Shown here piece after piece: positions 1 through 64,000 of a DNA stretch of 64,000 nucleotides. The number at the start of each line of letters is the position of its first letter. Within the stretch, counting starts at the first letter, position 1. The DNA lies in NCBI RefSeq assembly GCF_028641065.1, contig NC_073389.1:62001-126000 (forward strand), written 5' to 3'. Below the pieces are notes generated by a model, which did no database searches, had not been told where the DNA came from, and worked only from the letters and a program-made list of their open reading frames with translations. This DNA is from Leucoraja erinacea. Taxonomy: Eukaryota. The position numbers and the translations under genes were made by a program.

Positions 1-1140
1 ATAAGTTGACTTAAAATTACCTTTTCAAGGGCTTTTGAGAAGAAAGACAGTTTAGAAATGGGTCTGTAGTTGCTTGGCAAGGTGGGGTCAAGGTCAGGTT
101 TTGTTCAGGAGTGGATGGAACGCCGCATGTTTGAAGCTGGTAGGTACAGTGCTGGTGGCCAGAGATGTTGAAGATGGCGAGGATGCTGGGACCAGCTGTT
201 GTAATGACATCCTTTAGGAGGGCAGAGGGGACAGTATCGAGGGGGCAGGTAGTAGGTTTCATGGTGGAGATCAGTTTTACAAGGGAGGGTAGAGTAACGG
301 GTTGGAAACAATCTAATTTTGAAGAGCAAACCAATGAGACAGCCAGGTCATGGGTGGGAGGGGAAATATTCGTTCTGATGTTCTTTACTTTGCTGGTGAA
401 AAATGTAGTAAATTCCTCGCACTTGGCAGGGGACCCAGTTAGGCTGGTGCTGGTGGCAGGACAGGTGATGGTGCTAAAAAGGACCTTGGAATTATGAGCG
501 TTTTTGGAGATAAGGGTAGAAAAATATTTAGTTCTTGCAGATTTTACCGCTTCCTGGTATTTGTGAAGATTGTTTTTCAGGAGTTCAAAGGAAATTTGAA
601 GCTTATCAGATGTGTACTTCCGTTCTGATTTTCTGCATTCTCTTCTTAGGGCTCTGGTGGTGTCATTGACCCACGGCTCACCTTTAGGCTTGGGCTTTTT
701 CATTTTAAGAGGATCAACAGAATCCATGATGGAAGAGCAGTTAGTATTGAATAAAGAAATGAGGTTGTGGTACTGAGATGGGGGGTGGATGCCTCAATAG
801 TGCAGATGTCGGGGGCGGCTATGAGAGCCTCAGATAACTTACTGGTCATTGTGGAGTTAACGTAGTGGGAGTAGCGAGCAGCGAGATGGGATTTTGAGGG
901 AGAGAAAGGCAGAGATATATTGAATATAATAGCACTATGATCAGACAGGCAGGCTTCAATAATATCTGTGTTACAAGTTGGGAGACCAGACTAAAGCACT
1001 AGGTCCAGTGTATGACCAAGCTTGTGCGTGGGTCCAGTGGTGAGTAGAGACAGATTGAAGGACTCAACCAGGTTCATAAATTCACTCACAAAAGGCTTTG
1101 TGGGGCAGCAGACATGAATGTTAAAGTCACCAAGAATCAG
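1..1140 (-). mobile_element. L2-clade LINE ORF2 fragment (endonuclease to start of RT), degenerate
   Basis: Minus strand reads LILGDFNIHVCC...GPTHKLGHTLDLV (APE endonuclease motifs) and, in ORF 17..727, PWVN...KPTTCPLD. The frame resumes briefly (PEFDQV) beyond the LTR at about 3472-3495. Confidence 0.8.
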
Positions 1141-2231
1141 TGAGGAAATATATAATAAAATTGCTCAAATGATAAGTTCTTAAGGAACTTGTATTAAGTT
1201 GCAAGAGAAAAGCTTGGAGTTGGGGCTTTCAGAAATACATGCCTCCACAAAGAAATAAAGAACAAAGAACACACACAGGAGAACAGATGGCTTATCACAA
1301 CATGGAAATGTTGATCTGATGGGCACCATCCTTCTTCCGTTGTGACACATCTTTCGAGCTCGGGTGTATCATTAAGGCGATTTATGGTTGTCTATGTTGG
1401 ATTGTAGGCACCAAGGGTAGATACAAGTCTGTGAGATGGTTTGTGCTGTTTAAATGTATTTATGTTGAGATAAGAGATAAGGCATAGGTGATGGTTGCGT
1501 GACCTTTGCAAAAGGATTTCTTATGGTTACCAGAAACTGAGAAAGTAACTCTGTTTTGATAATCTTTCATTTGTTGTGAGGAATGCTTTTAGTGAAGAGG
1601 CCTTACATTATTTTCCTCCAGAGATAGAAGGGGGAGGTTGTAATACAAAATGAAAATTAGACCCGAGCTTGTGAAGAAGCAATCAAGTGTGATAGTTAAT
1701 GGCCTTTATGTGGATGGAGTTGGGAATTGTGTGATTAGCAATAACTTAAGTCTTTACCACTTTGTAAGAATGGGGCAAAACTCATCTTTAATCTTTGTAA
1801 TCCATAAGTAACTGTATTTTAACTATGTGGTTGTAAGGAAATTAATTGTGAAGTGTATTGTGTTTAATTACAATTGTAAATATTAGACTTTGTTTAAATC
1901 TGAAGTTTTAGAAATAACTTTCTGAAAAGTATTCTGTGAGAATTAGTTTTATATCTGTGGTTTTACTTTATTGAAATAAAATGATTTTGAGCAAAGAGGT
2001 TGAAGAAACCACAGAGGGGAAGAAGGTTGTAAAGGGGCTGGAAAAGGGAAAATCATGTGACTATACGTTTTGTCAGTCAATGGAAAGGATTTAGTTGATT
2101 GGTTAATGCAAATAAGTTAAAATGTATGGTAAACCATAATGATTGGTTAATAGTTAGCCACTCCTTTTGTGCCATCCTTGTCTTTTACCTATATAATGTG
2201 TTACATTTATGCCAAAGTCAGTAGTTCTTTC

Positions 2232-3322
2232 CAAAGATCCTATAGCAGAGCAAGATGGGTTACTCTCACGCAAAAGTGTAGTACGCTCATGGGCGGATTC
2301 ATGGGTGATTATTTTAGCAATCAGCCCCCGCCATCTTGTTCCGCCATCTTGCTCAGTCATCTCGCTTCCGGTCAGAGTGCGCGGCCCGGGGCAGCGGGAG
2401 AGGGAGTGTGGGGTCCGGGACAGCGGGAGAGGGAGTGTGGGGTCCGGGGCAGCGGGAGAGGAAGTGTGGGGTCCGGGGCAGCGGGAGAGGGAGTGTGGGG
2501 TCCGGGGCAGCGGGAGAGGGAGTGTGGGGTCCGGGGCAGTGGGAGAGGAAGTGTGGGGCCCGGGGCAGCGGGAGAGGGAGAGAGAGTGTGGGGTCCGGGG
2601 GCGCAGTGGGAGAGGGAGTGCGGGGCAGCGGGGAGCGGGGCATAGGAGGGGGCGAGAGACATTGTAGTGAGGGGGCAGGCGAGGGAGTGCCGAGGGGGGG
2701 GGGGGGATAAGACCTAGTGTGTGTGAAGTTGCGGGGAGGTTTACAATGTTTTTTATTTACAATGTTTCTTATTTAATGTCCCGTGTCTAGTCTGAAATAA
2801 AGTTCATTATTGGATCAGAAGAAATATAATTGTGTGTGTTATATGATTATATACATTTATATAATTTTCATGTATGTGTGTTTATAAACATTTTATTCTT
2901 TAACAAGAATTAACAGAATTATGAGCTAACAGAATTATGAATCTAACCCTATATCACGCACAAAATGTCCCCCCCTGTCAATTACCCTGCGAGTCGGGTC
3001 GGTTCCGGTTACTACAGAATCAACTCAAACACTGCTTGTGAGCCTTTTAAAAAGAAATGATTTAAAAAACATTAAAAAAGACAATTGCCAGAATCAAATT
3101 TTATTCTTGACAAGAAGTTTGTACTGACAGAATTTCTGAATATAACCCACACAAACTGTTGCCCCGCAACATTGATTACACTGCGAGTCGGGTCGGGTCA
3201 GGTAGGCTCAGGTTGCTAAAATGGGCGTGGAAAAATGCCCAGGATCCCCTCCATAGCATACTACAGGTCAGCCCATTGCATTTAGCAGGAGTAGCCTATC
3301 TTGCTCTGCTATAGGATCTTTG
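2232..3322. mobile_element. Non-autonomous DNA transposon (P-element- or hAT-like MITE) with 8-bp TSD
   Basis: TIR CAAAGATCCTATAGCAGAGCAAGAT is 25 bp perfect and about 34 bp with 2 mismatches. TSD GTTCTTTC at 2224-2231 and 3323-3330. Confidence 0.88.
2385..2640 (+). repeat. 29-bp G-rich minisatellite inside the MITE
   Basis: About 8 copies of GGGGCAGCGGGAGAGGGAGTGTGGGGTCC; explains the repetitive ORFs at 2169-2710. Confidence 0.9.
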
Positions 3323-3805
3323 GTTCTTTCGACCTGCTCCAGGGTTTCTAACTCTGTGTTGGAAGGTTTAAAGAATTATCCAGCACTGTCTGAATAAAGA
3401 ATTGATTTTAGCAGCAATGGTTTGAATCGAGTTTTCTTGAATTAGACTGGCAAAAAGAACTCATTTTAACATCAGGACCTGGTCAAATTCGGGGACAGTT
3501 TCTTCCCAGCTGTTATTAGACAACTGACCTATCCCACCAATAACTAGAGAGCATTCCTGAACTACTATCTACCTCATTAGAGACCATCAGATTATCTTTG
3601 ATTGGACTTTATCTTGCATAAACATTGTGCAGATTGTTGCCTTTATCGTGTATCTGTACACTTTGGACAGTTCGATTGTTGCTTTCTGCTGACTGGTTAG
3701 CACCCAGCAAAAAGCTGTTCACTGTACCTCGGTACACGTGACAATAAACTAAACTCAATTCAAGTGAAGGTGACAATAATAAACCCCTTTCTGTCTTTTG
3801 TTCAG

Positions 3806-4144
3806 ATGCATTCACCACTTGTGAACGAGCCACAGATGTAGAGATCGGCAAGGATGTCACCTTCAAGTGTACGTTTGAGTGCGACAATCCATGTGTACCG
3901 TGGGTGAGGTGGGAGAAGGATCAAGATGCCGGAATCTTGTACGAGTACAAGGAAGATAAAAGCGATGTCAGCAAACAACATGCCAACTACTCGGGAAGAA
4001 TTGAAGTCGACACATCCTCATTTAAAGAAGGAAAAGCATTCCTTACATTGAAGAATGTCGAAATCTGGGATGAGGGAAAGTACATTGTCAGTGTTAGCAC
4101 TGACAATGGATATGGACCTGGATTTGTCCTGCTATCTGTTTGGG
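3806..4144 (+). CDS. Gene A IgV exon: B7-family (B7-H4/VTCN1- or HHLA2-like) V domain
   Basis: Acceptor ctgtcttttgttcag|AT and donor TGGG|gtatgt; 339 nt, phase 1/1. Translation xAFTTCERATDVEIGKDVTFKCTFECDNPCVPWVRWEKDQDAGILYEYKEDKSDVSKQHANYSGRIEVDTSSFKEGKAFLTLKNVEIWDEGKYIVSVSTDNGYGPGFVLLSVW. B7-type motifs (C-T-F-E, W, Q-xxx-Y-x-G-R, G-x-A-x-L-x-L-K-N-V, D-E-G-x-Y) resemble VTCN1 as I recall it. The leader exon was not found and presumably lies upstream of the window. Confidence 0.88.
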
Positions 4145-4544
4145 GTATGTTTTCATACTTGATAGGAGCAGAATTAGGCCATTCGGCCCATCGGTCATTC
4201 GGCCATCTCCTGCCTTCTCCCCCATACCCCCTTACTACCGTACTAATCGAGAACCTGTCAATCTCCATTTTAAAAATACCCAATGACTTGGACTCCACAG
4301 CTGTCAGTGGCAGTGAATTCCACAGATTCACCACCCTCGGGCTGTAGAAATTCTTCCTCTTCTCCTTTCAAAAGGAACATTGTTTTATTCTGATGTTGTC
4401 CCAGACTCAGCCACTACTGGAAACCTCCTTGTCTTCTCTCTTATTCCGTTTACAGTGAGGGTCAAATGTACCTGGGTGTATTTATTTAATTGTTCAGTAT
4501 TAGGGATTCTTTTTAATTCTTAACACAGCTTTTTTTTACAGGAA

Positions 4545-7500
4545 GTCAAGTCAAGTTTATTTGTCACATACACATACGATACAAGATACAAGATACATTT
4601 AATTGTCATTTGGACCCCTTGAGGTCCAAACGAAATGCCGTTTCTGCAGCCATACATTACAAACACATAGACCCAAGACACAACATAATTTACATAAACA
4701 TCCATCACATCGCTGTCCCGCGGCCATTCCAGCCGCGCGGGGCAGTGATGTTAGGCCCCGCTCCAGGAGCTCTTCAACCCCGCAACTCGGGCGGGGGAAG
4801 TCGCCGTTGCGAGAGCCCTGAAAAGCGGTCTCCCTCCAGGGAGCCGCGGGCTCCCGGTGCCGCCGTCCACAGACCTGCCGTTGGAGCCTCCGACTCTCCG
4901 GTAGCAGCAGCAGCAGCAGCGCTCCTCCACCGCTCCACCCGCTCCGGACTCGGCCAGCCCCGCGACGGCGACGGTGAGTCGTAGCACCAGAGTCCCCGGC
5001 TTCTTCCTGTTGGAGGCCGCTCCTCGTTGCGGCCCCAACGACAACGGAAACCCGACGAGAAAAGGTCGGGTCTCCAGTGCAGGGAGAGATTTTAAAAAGT
5101 TTCCCCACCCCCACCCCCCCCCCCACCACACACACCCCAACAAAAAATAACAAAAACTACATTTAAACACAGACAGAAAATAATAAAACGCGGACAGACT
5201 GCAGAGGCCGCTGCTGACCAGAGCAGCGCCGCCTACCGAGATGTGCAGTGAAATGAAAGTGGCAATGCTCACGGACTTTTGTGCAAAGACAAACAACAAA
5301 ACAACCAACAAATTATAAACACAATCATAACATACATATTCTTTTACATAATAAATAATGGAAGGAAAAACGTTCAGTAGAGTTAGTCCCTGGTGAGATA
5401 GGCGTTTACAGTCCGAATTGCCTCTGGGAAGAAACTCCTTCTCAACCTCTCCGTTCTCACCGAATGGCAATGGAGGCGTTTGCCTGACCGTAGCAGCTGG
5501 AACAGTCCGTTGCAGGGGTGGAAGGGGTCTCCCATGATTTTTTTTTTGCTCTGGAGTTGCACCTCCTGTTGTATAGTTCCTGCAGGGGGGCGAGTGAAGT
5601 TCCCATAGTGCGTTCGGCCGAACGCACTACTCTCTGCAGAGCCTTCTTGTCCTTGGCAGAGCAATTCCCAAACCAGATGGTAATGTTCCCGGACAAGATG
5701 CTTTCCACCGCCGCTGCGTAGAAGCACTGGAGGATCCTCGGAGACACTCTGAATTTCCTCAATTGCCTGAGGTGATAAAGGCGCTGCCTTGCCTTACTCA
5801 CGAGCACTGAGGCGTGTGATGCCCATGTCATATCCTCAGAGATGTGGACTTCCAGATATTTAAAACAGTCCACCCTATCCACAGGATCCCCATTTATCCT
5901 CAATGGAGTGTACGTCCTCGGATGATGTGCCCTCCTAAAGTCCATGATCAGCTCCTTCGTTTTTTTGATGTTCAAGAGGAGGCTGTTATCCTGGCACCAG
6001 AGTGCTAGACCAGCCACCTCCTCCCGGTAGGCCTTCTCGTCGTTGTCTGAGATCAGGCCCACCACCACAGTGTCATCAGCAAACTTAATTATTGAATTGG
6101 AGCTGAACCTAGCCACACAGTCATGTGTGTACAGGGAGTACAATAGGGGGTTGAGGACGCAACCCTGGGGCGATCCTGTGCTCAGGGTGAGGGACTTTGA
6201 TGTATTCCCTCCCATCTTGACTACCTGGGGCCTGGCGGTGAGGAAGTCCAGGACCCAGGCACACAGGGGGGTGTTGAGCCCCAATTCCATTAGCTTCCCG
6301 GCCAGTGTGGTGGGGACTATTGTGTTGAAGGCTGAACTGTAGTCTATGAACAGCATCCTCACGTAGCCCCCCTTCTGGCTGTCCAGATGGGAGAGAGCGG
6401 TGTGCAAGACCTGGGAGACCGCATCGTCCGTGGATCTGTTCGGACGGTATGCGAACTGCAACGGGTCCATGTTCCGAGGGAGGAAGGCGCAGATGTGATT
6501 CTTCACCAGCCTCTCAAAGCATTTCATGACTACCGAGGTAAGGGCCACTGGACGGTAGTCATCCAGACAGGCTGTGGAGGCATTTTTTGGTACCGGTACA
6601 ATGATGGATTTTTTGAAGCAGGCAGGGACCACGGACTTGTCCAGGGAGAGGTTGAATAATGTAGTGAGCACTGGAGCTAGCTGTGTAGCACAGGACTTGA
6701 GTACTCGCCCCGAGGTGCCATCGGGGCCTGCAGCTTTTCTCGTGTTCACCCGTGTCAGAGCCCTCCTCACGTCATGCTCGGACAGCGAGAATGTGTGCAC
6801 ATTTCTCCCTTCAGCTTCGGTAGCCAGCCCGCTGGCGGTATTGTCGATAGTCGGCAGACCTGGAGTGGTGTTGCCCCTCTCGAAACGAGCGTAAAAGGAG
6901 TTCAGGTCGTCAGCTAGGGAGGTGCTGGCACATGCGGATGAGGAAGGGGTGCTCCGGTAGTTGGTTACAATCCGTAGCCCCTGCCACAGGCTTCTGGTGT
7001 CCTGTAAGTCCATCTTGTCTCTGTACCTTCTCTTTGCGTCCTTCACCGCCTTTCACAGTCGGTAGGACTCTGCCTTGTAGACGTCCATGTTTCCTGATGC
7101 CAGGCCCGAGTTGTAGGCAGCGGTGCGAGCATTCAGGGCCACACGGACAGACCTGTCCACCCAGGGTTTTTGGTTCGGAAAGGTGCTTACCCTTACCGTG
7201 GGGACGATGTTGTCGGTTACTGTTGCGATGAAGTCCGTGACTGCTTCCGCAAACTCACTGACGTCACTGGAACTTGCTTCGAACATATTCCAGTCGACAT
7301 CACTCAGTGCATCTTGCAGCATGGCCTCTGACTGGTCGGACCACCGCTTTACGTCCCTCGTCTCTACCGCTTCCCGAACTATCCTCTGTTTATACTCCGG
7401 CAACAGGAAAATGACAGCGTGGTCAGATTTTCCTAGGGGAGGGAGTGAAACGGCCTTGTAGCCTTTCCTGAACGGTGTGTAGCAGTGGTCCAAAGTTCTC

Positions 7501-7765
7501 TCCCCCCGGTGGCACACGTGATGTGTTGGTAGAAGTTCGGCATGACCTTCTTGAGATTTGATTTATTAATATCTCCAGCCACCACCATAGCCGCATCCGG
7601 GTACTTGTTTTGATGTCGACATAGCACATCGTGTTGGGCCGAAAGTGCCACGTCGGTGTCCGCCTGCAGTGGAATGTAGACGGCTGTGACGATCACTGAG
7701 CCGAACTCCCGGGGAAGGTAGAATGGGCGGCATGAGATTGCCAGATGCCGAAAATTCTGGTGTCA
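4545..7765 (-). mobile_element. Rex1/Babar-type LINE, 5'-truncated, with a second element nested in its 3' UTR (about 4579-5237)
   Basis: Endonuclease remnants (VTAVYIP, VVAGD, TLDHCY) at 7053-7760, RT ORF at 5457-7046, and a 3' microsatellite tail (caagt)n at about 4545. Confidence 0.88.
5457..7046 (-). pseudogene. Reverse transcriptase of the Rex1/Babar LINE (frameshifted at both ends)
   Basis: KAAGPDG, YRPVALTS, LFIDYSSAFNT, GSPQGCVL, KFADD, KTKELIMDFR. Confidence 0.9.
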
Positions 7766-7916
7766 TCTCCCTTCATCAAAATTCTCTTGTGAAGTTCCAC
7801 CAGTTCAAATAAACTTCATGCCTCAGTCAGGAGGAAATGTAGCTGAGAATGTCCATGGCATCAAAGTTACAAAGAACAGGGATGTCTTTGGGGTGTCTAA
7901 TTATACAACTATTAAT

Positions 7917-8355
7917 GGCGGCATGGTGGCACAGCGGTAGAGTTGCTGTCTTACTGCACCAGAGACCAGAGTTCGATCCTTACTATGGGTACAGTCAGTA
8001 TGGAGTATGTACGTTCTCCCCGTGACCACGTGGGGGCACCGGCTTCCTCCCACACAAAAGACATACAGGTCTTAAGAAAGGTCTTGACCCGAAACGTCAC
8101 CCATTCCTTCTACAGAGATGCTGCCCTGCCTGAGTTACTCCAGCATTTTATGTCTATCCTAGGTCGGTAGGTTAATTGGCATCGGTAAAAAAATCTCAAT
8201 TGTCTGCACATCTTTGGAGTGTGGGAGGACACTGGAGAAAACCCACATGGTCACGGGGAAAATGGACAAACTCCGTACAGACAGCACCCATAGTCAGGAT
8301 GGAAGCCAGGTCTGTGGCGCTGTAAGGCAGCAACTCTACCGCTGCGCCACCATGT
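7917..8355. mobile_element. Two HE1-type tRNA-derived SINEs, + (about 7917-8180) and - (about 8205-8355)
   Basis: GGTGGCACAGCGGTAGAG A-box head and GTTCGATCC B-box. Further copies near 8924, 15652, 16330, 16700(-), 23820(-), 47870(-), 58068, 58585 and 60085(-). Confidence 0.75.
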
Positions 8356-8395
8356 CGCCATTAATGGTTTCTGTTTATGTTTCTTTTCTTGACAG

Positions 8396-8659
8396 CTGCT
8401 GCTGATCATGTCCGCGTTATCATGAATTCCGAAATGGACATGCTCTCTTGCCAGTCGTCAGGGTGGTATCCTGCCCCAACGGTGGAGTGGAAGGACAAAT
8501 CGGGGAACGATTTAAACAAACACAGTGAAATAATCATGAGAGAACCCAATGGCCATTTCAACGTGACCCACAATCTGAAAGAATATGACATACAGAATCA
8601 GTACATCTGCTCAATGTGGCATAAGCGGATGACAAAACAGTTTCGAGTGGTTTTCTCGA
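8396..8659 (+). CDS. Gene A IgC exon: B7/butyrophilin-type C domain
   Basis: Acceptor ttcttttcttgacag|CT and donor TCGA|gtaagt; 264 nt, phase 1/1, in frame with the V exon (G+CT=Ala). Translation AAADHVRVIMNSEMDMLSCQSSGWYPAPTVEWKDKSGNDL...NGHFNVTHNL...NQYICSMWH. It carries the CD80-like C-domain motif L-x-C-x-S-x-G-W-Y-P-x-P-x-V-x-W and Y-x-C. Confidence 0.88.
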
Positions 8660-9132
8660 GTAAGTTTATCTCTGAGATTATTAATCAAGTAAAAGTTAAT
8701 TTAAATAAACTTATTAGAGATATTTTCATTCATCTGAGATCCATCAGTCATTGTTTAAGAAAGAACTGCAGAAGCTGGAAAATTCGAAGGTAGACAAAGA
8801 TAGGCAGACATGTTTTGTCTATCCATCAGTCATTGAGAAGTTTGTTGGTGAATTATTCCAGGATTTAGTCTCACCGACCCAGAAGATTTGGATTTAGGTT
8901 TATTATTGTCACGTGTAGTGTTGACACGGTGGCGCAGCGGTAGAGTTGCTGCCTCACAACGCCAGAGACCCGGGTTCCATCCTCACTAGGGGGTGGCTGT
9001 ATGGAGTTTGTACATTCTCCCTGTGACTCCATAGGATTTCTCCGGGTGCTCCAGTTTCCTTCCACTCTCCAAAGACGGGGTTTGTAGGTTAATTGGCTTC
9101 CAGAAATTGTAAATTATTCCTTGTGTTCAGTG

Positions 9133-9723
9133 GGTCAATGGAACTTTATTTCTCTCATGTACTGAGGTACAGTGAAATTCATTTTTGTATACAGTTCAGT
9201 ACAAGTGTCACTATACAGAAACACCTTGATACATGTTAGCAGAGCATCGCAGATCCAGTGTCTTACAGTAGTACACAGAGTCGGTATACAGTCACCAGTT
9301 TTGGTGCCATTTTCGAGTGACAATTGTATGTGCAGGGTTCTTGACCTGACCACGAAGGCCTGTTGTCCTGGTGGCATTGCAGGGTCGACCTGACCATGAG
9401 TGACCATGATGTCCTCCACCACTCTAGACGGTGTCCCGTCCATGTGCTCGGCCTCTTGGAGCGGTGCCCAGTCCAGCTGAGGCCCAGGCTGTTGCAAGGC
9501 CTCCAGCTGCCCACTCCCCCGTCAAGGCTGTACACTGCCTCCTGCAGCCGGTCTGCTTACTGGCCCTCTGTCCAACTCCACTCTGGGTAGGTGAGCCGGA
9601 CCTTACAGGCGGGTAAGGACGGAGCAGGTCCTCAGTCCACGGCAAGCCAGCTGGGCCTTCTGGTGGGCTTTGCCAAGGCTTGCCGGGATCCTCCCACCGT
9701 GTGGCTAGCCGAATACTCCGCCA
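9133..9723 (-). mobile_element. Unclassified 591-bp insertion with 9-bp TSD inside a SINE
   Basis: TGTTCAGTG at 9124-9132 and 9724-9732; the host SINE body continues across the insertion. Probably the 3' end of a non-LTR element. Confidence 0.55.
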
Positions 9724-10544
9724 TGTTCAGTGTGTAGGATAGTCCTAGCATATGGGGTGATCGCTGGTCAGTGTGGTCCTGATGGGCCGAAAGGACCTGT
9801 TTCAGCACAGTGTCTCAAGTATGGTAAAATAAAACATACTGTATGGATGGATTAACTAAGTTTGGCACAATGTTTCTGATTGATGGTCATGAGAAACTTT
9901 GAAATTGTTAGCAGTGTGGAATGACTGATGACTATTTTCTGGATTGAACTTATTAAGTAGCCTCCATAGCTCAGAATTCTCAGATAAAACGATTGGGCGA
10001 TTCTTCAGTAAGTGTCTACTTTGGTATCCCGTTACTTTGATGCTGAATATAAGGAAAACCCGTAATTCTATCCCATTTCTTCCTTTTCCATATTGTTAAT
10101 AAACATAATCCTCATAAATAAAGATTAAAACCTAAATTATCTTTTTTTTCCCCCCGATATTCGATCACCCCCCCCCCCGAAAACCACATGTCCCGATTGT
10201 TACTAGTGAAATTTCAAGTCGGCATATTTATTTAATGGGGGATCTATCTGAAATGAAAATACTTTTAAACGGTAGATATTAATAATTAAAATATTTATCA
10301 CCCATAAAAAAATCCACTTACCATTTTTTTCCAAATATTCCTTGTCCTGATCTTCTGACCTCAAAAGACCGCAAAATTCAAAAGTCCCCTACCTTGTGAA
10401 TATCTCCTGATTCGCAGGACGAGAAACGTGAAAACTGTTTTTTGCTGCATAGCGGGTACATACCTATATTCAGCACCATTCGCGAACGGCGCTGAAGTCT
10501 CAGAGGAAAAAATAATCTTTATTTTTTTATTTCTTCTGGAAACA

Positions 10545-12850
10545 TAAAAACTTAGAAAATAGGTGCAGGAGGAAGCCATTTGGCCCTTCGAGCCAGCACC
10601 GCCATTCATTGTAACCATGGCTGATCATCCCCAATCAATAACCCGTGGCTGCCTTCTACCCATATCCCTTAATTCCACCAGCCCCGAGAGCTCTATCTAA
10701 CTCTCTCTTAAATCTATCCAGTGATTTGGCCTCCACTGCCCTCTGGGGCAGGAATTCCACAAATTCACAACTCTCTGGGTGAAAAAAAAATGTCTCACCT
10801 CAGTCTTAAATGGCCTCCCCTTTATTCTAAGACTGTGGCCCCTGGTTCTGGACTTGCCCTACATTGGGAACATTTTTCCTGCATCTAGCCTGTCCAGTCC
10901 TTTTATAATTTTATATGTTTCTATAAGATATCCCCTCATCCTTCTAAACTCCAGTGAATACAAGCCTAGTATTTTCAATCTTTCCTCGTATGACAGTCCC
11001 GCCATCCCAGGGATCAATCTCGTGAACCTACGCTGCACTGCCTCAATCACAGGGATGTCCTTCCTCAAATTAGAGACCAAAACTGTAGACAATACTCCAG
11101 ATGTTGTCTTACCAGAGCCCTATACAACTGCAGAACCTCTTTACTCCTATAGTGAAATCCTCTTGTTATGAAGGCCAACATTCCATTGGCTTTCTTCACT
11201 GCCTGCTGTACCTGCACACCAACTTTCAGTGACTGGTGTACAAGGACACCCAGGTCTCGTTGTACCTCCCCCTTACCTAACCTAACCCCATTGAGATAAT
11301 AATCTGCCCCCTTGTTTTTGCCGCCAAAGTGGATAATCTCACATTTATCTATATTATACTGCATCTGCCACGCATCTGCCCACTCACGCAACCTGTCCAG
11401 GTCACCCTGCAACCTCCTAACATCCTCTTCACAGTTCACACTGCCACCCAGCTTTGTGTCATCCGCAAACTTGCTAGTGTTGCTCCTAATTCCCTCTTCC
11501 AAATCATTAATATATATGGTAAACAGTTGCGGCCCCAACACCGAGCCTTGCGGCACTCCACTCGCCACTGCCTGCCATTCTGAAAAGGACCCGTTCACTC
11601 CTACTCTTTGCTTCCTGTCTGCCAACCAATTTTTTTTATCCATGTCAACCCCCTAACCCCAATACCATGTGTCCTAATTTTAGTCACCAGTCGCCCGTGC
11701 GGGACCTTATCAAAGGCTTTCTCAAAGTCTAGATACACTACATCCACTGGCTCCCCTTCATCCATTTTACTTGTCACATCTTCAAAAAATTCCAGTTTAG
11801 TCGAGCACGGACTTGTACGGCACGAAACTTGTAGGGCCGAGATGGCCTGTTTCCGTGCTGTAATTGTTATATGGTTATAAGCATGATTTCCCTTTCATAA
11901 ATCCATGCTGACTTGGACTAATCCTTTTACTGCTATCAAAATTCCCCATTAGTACCTCTAATAATTGACTCCAGCATCTTTCCCACCACCGAAGTCAGGC
12001 TAACTGGTCTGTAATTCCCCATTTTCTCTCTCGCTCCTTTCTTGAAAAGTGGGATAATATTAGCTATCTTCCAATCCACAGGAACTGATCCTGAATCTAT
12101 TGAACATTGGAAAATGATCACCAATGCATCCACTATTTCTAGAGCCACCTCCCTGAGGACCCTGGGATGCAGACCATCAGGCCCAGGGGATTTATCAGCC
12201 TTCAGTCCCATTAGCCTACCCAATACTATTTCTCGCCTAATGACAATTTTTTCAGTTCCTCTACCCCAGTGGTTCCCAACGTGGGGCGTACGCCCCATAG
12301 GGGGGCAATTTGATTTTTAAGGGGGGCAATTGAGCGCAACTGAGGAGGTCTGGGTCCAAATTTCCGATTTTTATTTTTTTGGAATTTCCATCAGGTAAAC
12401 ATATGTAGTTTATGTTTCAGATGTTATTTTGAGTAAATAATTTGTTTTGGGTAAAAAAGGTCTTTATTGCGTAGTTATTACATAATCACCGCGCCATCGC
12501 TCTTCATGCACGTCACACGAAGCCGCGAGGTCATGGGAGAACCTTATTTATTGAACCATGTTCTTTTGAAGCTTGTTTAAACCAAGGTATTGAAATGATA
12601 AGAATTATATATCACCACATGGATTTTAGAGGTAATTAGGTGGGGCATGGCCAGAAAAAGGTTGGGAACCACTGCTCTACCCCCTTAGATCCTCTGTCCT
12701 CCAGTACTTCTGGGAGATTGTGTGTGTCTTCCTTACTGAAGACAGATCCGAAGTACCTGTTCAACTCTTCTGCCATTTACTTATTACCCATAATAATTTC
12801 ACCCGTGTTTACCTTCAAGGGACCCACATTTGACTTTGCTATTCTTTTTC
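10545..12850 (-). mobile_element. CR1 LINE ORF2 remnant with 3' UTR
   Basis: KSPGPDGLHP, NYRPVSLTS, SGVPQGSVLGP, SKFADDTKLGG, LGLYSLEFRR; frameshifted. Confidence 0.9.
12267..12674. mobile_element. hAT (Charlie-like) MITE with 8-bp TSD nested in the CR1
   Basis: TIR CAGTGGTTCCCAAC at both ends; TSD CTCTACCC at 12259-12266 and 12675-12682. Confidence 0.92.
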
Positions 12851-13199
12851 CCAAATTGTGCCATGTGCCATTCGGGAAACGATATGGCTAGGCTTGGCCT
12901 TCCAGCAAGGCCATCCTGGGCTTAAGGTTTGGGCCAACATTCCCGTCACAGCCACATCCACAACTTAAACCCGATCTCCATCCAGCTCCAGCTCCAACTG
13001 GACACAAGGCCGTTGGTTCATCCCGTGACCTGGTGTCCCTCTCCATGCCCGGCCCTCTTCAGCCCTTGTGGTGGTGGGAGGGGGGGGAACAAGGGTTGAA
13101 GAGGTCCAGGCATGGATAGGGACATTGGGTCACGGGAAGATGCGATGGCTGCGATGGCTTTGTGTCCAGTTGGAGATGGAACTGGAGATCGGGGGTAAG

Positions 13200-13350
13200 T
13201 AGCCCCAGCCCCAACTCTAGCCCCAGCCCCAATCCTAGCCCCAGCCCTAACCCCAGCCCCAGTCCTAACCCTAGCCCCAACACTAATCCTAACCCTATCC
13301 CCAGCCCTAACCCTAATCCTAACCCCAGCCCTAAGACGAGCCCTAACCAA
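13200..13350 (+). repeat. Degenerate (CCCTAA/CCCCAG)n hexamer repeat
   Basis: About 25 hexamers, several of them exact CCCTAA; source of the GL/SP-repeat ORFs. Confidence 0.8.
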
Positions 13351-14155
13351 CGTCTAATGTGTAAAATAATAGAACAATGACTATAATTATCAATTGTAAT
13401 TGATAAATGAACAGTATTCTTCTGCCTATTCATCTGAAGTTAATATTATTTTAGAGGAAGTTGGAGAAAAGTTGTGTGAAGGTTTTCCATTCTTGCTGAA
13501 AATCACCACTTTTTTCAGCAGTAAACTGTTACAAAAGTTTAAAATCAATGCGTTAGACGGAAAACATTTTTTTTTTGGTAGTTTATTTCCGGAAGATAAT
13601 CTATAATTTGAAAGACTGCGACAAAAATTTGATTTTATATTCTTAAATCAGTGAAATTTTGCACTGTTACTCATCATAAAAATATGACTACTATGACTGA
13701 ATGCAATGGGCAACCTGGAATAAGAAGAGGAAAAAATAAATTAAATTCTCTAATAGATTGCGCCAAACATATTTTTCCCATAGTAGAGTTGTTCACCTAT
13801 GTGAAACAACATTCAAAGTTGGAAAAATTAAAGTTTTATTTTTGGGTATCCGGAAACTTAAAAGTAGACACTTACTGAAGAAGCACCCGATTATGTAGTT
13901 GGTTGGATCACAGATAATCGAGGAGGTGCACAGTGCACTGCAGTTTTGGAATGGGTTTAGTTTAGGTTTATTATTATCATATGTAGAGAGGTACAGTAAA
14001 ATGCCACGCCACCGACGGCCTTTACCTGCACTCCGGCTGCCAGCACCCACCTGGATTCCAGGCCCAGTTCCCCACCGAGAGTCTGAGGAAGGGTCACGAC
14101 CCGAAACATGAACCTGTCCATGTTCTCCAGAGATGCTGCCTGACCAGTTGAGTTA

Positions 14156-14752
14156 AGGGCCTGTCCCACTTGGCCGTTATTTGCGCGCCATTTACGCGAC
14201 CTGGTAGCATGTGGGTGGTGCAGGACGGGCGCATGGTGTGGAGTTGTGCGCGGTATCGCACAGTACGCCAGGATTTTGTGCTGCACAAAATCTTCGCTCG
14301 CCACGGGCCTGTCGCGTAAATGAAGGCCAAGTGGGACAGGGTGACATTTCAGGTCGAATGTGTAACGTTTCGGGTCAAGACCCTTCTTCAATCTGAAACA
14401 TCATCCATTCCTTCTCTCCAGAGATGCTGCCGGTCCTGCTGAGTTACTCCTGCATTTTGTGTCTATCTTCAATTTAAGCCAGCATCTGCAGTTCCTTCCC
14501 ACAGATTAATTTGGTCTGCAACTTGCTACTTTTCATTCACCTCTTTTTTTGAATAGGGTCATTACATCTGCAGTTTTTCCATTTATTAGCACCACTCAAG
14601 AAACTGCAACATTTTAGAAAATCACCATAAATATCATAAACTGGGTATTCAGATGACGTCACGCGCTCTAGACGGCTGTGCGGACGCATGATGACGTGCG
14701 CGTCAGTCACTACCGCCTGTCGCGTAAATGACGGCCAAGTGGGACAGGCCCT
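14156..14752. mobile_element. PIF/Harbinger-type MITE with TTA TSD
   Basis: TIR AGGGCCTGTCCCACTTGGCCGT; TTA at 14153-14155 and 14753-14755. The host repeat gagtta|ctccagca is restored on removal. Related copies at about 22951-23574 and 24085-24370. Confidence 0.85.
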
Positions 14753-14964
14753 TTACTCCAGCACTTATACAATGATAATCCCTTACTCAGTTATAGCGGA
14801 CAATTGGTAAAAACAGATACCATTCTCCTTCTCTCCCCCCACCCCCATGGTCCTTTATAAAGAGGGTTTACTGTAATGTTATGATTATTGTTTACAGTGC
14901 TGACCTGTGTCTGAACAGCATTAGTAGAGAAAATGTTGATTTTTTCCACTTTCTTTATTTTCAG

Positions 14965-15011
14965 ATGGACATCGCTTAATCCACGTGGATAGAAAAAAAT
15001 CTTCAGATTAA
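14965..15011 (+). CDS. Gene A candidate terminal exon (NGHRLIHVDRKKSSD-stop), no TM
   Basis: Strong polypyrimidine acceptor tttttccactttctttattttcag| in non-repeat sequence. Phase-1 compatible with the C exon (A+AT=Asn). Stop TAA at 15009-15011; AATAAA at 15375-15380. No transcript support is available. Confidence 0.45.
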
Positions 15012-17069
15012 ATCAAAAGATGCAATGCTGCAAACAACAAGGAAACTCGTGATATTTTGTATTTTCACCTCTGGCTTTTGCTCACCTGTCTGCCAATCAA
15101 ACCCATATCCCCGCCCCACCTCTTCCCTGTATCCACTTATCACTTGCCAGGCTTTATCTTGCCCACTACTCTCTTCCAGTTTTCTCTAACCCCCTTTCCC
15201 CCCCGCACCACAATCAATCTGAAGATCTTGATTGGTTGACCATGTGTGCTGAGAAACAGCTTTTAGGATCAGGTCCTTAAACAGCTTATGACACCGACTC
15301 ACTGTCAGTCGGTGTCAGCTTCTAGACACCAACATTATAGAACGTGCAGCTTAATGACACCATTTTACCCACAAAATAAAGCGCCGTAGGGGAAAGAATA
15401 ATCAAATGTGGACAGTTGTGGAGATATCTCTGAGCATTCATGCGACTACACAGGATTCTCAGCTGCCATGTACTGCATGTCTAGTTTGAAGCTGTTCTCT
15501 GCTTTGTGATAGGATTAAGATACAACAGAGCTTATTTGTAATCCAAAAGATGCTTTGCGAGATGTTGTTCCTGCTGTTGGTGTCTATTGTAGATCATCAT
15601 CCTGTAAGATGTTTAAGGGCCTGACCACCAAATTTAATAAAGAAATGGGTTGCATGGTGGCACAGCGGTAGAGTTGCTGCCTTACAACGCCAGAGACCCG
15701 GGCCCGATCCTGATTATGGGTGCTGGCTATACGGAGTCTGTACGTTCTCCCTGTGCCCTGTGTGGGTTTTCTCCGGGAGCTCCAATTTCCTCCCACACTC
15801 CAAAGACGTACGGGTTTGTAGACTAATTGGCTTTGTTAGAATTGTAAATTGTCCCTCGTGTATTGGATAGTGTTAGTGTACGGGGATCACTAGTCAGCGC
15901 CGAATTGGTGGGTTGAAGGGCGTGTTTCCGTGCTGTATCTTTAAACTCAACTAAATGCTATTGTTTAATGTTCAGCCACACTCTCTCACTGCTCTCCCTC
16001 AGTGAGTTCCTCCTGCCGTCGATAACATAGCCACGTGTGTTTCCTCAGCACCTGCCTTCAATGCTCAGTTGTTCCACACGGCTTCCAGTTCCAATTCGAG
16101 GCCTCTAGGTTTCTGGGCCATCCTGGGTCCAAAGTACCTGGACCCTACTCACCACTACTTGCTACACACCCCATCCATGCTCCGAGTTCTACACTCTATG
16201 CCATGTGCTGGCACCAGTCGTCTCTCACTTGCCCTCACCTGCAGCTCCATTCCTCACTTAGACATGGACCTTAAATAAGATCCACGTCATCCTCTGCCTG
16301 AACCTCCTCCTCACAGTGATGCAGTGGCAGGGTGGCTGCTTACAGTGCAAGAGACCCGAGTTTTATCCTGACTGTGTGGAGTTTGCACATTCTCCCTGTG
16401 ACCATGTGTTATTCCTTTGTTATCCAAATTCCCCCACATCCCAAAGACATGCAGGTTTGTAGGTTAATCGGCCCATATAGGATGCAAAAATGAGATAATG
16501 TTGAATTAATGTACAGGTGATCAATGGTCGTCATGGACTCGGTGGGCCGAAGGGCCTGTTCTATGCTGTCTCTTTGAAACTTAAAAATATTAACTCCCGG
16601 TTTTTATGTAGGCAAGTTTGGTTTCCAATATATCACGGACATTCTCTCGATGCCGATCATCGATCACCCGTTCACACTAGTTCACTTTCTTATCCACTCC
16701 CTACACACTTGGAGCATCTTTACACCCAATTAACCTACAAACCCACACATCTTTGGAATGTGGTAGGAAACCGGAGCACCCGGAGCAAACCCAATTGCAA
16801 ACTCCACACACAGACAACACCTGAGGTCAGGATCGAACCCGGGTCTCTGGCGCTGTGAAGGAACAGCTCCACCCGCTGGAAGCCCACTATTATAAAAATG
16901 TTTATTTTCTTATTTTTCTCGTTCTGAAACCTTGACAGGTGTCCACTCTGTTTCTCTTCCCACTGATAATATTTTCTGCTTTGTTTTGGATTTCCAGTAT
17001 CTGCAGTATTCATTGCAGTATATTAATTGTGCTAATTGATATGTTTAATCGTATATAATTTTAATGCAC

Positions 17070-17930
17070 AGTCTTTCCCAAGGTTAATCAGAGAGCACAG
17101 GTTTAAGGCGAGAGGGGAAAGATTTAATGGGTACCTGAAGGACAACTTTTTCACACAGATGGTGGTAGGCCTATGGAACGAGCTGCCAGTAGAGGTCTTT
17201 AAGGCAGGTTCAATAACAACATTTAAAATACATCTGGACAGATACATGGATAAAATAAAAGTACTACCTTCAGAAAGGAGATGAGGATATAAAACTATGT
17301 ACATTCAGAGGGTGGTGAATCTGGCATTCATTTCACAGACCAAGTAGAGGCCAAGTCTTTAGGTATTTCTGACAGGTTCTCAATTAGTAAGGTTATAGAA
17401 ACTTACAAAATTCTTAAAGGGCTGGACAGGCTAGATGCAGGAAGATTATTCCCGATGTTGGGGAAGTCCAGAACAAGGGGTCACAGTTGAAGGATAAGAG
17501 GGAAGTCTTTTAGGACCGAGATGAGAAAATCATTTTTTACACAGAGTGGTGAATCTGGAATTATCTGCCACAGAAAGTAGTTGAGGTCAGTTCATTGGCT
17601 AGATTTAAGAGGGAGTTAGATATGGCCCTTGTGGCTAAAGGGATCAGGGGGTATGGAGAGAAGGCAGGTATGGGATATTGATTTGGATGATCAGCCATGA
17701 TCATATTGAATGGCGGTGCAGGCTCGAGAAGGCAGGAAAATGGGGTTGAGAGGGAACGATAGATCAGCCACGTTGAATGACAGAGTAGACTCAATGGACC
17801 AAATGGCCTAATTCTGCTCCGACAACATGATCTTATGATAGGAAAGTTATGGAGGGATTTGGGCGAAACACAGGCAGTAAATTGGGGCATGCTTGGTTGG
17901 CATGGGCAAGTTGGGCTGAATGGCCTGATT
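17070..17930 (+). mobile_element. Cluster of CR1 3' fragments
   Basis: FFTQxVVxLWN motifs and the CR1 3' UTR (gatcagccatgatcatattgaatgg). Confidence 0.75.
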
Positions 17931-17940
17931 CCAAGGATTC

Positions 17941-19550
17941 TGACGTACATAACAGAACGTTGGTTGTACATTAGATCCACAAATGAGTGATATATGATGC
18001 TGCAGAATTCAACAGATTGGGCAAAGTACTAACTCGTTTAATGCAGGTAAATCGATCCATAACCATATGCAATCAAGGACAATGCTTGGGATTAAAGGAT
18101 TTAGAATTCACACAATCTCATAAATCAGACTAGAAAGGGAGATGAGTTGGACGTTCTTGAATATTGTTTGAAGTGAGGCCTTTGAATAAGTTTATCTCAG
18201 TGAAATAGTGGACTTTTGAAATGTATATTAATCATTAGCATCAGCATTTAATGTTTTTTGTGAATTGCAGTATAATGAATGTTAATGAAAAGCTAGCAAT
18301 CATATAAGTAGAGTTAAACACAATGCTGGAGTAACTTAGCAGGTCAGGCACATTCTCTAGAAAATGGATAGCTGCATTTCAGGTTGGGGTACTTCTTCAG
18401 ACAGGGTCTAAAGAAGGTTTCCTACCCGAAATGTCACCTATCCTTTTTCTACGGAGAATTTGCTTGACCTGCTGAGTTACTTGAGCATTGTGTGTCTTAT
18501 CTTTGGTATAAACCAGCTGCTGCAGTTTCTTGTTATTATAACCATATAAGCAACTGGTTTAGAAGCATGGTCTTGGCTGTTGAAATGTTATAAATTAAAC
18601 TTTAGACGTAATGCACACTTGATCAAGGACAGGACAGATCCAACAGTTGAGTGTTGGTTGGTGAAGATGGTGCAGTCAACATAAGGATGTTAATTTGTTG
18701 GAGCCTGGAAAAGCTGGATCATGGCTGAGATGAAGATGAAGGGAGAGGGAGGTAAATCACCAGATTTGTGCAAGGTGAAGACCAGATTGCAATGAGGTAT
18801 CTGGGGCTTTCAACCTTGACCTTGTGGGAACTGCAGTATGACAAAGGGTAAGGTAACGTGCATCCAGCTACAGTTTTGAAATTTGAATATGTTTTAGTTC
18901 TTAGTTAAATAGTTGTTTTTAGAAACATTAATAATTAGTGCTGGATTTTAATGTTTTGTAAATTGCAATGTCATGCGTTTTAAACTAGAAATCCTATGTA
19001 ACTGGTTTTGATGCATGTTGTGTGCTGTTGATTTTTTTCAATATTCTGATATTTCATGAATGTTTTAGGAATATTTCAATCTTGACCTTGTGGAAACTGC
19101 CGTATGAGAAAGATTAAGGTAGCATGCAACCAGCTACAGGTGTACAGCTAAAGATCCTTGAGCATAGCCTGTGATGCACAGGCTGTGATAGCTGTACAGC
19201 ACAAGGTCCTGGAGAGTTGTTCTTTGGACATTCAACTGGCTCCAACCATACAGTGCAAGGTCGAAGAGAGTTATCTTACTGATTAAATGCAAATAGAGGA
19301 TTTAAATGCATGCAGTTTTTAATTTGATATTAGTGCTTTTATGAACGTATTGTGATTGTTGATAAGAATTTGGAGAGTGTGCAAGATTTCAATCGGTCAG
19401 AATGTATATAAAAGTCGACACTTCCAAACAGAATTTCAGAGTAGTGCGGTAACTGGGACTGTATTGCTCTTCTCTTGCACACGTTAATAAAGAGTGTTTG
19501 GGAAACAAATGCAAGTTGTCCGAGTCCAGTTGATCAGGGATGCCAACCTG
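17941..19550 (+). mobile_element. Possible old solo LTR with internal tandem duplications
   Basis: Duplicated block of about 65 bp (18808-18873 vs 19075-19140), TATATAAAA near 19405 and AATAAA near 19486. Termini and TSD are not resolved. Confidence 0.35.
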
Positions 19551-20514
19551 TGTGGAATTAGGTGGTCAGATCACTTTCTGCCAGCTATTAATGGGATACA
19601 GTATCAATGAATCTTTATACTGTCCAAGAATGCAGTGGAAAGGTGTGAAGACACCCTAGATGGAATGATGATGGGTGCACTCTAATATTCAGAGACACCT
19701 GTCCCCTGCTTGCTTCCGTTGGATTGTATAATGATTCATTTACAACAATACATTTGGGCCTCCATTGGGTGTTGGAGGCACAGCCAATAGTTCTACATTA
19801 CATTAAAACCACATTCATAATTTTATTGAGCTTTTAAGTTTGTGATTAAGTTTAAGTTTGGACATTATAAAAATAATGTATATAGTAAACGTACATTATT
19901 TTAACTATATGTTCATTCTGAAGTGATTTAAGACAAGTGAATATTGCATGTTTTGCAAATTGGATGAAATTAGGCTGCCTTCATGTTACATGAGAGAGAG
20001 AGTTTGTATGCAATAAGTGGGAATGACAATGTTACTGGATGTTTGTTAAGTAGGAGACAATGTTTCTGCCAGAAATTGTGTCAAAAAAAGAACTTTGTGA
20101 GGAAAAGTCGTATTGTGTATCATTTGGTATGGTTTATTTCATTTGTTTTATTTTTTAAGTTACCAATTATGATTATTTTTAATAATTAAGATTTCTGAAG
20201 AAAAATCTAAACGTTAATTATTTTTCTATTTTTAGTAATTAAATTCACACAAGTTAATTTCATTAAAAATATACTCTGAATTATTTCCTGTGTTTGAGTT
20301 ATATCTTTTGATTTGAATTAATATTGGTTGGATTTTGACTGAATTCCACAGGTGTCGGCACTATTCATTTTAATGTTATGATTTATGTAAGAGTCTCCGA
20401 TTCTGGATATAAGACTTACCTACCCCTGTCTATTCAAAGATCATTTTTTGAAGTGGCAATTTGGCAAATACATTTGATTCATTTTTAAGAGTGAGCAAAG
20501 TGAAATTGCCAAGT

Positions 20515-21700
20515 CAGCAGTGGCACACCTGTATTTGGGTAATTTATCCCATTCTTCTCTGCAGATCCTCTCAAGCTCTGTCAGGTTGGATGGGGAGCGT
20601 CGATGCACAGCTATTTTCAGGTCTCTCCAGAGATGTTCGCTCAGGTTCAAGCCCGGGCTCTGGCTGGGCCACTCAAGGACATTCACAGACTTGTCACGAA
20701 GTCACTCCTGCGTTGTCTTGGCTGTGTGCTTAGGGTTGTTGTCCTGTTGGAAGGTTAACCTCCGCTCCAGCCTGAGGTCCAGAATGCTCTGGAACAGGTT
20801 TTCATCAAGGATCTCTCTGTACTTTGCTCCGTTCATCTTTCCCTCGATCCTGACTGGTCTCCCAGTTCCTGCCGCTGAAAAACATCCCCACAAATGCAGC
20901 CACCACCATGCTTCACTGTAGGTATGGTATTGGTCAGATGATGAGCCGTGCCTGGTTTCCTCCAGACGTGACGCTTGGCATTCAGGCCAAAGAGTTCAAT
21001 CTTGGTTTCATCAGATCAGAGAATCTTGGTTCTCACGCCTTTTGGCAAACTCCAAGTGGACTGTCATGTGCCTTTTACTGAGGAGTGGCATCCGTCTGGC
21101 CTGATTGGTGGAGTGCTGCAGATATAGTTGTCCTTCTGGAACGTCCTCCCATCTCCAGGAGGAACTCTGGAGCTCTGTCAGAGTGACCATTGGGTTCTTG
21201 GTCACCTCCCTGACCGAGACCCTTCTCCCCCGATTGCTCAGTTTGGCCGAGCGTCCAGGTCTATGAAGAATCTTGGTGGTTCCAATGTTCTTTTATTTAA
21301 GAATGATGGGGGGCCACTGTGCTCTAAGGGACCTGCAAAGCTGCAGAAATTGTTTTATACCCTTCCCCAGATCTGTGTCTCAGCGCAATCCTGTCTCAGA
21401 GATCTATGGACAATTCCTGCGTCTTCATGGCTTGGTTTTTACTCTGACATGCACCGTCAACTGTGGGACCTTATATAGACAGGTGTGTGCCTTTCCAAAT
21501 CATGTACAATCAATGTAATGATGGTGGAGTACAATCAAGTTGTAGAAACATCTGAAGGATAATCAATGGAAACAGGATGAACCTAACCTGAATTTTGAGC
21601 ATAAATTTCTAAACACCTGGTTTCACTTCTTCATTCTGTAGTGTAGTGTGTAGATTGATGATAGAAAAATGAATTTAATCCATTTAAAAATAAGGCTGTA
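20515..21700 (-). mobile_element. Tc1/mariner transposon remnant (decayed transposase)
   Basis: [10 protein letters not shown]...FQQDNNPKH and WPSQSPGLN...EHLW, plus TKNPMVTLTELQ; multiple frameshifts and incomplete TIRs. Confidence 0.9.
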
Positions 21701-21701
21701 A

Positions 21702-22774
21702 TGTCAGTCACCGCCTCGCAGATTGGTTTCCTCTCCTGTCAGTTATGGCCTGGACGGCAAACCCCCTTCGTGCACGGGCGGTTTTATTCCCACGTCATCT
21801 ACACTTCTTTACAAAAACTGGGAACTGGGCAAGAGTTGGATTATTGGACACGGTTCCACAAATGCAAAAGTGCAGTTGCTGCGGTGCCTGGTGCTCTGTA
21901 TTGAGAGGGGGGGATGACCCCCCCCTCCCCAAGATTTAGTGATCCGGATTTTAAAATCTCCGCTTTCCGCGAGACAGTGGGGGTGGGACTGCTGATCGAG
22001 GGCGCCGATTGGACGAGAGAGACGTCGGTCAGCAGGTAATGGCGGCGGGACATGATGATTCAGCGCGATGATTGGAGGAGGGAGGCGTGGCACAGACCTG
22101 CGCCTCATCCGCAGTCGGGATGACCCCGACCGGCTCTCCGGCACTGTCCCGTCCCCCCGCCCCCCCCCCCCCCCCGAGTGCCGCCCCCCCCCCCACGGGT
22201 GGCCAGAGACGTCGGAAGTCAGACGGAAGCTGTGCCCACAGCCAGCGCAGAGAAGCAGCGCTAAACCCAGCTCAATTTTGCCTGTCCTGCCAGGTTAACC
22301 TGCAGCCCTACATGGACTCGTGAGAAATACGGCTCAGGCGTACAGCCAGCGCGGAGAAGCAGCGCTGGTGTCCCGTCAGTCCAGGAAGGGCTGTAGGTTA
22401 ACCCGGCGAGACAGGCAGAGTTGAGCTGCAATTAGCGCTGGATTGCGCCTCTGAAGCCCCGTGTGCGCGGTCCCCTCCATATTTTGATAACGATTTCCGT
22501 GCCTGGATGGGGGATATGAGGGGTTAGACGTTATGGAGGGCAGCAGGGAGTGACAAAAGGTAGTGGAAATGAGAGGGTGGGATTGGGTAGGGGAGGAGGA
22601 GAGGGGAAAGATGAGGGAGGGTGAAGAGGAGTGCTGGGGGATAAGGGGAAATGAGCCGTGCCTGCGAAGTTGGGGGCTATGGGTGAGTGGTGGAATGTTG
22701 CGTTGGGGAATAGGTTGCGTTGGCAGATCAGGCCTCCCATGTGACAGGGACCCAATGGGTTTCACTTGGTCTAG
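21702..22774 (+). mobile_element. Helitron-like element (3' end defined, 5' end uncertain)
   Basis: Ends GACCCAATGGGTTTCACTTGGT-CTAG|T, the same terminus as the elements ending at 26082 and 62605. Confidence 0.55.
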
Positions 22775-24624
22775 TCTCCCTAAAGTTCAGGCCCACGAGT
22801 CCTGGCAACATCCTCCTAAATATTTGCATTCTTTCCAGCTTAATGGTATCCATTCCTTCTGCAAGATGATCAAAACTGAGTACACAGTAGTAGTTTTACA
22901 TAACTGAGTAGATTCATTGTAGAGGAGTTTTGAGATACAGCGTCGAAACTAAGCCCCTGTCCCCCCCTATAAGACCTAAGCAGCAACCTCTGGTGACCTT
23001 GCCCGCCACCCAAAAAAAAAATCTAGGTCGAGGTGACCTGCAACCTCCTACCACCTTCCACGCATATGTTGAAAAACTTCCTCGACTATGAAGAAAACCG
23101 GCTTCGACTAGACCTGCGACAAAAAAAATATTGTTATAACGGCAACCTATTTTTAGTCGAGGCCGGTTTTAAACATGATGTAAACATAGCAGCAACCTAG
23201 ATGAAGCCTCGACCACTTAAGAAACACGTTTTCTCACAGAGAGTGTTGTGTGTGGAATTCTCTGCCTCAAAGAGGACGGTGGAGGCAGGTTGTCTGGATG
23301 CTTTCAAGAGAGAGCTAGATAGGGCTCTTAAAAATAGTGGAGTCAGGGGATATGGGGAGAAGGCAGAAACAGGATACTGATTGGGGACGATCAGCCATGA
23401 TCACATTGAATGGCGGTGCTGGCTCGAAGGGCCATTTAGCCTGCTCATGCACCTATTTGTCTATTGACCATTAGGGAGAGTGACCAAAACGTCCGGTGAC
23501 CTCATGGAAACCTTGGGTGGCAGGCAAGGTCACTAGAGGTTGCTGTTTAGATCTTCTAAGTGGGACAGGAGCTTGGTGCTTCTGCCTCATCGACTCGCTA
23601 CACACTACGGATAATTTAGTTTAGCTTATAGTCACATGTCCCCAGTTATAGTGAAAAGCTTTTGTTGTGTGCTAACCAGTCAGTGGAAAGACTACACATG
23701 ATTACAATCGAGATATTTACATTGTACAGTTACATGATGAAGGGGATAACGATTAGTACAAGATAAAGCCAGTAAAGTCCGATCAAACATAGTCTGAGGG
23801 CCAGTAAAGTCCAATCAAACCCACATGTCATTGGGATGTGGAAGGAAACAGGAACACACGTGAGAAAACCCATGTGGTCACAGGGAGAACGTACCAACTC
23901 CACACCGTCAGCTCCCGAGGTCAGGATTAAACTCGGGTCTCTGTCGCTGTGAGGGAGCAGCTATACCAGCTGAGCCATTGTGCTGAACTCGATGGGCCGA
24001 ATGGCCTGTTTGCATGCTCATGTTCTAAGTGAATTCCACGGGTTGCAGCCTGCAGGACCCGGTCGCAGTGTAGATTGAACAGTAAAGGCCATGTCCCACT
24101 TGGCCGTCATTTGCGCCTCATTTACACGTCATATGTAAAATAGGTTGATGCGTTGTGACGCATGGGTAGCGTGTGGGTAGCGGGGGATGGGCACATGGAG
24201 AGGCATGGAGGAATGTGGAGTTGTGCGCAGTATCGTGCGGCCCTCCAGGATTTCGTGCTGCACAAAACGCTGACACATTTGGTACGCACACTGACGCATT
24301 GACGTCGTACACTCCTTCCCGACGTCTCATGTGTATTGCGTGGTGATGCATGGCTATGTCAGTCGGCCACAATGAGAAAATAATTATGCCATAAGCATCA
24401 ATGCTTTCAGAGTAACACCTTAATAAGTATTTTTGAAACATCCTTAGTTCAGGATGTGTCAAAAGTTAACATCCAGGTAAGGATTGCAGATTTGATATCC
24501 TAAAAGAACACTAGTAACTAAATTAGATTTTTTTAAATAACCACCAACAATTTTACTAACACCATTTTAAAGAAAATTTGCAAACTAATTCTGAAGCTGA
24601 GTTCAAACCCGCAAACTGCTATAA

Positions 24625-26082
24625 TCTATCTATCTATCTTCTATCTCTCTATCTATTTATCTATCTATATTTATATAAAACTCTCGCCCCATCCGACCGC
24701 CTGCCGTCCGGAGCCCTTCCTGCCTTTCGATTCGTTCCCGCCGTGCGATGTCACAATGCCCGATGCTCGCGGACGTCCAATCGGAATGGATCCATTTGCA
24801 TGTACGGCTTCCGGCCGCGTTTCTTCCTTTGATTCTCTGCAACTCCGAAACCAGACGCAGAATCGCCGACATCTTTTCCATTTCGGTAGAGATTTCGCTT
24901 TTCTTTCTAAGTATCTGCTCCTCATTACATTTCGTTGTGTTTAAGTACACGTTTTTAATCAACTCCTTCACACCCCCCCCCCACCTCAATATTTCAAAAA
25001 TAAACTGGCTTCTCACCCATAGAAGCAGCACCAGCCCCAACCCCTGTTGAACGTTCCATCGTGTGATGTCACAATGCCCGATGTTCACATAAGTCCAATC
25101 GGAATGGATTAATTTACATATGCCTTTGCAGGGCCCGAGCCCATGGTGAACGTTGTGAAGAGAAAAGTCCTGAATTGCATTTGTCTGATGCAGGAAGATT
25201 GTCCCAGATGTTGGGGAAGTCCAGGACAAGCGGGACACAGTTTAAGGATAAAGGGGAAATCCTTTAGAAACATAGAAATTAGGTGCAGGAGTAGGCCATT
25301 CGGCCCTTCGAGCCTGCACCGCCATTTAATATGATCATGGCTGAGATGATCTTTAGTACTGAGATGAGGAAAACATTTTTCACACAGATAGTGGTGAGTC
25401 TCTGGAACTCTGCCACAGAAGGTAGTTGAGGCCAGTTCATTGGATATATTTAAGAGGGAGTTAGATGTGGCCCTTGTGGCTAAAGGGATCAGGGGGTATG
25501 GAGAAAGGCAGGTACAGGATACTGAGCTGGATGATCAGCCATGATCATATTGAATGGTGGTGCAGGCTCGAAGGGCCGAATGGCCTACTCCTGCACTTAA
25601 TTTCTATGTGTCCCTCTCCTCACCCCTCTCCCTCTGCCACCCATCTCTCTCTCCCCCACCCCCCTTCCCTCTCTACCACCACCCCCTTCCCTCTCTACCC
25701 CCACCCCCTTCCCCCTACCCCTCTGTCCCTCTTTCACCACTCCCCCATCCCTCTTCTACCACTCCCGCTAACCCCTCCCTCCCTCCCCACTCTTTCACTT
25801 CTCTCCCATTCTCCTCTCCTCACCCCTCTCCCATCCCTCCCTCCCCCCCCACCCCCCTTCCCTCTTCCATCACTCCCCGCTACCCCCTCTCTCCTCCTCC
25901 CTCCCCACTCTTTGCCCTCTTTCCCCCACCGCTCTCCCCACCCCCCCACCCCCCCTACCCGCTCTCCTTTCCCTCCCAAATCTACCCGTTTTCCTCCTCC
26001 CTCCCCTCTTTCTCACCCCCCCCCCCCCCCCTCCGCAAACGCCGTTGTGGAAACAGACCCAACGGGTCTGCACTTGGTCTAG
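24625..26082 (+). mobile_element. Non-autonomous Helitron unit 1 carrying a CR1 3' fragment and a CT-rich tract
   Basis: 5' A|TC(TATC)n...ATATAAAACTCTC. 3' hairpin CAGACCC-AAC-GGGTCTG (26054-26070), an 8-nt spacer, then CTAG. Confidence 0.8.
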
Positions 26083-29000
26083 TATATATATATAAAAACT
26101 CTCTCGCCCCATCCAACCGCCTGCGCTATGGCGCCCATCCTGCCTTTCGATTTGTTTTCCCGGCCGTGCGATGTCACAATGCCCGATGCTCGCAGACGTC
26201 CAATCGCGATGCCCGCGTCGCAGACGTCCAATCGGAATGGATCCATTTGCATGTACGGCTTCCGGCCGCGTTTCTTCCTTTGATTCCCTGCAACACCGAA
26301 ACCAGACGCAGAATCGCCGACATATTTTCCATTTCGGTAGAGATTTCGCTTTTCTTTCAAAGTATCCGTTCCTCATTACATTTCATCGTGTTTAAGTACA
26401 CGTTTTTAATCAAATCCTTCACCCACCCCCCCCCCCCCCCCCCCCCCCCCCCCCACACCTTAATATTTCAAAAATATTTTTCATCATCCTCCTCTCCCTC
26501 CCCTCCCTCCCCTCTTCTCACCCCCCCCCCCCCCCCCCGCAAACGCCATTTTGTCGTGTTTTATGTACACATTTTTTAATCAAATCCTTCTCTCCCCCCC
26601 TTACCAATATTTCAAAATAAACTGGCATCTCACCCATAGAAGCAGCCCCAGCCCCAGCCCCTGGTGAACGTTCCATCGTGTGATGTCACAATGTCCGATG
26701 CTCACAGATGTCCAATCGGAATGGATTCATTTACATATGCCTTTGCAGGAGCCCAGCCCATGGTGAACATTCCATCGTGTGATGTCACAATGCCCAATGC
26801 TCAAATACATTGTTGCCATAGAGAACGCTCAGCGATTATTCGAATTCTTCACTAACCGTCATTCTGACTTTGCTCGTGAAGAGAAAAGTCCTGAATTGAA
26901 TTTGTCTGATGCAGGAAGATTGTTCCAGATGTTGGGGAAGTCCAGGACAAGCGGGACACAGTTTAAGGATAAAGGAGAAATCCTTTAGTACTGAGATGAG
27001 GAAAACATTTTTCACACAGATAGTGGTGAGTCTCTGGAACTCTCTGCCACAGAAGGTAGTTGAGGCCAGTTCATTGGCTATATTTAAGAGGGAGTTAGAT
27101 GTGGCCCTTGTGGCTAAAGGGATCAGGGAGTATGGAGAGAATGCAGGTACAGGATACTGAGCTGGATGATCAGCCATGATCATATTGAATGGTGGTTCAA
27201 GCTCGAAGGGCCGATTGGCCTACTCCTGCACTTAATTTCTATGTTTCCCTCTCCTCACCCCTCTCCCTCTCTCCCTCACCCCCCTTCCCTCTCTAACACC
27301 ACCCTCTTCCCCTATCCCTCTTCCACCACTCCCCCGTCCCTCTTCCACCACTCCCGCTACCCCTCCCTCCCTCCCCCATCTTCCACTTCTCTCCCCCTTC
27401 TCTCTCCCCCTCCCTCCCTCTCCTCACCCCTCTCCCCTCTCCCCTTCTCCCCCCTTCCCTGTCTACCCCACCCCGTTCCCTCTTCCCCCCCCGACTCCCC
27501 CCCCTTCCCCTATCCCTCTTCCCATCACTCCCCCCTCCCCCTCTCCCCCTCTCCTCCCTCCCCTCCCCACTCTTACCCCCCCTCTCTCCCCCCACTCTTT
27601 CCCCTCTCCCTCCCCCCACTCCTCTCCTCCCCCTCCCCTCCCCTCCCCCCATCCCCTCTCCCCCACATCTCTCCCTCACCCCCTACCCTCTCTCCTTTCC
27701 CTCCCAAATCGATCCCGTTTCATCCTCCACCTCTCCCCTCCCTCCCCTCTTCCCTCCCCTCCCCCCCCCCCCCCCCCGCAAACGCCATTTTGTCGTGTTT
27801 ATCTACACATTTTTAATCAAATCCTTCTCCTCCCCCCCTCCCAATATTTCAAAATAAACTGGCATCTCACCCATAGAATCAGCCCCAGCCCCTGGTGAAC
27901 GTTCCATCGTGTGATGTCACAATGCCCAATGTTCACATATGTCCAATCGGAATGGATTCATTTACATATGCCTTTGCAGGAGTCCCAGCCCCTGGTGAAC
28001 GTTCCATTGTGTGATGTCACAAAGCCCAATGCTCAAATACATTGTTGCCATAGAGGGAGTACAGAGAAGGTTCACCAGACTGATTCCTGGGATGTCAGGA
28101 CTTTCATATGAAGAAAGACTGGATAGACTCGGCTTGCAACACGCTAGAATTTAGAAGATTGAGGGGGAATCTTATAGAAACTTACAAAATTCTTAAGGGG
28201 TTGGACAGGCTAGATGCAGGAAGATTGTTCCAGATGTTGGGGGAATTCCAGAACAAGGGGTCACAGTTTAAAGATAAGGGGGAATCCTTTAGGACAGAGA
28301 TGAGAAAAACATTTTCCACACAGAGAGTGGTGAATCGCTGGAATTCTCTGCCACAGAAGGTAGTTGAGGCCAGTTTCATTTGGCTATATTTAAGAGGGAG
28401 TTTAGATGTGGCCCTTGTGGCTAAAGGGATCAGGGGTATGGAGAGAAGGCAGGTACAGGATACTGAGTTGGATGATCAGCCATGATCATATTGAATGGTG
28501 GTGGCAGGCTCGAAGGGCCGAATGGCCTATTACTGCACTTAATTTCTATGTTTCCCCCTCCCTCTCCCTCTCCCCTCTCCCTCTCCTCATCCCCCCCTCT
28601 CCCTCACCCCCCTCCTCGTCCCTCACTACCCCACCCCCCCTCCCCTCTCTCCACCCGCCCCCTTCCCCCTACCCCTCTCCCTTTCCTCCCCTCTCCCCTC
28701 ACTCTTCCACGAATCAATCCTCTCCTTCCTTCCCCCTTCTTCCTCCCCCCCCTCCTCCTCCCTCTCCCTCCCCATCCTCTCTCTTCCTCTTCTTCTTCCT
28801 CTCTCTCCACCCCTCCTCTCTCCCCTCCCCTCCTCCCCCCCTCCCCCACATCCTATTAAGTCCCAGGGTCTCCTCGCCATTCCTCTCTCACCCCCTAATG
28901 TCCCCCGCCCCCCTCCCTCCCAATCGGCAGCCCCCCTCCTCCACCTCCCTCTCTCCCCCCTTCCCCCCCTCTCCCCCCCCCCCCCTCCCTTAAAATTATG
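26083..29000 (+). mobile_element. Head-to-tail continuation of the Helitron array (unit 2 and internal duplications)
   Basis: A copy of the unit 1 5' sequence starts immediately after CTAG. The block gtgaacgttccatcgtgtgatgtcacaatgccc + CR1 3' end + CT tract recurs at about 26640, 27870, 37560 and 38520. Confidence 0.75.
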
Positions 29001-29399
29001 TCCCGGTCTCCCCCCACCCCAAAACTCTTCACGGGTTCCCTTTCCTCCCTACCACCCCCACCAATTCCCCTTTCGAACAAATGCCGGAGTAGAGGCCATC
29101 CTCAACCCTTCAAAAAGCGGGGCATTTCCAAGAGAGATCTGGCTGAATTTTCCTCTCTTTAATTTCCCCTGTCTTGTACCCAGTTCCCCCACCCCCTGAC
29201 TCGCCTCCCCTCACCTATTTGAAACCCATCGTTTGGGGTTGTCGGCCCTTCCCGTGCCCCTCTGGGATTCATCATTTTCTGCACCCCCTTCTCCACTTTA
29301 GCCTCCCCCCCCCTCCTTCATCTCCCTCCTCTCCTCCACCCTTTTTTTCTCTCACCCCCCCTCCCCACCTTAAAACACATGGTCCTCTAACCTCCCTCT

Positions 29400-32026
29400 A
29401 CAGGACCAACCACCCCAATGAACCCTCCCCACAGGTCCCACACAACCACTAACCCTCCTACCACCCCACAACCCCCACAACCAACACACAACACACCTGA
29501 CTTCACCACGCCCCCTACCTTCCCCCCCACAAACATCCAATGCACCACACAACACACCTTCATCACACACACACACTCCACACCCATCCCACCAACACAT
29601 CCACCCTACACATACACACACCACACCATCACCACCCTCTCACACCCACACAAACCACACACCCACACCCACACACCCCACCCACACCCACACCTACCCC
29701 ACCCACACACCTTCCACACCCCATCCACACACCAAAAACCCACCCCCACAAGCTCCCACACACCCCCACACCAAGGGCAACACACAAAACCACCCCCACA
29801 CAACCCCCACCACTCCAACAACACAACCGGTTTGCAACCAAAACCCCGTAGCCCGACGCACACACACACACCTACAGTGACCCCACCACCCACCTACCAC
29901 ACACACCCACTTCTTACCCAACCACACCCCTCCACACACACCCACCACACCAATCCCACCCACACACACACCCCACCCACACCACCACACCAACCCACCC
30001 ACACACCCCTACCAGCCCCATTTCCACCCCACCCACCACAACCCTGGGCTGACAACCCCATGGACCACACGCCTAAGACAGAACAACAGGGTCACCCACA
30101 CCCCAACACCACACACATGAAATCCCCTAACCCCCACACACCCCACCATGCCTCACCCCTCACCCTCAACTAAACAGGTTACAAACCAAACCACAGGACC
30201 CTCCACGTTAAAACAACCACCACACACCCCACACACCAACCACCCACAGAACACACACACACACTCAAACAAAACTCCAACAACGAAAACGGGGCCTGCC
30301 CACACCCCCACACCCCCCCCACCCACACTCAACACACCAAACACCCCCACACACCCCCACCGACACCACACACAACCCCACACCCCACCCCACACCCACC
30401 CACCACGGAGACACACACACACCAACACACACAACCACACCACACACACTCCGCGATGACCTACACCCCACACACCCCCCCACAATCTACCCCCACACCA
30501 CAACACACCACCCACCCACCTTCCCCCACCCAACAACACCAACCCTCACCTCGACCCACACCACACGCACACATACCACCCACCCACTACACACCAAACA
30601 CCACCGGCCCCCACACCACACCCCCCACACTTGTTCACACACACACCCATAAACCCCCATACCACACACCCCCCTACTACACAGAACACACCCACCCATA
30701 CACCCTTCACCACACACCCCAACACCCCCCACACCTCCACCACCCACACACCCACCAACAACCAACCTCACCCCCACACAACACAAAACCCCTCACTAAA
30801 CTCCCCTCACACCCCCCCCCACACCCCCCACACCACACACACCACCCCAGACACACAACACCCATACCACACACACCACACGACACACACCCACCCAAAC
30901 AACCCCAACAACCCACCACCAACCACCACTCCACCCCACACCAACCCACACAACCCACACACCTGACCCACCCACCCACTACCCCCAACCTCACCCCTCC
31001 CAACCCACCTACACACCCACACACCAAACAGAACCACCACACCATACACATCTCCACCTACCCCACACACCACACCACACCCCACAACCACAACACACCC
31101 CTAACCCACACACCACACACCACCCACCACACTCACCCACCCCACACACAACCCCAACACCACACACACCTACACACCCCCACACACCACACACTCCCCC
31201 CACCACGCACCCACCACACCTTCACCACCACCACACACACCCCACAACCCACCCACACACAATTAATCCACAATCCACACCCCAACCACACATACCCCCC
31301 ACCACCCCAACACACAACACACACCCACACCCCCACAGACCAACTTTACCACCCATCCTCCCCCACAACACCCCCACATACACCCCCCCACACCCGTACA
31401 AAGTACACACCACACCCCACACACACACCTCACACCACACCCCTCACCCCCAAACACCCACCACACTACCCACCACACCACTAACAACCCACACACAAAC
31501 ACATACAAAACTAACCTCCAACCCACACACTAATCACACAATATGACACTACCCACCCCACAACCACAAACACACCACACCACCTACCCCCACACCCACC
31601 ACAACCCCCCAACCCAAAACCAACACACCAACAAAAAACACATTAAACACACAAACAGCACCCCACACACAACACCACCACCCACCAAACAGTAACCATC
31701 ACACCCACACACACAACACACACACAATACACACACCACCCACACACACACCCACACCAACCCACACACCCCTAAAACACAACAACAACCCACACAACAC
31801 AACCCACCACCACCCACCACCCACACACTAAACACAACTCCTTACCACACACACACACACCCAACCACCACACGCAACACCACCACACACACACGAACAC
31901 ACCACACCCCATACACACACCCACACCCCCACCCACACACACCCACAACCACACCACCACACACAACACCACACAACCACACACACTACCCACCACCCCC
32001 CACATACACACCCACACCAACCACAC

Positions 32027-32058
<32 letters not shown>

Positions 32059-35000
32059 ACACACACACACACCACACAACACCCACACACCACACACACA
32101 CACCCACACACCCCAATACACCCAACACANNNNNNNNNNNNNNNNNNNNNNNNNNNNNNNNNNNNNNNNNNNNNNNNNNNNNNNNNNNNNNNNNNNNNNN
32201 NNNNNNNNNNNNNNNNNNNNNNNNNNNNNNNNNNNNNNNNNNNNNNNNNNNNNNNNNNNNNNNNNNNNNNNNNNNNNNNNNNNNNNNNNNNNNNNNNNNN
32301 NNNNNNNNNNNNNNNNNNNNNNNNNNNNNNNNNNNNNNNNNNNNNNNNNNNNNNNNNNNNNNNNNNNNNNNNNNNNNNNNNNNNNNNNNNNNNNNNNNNN
32401 NNNNNNNNNNNCCCCAAACACCCACCACACAACCCCCACACCACACCCACACCCCACCACCCCCCACACACAAAACACACCCACACACACCACACACACA
32501 CCCCCACACACCCACCACCTTCAAAAAAACCACTCNNNNNNNNNNNNNNNNNNNNNNNNNNNNNNNNNNNNNNNNNNNNNNNNNNNNNNNNNNNNNNNNN
32601 NNNNNNNNNNNNNNNNNNNNNNNNNNNNNNNNNNNNNNNNNNNNNNNNNNNNNNNNNNNNNNNNNNNNNNNNNNNNNNNNNNNNNNNNNNNNNNNNNNNN
32701 CACCACCCACACCCCACACACGCACTCACACACCCACAACCACACACCCACACTCACACCCACACAAAACCACACACTACACCCACACACACCACCACCA
32801 CCCAACATCACACCCACAACACACACCACACCACACACACAAACACACATCCCCCTCACACACTCCACACACCCACCACACACACACTACACACCAACCC
32901 ACACATACACCTAACACACCACCCACCACACACCACACCACACCCACACACACTACCCACACATACACACACACACACACACCACAACCACATAACACAC
33001 ACACACACACACCACACACACCCAAACACCACCAACACTACCACACCCCACCACACACCACACACACCACACACACCCACACCACACCACCANNNNNNNN
33101 NNNNNNNNNNNNNNNNNNNNNNNNNNNNNNNNNNNNNNNNNNNNNNNNNNNNNNNNNNNNNNNNNNNNNNNNNNNNNNNNNNNNNNNNNNNNNNNNNNNN
33201 NNNNNNNNNNNNNNNNNNNNNNNNNNNNNNNNNNNCAACACAACACACCACTACACACACCATACCACACCCACACACAACCCACACACAACCACAACAC
33301 CACACACAAAACCCACACACACCCACACCACACCACACACCCCACACACACTACACACAAACCCCTAACCACCCCACACATCACTCACAACACACACCCC
33401 AACACACACACCCAGACACAACACCCACACACCCCACACCACGCCTACCCCCACACCACACACATATAAACCCCACCTCCACCCACACCCACATACACAC
33501 AAACACACACACCACATACACATAACACAACCAGACCCAACCATACACCACACCCACACAACACACACACTCACCCCCAACACCCCCCCACATACAAACA
33601 ACACACACACCACACACTACCAACACACACCACCACCCACCTAACACACACCCAAAAACACCACACCACAAACACCACAAACACACACACCCACACACAC
33701 ACACAACACACACAACAAACACCCACACATAACACACAAACACCCCCACACACAATCCACACACACACACCCTACCCCCCACCCACACACCACACACCCA
33801 CACCACACACCAACCCCACACAACCACACCACACAAACATACCCCACACATCACACACACCACCCACCACTACACACACACACACCCACACACACACACA
33901 CACACACCATACACAAACACACACACCACACTACACACACACCACCACACACACCCAACACACACCAAACACCACACCACACACACCCCCATAAAACACA
34001 ACCAAAACACACACACCCAACACACCCACCTACACACTCACAACCCACCAACACACACACCACACTACACCACCTACCCCCACACCCCCAACAAACACAC
34101 ACCAAACACAACCCCCACACACACCACCAACCCACACGCACCAAACACACACCACAACACCCACACACACACCACACACCACAAACCCCCACCTTATACA
34201 CCCCACACACACACCCAAACTACACTACCCCACACCCAAACACACACCCCTCTACCACACCACACCCCACTACACACCCCCACTCCCTCCCCCCACACAC
34301 CAACCAACTACAACACACCACTATCCCCCACTACCCTAAACACACACTAACCCTACCCACCCAAACACACACCCAAACACAGACACACATACACACACCC
34401 ACAACACACCACAAACACCATAACCCACACCCCACACCAACCCCCCACCCAAAACCACCAACCACACACACACACATCACCCACACCCCACACACTACCC
34501 ACACACACACACATACACTACCACACACTTACACACCACAACACAAACCTAACAACACACACAAATCCACAAAACCAAAACCCCCTACCACACACACCAC
34601 ACACACCACACAACACATACACACCACACACACTTACCCCACCAACTATACAAACACCCACACACCACTAAACCACACACAACTATACACCCCAACCCCA
34701 CACAACACATAACAACACACCCCACACACCTCAACACACACCCAAAAACCAAACACCCACACTACACACACACTACCCCCCCACTGACAACCAACCCACC
34801 CCAACACCACCTAACCACACACCCAACACAACACACCTACACACCCCCACACACTAAAACACAACCCACACCATAAACCTACACACAAACCACCAAACCC
34901 ACACCTAACCACCCAAACACTACACACTAACACCACACCACAAACACCACCCCCAAACACACCACACCCCCTACACCAAAAAACACTAACCCAAACCACA

Positions 35001-36920
35001 CACAAACACCCTACACTGGAACCACTACACCACAACCCACCCAACACTAAAACCCCCACAAACACAACACAACAACACCAAACACCCCTAAACACCACAC
35101 TAAACCACACACACACACACACCTCCCAAACCCACCCCAAACACACAAACAACACACCCACACAAAACTCCTAAACAAAAAACCTTTAACCCTCCCCACT
35201 ACACCACAAACACCACTTAAACCCCAACAAACTCCTCTCCACACCTAAAACCCCTAACCCCAACCCTAAATACAACCTCCTAACCACAAAGCCAACACAC
35301 ACCTAAACACCCCCACTAAAAAACCCAGAACCACCCTAGAAACACACCCACACAACCACTACCTACCCAACAAAACACCAAAAACACTACCACACACAAA
35401 CCCCACCTCAACACACACCCCACTAACTCCACCTACACACACCAACACAACACACAAAACAAAAACCACACAACCACCACCTAAACACCTAACACTATAC
35501 ACACACAACGAACCACACACACCAAGAAACAACACAACACCTACAAAACACACACAACTTAATACACACAACTAACACCCACCACACCCAAACAAACCCA
35601 CAACAACACACACACCACACTAACACCCACCACACACCTACACCCCATCCACACACCACAAACACACAAAAACACCCCAAACACACCCACAAAACCACTA
35701 ACCCACTACATACCCCATACCTACACACCTATGCAAACACCTAACACACACCTACACCACCTAACATACACACCAACTCAACCAACACCTCACACCCACC
35801 ACACACCAACACACCTACACCCAAAAAACACACCCACATCTACACAAACACACCACCACACCACAACCACACACCCCCAACTACACCCACACAAACCATA
35901 CCCAAACATACACAACAAACACAAATACACCCTAAACAAACCCACCAACTACCACCACACAAAACCCCCCCACCCTAAACACACAACTACATACACCACA
36001 AGAACAACACATTAACACAACTTCAAGGACACACCACCTAACACACCCATAAACACAAACAACACAAAAACCCAACCACACACTAACACACACCCAAAAC
36101 ACACCCACAACACACCCCCCCACAACAAAACCCCCACCCCCAACACACACCAAAAACACACAACACACACCCTCTACCCCACAAACACCCTTACACAACT
36201 ACATACCCACCCCACACACAACACCTAACACCACTAAAAACACACACCACCACAGACTCACACCCCCACCCCACACCCAACCACCCCACCCCCTAAACCA
36301 CCCCAAACCCCCAACACTACCCTAAAAACACCTACACACCAACACACAAACCACCTTACCACACCCAACTAAACACACCACACTACAACACCATCACACA
36401 CCCACCACACACTTACCACAACAAACACACACCGATCGCAACACACCCCTACACACCCAACACAAACTACTAACCACTTACCCACCACCATCACACACCT
36501 TTACCAACACATACACCCACACCACCACACACACACCTACACCCCTGTCACTCCTCACCCAGTTAACTAAAATACACCCAGACCACATCACTACACAACT
36601 ACACATCATCCGCCTACCTACACTCCCTAACACATACACATACCACCTTACACATCTTATCACACCCAACACCCACACACACACGACACCCCACCCCTAT
36701 CCCCACCCTCCACATACCCACACACACTCCCACTTCTTTAAAGACACACCACCAACACCCACACACCACACCCCCCACACCCACAGCCCTGGACCAACGA
36801 ACCTCCCATTCCCACCTCTTCCCCACACCCACACCCCACCACAACCCCACACACTGTGGAGTCACAACCCTTTTTCCCGCTCCACCACCCCCCCCCACAC
36901 CCCCCCCCCTCCAGACCCAA
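29400..36920. repeat. CA-rich aperiodic low-complexity block with three N runs; likely low-quality consensus
   Basis: Almost G-free on the + strand with no stable period. N runs at 32130-32411, 32536-32700 and 33093-33235. Confidence 0.85.
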
Positions 36921-37329
36921 CCACCCTTATGTGGAGCACCTTATTCCATAGACCACCCCCACACACCTATACCCCAACCTGCACCTCCCACCATTTAAAT
37001 CTGGCCATGTGCCCACCTACCATGACGCATCCGAGTGCTGTGTCCCAATATACCCGGTACAGCCCTCACCCCCTAGCTCAGGTACATGGACCCACACCCA
37101 CACGTGCTGTGGTACTCCAGCTCAGATCTGTGGAGGTGTACCCAGGAAGTACATGTGCAGGATCTAATTACCCCCCCCCCTTTACCCACCTCCCTCATCC
37201 AAATTCCCACCTGAGACTTGCCATACCTTTATTCGTTCCATTCCCCGCCATTGTCACAGCTATGCCCGAGGAAGGGACGTCCAAGTCCTATGCCCGCCTC
37301 AGCCCACCCTGAAGTCCGGACAAGGTGTA

Positions 37330-39060
37330 ATGCCCGGGCGCCGCATTTCTTCCTTTGATTCCCTGCAACTCCGAAACCAGATGCAGAATCGCCAACATCT
37401 TTTCCATTTCGGTAGAGATTTCACTTTTCTTTCAAAGTATCCGTTCCTCATTACATTTCATCGTGTTTAAGTACACTTTTTAATCAAATCCTGCACCCCC
37501 ACCCCACCTCAATATTTCAAAAAGAAACTGGGTTCTAACCCACACAAGTAGCCCCCTGTGAACGTTCCATCGTGTGATGTCACAATGCCCGATGCTCACA
37601 GATGGCCAATCGGAATAGATTCATTTACATATGCCTTTGCAGGAGCCCCAGCCAATGGTGAACGTTCCATTGTGTGATGTCACAATGCCCAATGCTCACA
37701 TATGTCCAATCGGAACTTAAGAGGGAGTTAGATGTGGCCCTTGTGGCTAAAGGGATCAGAGGGTATGGAGAGAAGGCAGGTGCAGGATACTGAGTTGGAT
37801 GATCAGCCATGATCATATTGAATGGCGGTGCAGGCTCGAAGGGCCGAATGGCCTACTCCTGCACTTAATTTCTATGTTTCTATGTTTCCCTCTCCTCACC
37901 CCTCTCCCTCTCGCACCCATCCCTCTCTTCCCCACCCCCTTCCCCTCTCTCCCCCCCGCCCCTTTCGCCCTACCCCTACCTCCCCACTCTTCCACTTCTC
38001 TCCCCTTACCCACCCCTCTCCTCCCCCACCCTTCTCTCTTCCCCTCCCTTTCCCCTCTCTCCCCCACCCTTCCTCCTACACTCTTCCTCTTCCACCACTC
38101 CCCCGTCCCTCTTCCCCCACTCCCGCTACCCTCCCTCCCTCCCCCCCACTCTTCCACTTCTCTCCCCCTTCTTCTCATCCCCCTCCCCCTCCTCACCCCT
38201 CTACCTCTCCCATCCCTCACTCCCTCTCTACCCCACCCACTTCCCTCTCTCCCCCCCACCCCCTTCCGCTATCCCTCTGTCCGTCTTCCATCACTCCCCC
38301 GCACCCCTCCCCCCTCCCTCCCCTCCCCCCCCCCCCCCTCCCCCACATCTTTCTCCCCATCCCACTCTCTTACCCCCTACCCCGCTCACCTTTCCCAAAT
38401 CTGTCCAGTTTCCTCCTCCTCCTCTCCCCTCCTCTCACCTCCCCTCCCCCCACCTGTGTGTTTGGGGGGTGGTTAATGTGAGTGCGATGCCCCCCAATAT
38501 TTCAAAAAATACTGACCTCACCCATAGAAGCAGCCCCAGCCCCAGCCCCTGGTGAACGTTCCATTGTGTGATGTCACAATGCCCAATGCTCAAATACATT
38601 CTTGCCATAGAGGGAGTACAGAGAAGGTTCACCAGACTGATTCCTGGGATGTCGGGACTTTCATATGAAGAAAGACTGGATAGACTCGGCTTGTACTCGC
38701 TAGAATTTAGAAGATTGAGGGCAGATCTTATAGAAACGTACAAAATTCTTAAGGGGTTGGACAGGCTAAATGCAGGAAGATTGTTCCAGATGTTGGGGAA
38801 GTCCAGAACAAGGGGTCACAGTTTAAAGATAAGGGGGAAATCCTTTAGGACAGAGATGAGAAAAACATTTTTCACACAGAGAGTGGTGAATCTCTGGAAT
38901 TATCTGCCACAGAACGTAGTTGAGGCCAGTTCATTGGCTATATTTAAGAGGGAGTTAGATGTGGCCCTTGTGGCTAAAGGGATCAGGGGGTATGGAGAGA
39001 AGGCAGGTACAGGATACTGAGTTGGATGATCAGCCATGATCATATTGAACGGTGGTGCAA
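37330..39060 (+). mobile_element. Further Helitron/CR1 composite units (+)
   Basis: Same internal blocks and CR1 fragment (ORF 38568..39020) as 24625-29000. Confidence 0.7.
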
Positions 39061-39079
39061 GCTAACTCCCTCTTAAATA

Positions 39080-40255
39080 TGTATTTGAGCATTGGGCATT
39101 GTGACATCACACGATGGAACGTTCACCAGGGGCTGGGGCTGGTGCTGCTTCTATGGGTGAGAAGCCAGTTTATTTTTTAAATATTGGGAGGGGAGGGGGG
39201 GGGGGGGGGGGGGGGGGGGGGTGAAGGATTTAATTAAAAAAACGTGTACTTAAACATGACAAAATGTAATGAGGAGCGGATACTTTGAAAGAAATGTGAA
39301 ATCTCTACCGAAATGGAAAAGATGTGGGCGATTCTGCATCTGGTTTCAGAGTTGCAGGGAATCAAAGGAAGAAACACGGCCGGAAGTCTTACGTGCAAAT
39401 GGATCCATTCCGATTGGACGTCTGCGAGCGTCGGGCATCACGATTGGACGTCCGCGAGCACGGGCATTGTGACATCGCACGGCGGGAACGAATCGAAAGG
39501 CAGGAAGGGCGCCGGACGGCAGGCGGTCGGATGGGACGAGAGTTTTATATATTAACTAGACCAAGTGCAGACCCGTTGAGTCTGTTTCGCTAACGGCGTT
39601 TGCGGGGGGGGGCTGCGGCATCACACTCACATTAACCACCCCCCAAACACACAGGTGGAGGGAGGGGAGGTGAGAAGAGGGGCGGGAGGGGAGAGGAGGA
39701 GAAGGAAACGGGACAGATTTGGGAGGGAAAGTAGAGCGGGGTAGGAGATGAGAGGGGGATGGGGAGAGAGACGTGGGGGAGGATGAGATGGGGAGGGGAG
39801 TGGGGGATGTAGGGAGGGGAAGGAGTGGGGAGAGAGGAGGGCGAAGGAGGGTGAGAAGAAGAACAGTGTACTGGTGGAAGAGGGACAGAGTGTTAGGGGA
39901 AGGGAGGCAGGGGGAGAGAGGGAAGGGGGTGGGGTAGAGAGGGAAGGGGGGGTCGGGGAGGAATGAGGGGGAGAGGAGTGGGGAGGGAGGGGTAGGGGAG
40001 TTTAGGGAAGAGGGACGGAGTGGAGGAAGAGGAACAGAGGGGTAGGGGTGGGCGAGAGAGGCGAGAGAAGAGGGAGGGAAGGGATAGAATAGAGAGGGGT
40101 GGAGGAGGAAGAGCGGTGGGGTAAGGGGAAAGAAGTGGTAGAGTGGGGAGGGAGGGGTAGGGGAGTGGTGGAAGAGGGACAGAGCGGTATGGGGGAAGGG
40201 GGCGTGGGGAGAGAGGGGTGGGTGTGAGAGGGAGAGGAGTGAGGAGGGGGAAACA
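39080..40255 (-). mobile_element. Inverted Helitron head-to-tail junction
   Basis: On the minus strand, hairpin + CACTTGGT-CTAG (39559-39556) is directly followed by TTAATATATAAAACTCTCG, the head of the next unit. Confidence 0.75.
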
Positions 40256-42340
40256 TAGAACCATAGAAATTAAGTGCAGGAGTAGGCCATTCGGCCCTTC
40301 GAGCCTGCACCACCATTCAATATGATCGTGGCTGATCATCCAACTCAGTATCCTGCACCTGCCTTCTCTCCATACCCCCTGATCCCTTTAGCCACAAGGG
40401 TCACATCTAACTCCCTCTTAAATATAGCAACTACCTTCTGTGGCAGAGAATTCCACAGATTCACCACTCTGTGTGTAAAAAATGATTTTCTCATCTCGGT
40501 CCTAAAAGATTTCCCCCTTATCCTTAAACTGTGACCCCTTGTTCTGGACTTCCACAACATCAGAAAGAATCTTCCTGCATCTAGCCTGTCCAACCCCGTA
40601 AGAATTTTGTAAGTTTCTATAAGATCCCCCCTCAATCTTCTAAATTCTAGCGGGTACAAGCCGAGTCTATCCAATTTTTCTTCATATGAAAGTCCTGACA
40701 TCCCAGGAATCAGTCTGGTGAACATTCTCTGTACTCCATCTATGGCAGGAATGTCTTTCCTCATATTAGGAGACCACAGCTGTACACAATACTCCATGTG
40801 TGGTCTCACCAACACCCTGTACATCTGCAGTCGAACCTACCTGCTCCTATACTCAAATCCTTTTGCTATGAAAGCCAACATACCATTCGCTTTCTTCACT
40901 GCCTGCTGCACCTGCATTCCAACTTTCAATGACTGGTGTACCATGATACCCAGGTCTCGTTGCATCTCCCCTTTTCCTTATCGACCACACTTCTGATAAT
41001 AATCTACTTTCCTGTTTTTGCCACCAAAGAGGATGACCTCACATGTATCCACATTATACTGCATCTTCCATGCATTTGCCCACTCACTCAGCCTATCCAA
41101 GTCACCTTGCAGCCTCCTCACAGCTAACACTGCCCCCCAGCTTCATGTCATCCGCAAACTTGGAGATGTTGCATTCAATTCCCTCGTCCAAATCATTAAT
41201 ATACATTGTAAATAGCTGGGGTCCCAGCACTGAGCCTTGCAGTACCCCACTAGTCACTGCCTGTCATTGTGAAAAGGACCTGTTTACTCCTACTCTTTGC
41301 TTCCTGTCTGCCAGCCAGTTCTCTATCCACATCAATACTGAACCCCCAATACCGTGTGCTTTAAGTTTGTATAATAATCTCTTATGTGGGACCTTGTCAA
41401 AAGCCTTCTGAAAGTCCAGATATAACACATCCACTGGTTCTCCCTTATCCACTCTACTAGTTACATCCTCGAAAAATTCTATAAGATTCGTCAGACATGA
41501 TTTATCTTTCATAAATCCATGCTGACATTTTTGTCCAAAGATTTCGCCACTTTCCAAATGTGCGGCTATCCCATCTTTAATAACTGACTCTAGCAGTTTC
41601 CCCACTACCAATGTTAGACTAACTGGTCTGTAATTCCCTGTTTTCTCTCTCCCTCCCTTCTTAAATAGTGGGGTTACATTAGCTACCCTCCAATCTTCAG
41701 GAACTACACCAGAATCTAAAGAATTTTGAAAAAGTATCACCAATGCATCCACTATTTCTGGGGCTACTTCCTTAAGTACTCTGGGATGCAGCCTATGTGG
41801 CCCTGGGGATTTATCGGCCTTTAATCCATTCAATTTACCTACCACTTCCCGGCTAACCTGGATTTCACTTAGTTCCTCCATCTCATTTGACCCCCCCCCC
41901 TCCTCTGCTATTTCCGGCAGATTATTTATGTCTTCCTTAATGAGGACAGAACCAAATTAGTTATTCAATTGGTCTGCCATATCCTTGTTCCTCGTGATCA
42001 ATTCACCTGTATCCAATTGCAAGGGACCTAAATTTGTTTTAACTAATCTTTTCTCTTCACATATCTATAAAACTTTTGCAGTCAGTTTTTATGTTCTCTG
42101 CCAGTTTTCTTTCATAATCTATTTCCCTTTCCTAATTAAGCATTTTGTCCTCCTCTACTGGACTCTGAATTTCTCCCAGTCCTCTGGTAGCCTGCTTTTT
42201 CTGGCTAATTTGTATGCTTCATCTTTTGTTTTGATACTATCCCTGATTTCCCTTGTTATCCACGGATGCACTACCTTCCCTGGTTTATTCTTTTGCCAAA
42301 CTGGGATGAACAATTGTTGTAGTTCATCCATGCAGTCTTT
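40255..42340 (-). mobile_element. CR1 LINE ORF2 remnant of about 2.1 kb
   Basis: ORFs 41264..41881 (KSPGP, NYRPVSLT, YLDFQKAFDKVPH) and 40345..40824, followed by the CR1 3' UTR and tail. Confidence 0.9.
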
Positions 42341-42479
42341 AATGTTTCGGGTTGGGTCCTAATCATGTTCTCTAGAGATGCTGCCTGAGCCGCTGAGTTA
42401 CTTCATCATTTTTTCTTGTATACCAGCATCTTCAGTTCCTCGTTTCCACAAATGTACGAAGAGTTGTTTCACTGAACTA

Positions 42480-42604
42480 CCGTCCAATCTGCGGTCGATC
42501 TGACGCACAGCAGCGCAGAAAAACGCGCAGCGGTTGTGAATTCTGCAGAATGACCAGCGGCTCCGTGTGATCCGTGTCTCGGCACTTCCTTCACCAAAAT
42601 CAAA
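42480..42604 (+). promoter_or_regulatory. Candidate TATA-less promoter/5' UTR of gene B with ETS, RUNX and CCAAT motifs
   Basis: CpG-containing non-repeat segment just before the leader ATG: CCAAT at 42484-42488, TGCGGT (RUNX-type) at 42490-42495, CACTTCCT (ETS/PU.1-type) at 42583-42590. Short motif matches only. Confidence 0.4.
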
Positions 42605-42653
42605 ATGTCATCGTTTGCAAAATTCATCTTGGCACTCTGCCTCTTTCTCCCAG
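42605..42653 (+). CDS. Gene B exon 1: signal peptide (MSSFAKFILALCLFLP-G)
   Basis: ATG in good context (caaaATG), hydrophobic leader, consensus phase-1 donor CCAG|gtaagt. Confidence 0.85.
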
Positions 42654-43329
42654 GTAAGTCATTCATGTTCACCCTTGCCAACCTCTGTTCACGTTTTCTT
42701 CCTATAACTTGTTTCTATGGCTTTTGCATTAATGTTTGTTGCTTCTTTGCCGCCTTTTTTAAATGTCTTGTGTAATTTATGTTCAATTTGTTTTTGAATA
42801 TGTTTGTTTCAGTGTATGTGCATGTGATGCTGTTGCAAGCAAATTTTTAATTTAGTCTCAAAAGCAGAAATTGCAAATGCAGGTAAAATAAGTTTATGTC
42901 AGACAAGTTAACAAGACTAAGTTTAAGCGAAGGATTCCGACCCAAAACGTCACCCGTCATTTTTCTCCAGAGATGCTGCCTGACCCACTGAGTTACTCTT
43001 GCACCTTGTGTCTATCTTTAATATAAGCCACACAAGGAACTGTAGATTAATGTAAGTTTACATGAGGACGTTAACACAAATAAATCTAAGAGACACAAGA
43101 AGTGCAGATGCTGGAATCTTGAACAAAACACAGTACTGGAGTAACTCAGCGGTTCAGGCAGCATCTCTGGAGAACATGGACAGATGACGTTTCGCGTCGC
43201 GACCTTTCTTCAGATATGTTCGCCAGAGATTCTGCCAGCGCCGCTGCGTTTCTCCAGCACTTTGTGTCTGTCTTCGATATAGATCAGCATCTGCAGTTCC
43301 TTCCAACACAAGTGGTTACAGGTGAGAGA

Positions 43330-43361
<32 letters not shown>

Positions 43362-43447
43362 GCCTGGACCTCACTGTCCTTGTGCCCATGATAGTAAACT
43401 CGAGTTACTCGGAAGACGTCGTTAACTATGTTCACTTTCCGTGCCAG

Positions 43448-43783
43448 GGTCCGCTGTCGGTGTGAGGGTGAATCAGTCTCCTGCTGCTCTGACACGTCTC
43501 CGAGGACAGACAGCTACGTTCACCTGCTCCCTGCTTCCCGGAGAGGGGGAGGTAGTTTTAATGAGGCAATTCTGGTTTCGGGCGAAAGACAATCCGGAGC
43601 TCTGGGACAACAAGACCGAGAGTTTTCTGAAGACAGGCGGCCGACTGTCCGTGTCTCCGGGCTCGCTGGTCATTCGGGAGGTGACTGTGCACGATGCAGA
43701 CACTTACCATTGTGTGGTGCTGATAGATGATACATTCCCCTGGAAAACGTTTACAGGAAACGGAACCACATTACATATCCAAG
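43448..43783 (+). CDS. Gene B exon 2: germline-joined VJ-type IgV domain (NKp30/NCR3-, CD28-family-like)
   Basis: Acceptor ttcactttccgtgccag|GG and donor CAAG|gtaatt; 336 nt, phase 1/1. Translation GSAVGVRVNQSPAALTRLRGQTATFTCSLL...FWFR...GRLSVSPGSLVIREVTVHDADTYHCVVLIDDTFPWKTFTGNGTTLHIQ. Shows Q-S-P, B-strand Cys, WFR, D-x-x-x-Y-x-C and a J-like G-N-G-T-x-L in the same exon. Confidence 0.92.
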
Positions 43784-44467
43784 GTAATTAATATAGAACA
43801 TACAACAGGAACAGGCCCTTCAGCCCACTATGTTCGTGCGGCCCATGAGGCCAAGTTAAACATCCTTGAATATTCATGTGTCTATCCAAAAGTCTCTTAA
43901 ACTCTACGATCGTATCTGCCTCCACAGCCACTCCGAGATCTGATGCGATGGGGCTGGTGAATCACACGAACCCCAAGTTCCCTAAACCGAAACGCCGCCT
44001 GTCCATTCTCTCCACAGATGCGGCCTTAACCGCTGAGTTCCTCCAGCATTTTGTGTTTTGCTTAAGACTGCAGCGCCTGCAGTTCCACCTGCATTTCATC
44101 TCTCTCTATTAATGCTCATTTTCCGGCACAAACCAACCCAGTCTGACAAAGGGTCCCGAACTTAAACGTCATATATCCATGATTTCCAGAGATGCTGCCT
44201 GACCCGCTGAGTTACTCCAGCGCTTTGAGTCTAACTTTGGTAAAAATAAACCTCGCATCTACAGTTCCCCCTGTCTCCCTAATGATTCAAAATAGATAAT
44301 GAAAACAACCTCAACCTCGGTCGCAGTGTTTATATTCCCAACAGTTCTAGTGCTGGCATTTAATTCTCTTGATTTCCTTACAAGGAGGGAGTGTGGAAAC
44401 AAAAGCCTCTTTGTTTCTCTCAGTTTTCTCTAGTTTCCCTCTTGACATGACCGGCTGAAGGCGTCAA

Positions 44468-45195
44468 GGTGGGAAAAGGAGAAGTACAACGGGATCTGGG
44501 GGCCCTTGTTCATCAGTCTATGAAAGTAAGCATGCGGGTACAGCAGGCAGTGAAGAAAGCGATTGTTGGCCTTTATAACAAGAGGAATAGAATATGGGAG
44601 CAAAGAAGCCCTTCTGCAGTTGTACAGAATCCTAGTGAGACCACACCTGGAGTATTGTGTGCAGTTTTGGTCCCCTAATTTGAGGAAGGACATTCTTGCT
44701 ATTGAGGGAGTGCAGCGTTGGTTTACAAGGTTAATTCCCGGGATGGCGATATGCTGAGAGAATGGAGCGGCTGGGCTTGTACACTCTGGAGTTTAGAAGG
44801 ATGAGAGGGCATCTCATTGAAACATATAAGGGTTGTTAAGGGCTTGGACACGTTAGAGGCAGGAAACCTGTTCCCGATGTTGGGGGAGTCCAGAACCAAA
44901 GGGCCACAGTTTAAGAATAAGGAGCAAGCCATTTAGAACGTAGACGCGGAAACACTTTTTCTCACAGAGAGTGGTGAGTCTGTGGAATTATCTGCCCTCT
45001 GAGGGCGGTGGAGGCAGGTTCTCTGAATGCTTTCTAGTGAGAGCTAGATAGGGCTCTTAAAAATAGCGGAGTCAGGGGATATGGGGAGAAGGCAGGAACG
45101 GGGTACTGATTGGGGATGATCAGCTGTGATCACATTGAATGGCAGTGCTGGCTGGAAGGGCTAAATGGCCTACTCCTGCACCTATTGTCTATTGA
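44468..45195 (+). mobile_element. 5'-truncated CR1 in gene B intron 2
   Basis: LVRPHLEYCVQFWSP motif, CR1 3' UTR and ctattgt tail. Confidence 0.85.
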
Positions 45196-47027
45196 GTAAC
45201 AGCGGGTCAGGCAGCATATCTGGAGATCATAGATAGGTGACGTCTCAGTACGGGGCCCTGCTATAGACTGTGAGAGAGGTTATTACAGAACTTCTGTCGG
45301 AGAGAGGAGGATAACTTCTTCAAAGAAGGCATACCTTGAGGAATTTCACAGCGGAGCAGTCAAATGTAGACACTGGTTTATACCACTCAACGGGTCAGGC
45401 AGCACCTCTGTAGATCATGGATAGGTGACGTTTAGGGTCAGGGCCCTTCGTCAGCCTGGGTTAGTTTGTGCCTCAACGTGCACATTAATAGAGAGAAATA
45501 AAATGCAGGAAGGGAAATAAATAGAAGTGGAGACGGGGAACTGCAGGCGCTGGAGTCTTAAGCAAAACACAAAGTAACGGGGAACTCGGCGGTTAAGGCA
45601 GCATTCGTGGAGGTTTGGTGTTGGGGAACTTGGGACGTGTGTGAGGTCCCCAGCCCACCGTATCAGCGGACAGTGGGAGTGGTCGCACACATCCCTAACG
45701 CTTCATTGAAGGGAGGCAGCTACAATGCAAACGTGCGGCCGCTCTCCCATCGCCCACGGGCTGCGAGAGGGAGCCCGACCCGCTCAGACTCTGTTAAATA
45801 ATTCTGGCAACGTGAATCCATCTTCTGACCAATCTGGGCCGGACAGTACCAGTTGTAAAAGATAAGAAAGAAAATGCTGGAGCTACTCATCGGGTCGGTC
45901 CGTATCTGTGTGGGGGATAATTTACCGATTCACATTGAAGGCTTCCAGCCGAAACCCTGACTCTGAGACACAGGGAACTGGATGGGCTGGTTAAAACAAA
46001 GACGCAAAGTGCTGGAGTAATTCATCGAGTCAGGCAGCATCTCTGGAGAACATGGACCGTTATTCTCTTCTCACGAATCAGGCCTGTCCGGCTGAATATT
46101 TATATGTTCTGTTTTAGATGTCCATCATCGGCTTGGATTTAGTTTACCGTCTACATATTCACTTCCATTTCATGCATTAAAACACACAAAGTGCTGGAGG
46201 AACTCGGCGGGTCCGGCAGCATCTGAATGGACAGGCGACGATTCAGACCGAAGAATGGTCCAGATCCGAAACACCGTCTGTCCATTCCCCCCGCAGATGT
46301 ACCTGGCTCGCTGAGTTCCTCCAGCACTTTGTGTTGGACAATAGACAATAGGTGCAGGAGTGGGCCGTTTGGCCCTTCGAGCTAGCACCGCCATTCACTA
46401 TGATCATGGCTGAACATCCACAGTCAGTACCCCGTTCCTGCCTTCTCCTCATATCCATGGACTCCGCTATCTTTAAGAGTTCTATAACTCTCTCTTGAAA
46501 GCATCCAGAGAATTGGCCTCCACTGCCTTCTGAGGCAGAGAATTCCGCAGATTCACAACTCTCTGGGAGAAATGTTTTTCCTCATCTCCATTCTAAATAG
46601 CTTACTCCTTATTCTTAAAAATTCCAGCATCTCCAATTCCTTGTCTCCACTTCCATTTCATTCGCTTCCTGTATTTTTCTCTCTTATTGTGCATTTTGAG
46701 AGACAGACTGAAGAGATGTAGTCTGTAGATGTAACCCGACCCGAAACATCACACATCATCCATGAAGAGTTACTCCAGCACTTTGTGTCTCGTCAACTAT
46801 CTATGTTCTCCACAGATGCCGCCTGACCCTCTGAGTTACTCCAGTACTTGTGCCTTTCTTTGGTATAAACCAGCGTTTGCAGCTCCTCTTTATTCCGCTA
46901 ATAATCCATTGAATAACTTGGTTGCTCCTTAAGCAGGTGCACGGCGTGCCGTGTTATCATAGTTGCTCCATGCATGACTGAGAGCGACAGGAAGATTCAC
47001 AGCGTGTTATTTTCCTACTTTACGCAG

Positions 47028-47327
47028 CGAAGCCTGACATCTCCCTGACCCTGGATCCCGGGGTAAAAGGCGCAGAGACGCGGAGCCTGATTTGTGTGGC
47101 CGCCGGATTCTTCCCGAGGGAGCTGAACATGTCCTGGGCTGTCGTGGGCCAGTTGTCCTATGAAACAGAAGCGGGTCCGCTGAGGGAGAATGAGGATGGA
47201 AGCTTCAACGTGAGCTCCCGGCTGCGGCTCACCGGCCCTCGGCTAGAGGCGGGCATGGTCGTCACCTGCCTGGTTCAGCACCTCACCGGGACGGGCTCGG
47301 TGAGCGAACGTTTCCCTCCCATCCCAA
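47028..47327 (+). CDS. Gene B exon 3: C1-set Ig domain
   Basis: Acceptor ttttcctactttacgcag|CG and donor CCAA|gtaagt; 300 nt, phase 1/1. Translation AKPDISLTL...SLICVAAGFFPRELNMSW...ENEDGSFNVSSRLRL...VVTCLVQH.... Classic C1 motifs L-x-C-x-A-x-G-F-F-P, W, N-x-D-G-S-F and C-x-V-x-H. Confidence 0.92.
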
Positions 47328-50300
47328 GTAAGTGGCTTGAATGAACGTGGCAGCCAGCGTCCTCCAGTTACTGAATATACACAGAGTGCTGGAGTAACTC
47401 AGCGGCTCAGTTACTGCCGAGTTACTCCAACATGTTGTGTCTATCTGCGCTGTAAACTAGCATCTGCAGGTCCTTCCTACACATGCCCAAGGTTGCAAGG
47501 TTTAATAGTACATGTGTACAAATTTGTTAAACGTAGCCACAATGAACTGCTGATTCTAGATTACAAAAAAGACACAATGTGCTGAAGTAACTCAGTAGCG
47601 TCTAGCAGCATCTCTGGAGAACGTTGAACGCAATTCATAAACCTGATCAAAAGTTTATAAGATCACTCAATGTGTACAATATCAACTGCAAATATGTATT
47701 TAGACTTTCAGACTTTAGAGATACGCGGAAAAAGGCATTTCGGCCGATCAGCGATCACCTCATACACTGGGTAGGCAAAATAAATGCTGGAGGAACTCAG
47801 CGGGTGAGGCCGCATCTATGTAGAGAAGGATATGCGACGTTTCAGGTCGAAACGCTTCTTCTTAAACACATCATACACTAACACTATCCTGCGCAATGGG
47901 GACAATTTACAATTTTACCGAAGCCAATTAACCTACAAACTCGTAAGTCTTTGGAGTGTGGGAGGAAACCGGAGAACCCGGAAAAAAAACCCACGCAGGT
48001 CACGGGAAGAACGTACAGACTCCGCACATCCAACACCCGGAGTCAGGATTGAACCCGCGTCTACTGCGCTGTAAGGCAGCAACTCAAGTACAGTTCATCT
48101 GTGCATCGATATATATATATATATGTGGATATGTATATGGATATGTATATGGATGGGAAGGGAATGGAGGGTTATGGTCTGAGCGCAGGTATATGGGACT
48201 AGGGGAGATTATGTGTTCGGCATGGACTAGAAGGGTCGAGATGACCTGTTTCCGTGCTGTAATTGTTATATGGTTATATATATATCTTTTTTTTGAGTTG
48301 CTGTCTTATATATTATATATATGTATGTTTATGCATCGATGATATCAGCTCAAGATATATATATATATATATCTTTCTTCATTATTATTTGAAACATTTA
48401 CCGTTACAATACAGCGTAAGTGCTTTATCATATCAATATCAATATATTAATCATATAACAATTACAGCACGGAAACAGCCCATCTCGGCCCTACAAGTCC
48501 GTGCCGAACAACTTTTTATCCTTAGCCCACCTGCCTGCAGTCATACCATAACCCTCCATTCCCTTCTCATCCATATGCCTATCCAATTTATTTTTAAATG
48601 ATACCAACGAACCTGCCTCCACCACTTCCACTGGAAGTTCATTCCACACCGCTACCACTCTCTGAGTAAAGAAGTTCCCCCTCATGTTACCCCTAAACTT
48701 CTGTCCCTTAATTCTGAAGCCATGTCCTCTTGTTTGAATCTTCCCTATTCTCAAAGGGAAAAGCTGGTCCACATTAACTCTGTCTATCCCTCTCATCATT
48801 TTAAAATGATGACATTATTATATACATCTTGTACCCTGTATTTTAACGGTAAATGTCTCAAATAATAATGGAAGTTGAAGAAAGATGTATAAAATTGATA
48901 CTCGAGAAACTGCAGATGCTGGAATCTTGAGCAACACACAAAGAGCTGGAGGAACTCAGTATCTGTGGAGGGAATGGACATGCGTTGTTTCGGGTCGGGA
49001 CCCTTAGCTCACAGATGCTGCCTGACCCACTGAGTTCCCCCAGCACTTTGTGTTTTGCTCAAGATTCCAGCATCTGCGGTTCCTTGTGTCTGCAAATTTC
49101 ATATTGTTTAATTAATTTAATTTATTCTGCGTTCATCGACGCACAGATGAAATCTCGACAAAAGGGGTTTAGGTGAATATATAAACTATAAACAAACGCA
49201 GCGGGTCAAGCAGCATCTGTGGAGGGAATGAACAGACGACGTTTCAGACTGACGAAGGTTCCCGATCCAAACATCATCAGTCCTTTCCCTCCACAGATGC
49301 TGCCTGACCCGCTGAGTACCTCCAACACGTTGTGTTTTGCTCAAGATTCCAGCATCTGCAGTTCCTTGTATCTCCATAAACTATACACAATACTTAATTA
49401 TTTCCACTTCAATTTCGCTCCCGGTGCCCCACCGGTTATAGTGTTGCTGTTAAATCAACTTGGTTTCCTTACAAGGACAGTGGAATATGGTGGAACGGTG
49501 GGAAAATTGCTGGAGTAACTCAGCGGGTCAGGCAGCATCTCTAGAGAACATGGATAGATGATGTTTCAGGTCAGGACCCTTCTTCAGACTGAATGTTGTA
49601 TTATGAAATATTGTAATGTATACGACTCCTATGAAGGCAGCGTTGTGATGTTGCTGAATTTTCGAATTATACAAAGAGAGATAGGAACGTTGATTGTGGA
49701 TAGAATATATGAACAAGAAAATAGATGTGAAGTCTAGCATAATGTGAGGGGGAAAGCAAAATTGTATATTTTGATGAGAAAACAAAAGCTTTTTGCTGTA
49801 TCTCAGTCCACGTAACAATAAACTAAACTAAATTAAAACAAAAAAGTTAAAAAGAGTTCTGACACAGGTTTTGACCTGAAACGATGAATCTGATTTTCTC
49901 TTCACAAATGCTCATGATCTTAGGAGCATTTAAAGTTTTTATTGAGGGTGGTGTGAGCTGGATCATGCTGCCAGTGGTGGTGGGGGAGGTAGGTGCGATT
50001 TGTGGTGTTAAAGGTTAGAGGTTTTGATAGGCACATGGAATTGCAGGGAATGGAGGGATATGGATGATATGCAAACAGAGAATAGTTTAACTTGGCATCA
50101 TGTTCTTCATGGAAATTCAGGGCTGAAGGATCTGTTCCTGAATTGGTATATGTTCTACTTTAGAGTAGTTTACCTGTTTTCATTGGTCTATCTTTGGTAT
50201 AAACCAGCATCTGCATTTCGTTCCTACATTCTCTATCTATCTATCTGTCTGAAAAAGGGTTGCGACCCGAAACGTCACCTACAGTATTTCTTTTCTTTAG

Positions 50301-50749
50301 AGATGCTGACTGAACCGCTGAGTTACTACAGCACTTTGTGTCTATCTTCTGATGTTTATTTACTTTTTAAATTATTGCCACTTTTCCTCCAGAAATATCA
50401 CCCTGGAAAAAATTCCCCTGCAACCACAAGAGATGCAACACCTGTCCCTATACCATTTCCCTCGACTCCGTCCCGGGATCCCGGTAGTCCTTTCAGGTTA
50501 GGCAGAGGTTCACTTGCATCTCCAACCTCACCTCCTGTATCCGTTGTTCAAGATGTGGACTCTTATATATCAGCGAGACCAAATGTAGACTGGGCAATCA
50601 TTTCGCTGAACACCTTCTCTCAGTCCGCCTGGCCCTACCTGATCTCCCAGTTGCTAAACACATTTAATTCTCCTTCTCATTCCCGCTCTAACCTTTCTGT
50701 TCTAGGCCTCCTCCATTATCAAAGTGAGGTTAAATGGAAATTGGAGGAA

Positions 50750-53700
50750 TGGCCCTATTTATTCTCGGTGATGGAAACATTTCAACTGGGTGAGACGTTT
50801 TGCACATGGGTTAAGCTTTTATACACTAACCCAACAACTAGAATAATGACAAATCAAATGTTATCAACAAAATTATATTTATCTAAAGGTTTCAGACAAG
50901 GATGTCCGTTATCTCCATTATTATTCGCCCTTGCTATTGAACCACTAGCAGAAAGTGTTCGAGCACATCCAGAAATATATGGGTATAATACAAAAAATAG
51001 TTAATAAAATCTCTCTATATGCAGACGATGTATTACTTTATATTACACACCCAGAAATCAGCATTCCAAACTTGTTAAATCTTATAACTTAATTTGGTTT
51101 ATTTTCAGGTATAGAATTAATTGGAATAAAAGTGAGATTATGCCTAACGGAACCTAATTTATACATATTGCAACAATCACCTTTATAGTCAATGAAAAAT
51201 TTAAATACCTAGGAATTTATGTGACCAAGAAATATACTTATTTATTTAAATCAAATTTCATGCCTTTACTTAATAAATTGCATAAGAATAATCAATATTG
51301 GAAAACACTTCTCATTTCAATGCTCGGTAGAATTAATGCTATAAAAATTATTTTCCTTCCGCAATTGCTATACCTTTTTCAATCAATTTCTATATATCTC
51401 CCCAAAAAAATCTTTAAAAAAGTTGACTCTATAGTGACATGTTTTATTTGTAATTATAAGAACCATAGAATAAGCAAAAAACACTTATGCAAATCCAAAA
51501 CCAAAGGAGGATTAGTTTTACCAATATTTTTATTTTACTTTTGGGCAGTCAATGTCAAAAATATGAATTTTTGGTTGGAAGATATGGATCAACAACCAGA
51601 CTGGTTAAAGATGGAAAAGGAAGACTGTTTGCCTTTTGAAATTGGTCCGATTCTGTTAGCTCCCACAAAATTGAATTTAAAAATCTATAGTGAAAACCCT
51701 ATAATATATAGTGGTATTCGAATTTGGAAACAACCAAAAAAGACATTAAAATTGGATAATTTATCACTTTCTCTCCCCATTGCAAATAATCCTTTATTTA
51801 AACCCTCAGTGTTGGATAAAGGGTTTGTACAATGGAAAAATCATGGAATTAAAAATATGGGACATCTTTATAGAAATTGTATTTTTCCCTCGTTTCAGGA
51901 GTTACAACAGAATTACGGATTGCATTCAAATAAATCTTTTTGATATTTACAACTTAAAGATTATGTTAAATCACATACACGAGAATACAGAACCAGAGAA
52001 CCAGAGATTCTGGATGAATGTTTGAATAAACACGCTAACACAGTCAAATTAATATCTCACATTTATAATACTTTTATAGACAGTGATAATCCGTCGACGG
52101 AATTATACAGCCAAGCATGGGAAAAGGAATTAGCTCAACCTATACCGAAAGATATTTGGGACGAAAGCCTACAACATATACACCAATGTTCGTTAAATGC
52201 CATACATTTTTTAATATAATTTAAAGCACTACATAGACTGCATTATTCTAAAACAAATTTAAATAGAATGTTTCCTAATATCTCTCCTATCTGTGATAAA
52301 TTTCAATCCCACGTGGCTAATTCAACCCATACTTTTGTAAACTGTAGTAAAATTAAAAATTACTGGATGGATATTTTTTAAATAATCTCTGTAGTCGTCA
52401 ATATCCAAATGGATCCCAACCCTAAATTAATAATGGTTACACAAAAAAGCTGGAAAAACTCAGCAGGTGCAGCAGCATCTATGAAGCGAAGGAAAAAGGC
52501 AAAGTTTCGGGCCGAAACCCTTCTTCAGACTGATCGGGGGCGGGGGTGGGCGGGAACAAGAAAGGAAAAAGGAGGAGGAGCCCGAAGGCTGGGGGATGGG
52601 AGGAGACAGCAGGGGGACTGAGGAAGGGGAGGAGACAGCAAGGACTAACAAAATTGGGAGAATTCGATGTTCATGCCCCCAGGATGCAGACTCCCCAAAC
52701 GGAATATGAGGTGCTGTTCCTCCAATTTCCGGTGCTGCTCGCTGTGGCCATGGAGGAGACCCAGGACAGAGAGGTCGGAGATGGAGTGGGAGGGGGAGTT
52801 GAAGTGCTGAGCCACCGGGAGGTCAGCTTGGTTATTGCGGACCGAGCGGAGGTGTTCGGCGAAACGATCGCCCAACCTCCGCTTGGTCTCACCGATATAG
52901 ATCTGCTGACATCTAGAGCAGCGGACGCAATAGATGAGGTTGGAAGAGATGCAGGTAAACCTCTGTCGCACCTGGACCGATTGCTTGGGTCCTTGAACGG
53001 AGTCGAGGGGGGAGGTAAAGGGACAAGTGTTGCATCTCTTGCGGTTGCAAGGGAAAGTGCCCGGGGAGGGGGTGGTACGAGAGGGAAGGGAAGAATTGAC
53101 AAGGGAGTTATGGAAGGAGCGCTCTTTGCGGAAGGCAGATATGGGGGGAGATGGGAAGATGTGGCGAGTGGTGGGGTCACGTTGGAGGTGGCGAAACTGA
53201 CGGAGGATTACTTTTTGTATGTGACGGCTGGTGGGGTGAAAGGTGAGGACTAGGGGGACTCGGCCCTTGTTGCGAGTGGGGGGATGGGGAGAGAGAGCAG
53301 TGTTGCGGGGTATGGAAGAGACTCTGGTGCAAGCCTCATTTATGGTGGCTAAATTATGGCTAAATTAATAATATTGGGCATATCAGAACAATATCTAAAC
53401 CTCACATTAAGCCAAATAAATTTCCTTGATTACAGTATAAGAATTGGGAAAATATTGATATCAAAATTTTGGAAAAACCTAACAACCCCCACAATCAAGA
53501 TGTGGATTATGGAGATGTCGGAGACCTTACATTTGGAAAAAATTAGATTTGTCTTAATTGACAAACCAGAATTATTTACTAGCATATGGTCTCCATTTAT
53601 AGATTATTTGAAGGGGTAGATCGGACTAGTGAGGAGGCCGGACTGAAGCCTGAACCCAGGACTAGATAAATAGTTATGTTCTCTGGCCCCAAGTTGTATT

Positions 53701-53936
53701 ATTGGTAGTTTATCCTATTTTTCTAATTTCTTTCTTTCTTTCTTTTTCCTATCTATAAATATAAATAAATAATTAGAGGCAATGTTAACATGTAACCGAT
53801 AAAGGAGGATCCCAGCTACTTTGGTAACTGGCTCCCTGGAAACCTGGATAGTTAATATGTAACCGTTAAACAAAGTCTGTACTGGTTTGGATTATGATAT
53901 GCAGATGCCTCTAATAAAAATGTATTTAAAAAAAAA
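50750..53936 (+). mobile_element. 5'-truncated L1-clade LINE with poly(A) tail and 14-bp TSD
   Basis: RQGCPLSPLLFALAIEPLA, LYADD, GRINAIK, GGL, and a decayed C-terminal zinc knuckle. AATAAA plus an A tail. TSD GGAAATTGGAGGAA at 50736-50749 and 53937-53950. Confidence 0.92.
52435..53359 (-). mobile_element. Young Penelope-like insertion (GIY-YIG endonuclease + 3' repeat) with 13-bp TSD inside the L1
   Basis: ORF 52645..52971 reads NLIYCVRCSRCQQIYIGETKRRLGDRFAEHLRSV. TSD CTAAATTAATAAT at 52422-52434 and 53360-53372. The L1 frame rejoins as PNPKLII|LGISE. Confidence 0.9.
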
Positions 53937-55465
53937 GGAAATTGGAGGAACAACATCTCATATTACACTTGGGCAGCTTACAACCCAGGGGTATGAATAT
54001 TGATTTGTCTAACTCCAAGTAACCCTGGAATTCCCTCTCTCTCTCCACCCCTCCCCATGCAAGTCACAACCATTTTTTGTTCTCACCTAGCTACAGCTAA
54101 CAATGACCTGTTTCCTTTATCATCAATACTTTTTTGCATATCTTTCATTCAGTTGTTCTATATCTCTCGACATCATTGTCGATATCTCTTGTTTCCCTTC
54201 CCCTTGACTTTCAGTCTGAAGAAGTCTTGACTCAAAACGTCACCCATTCCTTCTCTCCAGAGATGCTGCCTGTCCCACTGAGTTACTGCAGCATTTTGTG
54301 TCTATCTTCGATTTGAACCAGCATCTGCAGTTCCTTCCTATGAAATTCTGCTCATCTCTCTATCATCTATTTTTTTTCCCCTGTTCTCACGATCGGTCCT
54401 TGACCTGTTTCTTTAACTTTGTTTCTCTTTCCACATTTTCTGCCTGACCTGCTGCATAGTTCCAGCATTTTCTTTCTTTTCTTTAACTTTGCCAGTAAGC
54501 AGATATAGCAAATCAATGTGAAAGCTAGATAGTGGAAATGTCAAGGACTAGAGGACATAGCTTCAAGGTGAGAGAGGCAAAGTTTAAAGGAGACGTGCGG
54601 GACAAGTTGTTTTACATAGAGGGTGGTGAGTGCCTGGAACATGTTGCTAGTAGTGGTTGTGGAGGCTGATATGGTAGTGGCATTAAAGAGGTGTTTAGAT
54701 AGGCATATGGATGTGCAGGGAATGGAGGGATATGATTCACGTGCAGGCAGAGAAGATTGGTTTAACTTGGCTCCATGTTTGTCACGGACATTGCAAACTG
54801 AAGGGCCTTTACTATGTTCTAAACTCTATCAGGTTGGCAGATTCTGTACACAACACATTCCAAGACAGACCATTACACAAAGGATTCACTGTTGATTTTG
54901 CATAATGATTTCTCCTTGTTCTTTGGTTTATAAGGGGCAAAGTTTAACAAAGATGTGCAGAGGGTGAGTTTTTGTACACAGGGTGGTGGGTGCCTGGAAT
55001 GCACTGCCAGTGGTGGAGGCAGATATGATAGTGGTGTTTAAGAGGCTTTTAGAAAGCAGTTATGCAGCTGATTTTGCAAAGAACCCTAGTGGTTTGTGAA
55101 ATGTTTCACTTCTCATAAACAGCTCGGTAATTAACAACACTTATCGAGTTCATACACAAGATTACAAGTTGTTCAGCCACAGCCATACAATGATGCCTGT
55201 CTTGCGCTTGTTGTGCTTCCTGTGCTTCTTGGTGGGAGATTGGTGGAAACAGGGCCGCGACGTGAACGCTCTTTCCTTGACCCCATTCACAACACGTTAT
55301 CTTGCGGTCATTTACAACACAAGGATCCAAACTTTACCCCAGTAACAGTAAACTTAGTGAATAGTAAGAATGTTAATCTATGAATAGAATAATGTAGGTT
55401 TTCTCCTCTGAAAGGCCTGACTTATTTCTTTAAGGATAGATATTTGTAGAACTAGAATATTAAGC

Positions 55466-57610
55466 AAAATAACCAAACGGACGCAACGCCGAAAAGCCAA
55501 ATAACGAACATGATGTCGCCGGGGGGCAGGACTTGTCAGCGATTGGTCCAGACCCCCGTGTCCATTACATCACTGGCCAGAGGAGACGGGAAGGTGGGGG
55601 TCATTTTCCCACACCGGGGCTGGAGGGTGACTGGGCATTGTGAACCCGAGCACCAAGGTGTAAGGGGGCGAAGGAGCGCATCCCTCAAGGCAGCCCCCAC
55701 CCTCCCCCCCAGGGTCGGCAGTGCACACACATACACGGGGCCAGGTGGAGCAGAGTTGGGGACAGTCTGGTCCCTCCGCCCACCCAGATTCACTGACCGC
55801 AATGCACCACCACCAGACCCCGACACCCACACTGTGGTGGTTCACCCTCCCCGAACCCCGGCCCACACACGGGGTAATTCACACCACCGACACCCACACC
55901 GGGTGATTCACCCCCACCCCAGGCCACGGGGACAGACGGCCTGGGGCGCTGGCAGTCAAAGTAAATCACTTTTAAAACATGGTGGGGGACACAAATTCCG
56001 TGGCGGGCCGATGACAAGTGTGCATGACAATGAACAATTTTATCTCCTCCCATACCCCCCCCCCCCCCTTGACAACAATAAACACGTTTTAATTATTTAA
56101 ACACAGTAATACCGCCTGGTTGCCTGTGTAACACACACACGCCGGGTTGACTGCAATCATTGAAACAGGGCGGACCACGTGAAGGTTGCAATCTTCCACC
56201 CTATGTGTAACACACAAAGCACCAGATAATCTGATTTTTTCAGTTTATTTGCAGTTCATGTGTTTTTTTTAACTTTGCGCATTTAACAGTCATTTTCACA
56301 GCGGTGTCGAGTGCATCGTACTTTTTCCCCCCGCAGATGATACATTACTCTCACAACACATAACTTACCTCTATTACCCCTCTACATAAAAACAAAATGA
56401 CAATGCCCCTTCAAGGTCTACTAATCCACCCATAGCTTCAATTGCAGGTACAGCTGAAGGGATTTGGCGCTCGGAACAATTACTGCATTAGAAGATCATC
56501 TGAGCATCTTGAAATCAATCTCATGAGCACGAGTGAAAGATAGCCGAGCGATGCGGTATCGATCTGCCCACATCACACAGAGTGGAAAAGAATGAAATGG
56601 ACTTTGCAAATTATTCACCCTCATGAGATGAACACTTTCACCCTCATGAGATTGATTTCAAGATGCTCAGATGATCTTCTAATGCGCTCATTTATGTAGA
56701 GGGGTAACAGAGGTGAGGTATGTGATTCAAGAGTAATGTATCGTCTGCGGGGGGGGGAGAGTACGATTTACTCGACACCGCTGTGAAAATAGCTGTTAAA
56801 TGCACAAAGTTCGAAAACACAAATGAACTGCAAATAAATTACAAATAATCTGGTGTTTTATGCGTGGGAGCTTGTTGTGTGCGTTACGCAGGCAACCAGA
56901 TGGTATTACTGTGTTTAAACAATAAATAAAATGTGCTTCTTGTTGTCAAGGGAAAGGGGGAGTGGGGTAGTGGGAGGAGAGATAAAATTGTTCGGTGTGG
57001 GTGTCGGGGGGGGGGGTGAATCACCCTGGTCTGGGGGCCGAGGTCTGGTGGGCGGGGCATCGTGGTCAGTGACTCTGGGAGGGCAGAGGGACCAGACTGT
57101 CCCCAACTCTGCTGCAGCTGACGGGGACGTTGCCGGGTTTTCGTCCCCCTGTGTCCGCTCCCGTTTCACCCGGGCCCGTGTGTGTGTGCGCTGCCGACCC
57201 ACAGCCTGTCACAATGTGGCCGCACAGGGGAGACGAGACGAGACGGTGGGCGGCCGTGGCCGGACAGCACTGACCCGGGGGGGGGGGGGGGGGGGGTCTG
57301 TCCCGAGGGATGCGCTCCTTCGGCTGCTTACACTTTGGTGCTCATGTTCCAAACGCCCAGTCACCCCCTAGCTCCGGGCGATCTTATGTGAGGAAAATGA
57401 CCCCCACTCTCCCGTCTCACCCAGCCAGTGATGTGATGGACGCGGGGGTCTGGACCAATCGCTGACAAGTCCCGCCCATTATTTTTTGGCGTTCAGTGAG
57501 TTGGCTTTTCAGCTTTTCGGTTATTTGGTTTTTAGTGTCCCACCGTTTTGGTTATTCAGCTTTTCGGCGTTGCGTCCGTTCGATTAGTTGGCTTTTCGGC
57601 ATCGTTTACG
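55466..57610. mobile_element. About 2.1-kb foldback (long inverted-repeat) non-autonomous element
   Basis: Arms pair as reverse complements: about 55535-55800 with 57050-57480, 56080-56390 with 56690-56940, and 56490-56530 with 56640-56685. Subterminal short repeats (ttttcggc/gccgaaaa) are present. Confidence 0.8.
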
Positions 57611-57854
57611 TTGGGTGGGAAAGTGTGATAACATAGAATTGGTTTGAGCAGGTGAGCGATGGCCAGTGTGGACTCGGTGGGCAGAAGCACCAGGTTCCAT
57701 TCTGTTTCTTTAAACAAAATGAAACTAAACTAAATACATGTTTAATGTTGTATGTAACAGTGCATTTATATTAACGTAACCTGCATTAGTCATGATTATA
57801 TTTGCTATTCATTGGAGCATTGTTTTGATTCACATTTCTATTGTGATTTTCAAG

Positions 57855-57956
57855 GATCCTCCGAGTATTATTTCATTCTACTGAGTCTGATCCTAATAGT
57901 ACCAATATGCGTCTGGATTGTGTATAATTACCACAGTAAATTGAAGAAAGGAAAAG
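57855..57956 (+). CDS. Gene B exon 4: transmembrane exon
   Basis: Acceptor gattttcaag|GA and donor AAAG|gtaatg; 102 nt, phase 1/1. Translation RSSEYYFILLSLILIVPICVWIVYNYHSKLKKGK: about 20 uncharged hydrophobic residues followed by basic stop-transfer residues. Confidence 0.82.
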
Positions 57957-58382
57957 GTAATGTATACATTGTACATCTTATTTTGTAATTTAACTAACAA
58001 CTGAGCATGTAAAAGTGAATATTGTATTTAGTTCCCGGTGAAATTAAAATAATTTAAACAAAATGAGGGCGACACAGTGTTGCAGCTTGTAGAGCTGTTG
58101 CCTCACAGCGGGTTCAATCCTGACTGGGTGCTGACCATGTGGAGTTTGCACGTTCTCCCTGTGACCTCATGGGTTTTTTCAAAATGCTCCGGTTTCCTCT
58201 CATGTTTGGGTTTGTAGGTTAATTGGCCTCTGTAAATTGCCCCTAGTGTGTAGGGAGTGGATGAGAAAGTGGGATAACATAGAACTAGCGTGATCGATGG
58301 TCGGCATAGACTCAGTGGGCTGAATGGCCTGTTTCTGTCCTGTACTTCTGAAGTACACTAAATCTTCATGATATTTTTATAG

Positions 58383-58450
58383 AATCATCTGTCCATGACG
58401 CAACTGTTGATATTCAAAGCATGAGAAAACAAAAAAACTCAGTAAATGAG
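58383..58450 (+). CDS. Gene B exon 5: cytoplasmic exon (ESSVHDATVDIQSMRKQKNSVNE)
   Basis: Acceptor atatttttatag|AA and consensus donor GAG|gtgagt; 68 nt. Phase 1/0 is exactly what is needed to join exon 4 to the terminal exon in frame. Confidence 0.75.
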
Positions 58451-58736
58451 GTGAGTAATTTAGTTTGATATTTACCCTTATGTTGCATGCACGGTGTTCT
58501 AATGTACACTGAGGTATTGTCAGCTTATATGAACAAATTCATCAGCACTATTGGATGTAATGGACTAAGAACACAAGCCATTCTGCGGCACGTTGGCGCA
58601 GTGGTAGAGTTGCTGCCTTACAGCACCAGAGACCCAGGTTTGATCCTGACTACAGTTGCTGTCGGTACGGAGTTTGTATGTTTTCCCTGTGACCTTGTGG
58701 GTTTTCACCGGGTTCTGGCTGCGCATTCTCCAAAGG

Positions 58737-59381
58737 ATTACTGTAACGCGTTCTATTTTGGAGTTGCTCGTTCTTCACTGGCTCGTCTCCAGTTGGCTCA
58801 GAATGCTGCTGCTCGCCTTTTAACAGGGACTCGAAAGAGGGAGCACATATCGCCAATTCTGGCCTCCCTACACTGGCTCCCGGTGCACTTTCGGGTTCAT
58901 TTTAAGATACTGTTATTTGTTTTTAAATCTCTGAATGGGCTCGCCCCGCCTTACCTCTCTGAGCTGCTCCACCCATACGCTCCTGCCCGGTCCCTCAGGT
59001 CAGCTGGTCAGCTGCTCCTGGAGGTACCGAGGTCTAGTCGGAGGCTCAGAGGGGATAGAGCCTTCTCTGTTGCTGCTCCGGCACTCTGGAACACCCTGCC
59101 GTTGCACATCAGACAGGCCCCCTCACTGTCCATCTTCAAATCCAGTGTGAAAACGCATTTGTACTCCCTGGCTTTTGACCATGCCTGAGGCTTTGCTTCT
59201 GCTTGTGGTGTTTTTGATGTTTCTTTATTTTACATGTCTTTTCCTACTATTTCTTTTGATTGTTATTTTTGGTGTGTATTAACTTTTTTGTCAATGATTA
59301 GTGATGTACAGCACTTTGTTGCAGCTATGTTTGTTTTTAAAGTGCTCTATAAATAAAATTATTATTATTATTATTATTATT
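58737..59381 (+). mobile_element. 5'-truncated young L2 3' end with (ATT)n tail inside a SINE
   Basis: Uninterrupted DYCN...LQLAQNAAARLL...LHWLPV...RAFSVAAPALWN, then AATAAA + (ATT)n; AAAGG is duplicated at the flanks. Confidence 0.88.
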
Positions 59382-61910
59382 AAAGGCGTACAGGTTAATT
59401 GGCTTCTGTAAAAATGATCGCTTGTGTGTAGGATAGTGCTAGTGCAGGGGTTATTTGCTGGTTGGCGCAGACTCGGTGGGCCGGAGGGCCTGTTTCTCTA
59501 ATACATCAGCAGTTCCTTGTGTCAGCAAACCCGAATGGTCACTTTGTACTTTTCCGATTGAGAGAATTTTTCAATGCATTTAACTTGGTTGCCGTTTGCT
59601 TCCATCAGCTGGAACTAAACTGCTAACAAAGTGAGTTCCATATTCCAAAGCACACTTCCTCTTCAAGGAGGCCTTGTGATCAACTGCATACCAGTCATTG
59701 GACATTGCTGTGTAATGAGTTTCGTTGTTAATAACCAGTTGAAGATGTTGCTGCGAATTTGCGTTGGATTTCATTCTTTTCAACTAAATCGCCTATGCGT
59801 AAAACGACCTCAAGCGCCTGGTTTACTCAATATAGTGAATGCAGGGTCTTTTCCACGATAGGGAAGTCTGGCTGCATTATTCAAGCACTTTGTCTTTTTT
59901 TTCTAAGCCACCATCTGCAGTTTCTTGCGTATTTATTAAAGTGCGGTTCTGTTACTTTTTTATTCTTCTACTCTGTGAAGACTTTAAGCTTGGAGTATAA
60001 TTCCAGGGTCTCATTGTCCTCAATGTTATTTCTCACTTCTTCAAGTGTATATCCTAGCGTTGATGAAATGACATATCTTGACCAAGTCTGATTAGACTTT
60101 AGAGATACAGCGTGGAAACAGGACATTTGGCCCACCGAGTCCGCACCGACCAGCAATCACCTCTTACACTAACGATATCCTACACACTGGGGACATTTTA
60201 CAAATTTACCAAAGCCAATTAACCTACAAACCTGTATGTCTTTGGAGTGTGGGAGGAAACTGGAGCATCTAGAGATCCCACGCGATCAAGGGGAGAACAT
60301 ATAAACTTTGTACAGACAGCACCTGTAATCGGGATTAAAACCAGGTCTCTGCCGCTGTGAGGCAGCAACTCTACCGCTGTGCCAATGTGCCCCCTAATCA
60401 TGCACCTTTTTGCACATGACATTAATTGCACTCCTCAGACTGACTTTCACCTCTGTATCATTTTATACACACAAAGCCTGATAGCGCGTGACAAACAAAA
60501 CAGCTGTTAATCTTGTCCTTTTAGAGTTGGTCAGATACAGGTCACAATGGCAGATTATAGCAGGCACAGATATTCCCTACACACTGGGGGCAATTTACAG
60601 AAGACCACAAACCCTTTGGGAGGAAATTAGAGCATGGATGAATTAATTAACTCTGCCCGATATCTTTCCCTGGACTCCCGATACTGAATGTGCAGCAACT
60701 GAAAGTGATGGCGGTGGGTTTTCTCCTTAAACAGCTCAGTGAGTGGTTGCATGAGTTTTTGCAGTTGGAGGTCACTTCAGTAAAATATGAATTGCCAGCG
60801 CAAAGTTCTCTGATTCTAGCAATATTCCAACGTCATATCACACTGTGCCCTGCCAACAACAATCCCATCAATACCAACCTGCCTGAGATCATTTGTTGCC
60901 GGCCCTGATTTGTCCCAGTCTTTGCTTACTTCCAGTTCCTCCCCGCTACTACCCCTCTCCCCTCCCCCAGTCTGAAGAAGGGTCCCGACCCAAAACATCA
61001 CCTATTCACCACACAGACATGTGGCTCATTGACTTTCTCCAGCCAGGGTGTGTTTTTGATGTTATTGGTTGACTTTTTGAGGCAGCGCCTCCTGCAGATC
61101 CCTTCGATGTTGGGGCGGTCTGTTCCTGTGATGGACTAGGCAGTGTCCACCTCTCTTTGTAACCTGCTTCATTCCTGGGAGATGTTGACAATGATATCAG
61201 TGAAACAGATATTGCCCACAAGTGTCACATGCCCATCAATCACATGGACACACACATCCACACTTTAGCTTTTGCCCATTTGGTGTTTACTAATCAAATT
61301 CATTACTGATCTTCACATGACTTTTCAACATAAATCAGGAACAGAGTATTTATACCTCATTAGATTCAGCGAAAAATAAAATGACCATAAGATCATCAGA
61401 CATAGTAGCAGAATTAGGTCATTCAGCCCATCGAGTCTGCTCCGATATTCACTCATGGCTGATCTAATTTTCCCTCTCAACCAATTATCCTGCCTTCTCC
61501 CCGTAATCTTTGACACCCATACTAATCAAGAATCTATCATTCTCCTCATTAAAGATACCCAATGTCTTGGCCCCCACCACTGTCTGTGCTAATGAATTCC
61601 ACAGATCCACCACCAACTGGCAAAATAAATCCTCTCATCTCCATTCTATTGTTATCCTCAATTTTCTAAAGTTCTAAAACTCCCCCTCTTCGCCAATTCT
61701 AAAATGAACAATAAAATGTTTATAACAATAAGGTGGAATGTATGCAGAGAAGGTTTACAATGATGTTGCCAGGACCTGAGGGCCTGAGCTGTAGGGAGAG
61801 GTTGGGTGGGCTAAGACACTATTCCTGGAGCACAGGAGCATAAGTGGCGACATTATAGATGTGTATAAAATGATGATGGGAATAGATGAGTCTTTTACCC
61901 AGAGAAGGGA

Positions 61911-61911
<1 letters not shown>

Positions 61912-61953
<42 letters not shown>

Positions 61954-62605
61954 AAATCAGCCCGCCTGCAGTACGGATCCCTTCCTGCCTTTCGATTCGT
62001 TGACGGATTCGTAGAGAGAGTACAGAGGAGATTTACTAGAATGTTGCCTGGGTTTCAACAACTAAGTTACAGAGATAGGTTGAATAAGTTAGGTCTTTAT
62101 TCTCTGGAGCGCAGAAGGTTAAGGGGGGACTTGATAGCGGTATTATACTTGATAGCGGTATTTAAAATGATGAGAGGGATAGACAGAGTGGACAAGCTTT
62201 TCCCTTTGAGAATAGGGAAGATTCAAACAAGAGGACATGACTTCAGAATTAAGGGACAGAAGTTTAAGGGTAACATGAGGGGGAACTTCTTTACTCAGAG
62301 AGTGGTAGCGGTGTGGAATGAGCTTCCAGTAGAAGTGGTGGCGGCATGTTCGTTGGTATCATTTAAAAATAAATTGGATAGGCATATGGATGAGAAGAGA
62401 ATGGAGGGTTATGGTATGAGTGCAGGCAGGTGGGACTAAGGGAAAAAAAGTTGTTCGGCACGGACTTGTAGGGCCGAGATGGCCTGTTTCCCTGCTGTAA
62501 TTGTTATATGGTTATATGGTTTGAAGTGGTATGAAACTGCACTTGAATTTGGTGGCCTTGCACTCTGCTTGAAATGGAATTTCAAGGAATAGCCACTTAG
62601 TCTAG
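61912..62605 (+). mobile_element. Short Helitron-like insertion carrying a different CR1 fragment
   Basis: A|TC(TATC)n start, shared cccttcctgcctttcgattcgtt motif, and end CACTTAGT-CTAG|T. Inserted between A and T with no TSD, in a CR1 remnant that rejoins on removal. Confidence 0.7.
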
Positions 62606-62985
62606 TTGAGAAATAGAAGGCATATGTTTAATGTGAGAGGGAAAAACCTGAGGGGCAACTTTATCAATCAGAGGGTGGTGGGTATATGGAACGAACCACC
62701 TGAGGAGGTAGTTGAGGCAGGAAATATAACACCATTTAAAATATATTTGGACAGGTGCATGGACAGGTGCGTGGACGGGTGCATGGACGGGTGCATGGAC
62801 AGGAAAAGTTTACAGGGACGAGAGCCAACCACGGGCAAATGGAACATGTTTAGATGGGGCATCTTAGTCGGCATAGACCAGTTGGGCCGATGGGTCTGTT
62901 TCCATGCTGTATAACTCTATGATATGAATATAACACAACTAAATACAAGTGAGCCTTATTGTTACTTGTTATTTTTCTGTTACAG

Positions 62986-63132
62986 GATAATGTTTCAATA
63001 AACAATGAAAATCTGCATTATGCGCCTGTTTATTTCAACAAGGGACAGCGAAGACAGGAATTGAGATGGACCGAGCAATCCCAAGAAACAGAATATGCCG
63101 TCTTAAAGGTCAAAGATAAAAATAATTTATGA
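62986..63132 (+). CDS. Gene B exon 6: terminal cytoplasmic exon with ITIM and ITSM-like motif
   Basis: Acceptor ttatttttctgttacag|GAT, phase 0. Translation DNVSINNENLHYAPVYFNKGQRRQELRWTEQSQETEYAVLKVKDKNNL-TGA. LHYAPV fits the ITIM consensus and TEYAVL is ITSM-like. The six exons sum to 1002 nt, an open 333-aa frame. Confidence 0.85.
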   Translation, partial: DNVSINNENLHYAPVYFNKGQRRQELRWTEQSQETEYAVLKVKDKNNL

Positions 63133-63151
63133 AGAGCCCATAACCCAGAGT

Positions 63152-63157
63152 AATAAA
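63152..63157 (+). terminator. Candidate polyadenylation signal of gene B
   Basis: AATAAA about 20 nt after the TGA stop; motif match only. Confidence 0.35.
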
Positions 63158-63354
63158 TTGTCCCTCTTCAACGAGACCACAAACTGATAATTATCATAAA
63201 ACCACACACTCTTCTCGCAAACAATATACGTAGAATATAAGAAACAGAAACTAGAGGCTGTAGCACAGCTTCTGAAACTTAATTCTCTATTCAATTACTT
63301 TCCTTAAGCTCGATCTGACTCGGCCTTGATCGCCTTCTCAGAGTTCCAAATGTT

Positions 63355-63735
63355 TAGCTTTATTATTGCCGTGTGTAGTGAGGTACAGTGAAAAGCTTTG
63401 TTTTGCATGCTATCCAATCAAATCAGATACTATTATACATACATCTGTAAATATAATGAAGTCAAATACAAGAGGTAGAGCAAAGGGGAAGATACAGAGT
63501 GCAGAATATAGTTCTCAGCATTGTAGCGCATCAGTCCAATGTCCGCAATGGGGTAGAGGTGAATTGGACAGTACCCTAGCTTATGAAAGGACCGTTCGGA
63601 AGCCTGATAACGGAGGGGAAGAAGCTGTTCCTGAATCTGTTGGTGTGCATTTTCAAGCTTCTGTACCTTCTGCCTGGGGAGCAGGGAGAAAAAGGAATGC
63701 TGGGGTGGGGCAAGTCTTTGATTATGTTGGCTGCC
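63355..63735 (-). mobile_element. Rex/Babar-type LINE 3' end fragment
   Basis: GRRYRSLKMHTNRFRNSFFPSVIRL on the minus strand plus a typical 3' UTR. Confidence 0.7.
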
Positions 63736-64000
63736 AAACCAATGAGCCCCACATCTCTACTTTCAGAAGAAGGGTTCCGACCCAAAACATCACCTTTTTG
63801 TTGTTCCAGAGACCCGCTGAGTTACCCCAGCACTTTGTATCTATCTAGAGCAGGGTCACACTGAAGATGGGTCTTGCCCTAAAACATCACCCATCCATGT
63901 CCTCCAGAGATGTTGCTTTGATAATATCAGGCATTTTGTGTGCCTGACAAAATGGAGGATTTCTGCTTCTGTAAAAACTGCTCGTCTTCTTTTGCAAAGT

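Follow-up and report, generated by a model that had tools for sequence, protein, structure and literature searches.

PRARP genes, which Fu and colleagues are said to have described in 2019, are present in bony fish, amphibians, reptiles and birds and encode VJ receptors that do not rearrange and carry an ITIM in the cytoplasmic tail; their second domain is described as C2, and the bird forms have V only. In discussions of how antigen receptors arose, PRARP genes have been cited among the relevant VJ genes. NKp30 (NCR3) is an activating receptor that lacks a C domain and has a transmembrane (TM) arginine; its V domain is of the germline VJ type, with TGNGTxL (the human J-like motif) in the G strand. 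Members of the CD28/PD-1 family have a single V domain on a stalk and no C1; in the tails of PD-1 and BTLA, each with a single Ig domain, an ITIM is followed by a TEYAx(I/L) ITSM and the two tyrosines are 25 residues apart. SIRP receptors (PDB 2wng, 4i2x) consist of a V domain, whose G strand is J-like, and then two C1-set domains, with a V-C1 junction of the form ...GxGTxLxV(Q/R)|AKP..., and they occur in an inhibitory form with several ITIM-type tyrosines (four in the tail) and as short-tailed twins with a basic TM residue. The germline-joined IgL cluster of skates encodes leader-VJ and C only, and the product is secreted and highly identical to an IgL isotype. UrIg and UrIg2 are non-rearranging elasmobranch genes with a split leader and a single-exon VJ followed by C1-type domains; according to excerpts of the 2025 publication that put forward UrIg2 as a candidate relative of the gene that RAG invaded, UrIg is secreted and contains three C domains, UrIg2 contains nine to eleven, and no ITIM or ITSM is reported there for either (PMC12227049).

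The 64-kb window analyzed here (i.e., the whole stretch of DNA under study) contains, as read from the sequence, an intact six-exon gene of the little skate (Leucoraja erinacea) at positions 42605-63132 of the + strand. The gene shares the split leader and the non-rearranging single-exon VJ followed by a C1-type domain with UrIg and UrIg2, the TGNGTxL motif and a nearby B7-family gene with NKp30, the junction between V and C1 with SIRP, and the motif order and tyrosine spacing of the tail with PD-1 and BTLA. However, it has one C1 exon, as compared to two C1-set domains in SIRP and three or more C1-type domains in UrIg and UrIg2, and two tail tyrosines, as compared to four in SIRP; its visible neighbor is B7/butyrophilin-like and no SIRP synteny is visible. 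The presence of a C1-set domain separates the gene from the CD28/PD-1 family and BTLA as well as from NKp30, from which it also differs by an uncharged TM, and its TM and cytoplasmic exons, together with the low identity (~25-30%) of its V and C exons to their best PDB matches, separate it from the IgL cluster. Overall, the locus most probably encodes an intact type I receptor with germline VJ, C1 and ITIM/ITSM, i.e., a batoid member of an elasmobranch family with amphibian relatives, with a predicted role in inhibitory signaling.

Gene structure and exon joins

The six exons have consensus splice sites and compatible phases (1-1-1-1-0), and together they sum to 1002 nt and an open frame of 333 aa, which encodes, in this order, a split leader, a single-exon VJ, one C1-set domain, an uncharged TM, an ITIM and an ITSM (Table 1). 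Exon 1 begins at the ATG and carries the larger part of the signal peptide (MSSFAKFILALCLFLP and the first base of a Gly codon), a split leader of the type usual in antigen-receptor genes, and the leaders of orthologues (MGAVILKFCLFVLGP... and MPPPRSLIYKLWLLLLGP...) align with it. The TM segment encoded by exon 4 (YYFILLSLILIVPICVWIVYNY) contains no charged residue. A search of the introns for a second V or C1 exon found none, and the window as a whole also gave no further V or C1 exon in such searches.

Table 1. Positions of the exons and of the 3' features of the skate receptor gene within the window
Feature	Position	Strand	Details
Exon 1	42605..42653	+	ATG ... CCAG; donor GTAAGT; phase 1
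Exon 2, leader end and VJ	43448..43783	+	336 nt; AG acceptor; donor GTAATT; phase 1 in/out
Exon 3, C1-set Ig domain	47028..47327	+	300 nt; CAG acceptor; donor GTAAGT; phase 1 in/out
Exon 4, stalk, TM and basic stop-transfer (RSSEYYFILLSLILIVPICVWIVYNYHSKLKKGK)	57855..57956	+	102 nt; AAG acceptor; donor GTAATG
Exon 5, cytoplasmic (ESSVHDATVDIQSMRKQKNSVNE)	58383..58450	+	68 nt; acceptor TTTTTATAG; donor GTGAGT; phase 1 in, 0 out
Exon 6 coding part, ITIM and ITSM	62986..63132	+	ends KDKNNL; stop TGA 63130-63132
Frameshifted distal-tail remnants	63107..63230	+	located by tblastn with the tails of orthologues as queries on the end of the window
Remnant IYEEPITQS	63107-63151		frame other than exon 6 coding
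AATAAA, polyA-like hexamer	63152		3' of the skate stop
Remnant CPSSTRPQTDNYHKTTHSSRKQYT	63159-63230		third frame; 3' UTR

The V exon contains the Cys pair (FTC...YHC), the FR2 motif WFRAKDNP and the J-like sequence FTGNGTTLHIQ, and matches Pfam V-set with E 1.7e-7. RSS-like heptamer/spacer/nonamer arrangements (spacers of 12 or 23) were not found between 42 and 48 kb, and the whole window yielded one loose match only. The gene thus presents the features of a germline VJ, i.e., V and a GxGTxL G strand in one exon, a leader split by a phase-1 intron and no RSS; the unsplit V exon and the lack of RSS suggest that diversity would come from gene copies and alleles rather than from rearrangement. 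Exon 3 scored 49.2 bits against the Pfam C1-set model PF07654 (cutoff 21; E 6.8e-13), which places it within the C1-set, and shows the pattern AKPDISL...LICVAAGFFPRELNMSW...VTCLVQH...FPPIP with the canonical Cys...Trp...Cys-x-V-x-H. In exon 6, the ITIM LHYAPV and the ITSM TEYAVL, with tyrosines 25 residues apart, agree with the patterns (S/I/V/L)xYxx(I/V/L) and TxYxx(V/I/L), respectively, as does the uncharged TM with a receptor of the ITIM/ITSM type; both tyrosines are invariant in the family alignment (A1; 10 sequences).

Two RefSeq protein models bear on the exon joins. L. erinacea XP_055500207.1 is a truncated 171-aa model of the same gene, with the same E3-E4-E5-E6 joins and 100% identity to E3 (from an internal Met; identical over residues 34-99 of exon 3), E4, E5 and E6, and it splices the C1 exon straight to the TM exon (E4). 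Amblyraja radiata XP_032889365.1 spans the E2/E3 join (...GNGTTLHIQ|AKPDISL...) and has the same stop codon as the L. erinacea gene. All six exons are also colinear with full-length orthologues; for example, Pristis XP_051870356 matches the V exon (residues 19-125; 64% identity), C1 (127-221), TM (229-259), E5 (262-283; 59% identity) and E6 (285-334). The E1/E2 join, on the other hand, is predicted solely from splice consensus and orthologue leaders: as both skate models are truncated at the N-terminus (one starts within C1 and the other within V), we infer that the leader is joined to V and that the full form of 333 aa is expressed. Both models can be lengthened N-terminally to this form.

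Contigs from a sequencing run that cover positions 42400-48300 cross the exon-intron borders and differ from the skate sequence by ~4%, which indicates that they represent DNA of a ~96% relative and carry no splice evidence. In this relative, the V frame is open despite 14 substitutions (~10 nonsynonymous vs 4 synonymous) and a V loop that is two codons shorter (a 6-nt in-frame change); the changes listed for the C1 exon are only two, 1 nonsynonymous and 1 synonymous.

The first-pass annotation of this DNA had proposed six exons with the phases and the 333-aa frame given above, and rereading of the sequence returned the same structure, with RefSeq models covering the joins from E2/E3 to E5/E6. 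Its description of a complete non-rearranging leader-VJ-C1-TM gene with ITIM and ITSM agrees with the Pfam V-set and C1-set matches, the motifs and the lack of RSS. It had also recognized no mammalian gene of this kind, and no close mammalian counterpart was found among the V-exon search matches that were named.

Distribution of the family and shortening of the tail

Predicted full-length orthologues were found in at least 15 elasmobranch species, including Pristis, Hypanus, Mobula, Hemitrygon, Narcine, Scyliorhinus and Mustelus as well as Heptranchias, Heterodontus, Stegostoma, Rhincodon, Hemiscyllium, Chiloscyllium and Cetorhinus. Their automatic names are inconsistent (SIRP-beta-1-like, SHPS-1-like, Ig kappa-like, TCR-beta-like, Ig heavy chain), with SIRP-beta-1-like or SHPS-1-like assigned to most by the NCBI pipeline. 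A family member is probably also present in a chimaera, as judged from its sequence. Two amphibian proteins (one from a caecilian and one from a frog) have the same architecture and both conserved tail tyrosines; a protein homologue search with the caecilian protein as query returned only itself. By sequence, this is an old family across sharks, rays and some amphibians that is already predicted in databases under wrong labels. The suggestion that the gene may belong to an undescribed family therefore does not stand as far as databases are concerned, given the truncated RefSeq model and the predicted elasmobranch orthologues, and neither does its restriction to chondrichthyans, given the two amphibian proteins.

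Homology searches were run exon by exon and domain trees were built from single exons rather than from the joined 333-aa model. In the C1 exon tree, built without true SIRPs, the skate C1 groups with other batoid sequences (SH-aLRT 100), and in the V exon tree, also without true SIRPs, the skate V falls in an elasmobranch clade (support 87); the skate terminal branches are long (0.63 for V and 0.55 for C1). Orthologues from Hypanus, Mobula and Hemitrygon are V-C1-C1, and the sequences indicate that the second C1 of these stingrays and mantas is a recent in-lineage tandem duplicate, not a SIRP d2/d3 pair. The architecture of one V and one C1 noted in the first reading thus holds for the skate gene and fails as a family-wide feature. 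Short-tailed twins with a TM arginine were found in Pristis (XP_051869794), Hemitrygon (XP_072901538) and Mobula (XP_062906795); their occurrence in some species makes this look like a paired-receptor family. No arginine-TM twin was found within the 64-kb window.

Shark orthologues have four tail tyrosine motifs in the pattern ITIM / TEYAx(L/I) / ITIM / xxYASL; the tail motifs of SIRP-alpha are ITYADL / TEYASI / LTYADL / SEYASV. The frameshifted remnants at the end of the skate gene (Table 1) correspond to shark ...YEEPVxYSxV...CPTS..RQTANY..TxYASLK. The two-motif tail of the skate is a secondary truncation, in the skate lineage, of an ancestral four-tyrosine tail; as the stop after KDKNNL is common to two skate genera, the shortened two-tyrosine tail has persisted. 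The tail had initially been called PD-1-like, a reading that gives way here to a skate-lineage truncation of a four-tyrosine tail resembling that of SIRP-alpha, and because the skate tail derives by truncation from one with four tyrosines, its likeness to PD-1 and BTLA would be convergent or a consequence of constraint from the tandem SH2 domains of SHP.

Relationship to SIRP, NCR3 and antigen-receptor genes

That the gene is the elasmobranch orthologue of SIRP-alpha (PTPNS1/SHPS-1), inside the SIRP family, having lost or never gained a second C1, is possible without being probable. Consistent with this reading are the names given by the annotation pipeline, the four shark tail tyrosines in a SIRP-alpha-like pattern, the arginine-TM twins and the V-C1-C1 structure of some rays. 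In comparisons with the family profile, no single C1 scored higher than SIRP-alpha d3 (54.6 bits), and SIRP-alpha d1d2 aligned end to end with 75.4 bits and the shared V-C junction. However, C-kappa scored about 53.5 bits as a single C1, a difference within noise, and Ig kappa V+C gave the best two-domain score (79.8 bits). As Ig kappa scores level with SIRP-alpha, the sequence gives no placement of the family within SIRP; by profile score, SIRP and Ig light chain are not told apart as the nearest relative. Further points against SIRP orthology are the absence of SIRP from the best 60 matches in the single-sequence V search, the recent origin of the second C1 in rays, and the B7/butyrophilin-like neighbor, which is not recognized from the human SIRP cluster. 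The UrIg/UrIg2 entry 9dmx ranked first in PDB by total score, with the C1 exon as well as with the family profile as query, but with the family profile UrIg2 C domains reached 37-38 bits per domain, below SIRP or C-kappa. With SIRP-alpha and Ig kappa scoring about equally, the reading of the gene as a pre-RAG relic is neither supported nor excluded.

Structure prediction did not discriminate between these candidates. AlphaFold2 on the A1 alignment, with the catshark orthologue first, gave a poor model (mean pLDDT 50, pTM 0.34), and the Foldseek matches of this model were TCR-beta and Fab light chains, each with ~1e-13 and TM ~0.3.

We consider it unlikely that the gene is a divergent elasmobranch member of NCR3 (NKp30) with an extra C1, co-evolving with neighboring B7H6-like ligands. 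The best 60 matches of the single-sequence V search of PDB included VNAR, V-kappa and NKp30, and NKp30 (6yjp), which aligns along the entire V exon (22.3 bits, E 1e-3), was the first V domain listed that is neither antibody nor VNAR, partial contactin alignments (26.9 bits) aside. A B7/butyrophilin-type V exon and an IgC exon are located ~30-40 kb upstream of the skate gene on the same strand, and Flajnik in 2012 and Kinlein in 2021 are said to have reported that the copy numbers of NKp30 and B7H6 vary together and that sharks have eight divergent NCR3 subtypes. Against membership in NCR3, NKp30 is defined by the lack of a C domain and by a TM arginine, the V similarity is weak (22 bits), and no match carried an NCR3 name; naming of ten further V-search matches gave no useful NCR3 or SIRP names.

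The skate copy could also be decaying, with the full-length form lost and expression limited to a V-less or truncated product or absent altogether. In favor of this reading, the leader and all or most of V are missing from both skate RefSeq models, the distal tail was lost via frameshifts and the terminal branches are long. We regard decay as very unlikely, as each of the six exons is open and has consensus splice sites, the canonical Cys and Trp residues are present, the ~96% relative has kept the V frame through 14 substitutions and an indel, and the KDKNNL stop is common to two skate genera with the two invariant tyrosines kept; Gnomon models of weakly expressed immune genes, moreover, are often truncated.

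A secondary origin of the fused VJ, i.e., from a once-rearranging IgL or TCR gene that was joined in the germline by RAG and later gained TM and tail exons, in which case the skate gene would say nothing on the pre-RAG ancestor, is extremely improbable: germline joining is known for Ig genes of skates and sharks (PMC2192082, PMC2193156), the best V+C1 profile score is that of the Ig kappa chain and the best Foldseek matches are TCR-beta and Fab light chains, but sharks, rays, amphibians and probably a chimaera have this gene in the same fused form (VJ-C1-TM-tail), so that the joining would predate the cartilaginous/bony vertebrate split, the V and C exons are only ~25-30% identical to any Ig/TCR V or C, and independent models join TM and tail to C1.

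Predicted signaling and place in receptor evolution

For the intact inhibitory receptor favored here, the V domain would bind a cell-surface ligand, for which the B7/butyrophilin-type protein encoded upstream is a candidate proposed from adjacency. A Src-family kinase would phosphorylate both tail tyrosines, and the motifs predict that the doubly phosphorylated ITIM-ITSM pair would recruit the tandem SH2 domains of SHP-1/SHP-2 and thereby dampen activation of the leukocyte bearing the receptor. Arginine-TM twins may signal in the opposite direction via an ITAM adaptor, in which case the family would pair inhibitory with activating members, as SIRP-alpha/beta do. The distal tyrosine pair was lost stepwise in batoids, with truncation in skates as the end point, a clean natural case of an inhibitory tail reduced to a minimal ITIM-ITSM.

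It is doubtful, in our view, that the family represents an independent pre-2R lineage of membrane single-chain VJ-C1 receptors, distinct from SIRP, NCR3 and germline-joined Ig/TCR, that was kept in cartilaginous fish and amphibians and lost in amniotes. If this were true, the family, with one VJ, one C1, a TM and paired inhibitory and activating tails, would be the living gene closest in layout to the hypothetical non-rearranging antigen-receptor chain split by the RAG transposon, and its ligand might be the neighboring B7-type protein.

Non-rearranging VJ-C1 genes are working material for reconstructing the origin of antibodies and T-cell receptors. The layout of the family described here (VJ, one C1, TM) is simpler and TCR-chain-like, is conserved from sharks to amphibians and is combined with SIRP-like tails and putative activating twins; the family merits a single name and a proper phylogeny.

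Exon structure and support for the exon joins

The six-exon structure, intron phases (1-1-1-1-0) and 333-aa product that the first-pass annotation had assigned to the receptor gene (window positions 42605-63132) were all reproduced, with exons E1 to E6 summing to 1002 nt. The leader is split between E1 and the initial residues of E2; E2 encodes a V-set domain (Pfam, 1.7e-7) and ends in the J-like strand FTGNGTTLHIQ, which shares one exon with the V body. E3 encodes a C1-set domain (Pfam, 6.8e-13; 49 bits vs. a cutoff of 21), E4 an uncharged transmembrane (TM) segment, and E6 an ITIM (LHYAPV) and an ITSM (TEYAVL) whose tyrosines are 25 residues apart; an AATAAA is found 20 nt 3' of the stop. 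Strict and tolerant scans of 42-48 kb for recombination signals (heptamer/nonamer) were both empty, in agreement with the earlier claim of none in or near the V exon, and no further V-like or C1-like exon was found in the introns or the rest of the window. Open frames that look like pieces of reverse transcriptase or of other retroelements are numerous throughout the introns, among them intron 3 (10.5 kb), and a short repeat (...FFTQRVV..WNELP...) recurs there on both strands.

Features of the window (a slash marks an exon border; retroelement-like frames are examples)
Feature	Position	Strand	Remarks
V-set exon, B7/butyrophilin-type gene	3790-4140 (about)	+	V-set 1.9e-9
Butyrophilin-type Ig-C exon, same gene	8401-8670 (about)	+	PF22705, 1.8e-14
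C/A-rich tract	25500-40300 (about)		about 12 kb, low complexity
N runs in C/A-rich tract	32130-32411, 32536-32700, 33093-33235		assembly gaps or masking
E1	42605-42653	+	49 nt; ATG ... CCAG/GTAAGT
E2	43448-43783	+	336 nt; AG/ ... /GTAATT
E3	47028-47327	+	300 nt; ...TTTACGCAG/ ... /GTAAGT
E4	57855-57956	+	102 nt; ...TTTTCAAG/ ... /GTAATG
E5	58383-58450	+	68 nt; TTTTTATAG/ ... /GTGAGT
E6	62986-63132	+	147 nt; ...TCTGTTACAG/ ... TGA
Retroelement-like frames	44469-44760, 48491-48800, 50024-51950, 52645-53180, 58487-59190, 61861-62440
Distal-tail remnant IYEEPITQS	63107-63151	+	frame other than coding
Distal-tail remnant CPSSTRPQTDNYHKTTHSSRKQYT	63159-63230	+	frame other than coding

Most of the proposed exon joins were matched by two RefSeq models. 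XP_055500207.1 (Leucoraja erinacea, 171 aa) starts at a Met inside E3, is 100% identical to the gene from there through E4, E5 and E6, and thus fixes three joins; XP_032889365.1 (Amblyraja radiata, 237 aa), which starts inside the V exon, fixes the V-C1 join because it reads across it (...GNGTTLHIQ/AKPDISL...); its stop after KDKNNL is the same as that of the receptor gene. As both models are N-terminally truncated, the first-pass model covers more of the gene than the public annotation does. The predicted leader-V join is supported by its splice consensus and by orthologues. The alignment with Pristis pectinata XP_051870356 is colinear over all six exons (identities of 64% for V, 61% for C1, 61% for TM, 59% for E5 and 60% for E6). 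Contigs of run X1 continue through exon-intron borders and differ by approx. 4%, which marks this data set as DNA of an approx. 96% identical relative. Overall, the receptor gene was confirmed as real and complete, and its model as better than RefSeq's.

The V exon stays open in the run X1 contigs, with approx. 10 nonsynonymous vs. 4 synonymous differences, and the CDR3-like loop is two codons shorter through a net loss of 6 nt; in the C1 exon, 1 nonsynonymous and 1 synonymous change were found among the differences listed. These differences, although a small sample, fit a domain that binds a ligand and changes faster than the domain supporting it. The run X1 sequence could represent a sister species or a paralogue.

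The B7/butyrophilin-type gene, which lies upstream on the strand of the receptor gene, could be a ligand-type gene beside it. The tract between the two genes is extremely C/A-rich (GC skew down to -0.99) and translates into endless HTHTP/PPSL-type repeats.

Reduction of the cytoplasmic tail

The tail had been described as PD-1-like, and the ITIM and ITSM are indeed present, but the two-motif form is secondary. In sharks, the orthologues have four tyrosine motifs in the tail (LHYA(S/P)V, TEYAVL, VxYSxV and TxYASL); the distal pair has lost its tyrosines in Pristis, Hypanus and Mobula, where the reading frame still continues. The skate protein ends directly after the ITSM, and remnants of the distal tail can be read in two other frames of the 3' UTR (63107-63230). 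This is not an assembly slip, since the stop is common to Leucoraja and Amblyraja. The four-motif shark tail and the frameshifted skate remnants therefore indicate that the "PD-1-like" tail is a derived state, the minimum left of a tail with four tyrosines, whose ancestral arrangement we take to be most like that of SIRP-alpha. The 25-residue spacing is the same in BTLA and would suit the tandem-SH2 reach of SHP-1/2.

Distribution of the family and its paired twins

Two kinds of search, HMMER with the V exon against 1.84 billion representative proteins and word-indexed searches with a full-length orthologue and with the family alignment, identified full-length leader-VJ-C1-TM-tail proteins in Pristis, Hypanus, two species of Mobula, Hemitrygon, Narcine, Scyliorhinus, Mustelus, Heptranchias, Heterodontus, Stegostoma, Rhincodon, Hemiscyllium, Chiloscyllium and Cetorhinus; UniParc UPI0003D81EA5 is probably a chimaera protein. 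The layout is shared, at approx. 26-28% identity, by two amphibian proteins, one from Rhinatrema (XP_029433897) and one from Leptobrachium (A0A8C5P6H9), which has an extra V domain. Both have retained the two tail tyrosines, positions that do not vary among the 10 sequences of the family alignment. Automatic names of family members vary (SIRP-beta-1-like, SHPS-1-like, Ig kappa light chain-like, TCR beta chain MC.7.G5-like, Ig heavy chain Mem5-like, uncharacterized). In exon-by-exon trees of family sequences, the window C1 fell within a batoid clade (SH-aLRT 100) and the window V, on a long branch, within an elasmobranch clade (SH-aLRT 87). Hypanus, Mobula and Hemitrygon proteins have two C1 domains that are mutually closest relatives, indicating recent tandem duplication.

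Several species also encode twins with a near-identical ectodomain, an arginine in the TM and a short tail (e.g., Pristis XP_051869794, Hemitrygon XP_072901538, Mobula XP_062906795), a combination that marks a family with paired inhibitory and activating members. NCBI names these twins TCR beta-like or Ig heavy chain Mem5-like; in Hemitrygon XP_072901537, V-C1-C1 is joined to an arginine-containing TM. The first-pass interpretation was partly right on the architecture and overstated the novelty, as the family is widespread and already visible in databases.

Nearest known relatives and proposed function

By total score, UrIg2 (9dmx) was the best solved relative for the C1 exon as well as for the family profile, owing to its three C domains. 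With the family profile, a single C1 scored 54.6 bits against SIRP-alpha d3, 53.5 against C-kappa, 43.7 against IgG CH3 and 37-38 against UrIg2 C2 or C3, and V plus C1 scored 79.8 bits against Ig kappa, 75.4 against SIRP-alpha d1-d2 and 70.4 against UrIg2. The V exon alone matched, in order, VNAR, V-kappa and NKp30 (22 bits), with SIRP absent among its best 60 matches. These scores thus do not separate SIRP-like from antigen-receptor-like by sequence. The structure model predicted for the catshark orthologue was of poor quality. The V-C junction, four-tyrosine tail, paired twins and C1 score all lean towards SIRP; an NCR3 connection is possible from the TGNGT strand and the upstream B7/butyrophilin-type gene. 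In the texts consulted, which describe UrIg and UrIg2 (PMC12227049) and list CD79, NITR, SIRP, CD8, NKp30 and PRARP as the known joined-VJ genes (PMC11599192; PMC10751288), the receptor family does not appear by name.

We conclude that the receptor gene belongs to a widespread family of SIRP-like, paired VJ-C1 receptors, which is visible in databases but has no name of its own there and is wrongly labelled. Beyond the domain layout, motifs, conservation and twins observed here, the V domain of the cell-surface receptor would bind a ligand, for which the neighbouring B7-like product is a candidate only; the tail tyrosines would be phosphorylated, SHP-1/SHP-2 would be recruited and the leukocyte carrying the receptor would be inhibited, while the arginine-TM twins would signal the opposite way.

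What the first reader, a model, noticed from the sequence alone, without database searches (positions are those of the whole stretch)
63013..63105. ITIM-ITSM tyrosine spacing of exactly 25 residues, as in PD-1
Seen in sequence: LHYAPVYF and QETEYAVL, with the tyrosines at residues 12 and 37 of the last exon. Established: human PD-1 has VDYGELDF (Y223) and QTEYATI (Y248), also 25 apart, with the same Phe at Y+5, and it recruits SHP-2. Inference: the tail module is shared or convergent with PD-1, CD33-related Siglecs and SIRP-alpha. TEYAVL ends in L rather than the strict V/I.
Basis: partly seen in the sequence, partly recalled or inferred. Interest (0 to 1): 0.7.

Follow-up and report, generated by a model that had tools for sequence, protein, structure and literature searches.

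The report
Skate inhibitory receptor with activating-type twins
These two tyrosine motifs end an intact skate gene for an antibody-like surface receptor that likely switches immune cells off; the 25-residue match to PD-1 is a coincidence (shark and ray relatives have 28), and two near-identical copies of the gene look like its likely 'on' partners.

Summary
The exon is the last of a six-exon, in-phase gene: leader, unsplit VJ-type IgV, IgC1, membrane anchor, two tail exons, 333 aa. It is not PD-1. The genome's PD-1 lies on another contig (C14) with one V domain.

Both tyrosines are kept in 12 database proteins from 9 shark and ray species (spacing 28 in all) and 2 amphibian proteins (27). The skate's 25 comes from a 3-residue gap in the linker, so 'exactly 25' is incidental; 8 of 14 human ITIM/ITSM receptors lie at 23-26.

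The more interesting result lies outside the finding. Two copies on unplaced contigs (V 91% and 88% identical) carry a Leu-to-Arg change in the membrane anchor and stops that remove both motifs, the textbook layout of an activating partner. Sawfish, stingray and manta have Arg-anchored partners built from a different anchor sequence. The gene sits between a B7-H4-like gene and a Golgi mannosidase gene.

Best reading: the inhibitory member of a small paired-receptor family, already auto-annotated 'SIRP-like' in relatives; I found no paper on it. Splicing, signalling and ligand are untested.

The parts
42605..42653 (+). Exon 1: start codon and leader peptide (phase 1)
   Evidence: ATG, hydrophobic leader, GT donor; same exon in both copies
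43448..43783 (+). Exon 2: IgV domain with germline-joined J-like G strand (FTGNGT); short V fold
   Evidence: Pfam V-set 2.3e-7; model pLDDT 86; no exact RSS heptamer or nonamer in 43301-44200
47028..47327 (+). Exon 3: IgC1 domain
   Evidence: Pfam C1-set 1.1e-12; AG/GT, phase 1
57855..57956 (+). Exon 4: uncharged transmembrane segment; the Leu codon at 57878-57880 is Arg in the two copies
   Evidence: Arg variant also in run X1
58383..58450 (+). Exon 5: first cytoplasmic exon, ends in phase 0
   Evidence: aligns with relatives' tails (one search shows the flanking exons; the tails)
62986..63132 (+). Exon 6: last coding exon with ITIM (Tyr codon 63019) and ITSM-like motif (Tyr codon 63094), stop at 63130-63132
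   Evidence: Y12, A13, Y37, K41 invariant in a 12-row alignment
63013..63105 (+). The finding: ITIM, linker, ITSM-like motif; linker 3 residues shorter than in sharks and rays
63128..63225 (+). Out-of-frame relic of the longer ancestral tail (second tyrosine pair of sharks), now overlapping the stop and 3' UTR; AATAAA at 63152
   Evidence: tblastn of catshark and sevengill proteins continues in other frames past the stop; three-frame view; poly(A) signal

Best explanation
The stretch is the two-tyrosine tail of an intact skate VJ-C1 membrane receptor gene that likely acts as the inhibitory member of a small paired-receptor family. Shown: gene anatomy, frame, motif conservation, and two copies with an Arg anchor and cut tails. 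Inferred: after ligand binds the V domain, a Src-family kinase phosphorylates both tyrosines, and the two SH2 domains of SHP-1 or SHP-2 bind them together and damp activation. Ala at pY+1 of the ITIM predicts SHP-1 recruitment as well, as in BTLA and unlike human PD-1. The linker only has to be long enough (25-28 in this family). Also inferred: the two copies pair through the Arg with an FcR-gamma/CD3-zeta-type adaptor and signal 'on'.
For: Six exons, all GT-AG and in phase, 333 aa. V-set and C1-set domains. Both tyrosines in 12 proteins of 9 elasmobranch species and 2 amphibian proteins, of 22 database proteins examined; the other 8 lack the pair. Pair rare by chance. Bivalent SH2 binding, the pY+1 Ala rule and 'similar spacing in numerous receptors' are in PMC8631942 (passages; supplement 4). 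Copies on C1303 and C1596 keep leader, V, C1 and anchor exons open with AG/GT sites, share Leu-to-Arg in the anchor, and stop at or before the ITIM tyrosine. Short tail plus Arg or Lys is the stated mark of activating paired receptors (PMC3533184 passages). Against the window copy, intron flanks differ 2-5% around V and C1 but 14-16% around the anchor and first tail exon, while those two exons differ in about 6-8% of letters. Three rays have Arg-anchored short-tailed relatives. Two zeta-type adaptor anchor exons exist in this genome.
Against: No signalling or binding assay exists; the splice model rests on sequence and on relatives' automatic gene models. The second motif fails the strict ITSM consensus (Leu at +3), and PMC12151841 reports that SHP-2 C-SH2 prefers Ile there. 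The skate has lost the second tyrosine pair that sharks keep. The copies could be decaying duplicates: substitution counts are small, V pN/pS against the window copy is about 0.6, C1596 gains an extra Cys in C1, and C1303 gains a motif (INYENL) that also fits the ITIM consensus.
Confidence: 0.75

Rival explanations
1. The tail module is shared by descent with PD-1, or this gene is a PD-1 paralogue, with the 25-residue spacing as its mark.
For: Spacing 25 and Phe at +5 match human PD-1. This genome's PD-1 also has 25, as do catshark and thorny skate PD-1 (counted by eye from supplement 1 of PMC12151841). A PD-1 structure is among the tied fold matches (Z 12.2, rmsd 2.0, 95 aligned).
Against: PD-1 has one V and a stalk; this gene has V plus C1. 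PD-1 lies on C14, this gene on C13. The family spacing is 28 or 27, and the skate value comes from a 3-residue gap. PD-1's V falls outside the family in the V tree, on a long branch.
Confidence: 0.04
2. A single inhibitory receptor as described, but the two copies are non-functional duplicates whose Arg and stops are decay.
For: Premature stops in both copies, a 13-nt deletion after the stop in C1596 and an insertion of about 214 nt in both. Both copies lie on unplaced contigs in a transposon-rich region.
Against: All stops and the frameshift fall in the tail, none in leader, V, C1 or anchor. Anchor and first tail exon are better kept than their introns. The same Arg is in a separate public run. 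Arg-anchored short partners occur in three rays.
Confidence: 0.3
3. The gene is the elasmobranch orthologue of SIRP-alpha, with the copies as SIRP-beta equivalents.
For: Database names 'PTPNS1-like' and 'SIRP-beta-1-like'. Top Atlas clusters are SIRP-alpha (0.97, 0.96). SIRP-alpha ranks third in the PDB profile search. Sharks have a four-motif tail.
Against: One C1 in most members (two in Hypanus and Mobula birostris). UrIg2 and an antibody chain outrank SIRP in the same search. SEP-domain genes, one of which should be the SIRP neighbour NSFL1C (recalled), lie on C21 and C4, not C13. The local neighbours are B7-H4-like and Golgi mannosidase genes. The partners use Arg, whereas SIRP-beta1 uses Lys with DAP12 (recalled).
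Confidence: 0.12
4. The gene is an elasmobranch member of the PRARP / 'VJC1' non-rearranging antigen-receptor-like genes already named in tetrapods.
For: Unsplit VJ plus one C1 fits the class described in PMC10751288 (passages). PRARP tails with two ITIM/ITSM-type motifs are recalled from Fu et al. 2019. Amphibian relatives align end to end (26% over 369 columns, E 5e-27).
Against: No PRARP sequence came up in any search, and the papers were not held. PMC10751288 places PRARP in the MHC; here all 15 MHC class I matches are on other contigs, and C13 carries APP.
Confidence: 0.2

Closest known systems
RefSeq automatic models in other elasmobranchs, e.g. XP_038658211.1 (Scyliorhinus, 'PTPNS1-like'), XP_051870356.1 and XP_051869794.1 (Pristis), XP_059824346.1 (Hypanus)
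   Same: Same V-C1-anchor-tail layout, V 48-65% identical, same two motifs. These are the likely orthologues.
   Different: Linker 28, not 25. Sharks keep a second tyrosine pair. The rays' Arg-anchored partners use a different anchor sequence from the skate's.
SIRP-alpha / SIRP-beta paired receptors
   Same: VJ-like V with C1 domain(s), tandem ITIM/ITSM tail (spacing 24), near-identical short-tailed partner.
   Different: Usually one C1; neighbours are B7-H4-like and mannosidase genes; partner has Arg near the outer end of the anchor; CD47 binding untested.
PD-1 (PDCD1) and BTLA
   Same: ITIM followed by an ITSM-type motif 25 residues on; Ala at pY+1 as in BTLA and in shark and skate PD-1.
   Different: Extra C1 domain, other chromosome, spacing not fixed in the family, Leu at +3, activating-type twins.
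PRARP / VJC1, NKp30 and UrIg (non-rearranging VJ genes)
   Same: Unsplit VJ exon without an exact RSS; C1 as in PRARP and UrIg.
   Different: Not shown to be MHC-linked; no sequence comparison with PRARP was possible; UrIg2 has ten Ig domains.
Arg-anchored activating partners such as LILRA and DCAR with FcR-gamma
   Same: Arg in the anchor plus a short tail (PMC3533184).
   Different: Different ectodomain class; the skate Arg is a single codon change inside this family.

Membership tests
ITIM/ITSM inhibitory receptors | ITIM consensus (S/I/V/L)xYxx(I/V/L) in a cytoplasmic tail | tested here: met
   LHYAPV, 45 residues after the anchor; consensus from PMC12151841
ITIM/ITSM inhibitory receptors | Strict ITSM TxYxx(V/I) | tested here: not met
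   TEYAVL; Leu at +3 in 13 of 14 relatives, Thr at -2 in 10 of 14
ITIM/ITSM inhibitory receptors | Tyrosines conserved in orthologues at a spacing suited to tandem SH2 domains | tested here: met
   27-28 in 14 of 14 with both motifs; forward distances 11-35 in 14 human receptors
ITIM/ITSM inhibitory receptors | SHP-1/SHP-2 recruitment and inhibition | not testable with these tools
   needs phosphopeptide and cell assays
PD-1 | Single IgV plus Ser/Thr-rich stalk | tested here: not met
   V plus C1, no stalk exon (definition)
PD-1 | Orthology to published shark and skate PD-1 | tested here: not met
   a separate PD-1 on C14 whose tail exon reads like the published thorny skate sequence
PD-1 | V-domain fold closest to PD-1 | tested here: inconclusive
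   Z 13.2-11.2 over 50 rows; NCAM, VNAR, CD79b, TCR and PD-1 (12.2, rmsd 2.0, 95 aligned) tied
SIRP | V-C1-C1 ectodomain | tested here: not met
   one C1 in the skate gene; two C1 repeats only in Hypanus and Mobula birostris
SIRP | Location beside NSFL1C (recalled) | tested here: not met
   SEP-domain matches on C21 and C4 only; which one is NSFL1C was not determined
SIRP | Sequence clade with SIRPs | tested here: inconclusive
   SIRP-alpha third behind UrIg2 and an antibody chain; Atlas top hits are SIRP; no SIRP rows in my trees
SIRP | Binds CD47 | not tested
   no complex prediction or assay run
PRARP / VJC1 | Unsplit VJ exon plus one C1 plus tyrosine tail | tested here: met
   the PRARP tail is recalled, paper not held
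PRARP / VJC1 | Orthology or synteny with PRARP | not testable with these tools
   no PRARP sequence retrieved; papers not held
Paired receptors | Near-identical ectodomains with ITIM versus charged anchor and short tail | tested here: met
   V 91% and 88%, C1 97% and 96%; Arg anchor; tails of 45 and 27 residues
Paired receptors | Members clustered on one chromosome | tested here: inconclusive
   the copies are on unplaced contigs; parts of C1303 match the start of C13 at 87-97%, which may be repeats
Paired receptors | Adaptor association and activation | not testable with these tools
   adaptor-type exons are present; association untested

The most novel reading that the evidence does not exclude
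An old, undescribed VJ-C1 checkpoint receptor sits beside the B7-H4-like gene and has built its activating partner twice. Sawfish, stingray and manta use one Arg-bearing anchor sequence; this skate shows no such exon and has remade partners from the inhibitory gene itself by one Leu-to-Arg change plus tail-cutting stops. That would be the birth of an activating receptor caught in a few mutations. A further guess, that the neighbouring B7-H4-like protein is the ligand, rests on position alone (about 0.05).
Probability: 0.35. Interest if true: 0.6.

Novelty: new member of a known kind. Interest (0 to 1): 0.35.

Why it matters
The headline match to PD-1 does not matter: it is a linker-length coincidence. 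The locus matters modestly. It is a conserved inhibitory receptor of sharks, rays and probably amphibians that databases mislabel as SIRP, Ig kappa or TCR beta. It gives a natural series (25, 27, 28 residues; two versus four motifs) for testing how much SHP binding depends on spacing. The skate copies give a minimal test of how an inhibitory receptor turns into an activating one.

Tried and rejected
Expression: no RNA holder was listed, so this says nothing on expression. Laying the one run X1 on 19.9 kb was swamped by repeats and gave no splice joints.

Homologue searches: the word-index search with the V exon found none among 403 candidates; the HMMER search found them. The third search, with amphibian rows, added only a basking shark protein; no bony-fish or amniote member appeared, which is weak evidence.

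Structure: fold searches cannot separate VNAR, NKp30, TCR, SIRP and PD-1. No complex prediction was run, because adjacency was my only reason to pair the receptor with the B7-H4-like protein.

Genome context: the C25 cluster of C1 hits is germline-joined Ig light chain by appearance, not this family. Pfam scans of flanking ORFs (150 of 708; 100 of 214) gave mobile elements and one mannosidase gene. IFT57 is on C2, so it gave no link to the CD47/HHLA2 region. No extra phase-0 exon candidate was found between exons 5 and 6, and the one phase-1 candidate between exons 3 and 4 lies in a repeat-like ORF. A local search for the rays' Arg anchor exon gave best E 0.24 (only the top 30 rows were printed, all for the sawfish query).

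Other motifs: the YFN (Grb2-type) motif at Y301 is not conserved.

Trees left out six isoform or partial proteins and most C25 domains.

Literature: searches found no paper on this family. Fu 2019, Ohta 2019, Flajnik 2023, Ohta 2015 and Flajnik 2012 were not held and could name it. The supplement of PMC10751288 has none of five terms tried.

Full report
1. The observation. Window 63013-63105 reads LHYAPVYF...QETEYAVL. An AG acceptor ends at 62985; the tyrosines are residues 12 and 37 of the exon, 25 apart, with Phe at +5 of the first. The pair is not chance: 3 such pairs in about 892,000 six-frame codons, this one included, and 0.00032 of 200,000 shuffles. That regex misses PD-1's own exon, whose second motif lacks Thr at -2.

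2. The gene. Six exons on the + strand are all GT-AG and in phase: leader 42605-42653, V 43448-43783, C1 47028-47327, anchor 57855-57956, tail 58383-58450 and 62986-63132. They give 333 aa, with AATAAA at 63152. Pfam calls the domains V-set and C1-set. The V exon carries its own J-like strand, and no exact RSS word flanks it. The window is G000:C13:62001-126000, near the start of a 56-Mb contig. The animal is a skate: its PD-1 tail exon reads like the published thorny skate one (compared by eye).

3. Relatives. HMMER found RefSeq models from sawfish, stingray, catshark and electric ray, and a caecilian and a frog protein; a profile search added more sharks and rays. Of 22 database proteins examined, 14 have both motifs: 12 from 9 elasmobranch species, all spaced 28, and 2 amphibian, both 27. 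The other 8 are short isoforms, partial models or short-tailed paralogues. The skate exon has a 3-residue gap in the linker, shared by copy C1303. Sawfish and stingray isoforms switch to another ending at the same junction, which supports the exon boundary; I did not see the evidence behind those models. Sharks continue into a second tyrosine pair; in the skate this survives out of frame past the stop. Amphibian orthology is probable only: end-to-end alignment but V-tree support of 83/81 on long branches.

4. Why 25 is not a PD-1 mark. Supplement 4 of PMC8631942 lists 14 human receptors: exactly +25 in 2 (PD-1, BTLA), 23-26 in 8. The paper ties similar spacings to bivalent SH2 binding (passages). 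PD-1 is one V plus a stalk (PMC12151841, parts 1-2 of 8 and passages). A pattern from the published shark and skate PD-1 tails hit once in this genome, on C14, in an exon with its own 25 spacing and a V exon upstream. So PD-1 is a separate gene. Phe at +5 occurs in 5 of 9 elasmobranch species of this family and not in skate PD-1.

5. The copies. Searches with the last exon, the V exon and a sawfish protein each returned the same three loci as close matches: the window, C1303 and C1596 (lower bounds). Both copies keep open leader, V, C1 and anchor exons with AG/GT sites, and both change Leu to Arg at the fifth anchor residue. C1303 stops at the ITIM tyrosine codon, just after a new INYENL; C1596 stops in exon 5, 18 nt before the last junction, leaving no distal tyrosine. 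Intron flanks differ from the window copy by 2-5% around V and C1 but 14-16% around the anchor and exon 5. I infer that the ectodomain half is homogenised while the signalling half has diverged. Run X1 holds the Arg variant in one contig; at a flanking site the copy-type letter has depth 54 of 82, a weak hint of two loci. X1's relation to the assembly is unknown, and depth is no copy number. Sawfish, Hemitrygon and Mobula hypostoma have short-tailed proteins with an Arg in a different, shared anchor sequence. Ectodomains group by lineage: the three skate copies 100/100, and the sawfish pair with identical C1. Two zeta-family anchor exons lie on C13 and C24.

6. Place. Upstream in the window is a V-C gene whose best solved match is B7-H4/VTCN1 (E 6.8e-12, next 3e-7). 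Downstream, at about C13:368-443 kb, are exons of a Golgi alpha-1,2-mannosidase. Human VTCN1 and MAN1A2 are neighbours (recalled). C13 also carries APP. MHC class I matches are all on other contigs (15 of 15), SEP genes on C21 and C4, and PD-1 on C14.

7. Mechanism. Shown: anatomy, frame, conservation, copies. From established knowledge: phosphorylated tandem motifs bind both SH2 domains of SHP-1/2; Ala at pY+1 favours SHP-1; Glu at pY-1 argues against a SAP switch; Arg plus a short tail marks adaptor-coupled activating partners (PMC3533184 passages). Inferred: this receptor inhibits, the copies activate, and the ligand is unknown. Confidence 0.75 overall; about 0.9 for an inhibitory tail and 0.55 for working activating copies.

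8. Known or new. It works like SIRP-alpha, BTLA or PD-1 at the tail. It fails PD-1 membership and two SIRP tests, and PRARP orthology could not be tested. Relatives are machine-annotated under misleading names. Ten paper searches found no description, but five key papers were not held. I also read passages of PMC10751288, PMC11599192, PMC12227049 and PMC13262535. Earlier notes of this scan describe larger V-C1 paired families in sharks and skates.

9. Verdict. Observation confirmed; PD-1 link not supported; a real, likely inhibitory paired receptor. Novelty: new member of a known kind. Interest 0.35.

Noticed in passing
window about 3800-4141 and 8400-8659 (+); candidate last exon at 14965: B7-H4/VTCN1-like gene. 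Its V domain lacks the F-strand Cys. No membrane-anchor exon stood out among the acceptor candidates up to 25000; a short terminal exon candidate at 14965 would make it anchorless.
   Followed up: partly
G000:C13:5512718-5515113 and 5575014-5577515 (-), L077/L083: Two tandem genes with a CD28H-like V (EIPPP before the G strand) followed by a C1 domain; the CD28 family is described as V-only. A V-like exon on the + strand is duplicated with them. No anchor exon was found.
   Followed up: partly
G000:C1:125271262-125271645 (+), L009: V exon with an EIPPP motif, probably a CD28H-like gene.
   Followed up: no
G000:C14:9325804 and 9338233-9338664 (-), L064: This genome's PD-1: tail exon with tyrosines 25 apart and Ser at -2 of the second motif; V exon about 12 kb upstream.
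   Followed up: yes
G000:C13 about 329000-333200 (-), L099: Endogenous retrovirus-like element with RT, RNase H, integrase and env matches in separate ORFs. Observed only.
   Followed up: no
G000:C25:22.29-22.45 Mb: Cluster of germline-joined Ig light-chain-like V-J and C genes.
   Followed up: partly
G000:C333:22094 (+), L062: VJ-type V exon that looks NKp30-like by eye; family not tested.
   Followed up: no
window about 29400-37000: Long low-complexity C/A-rich tract with three N runs (32130-32411, 32536-32700, 33093-33235) between the two immune genes.
   Followed up: no
P0062, P0060, P0001, P0003: RefSeq isoforms of relatives skip the anchor exon (Heptranchias, Heterodontus) or swap the tyrosine exon for a short ending (Pristis, Hypanus).
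   Followed up: no
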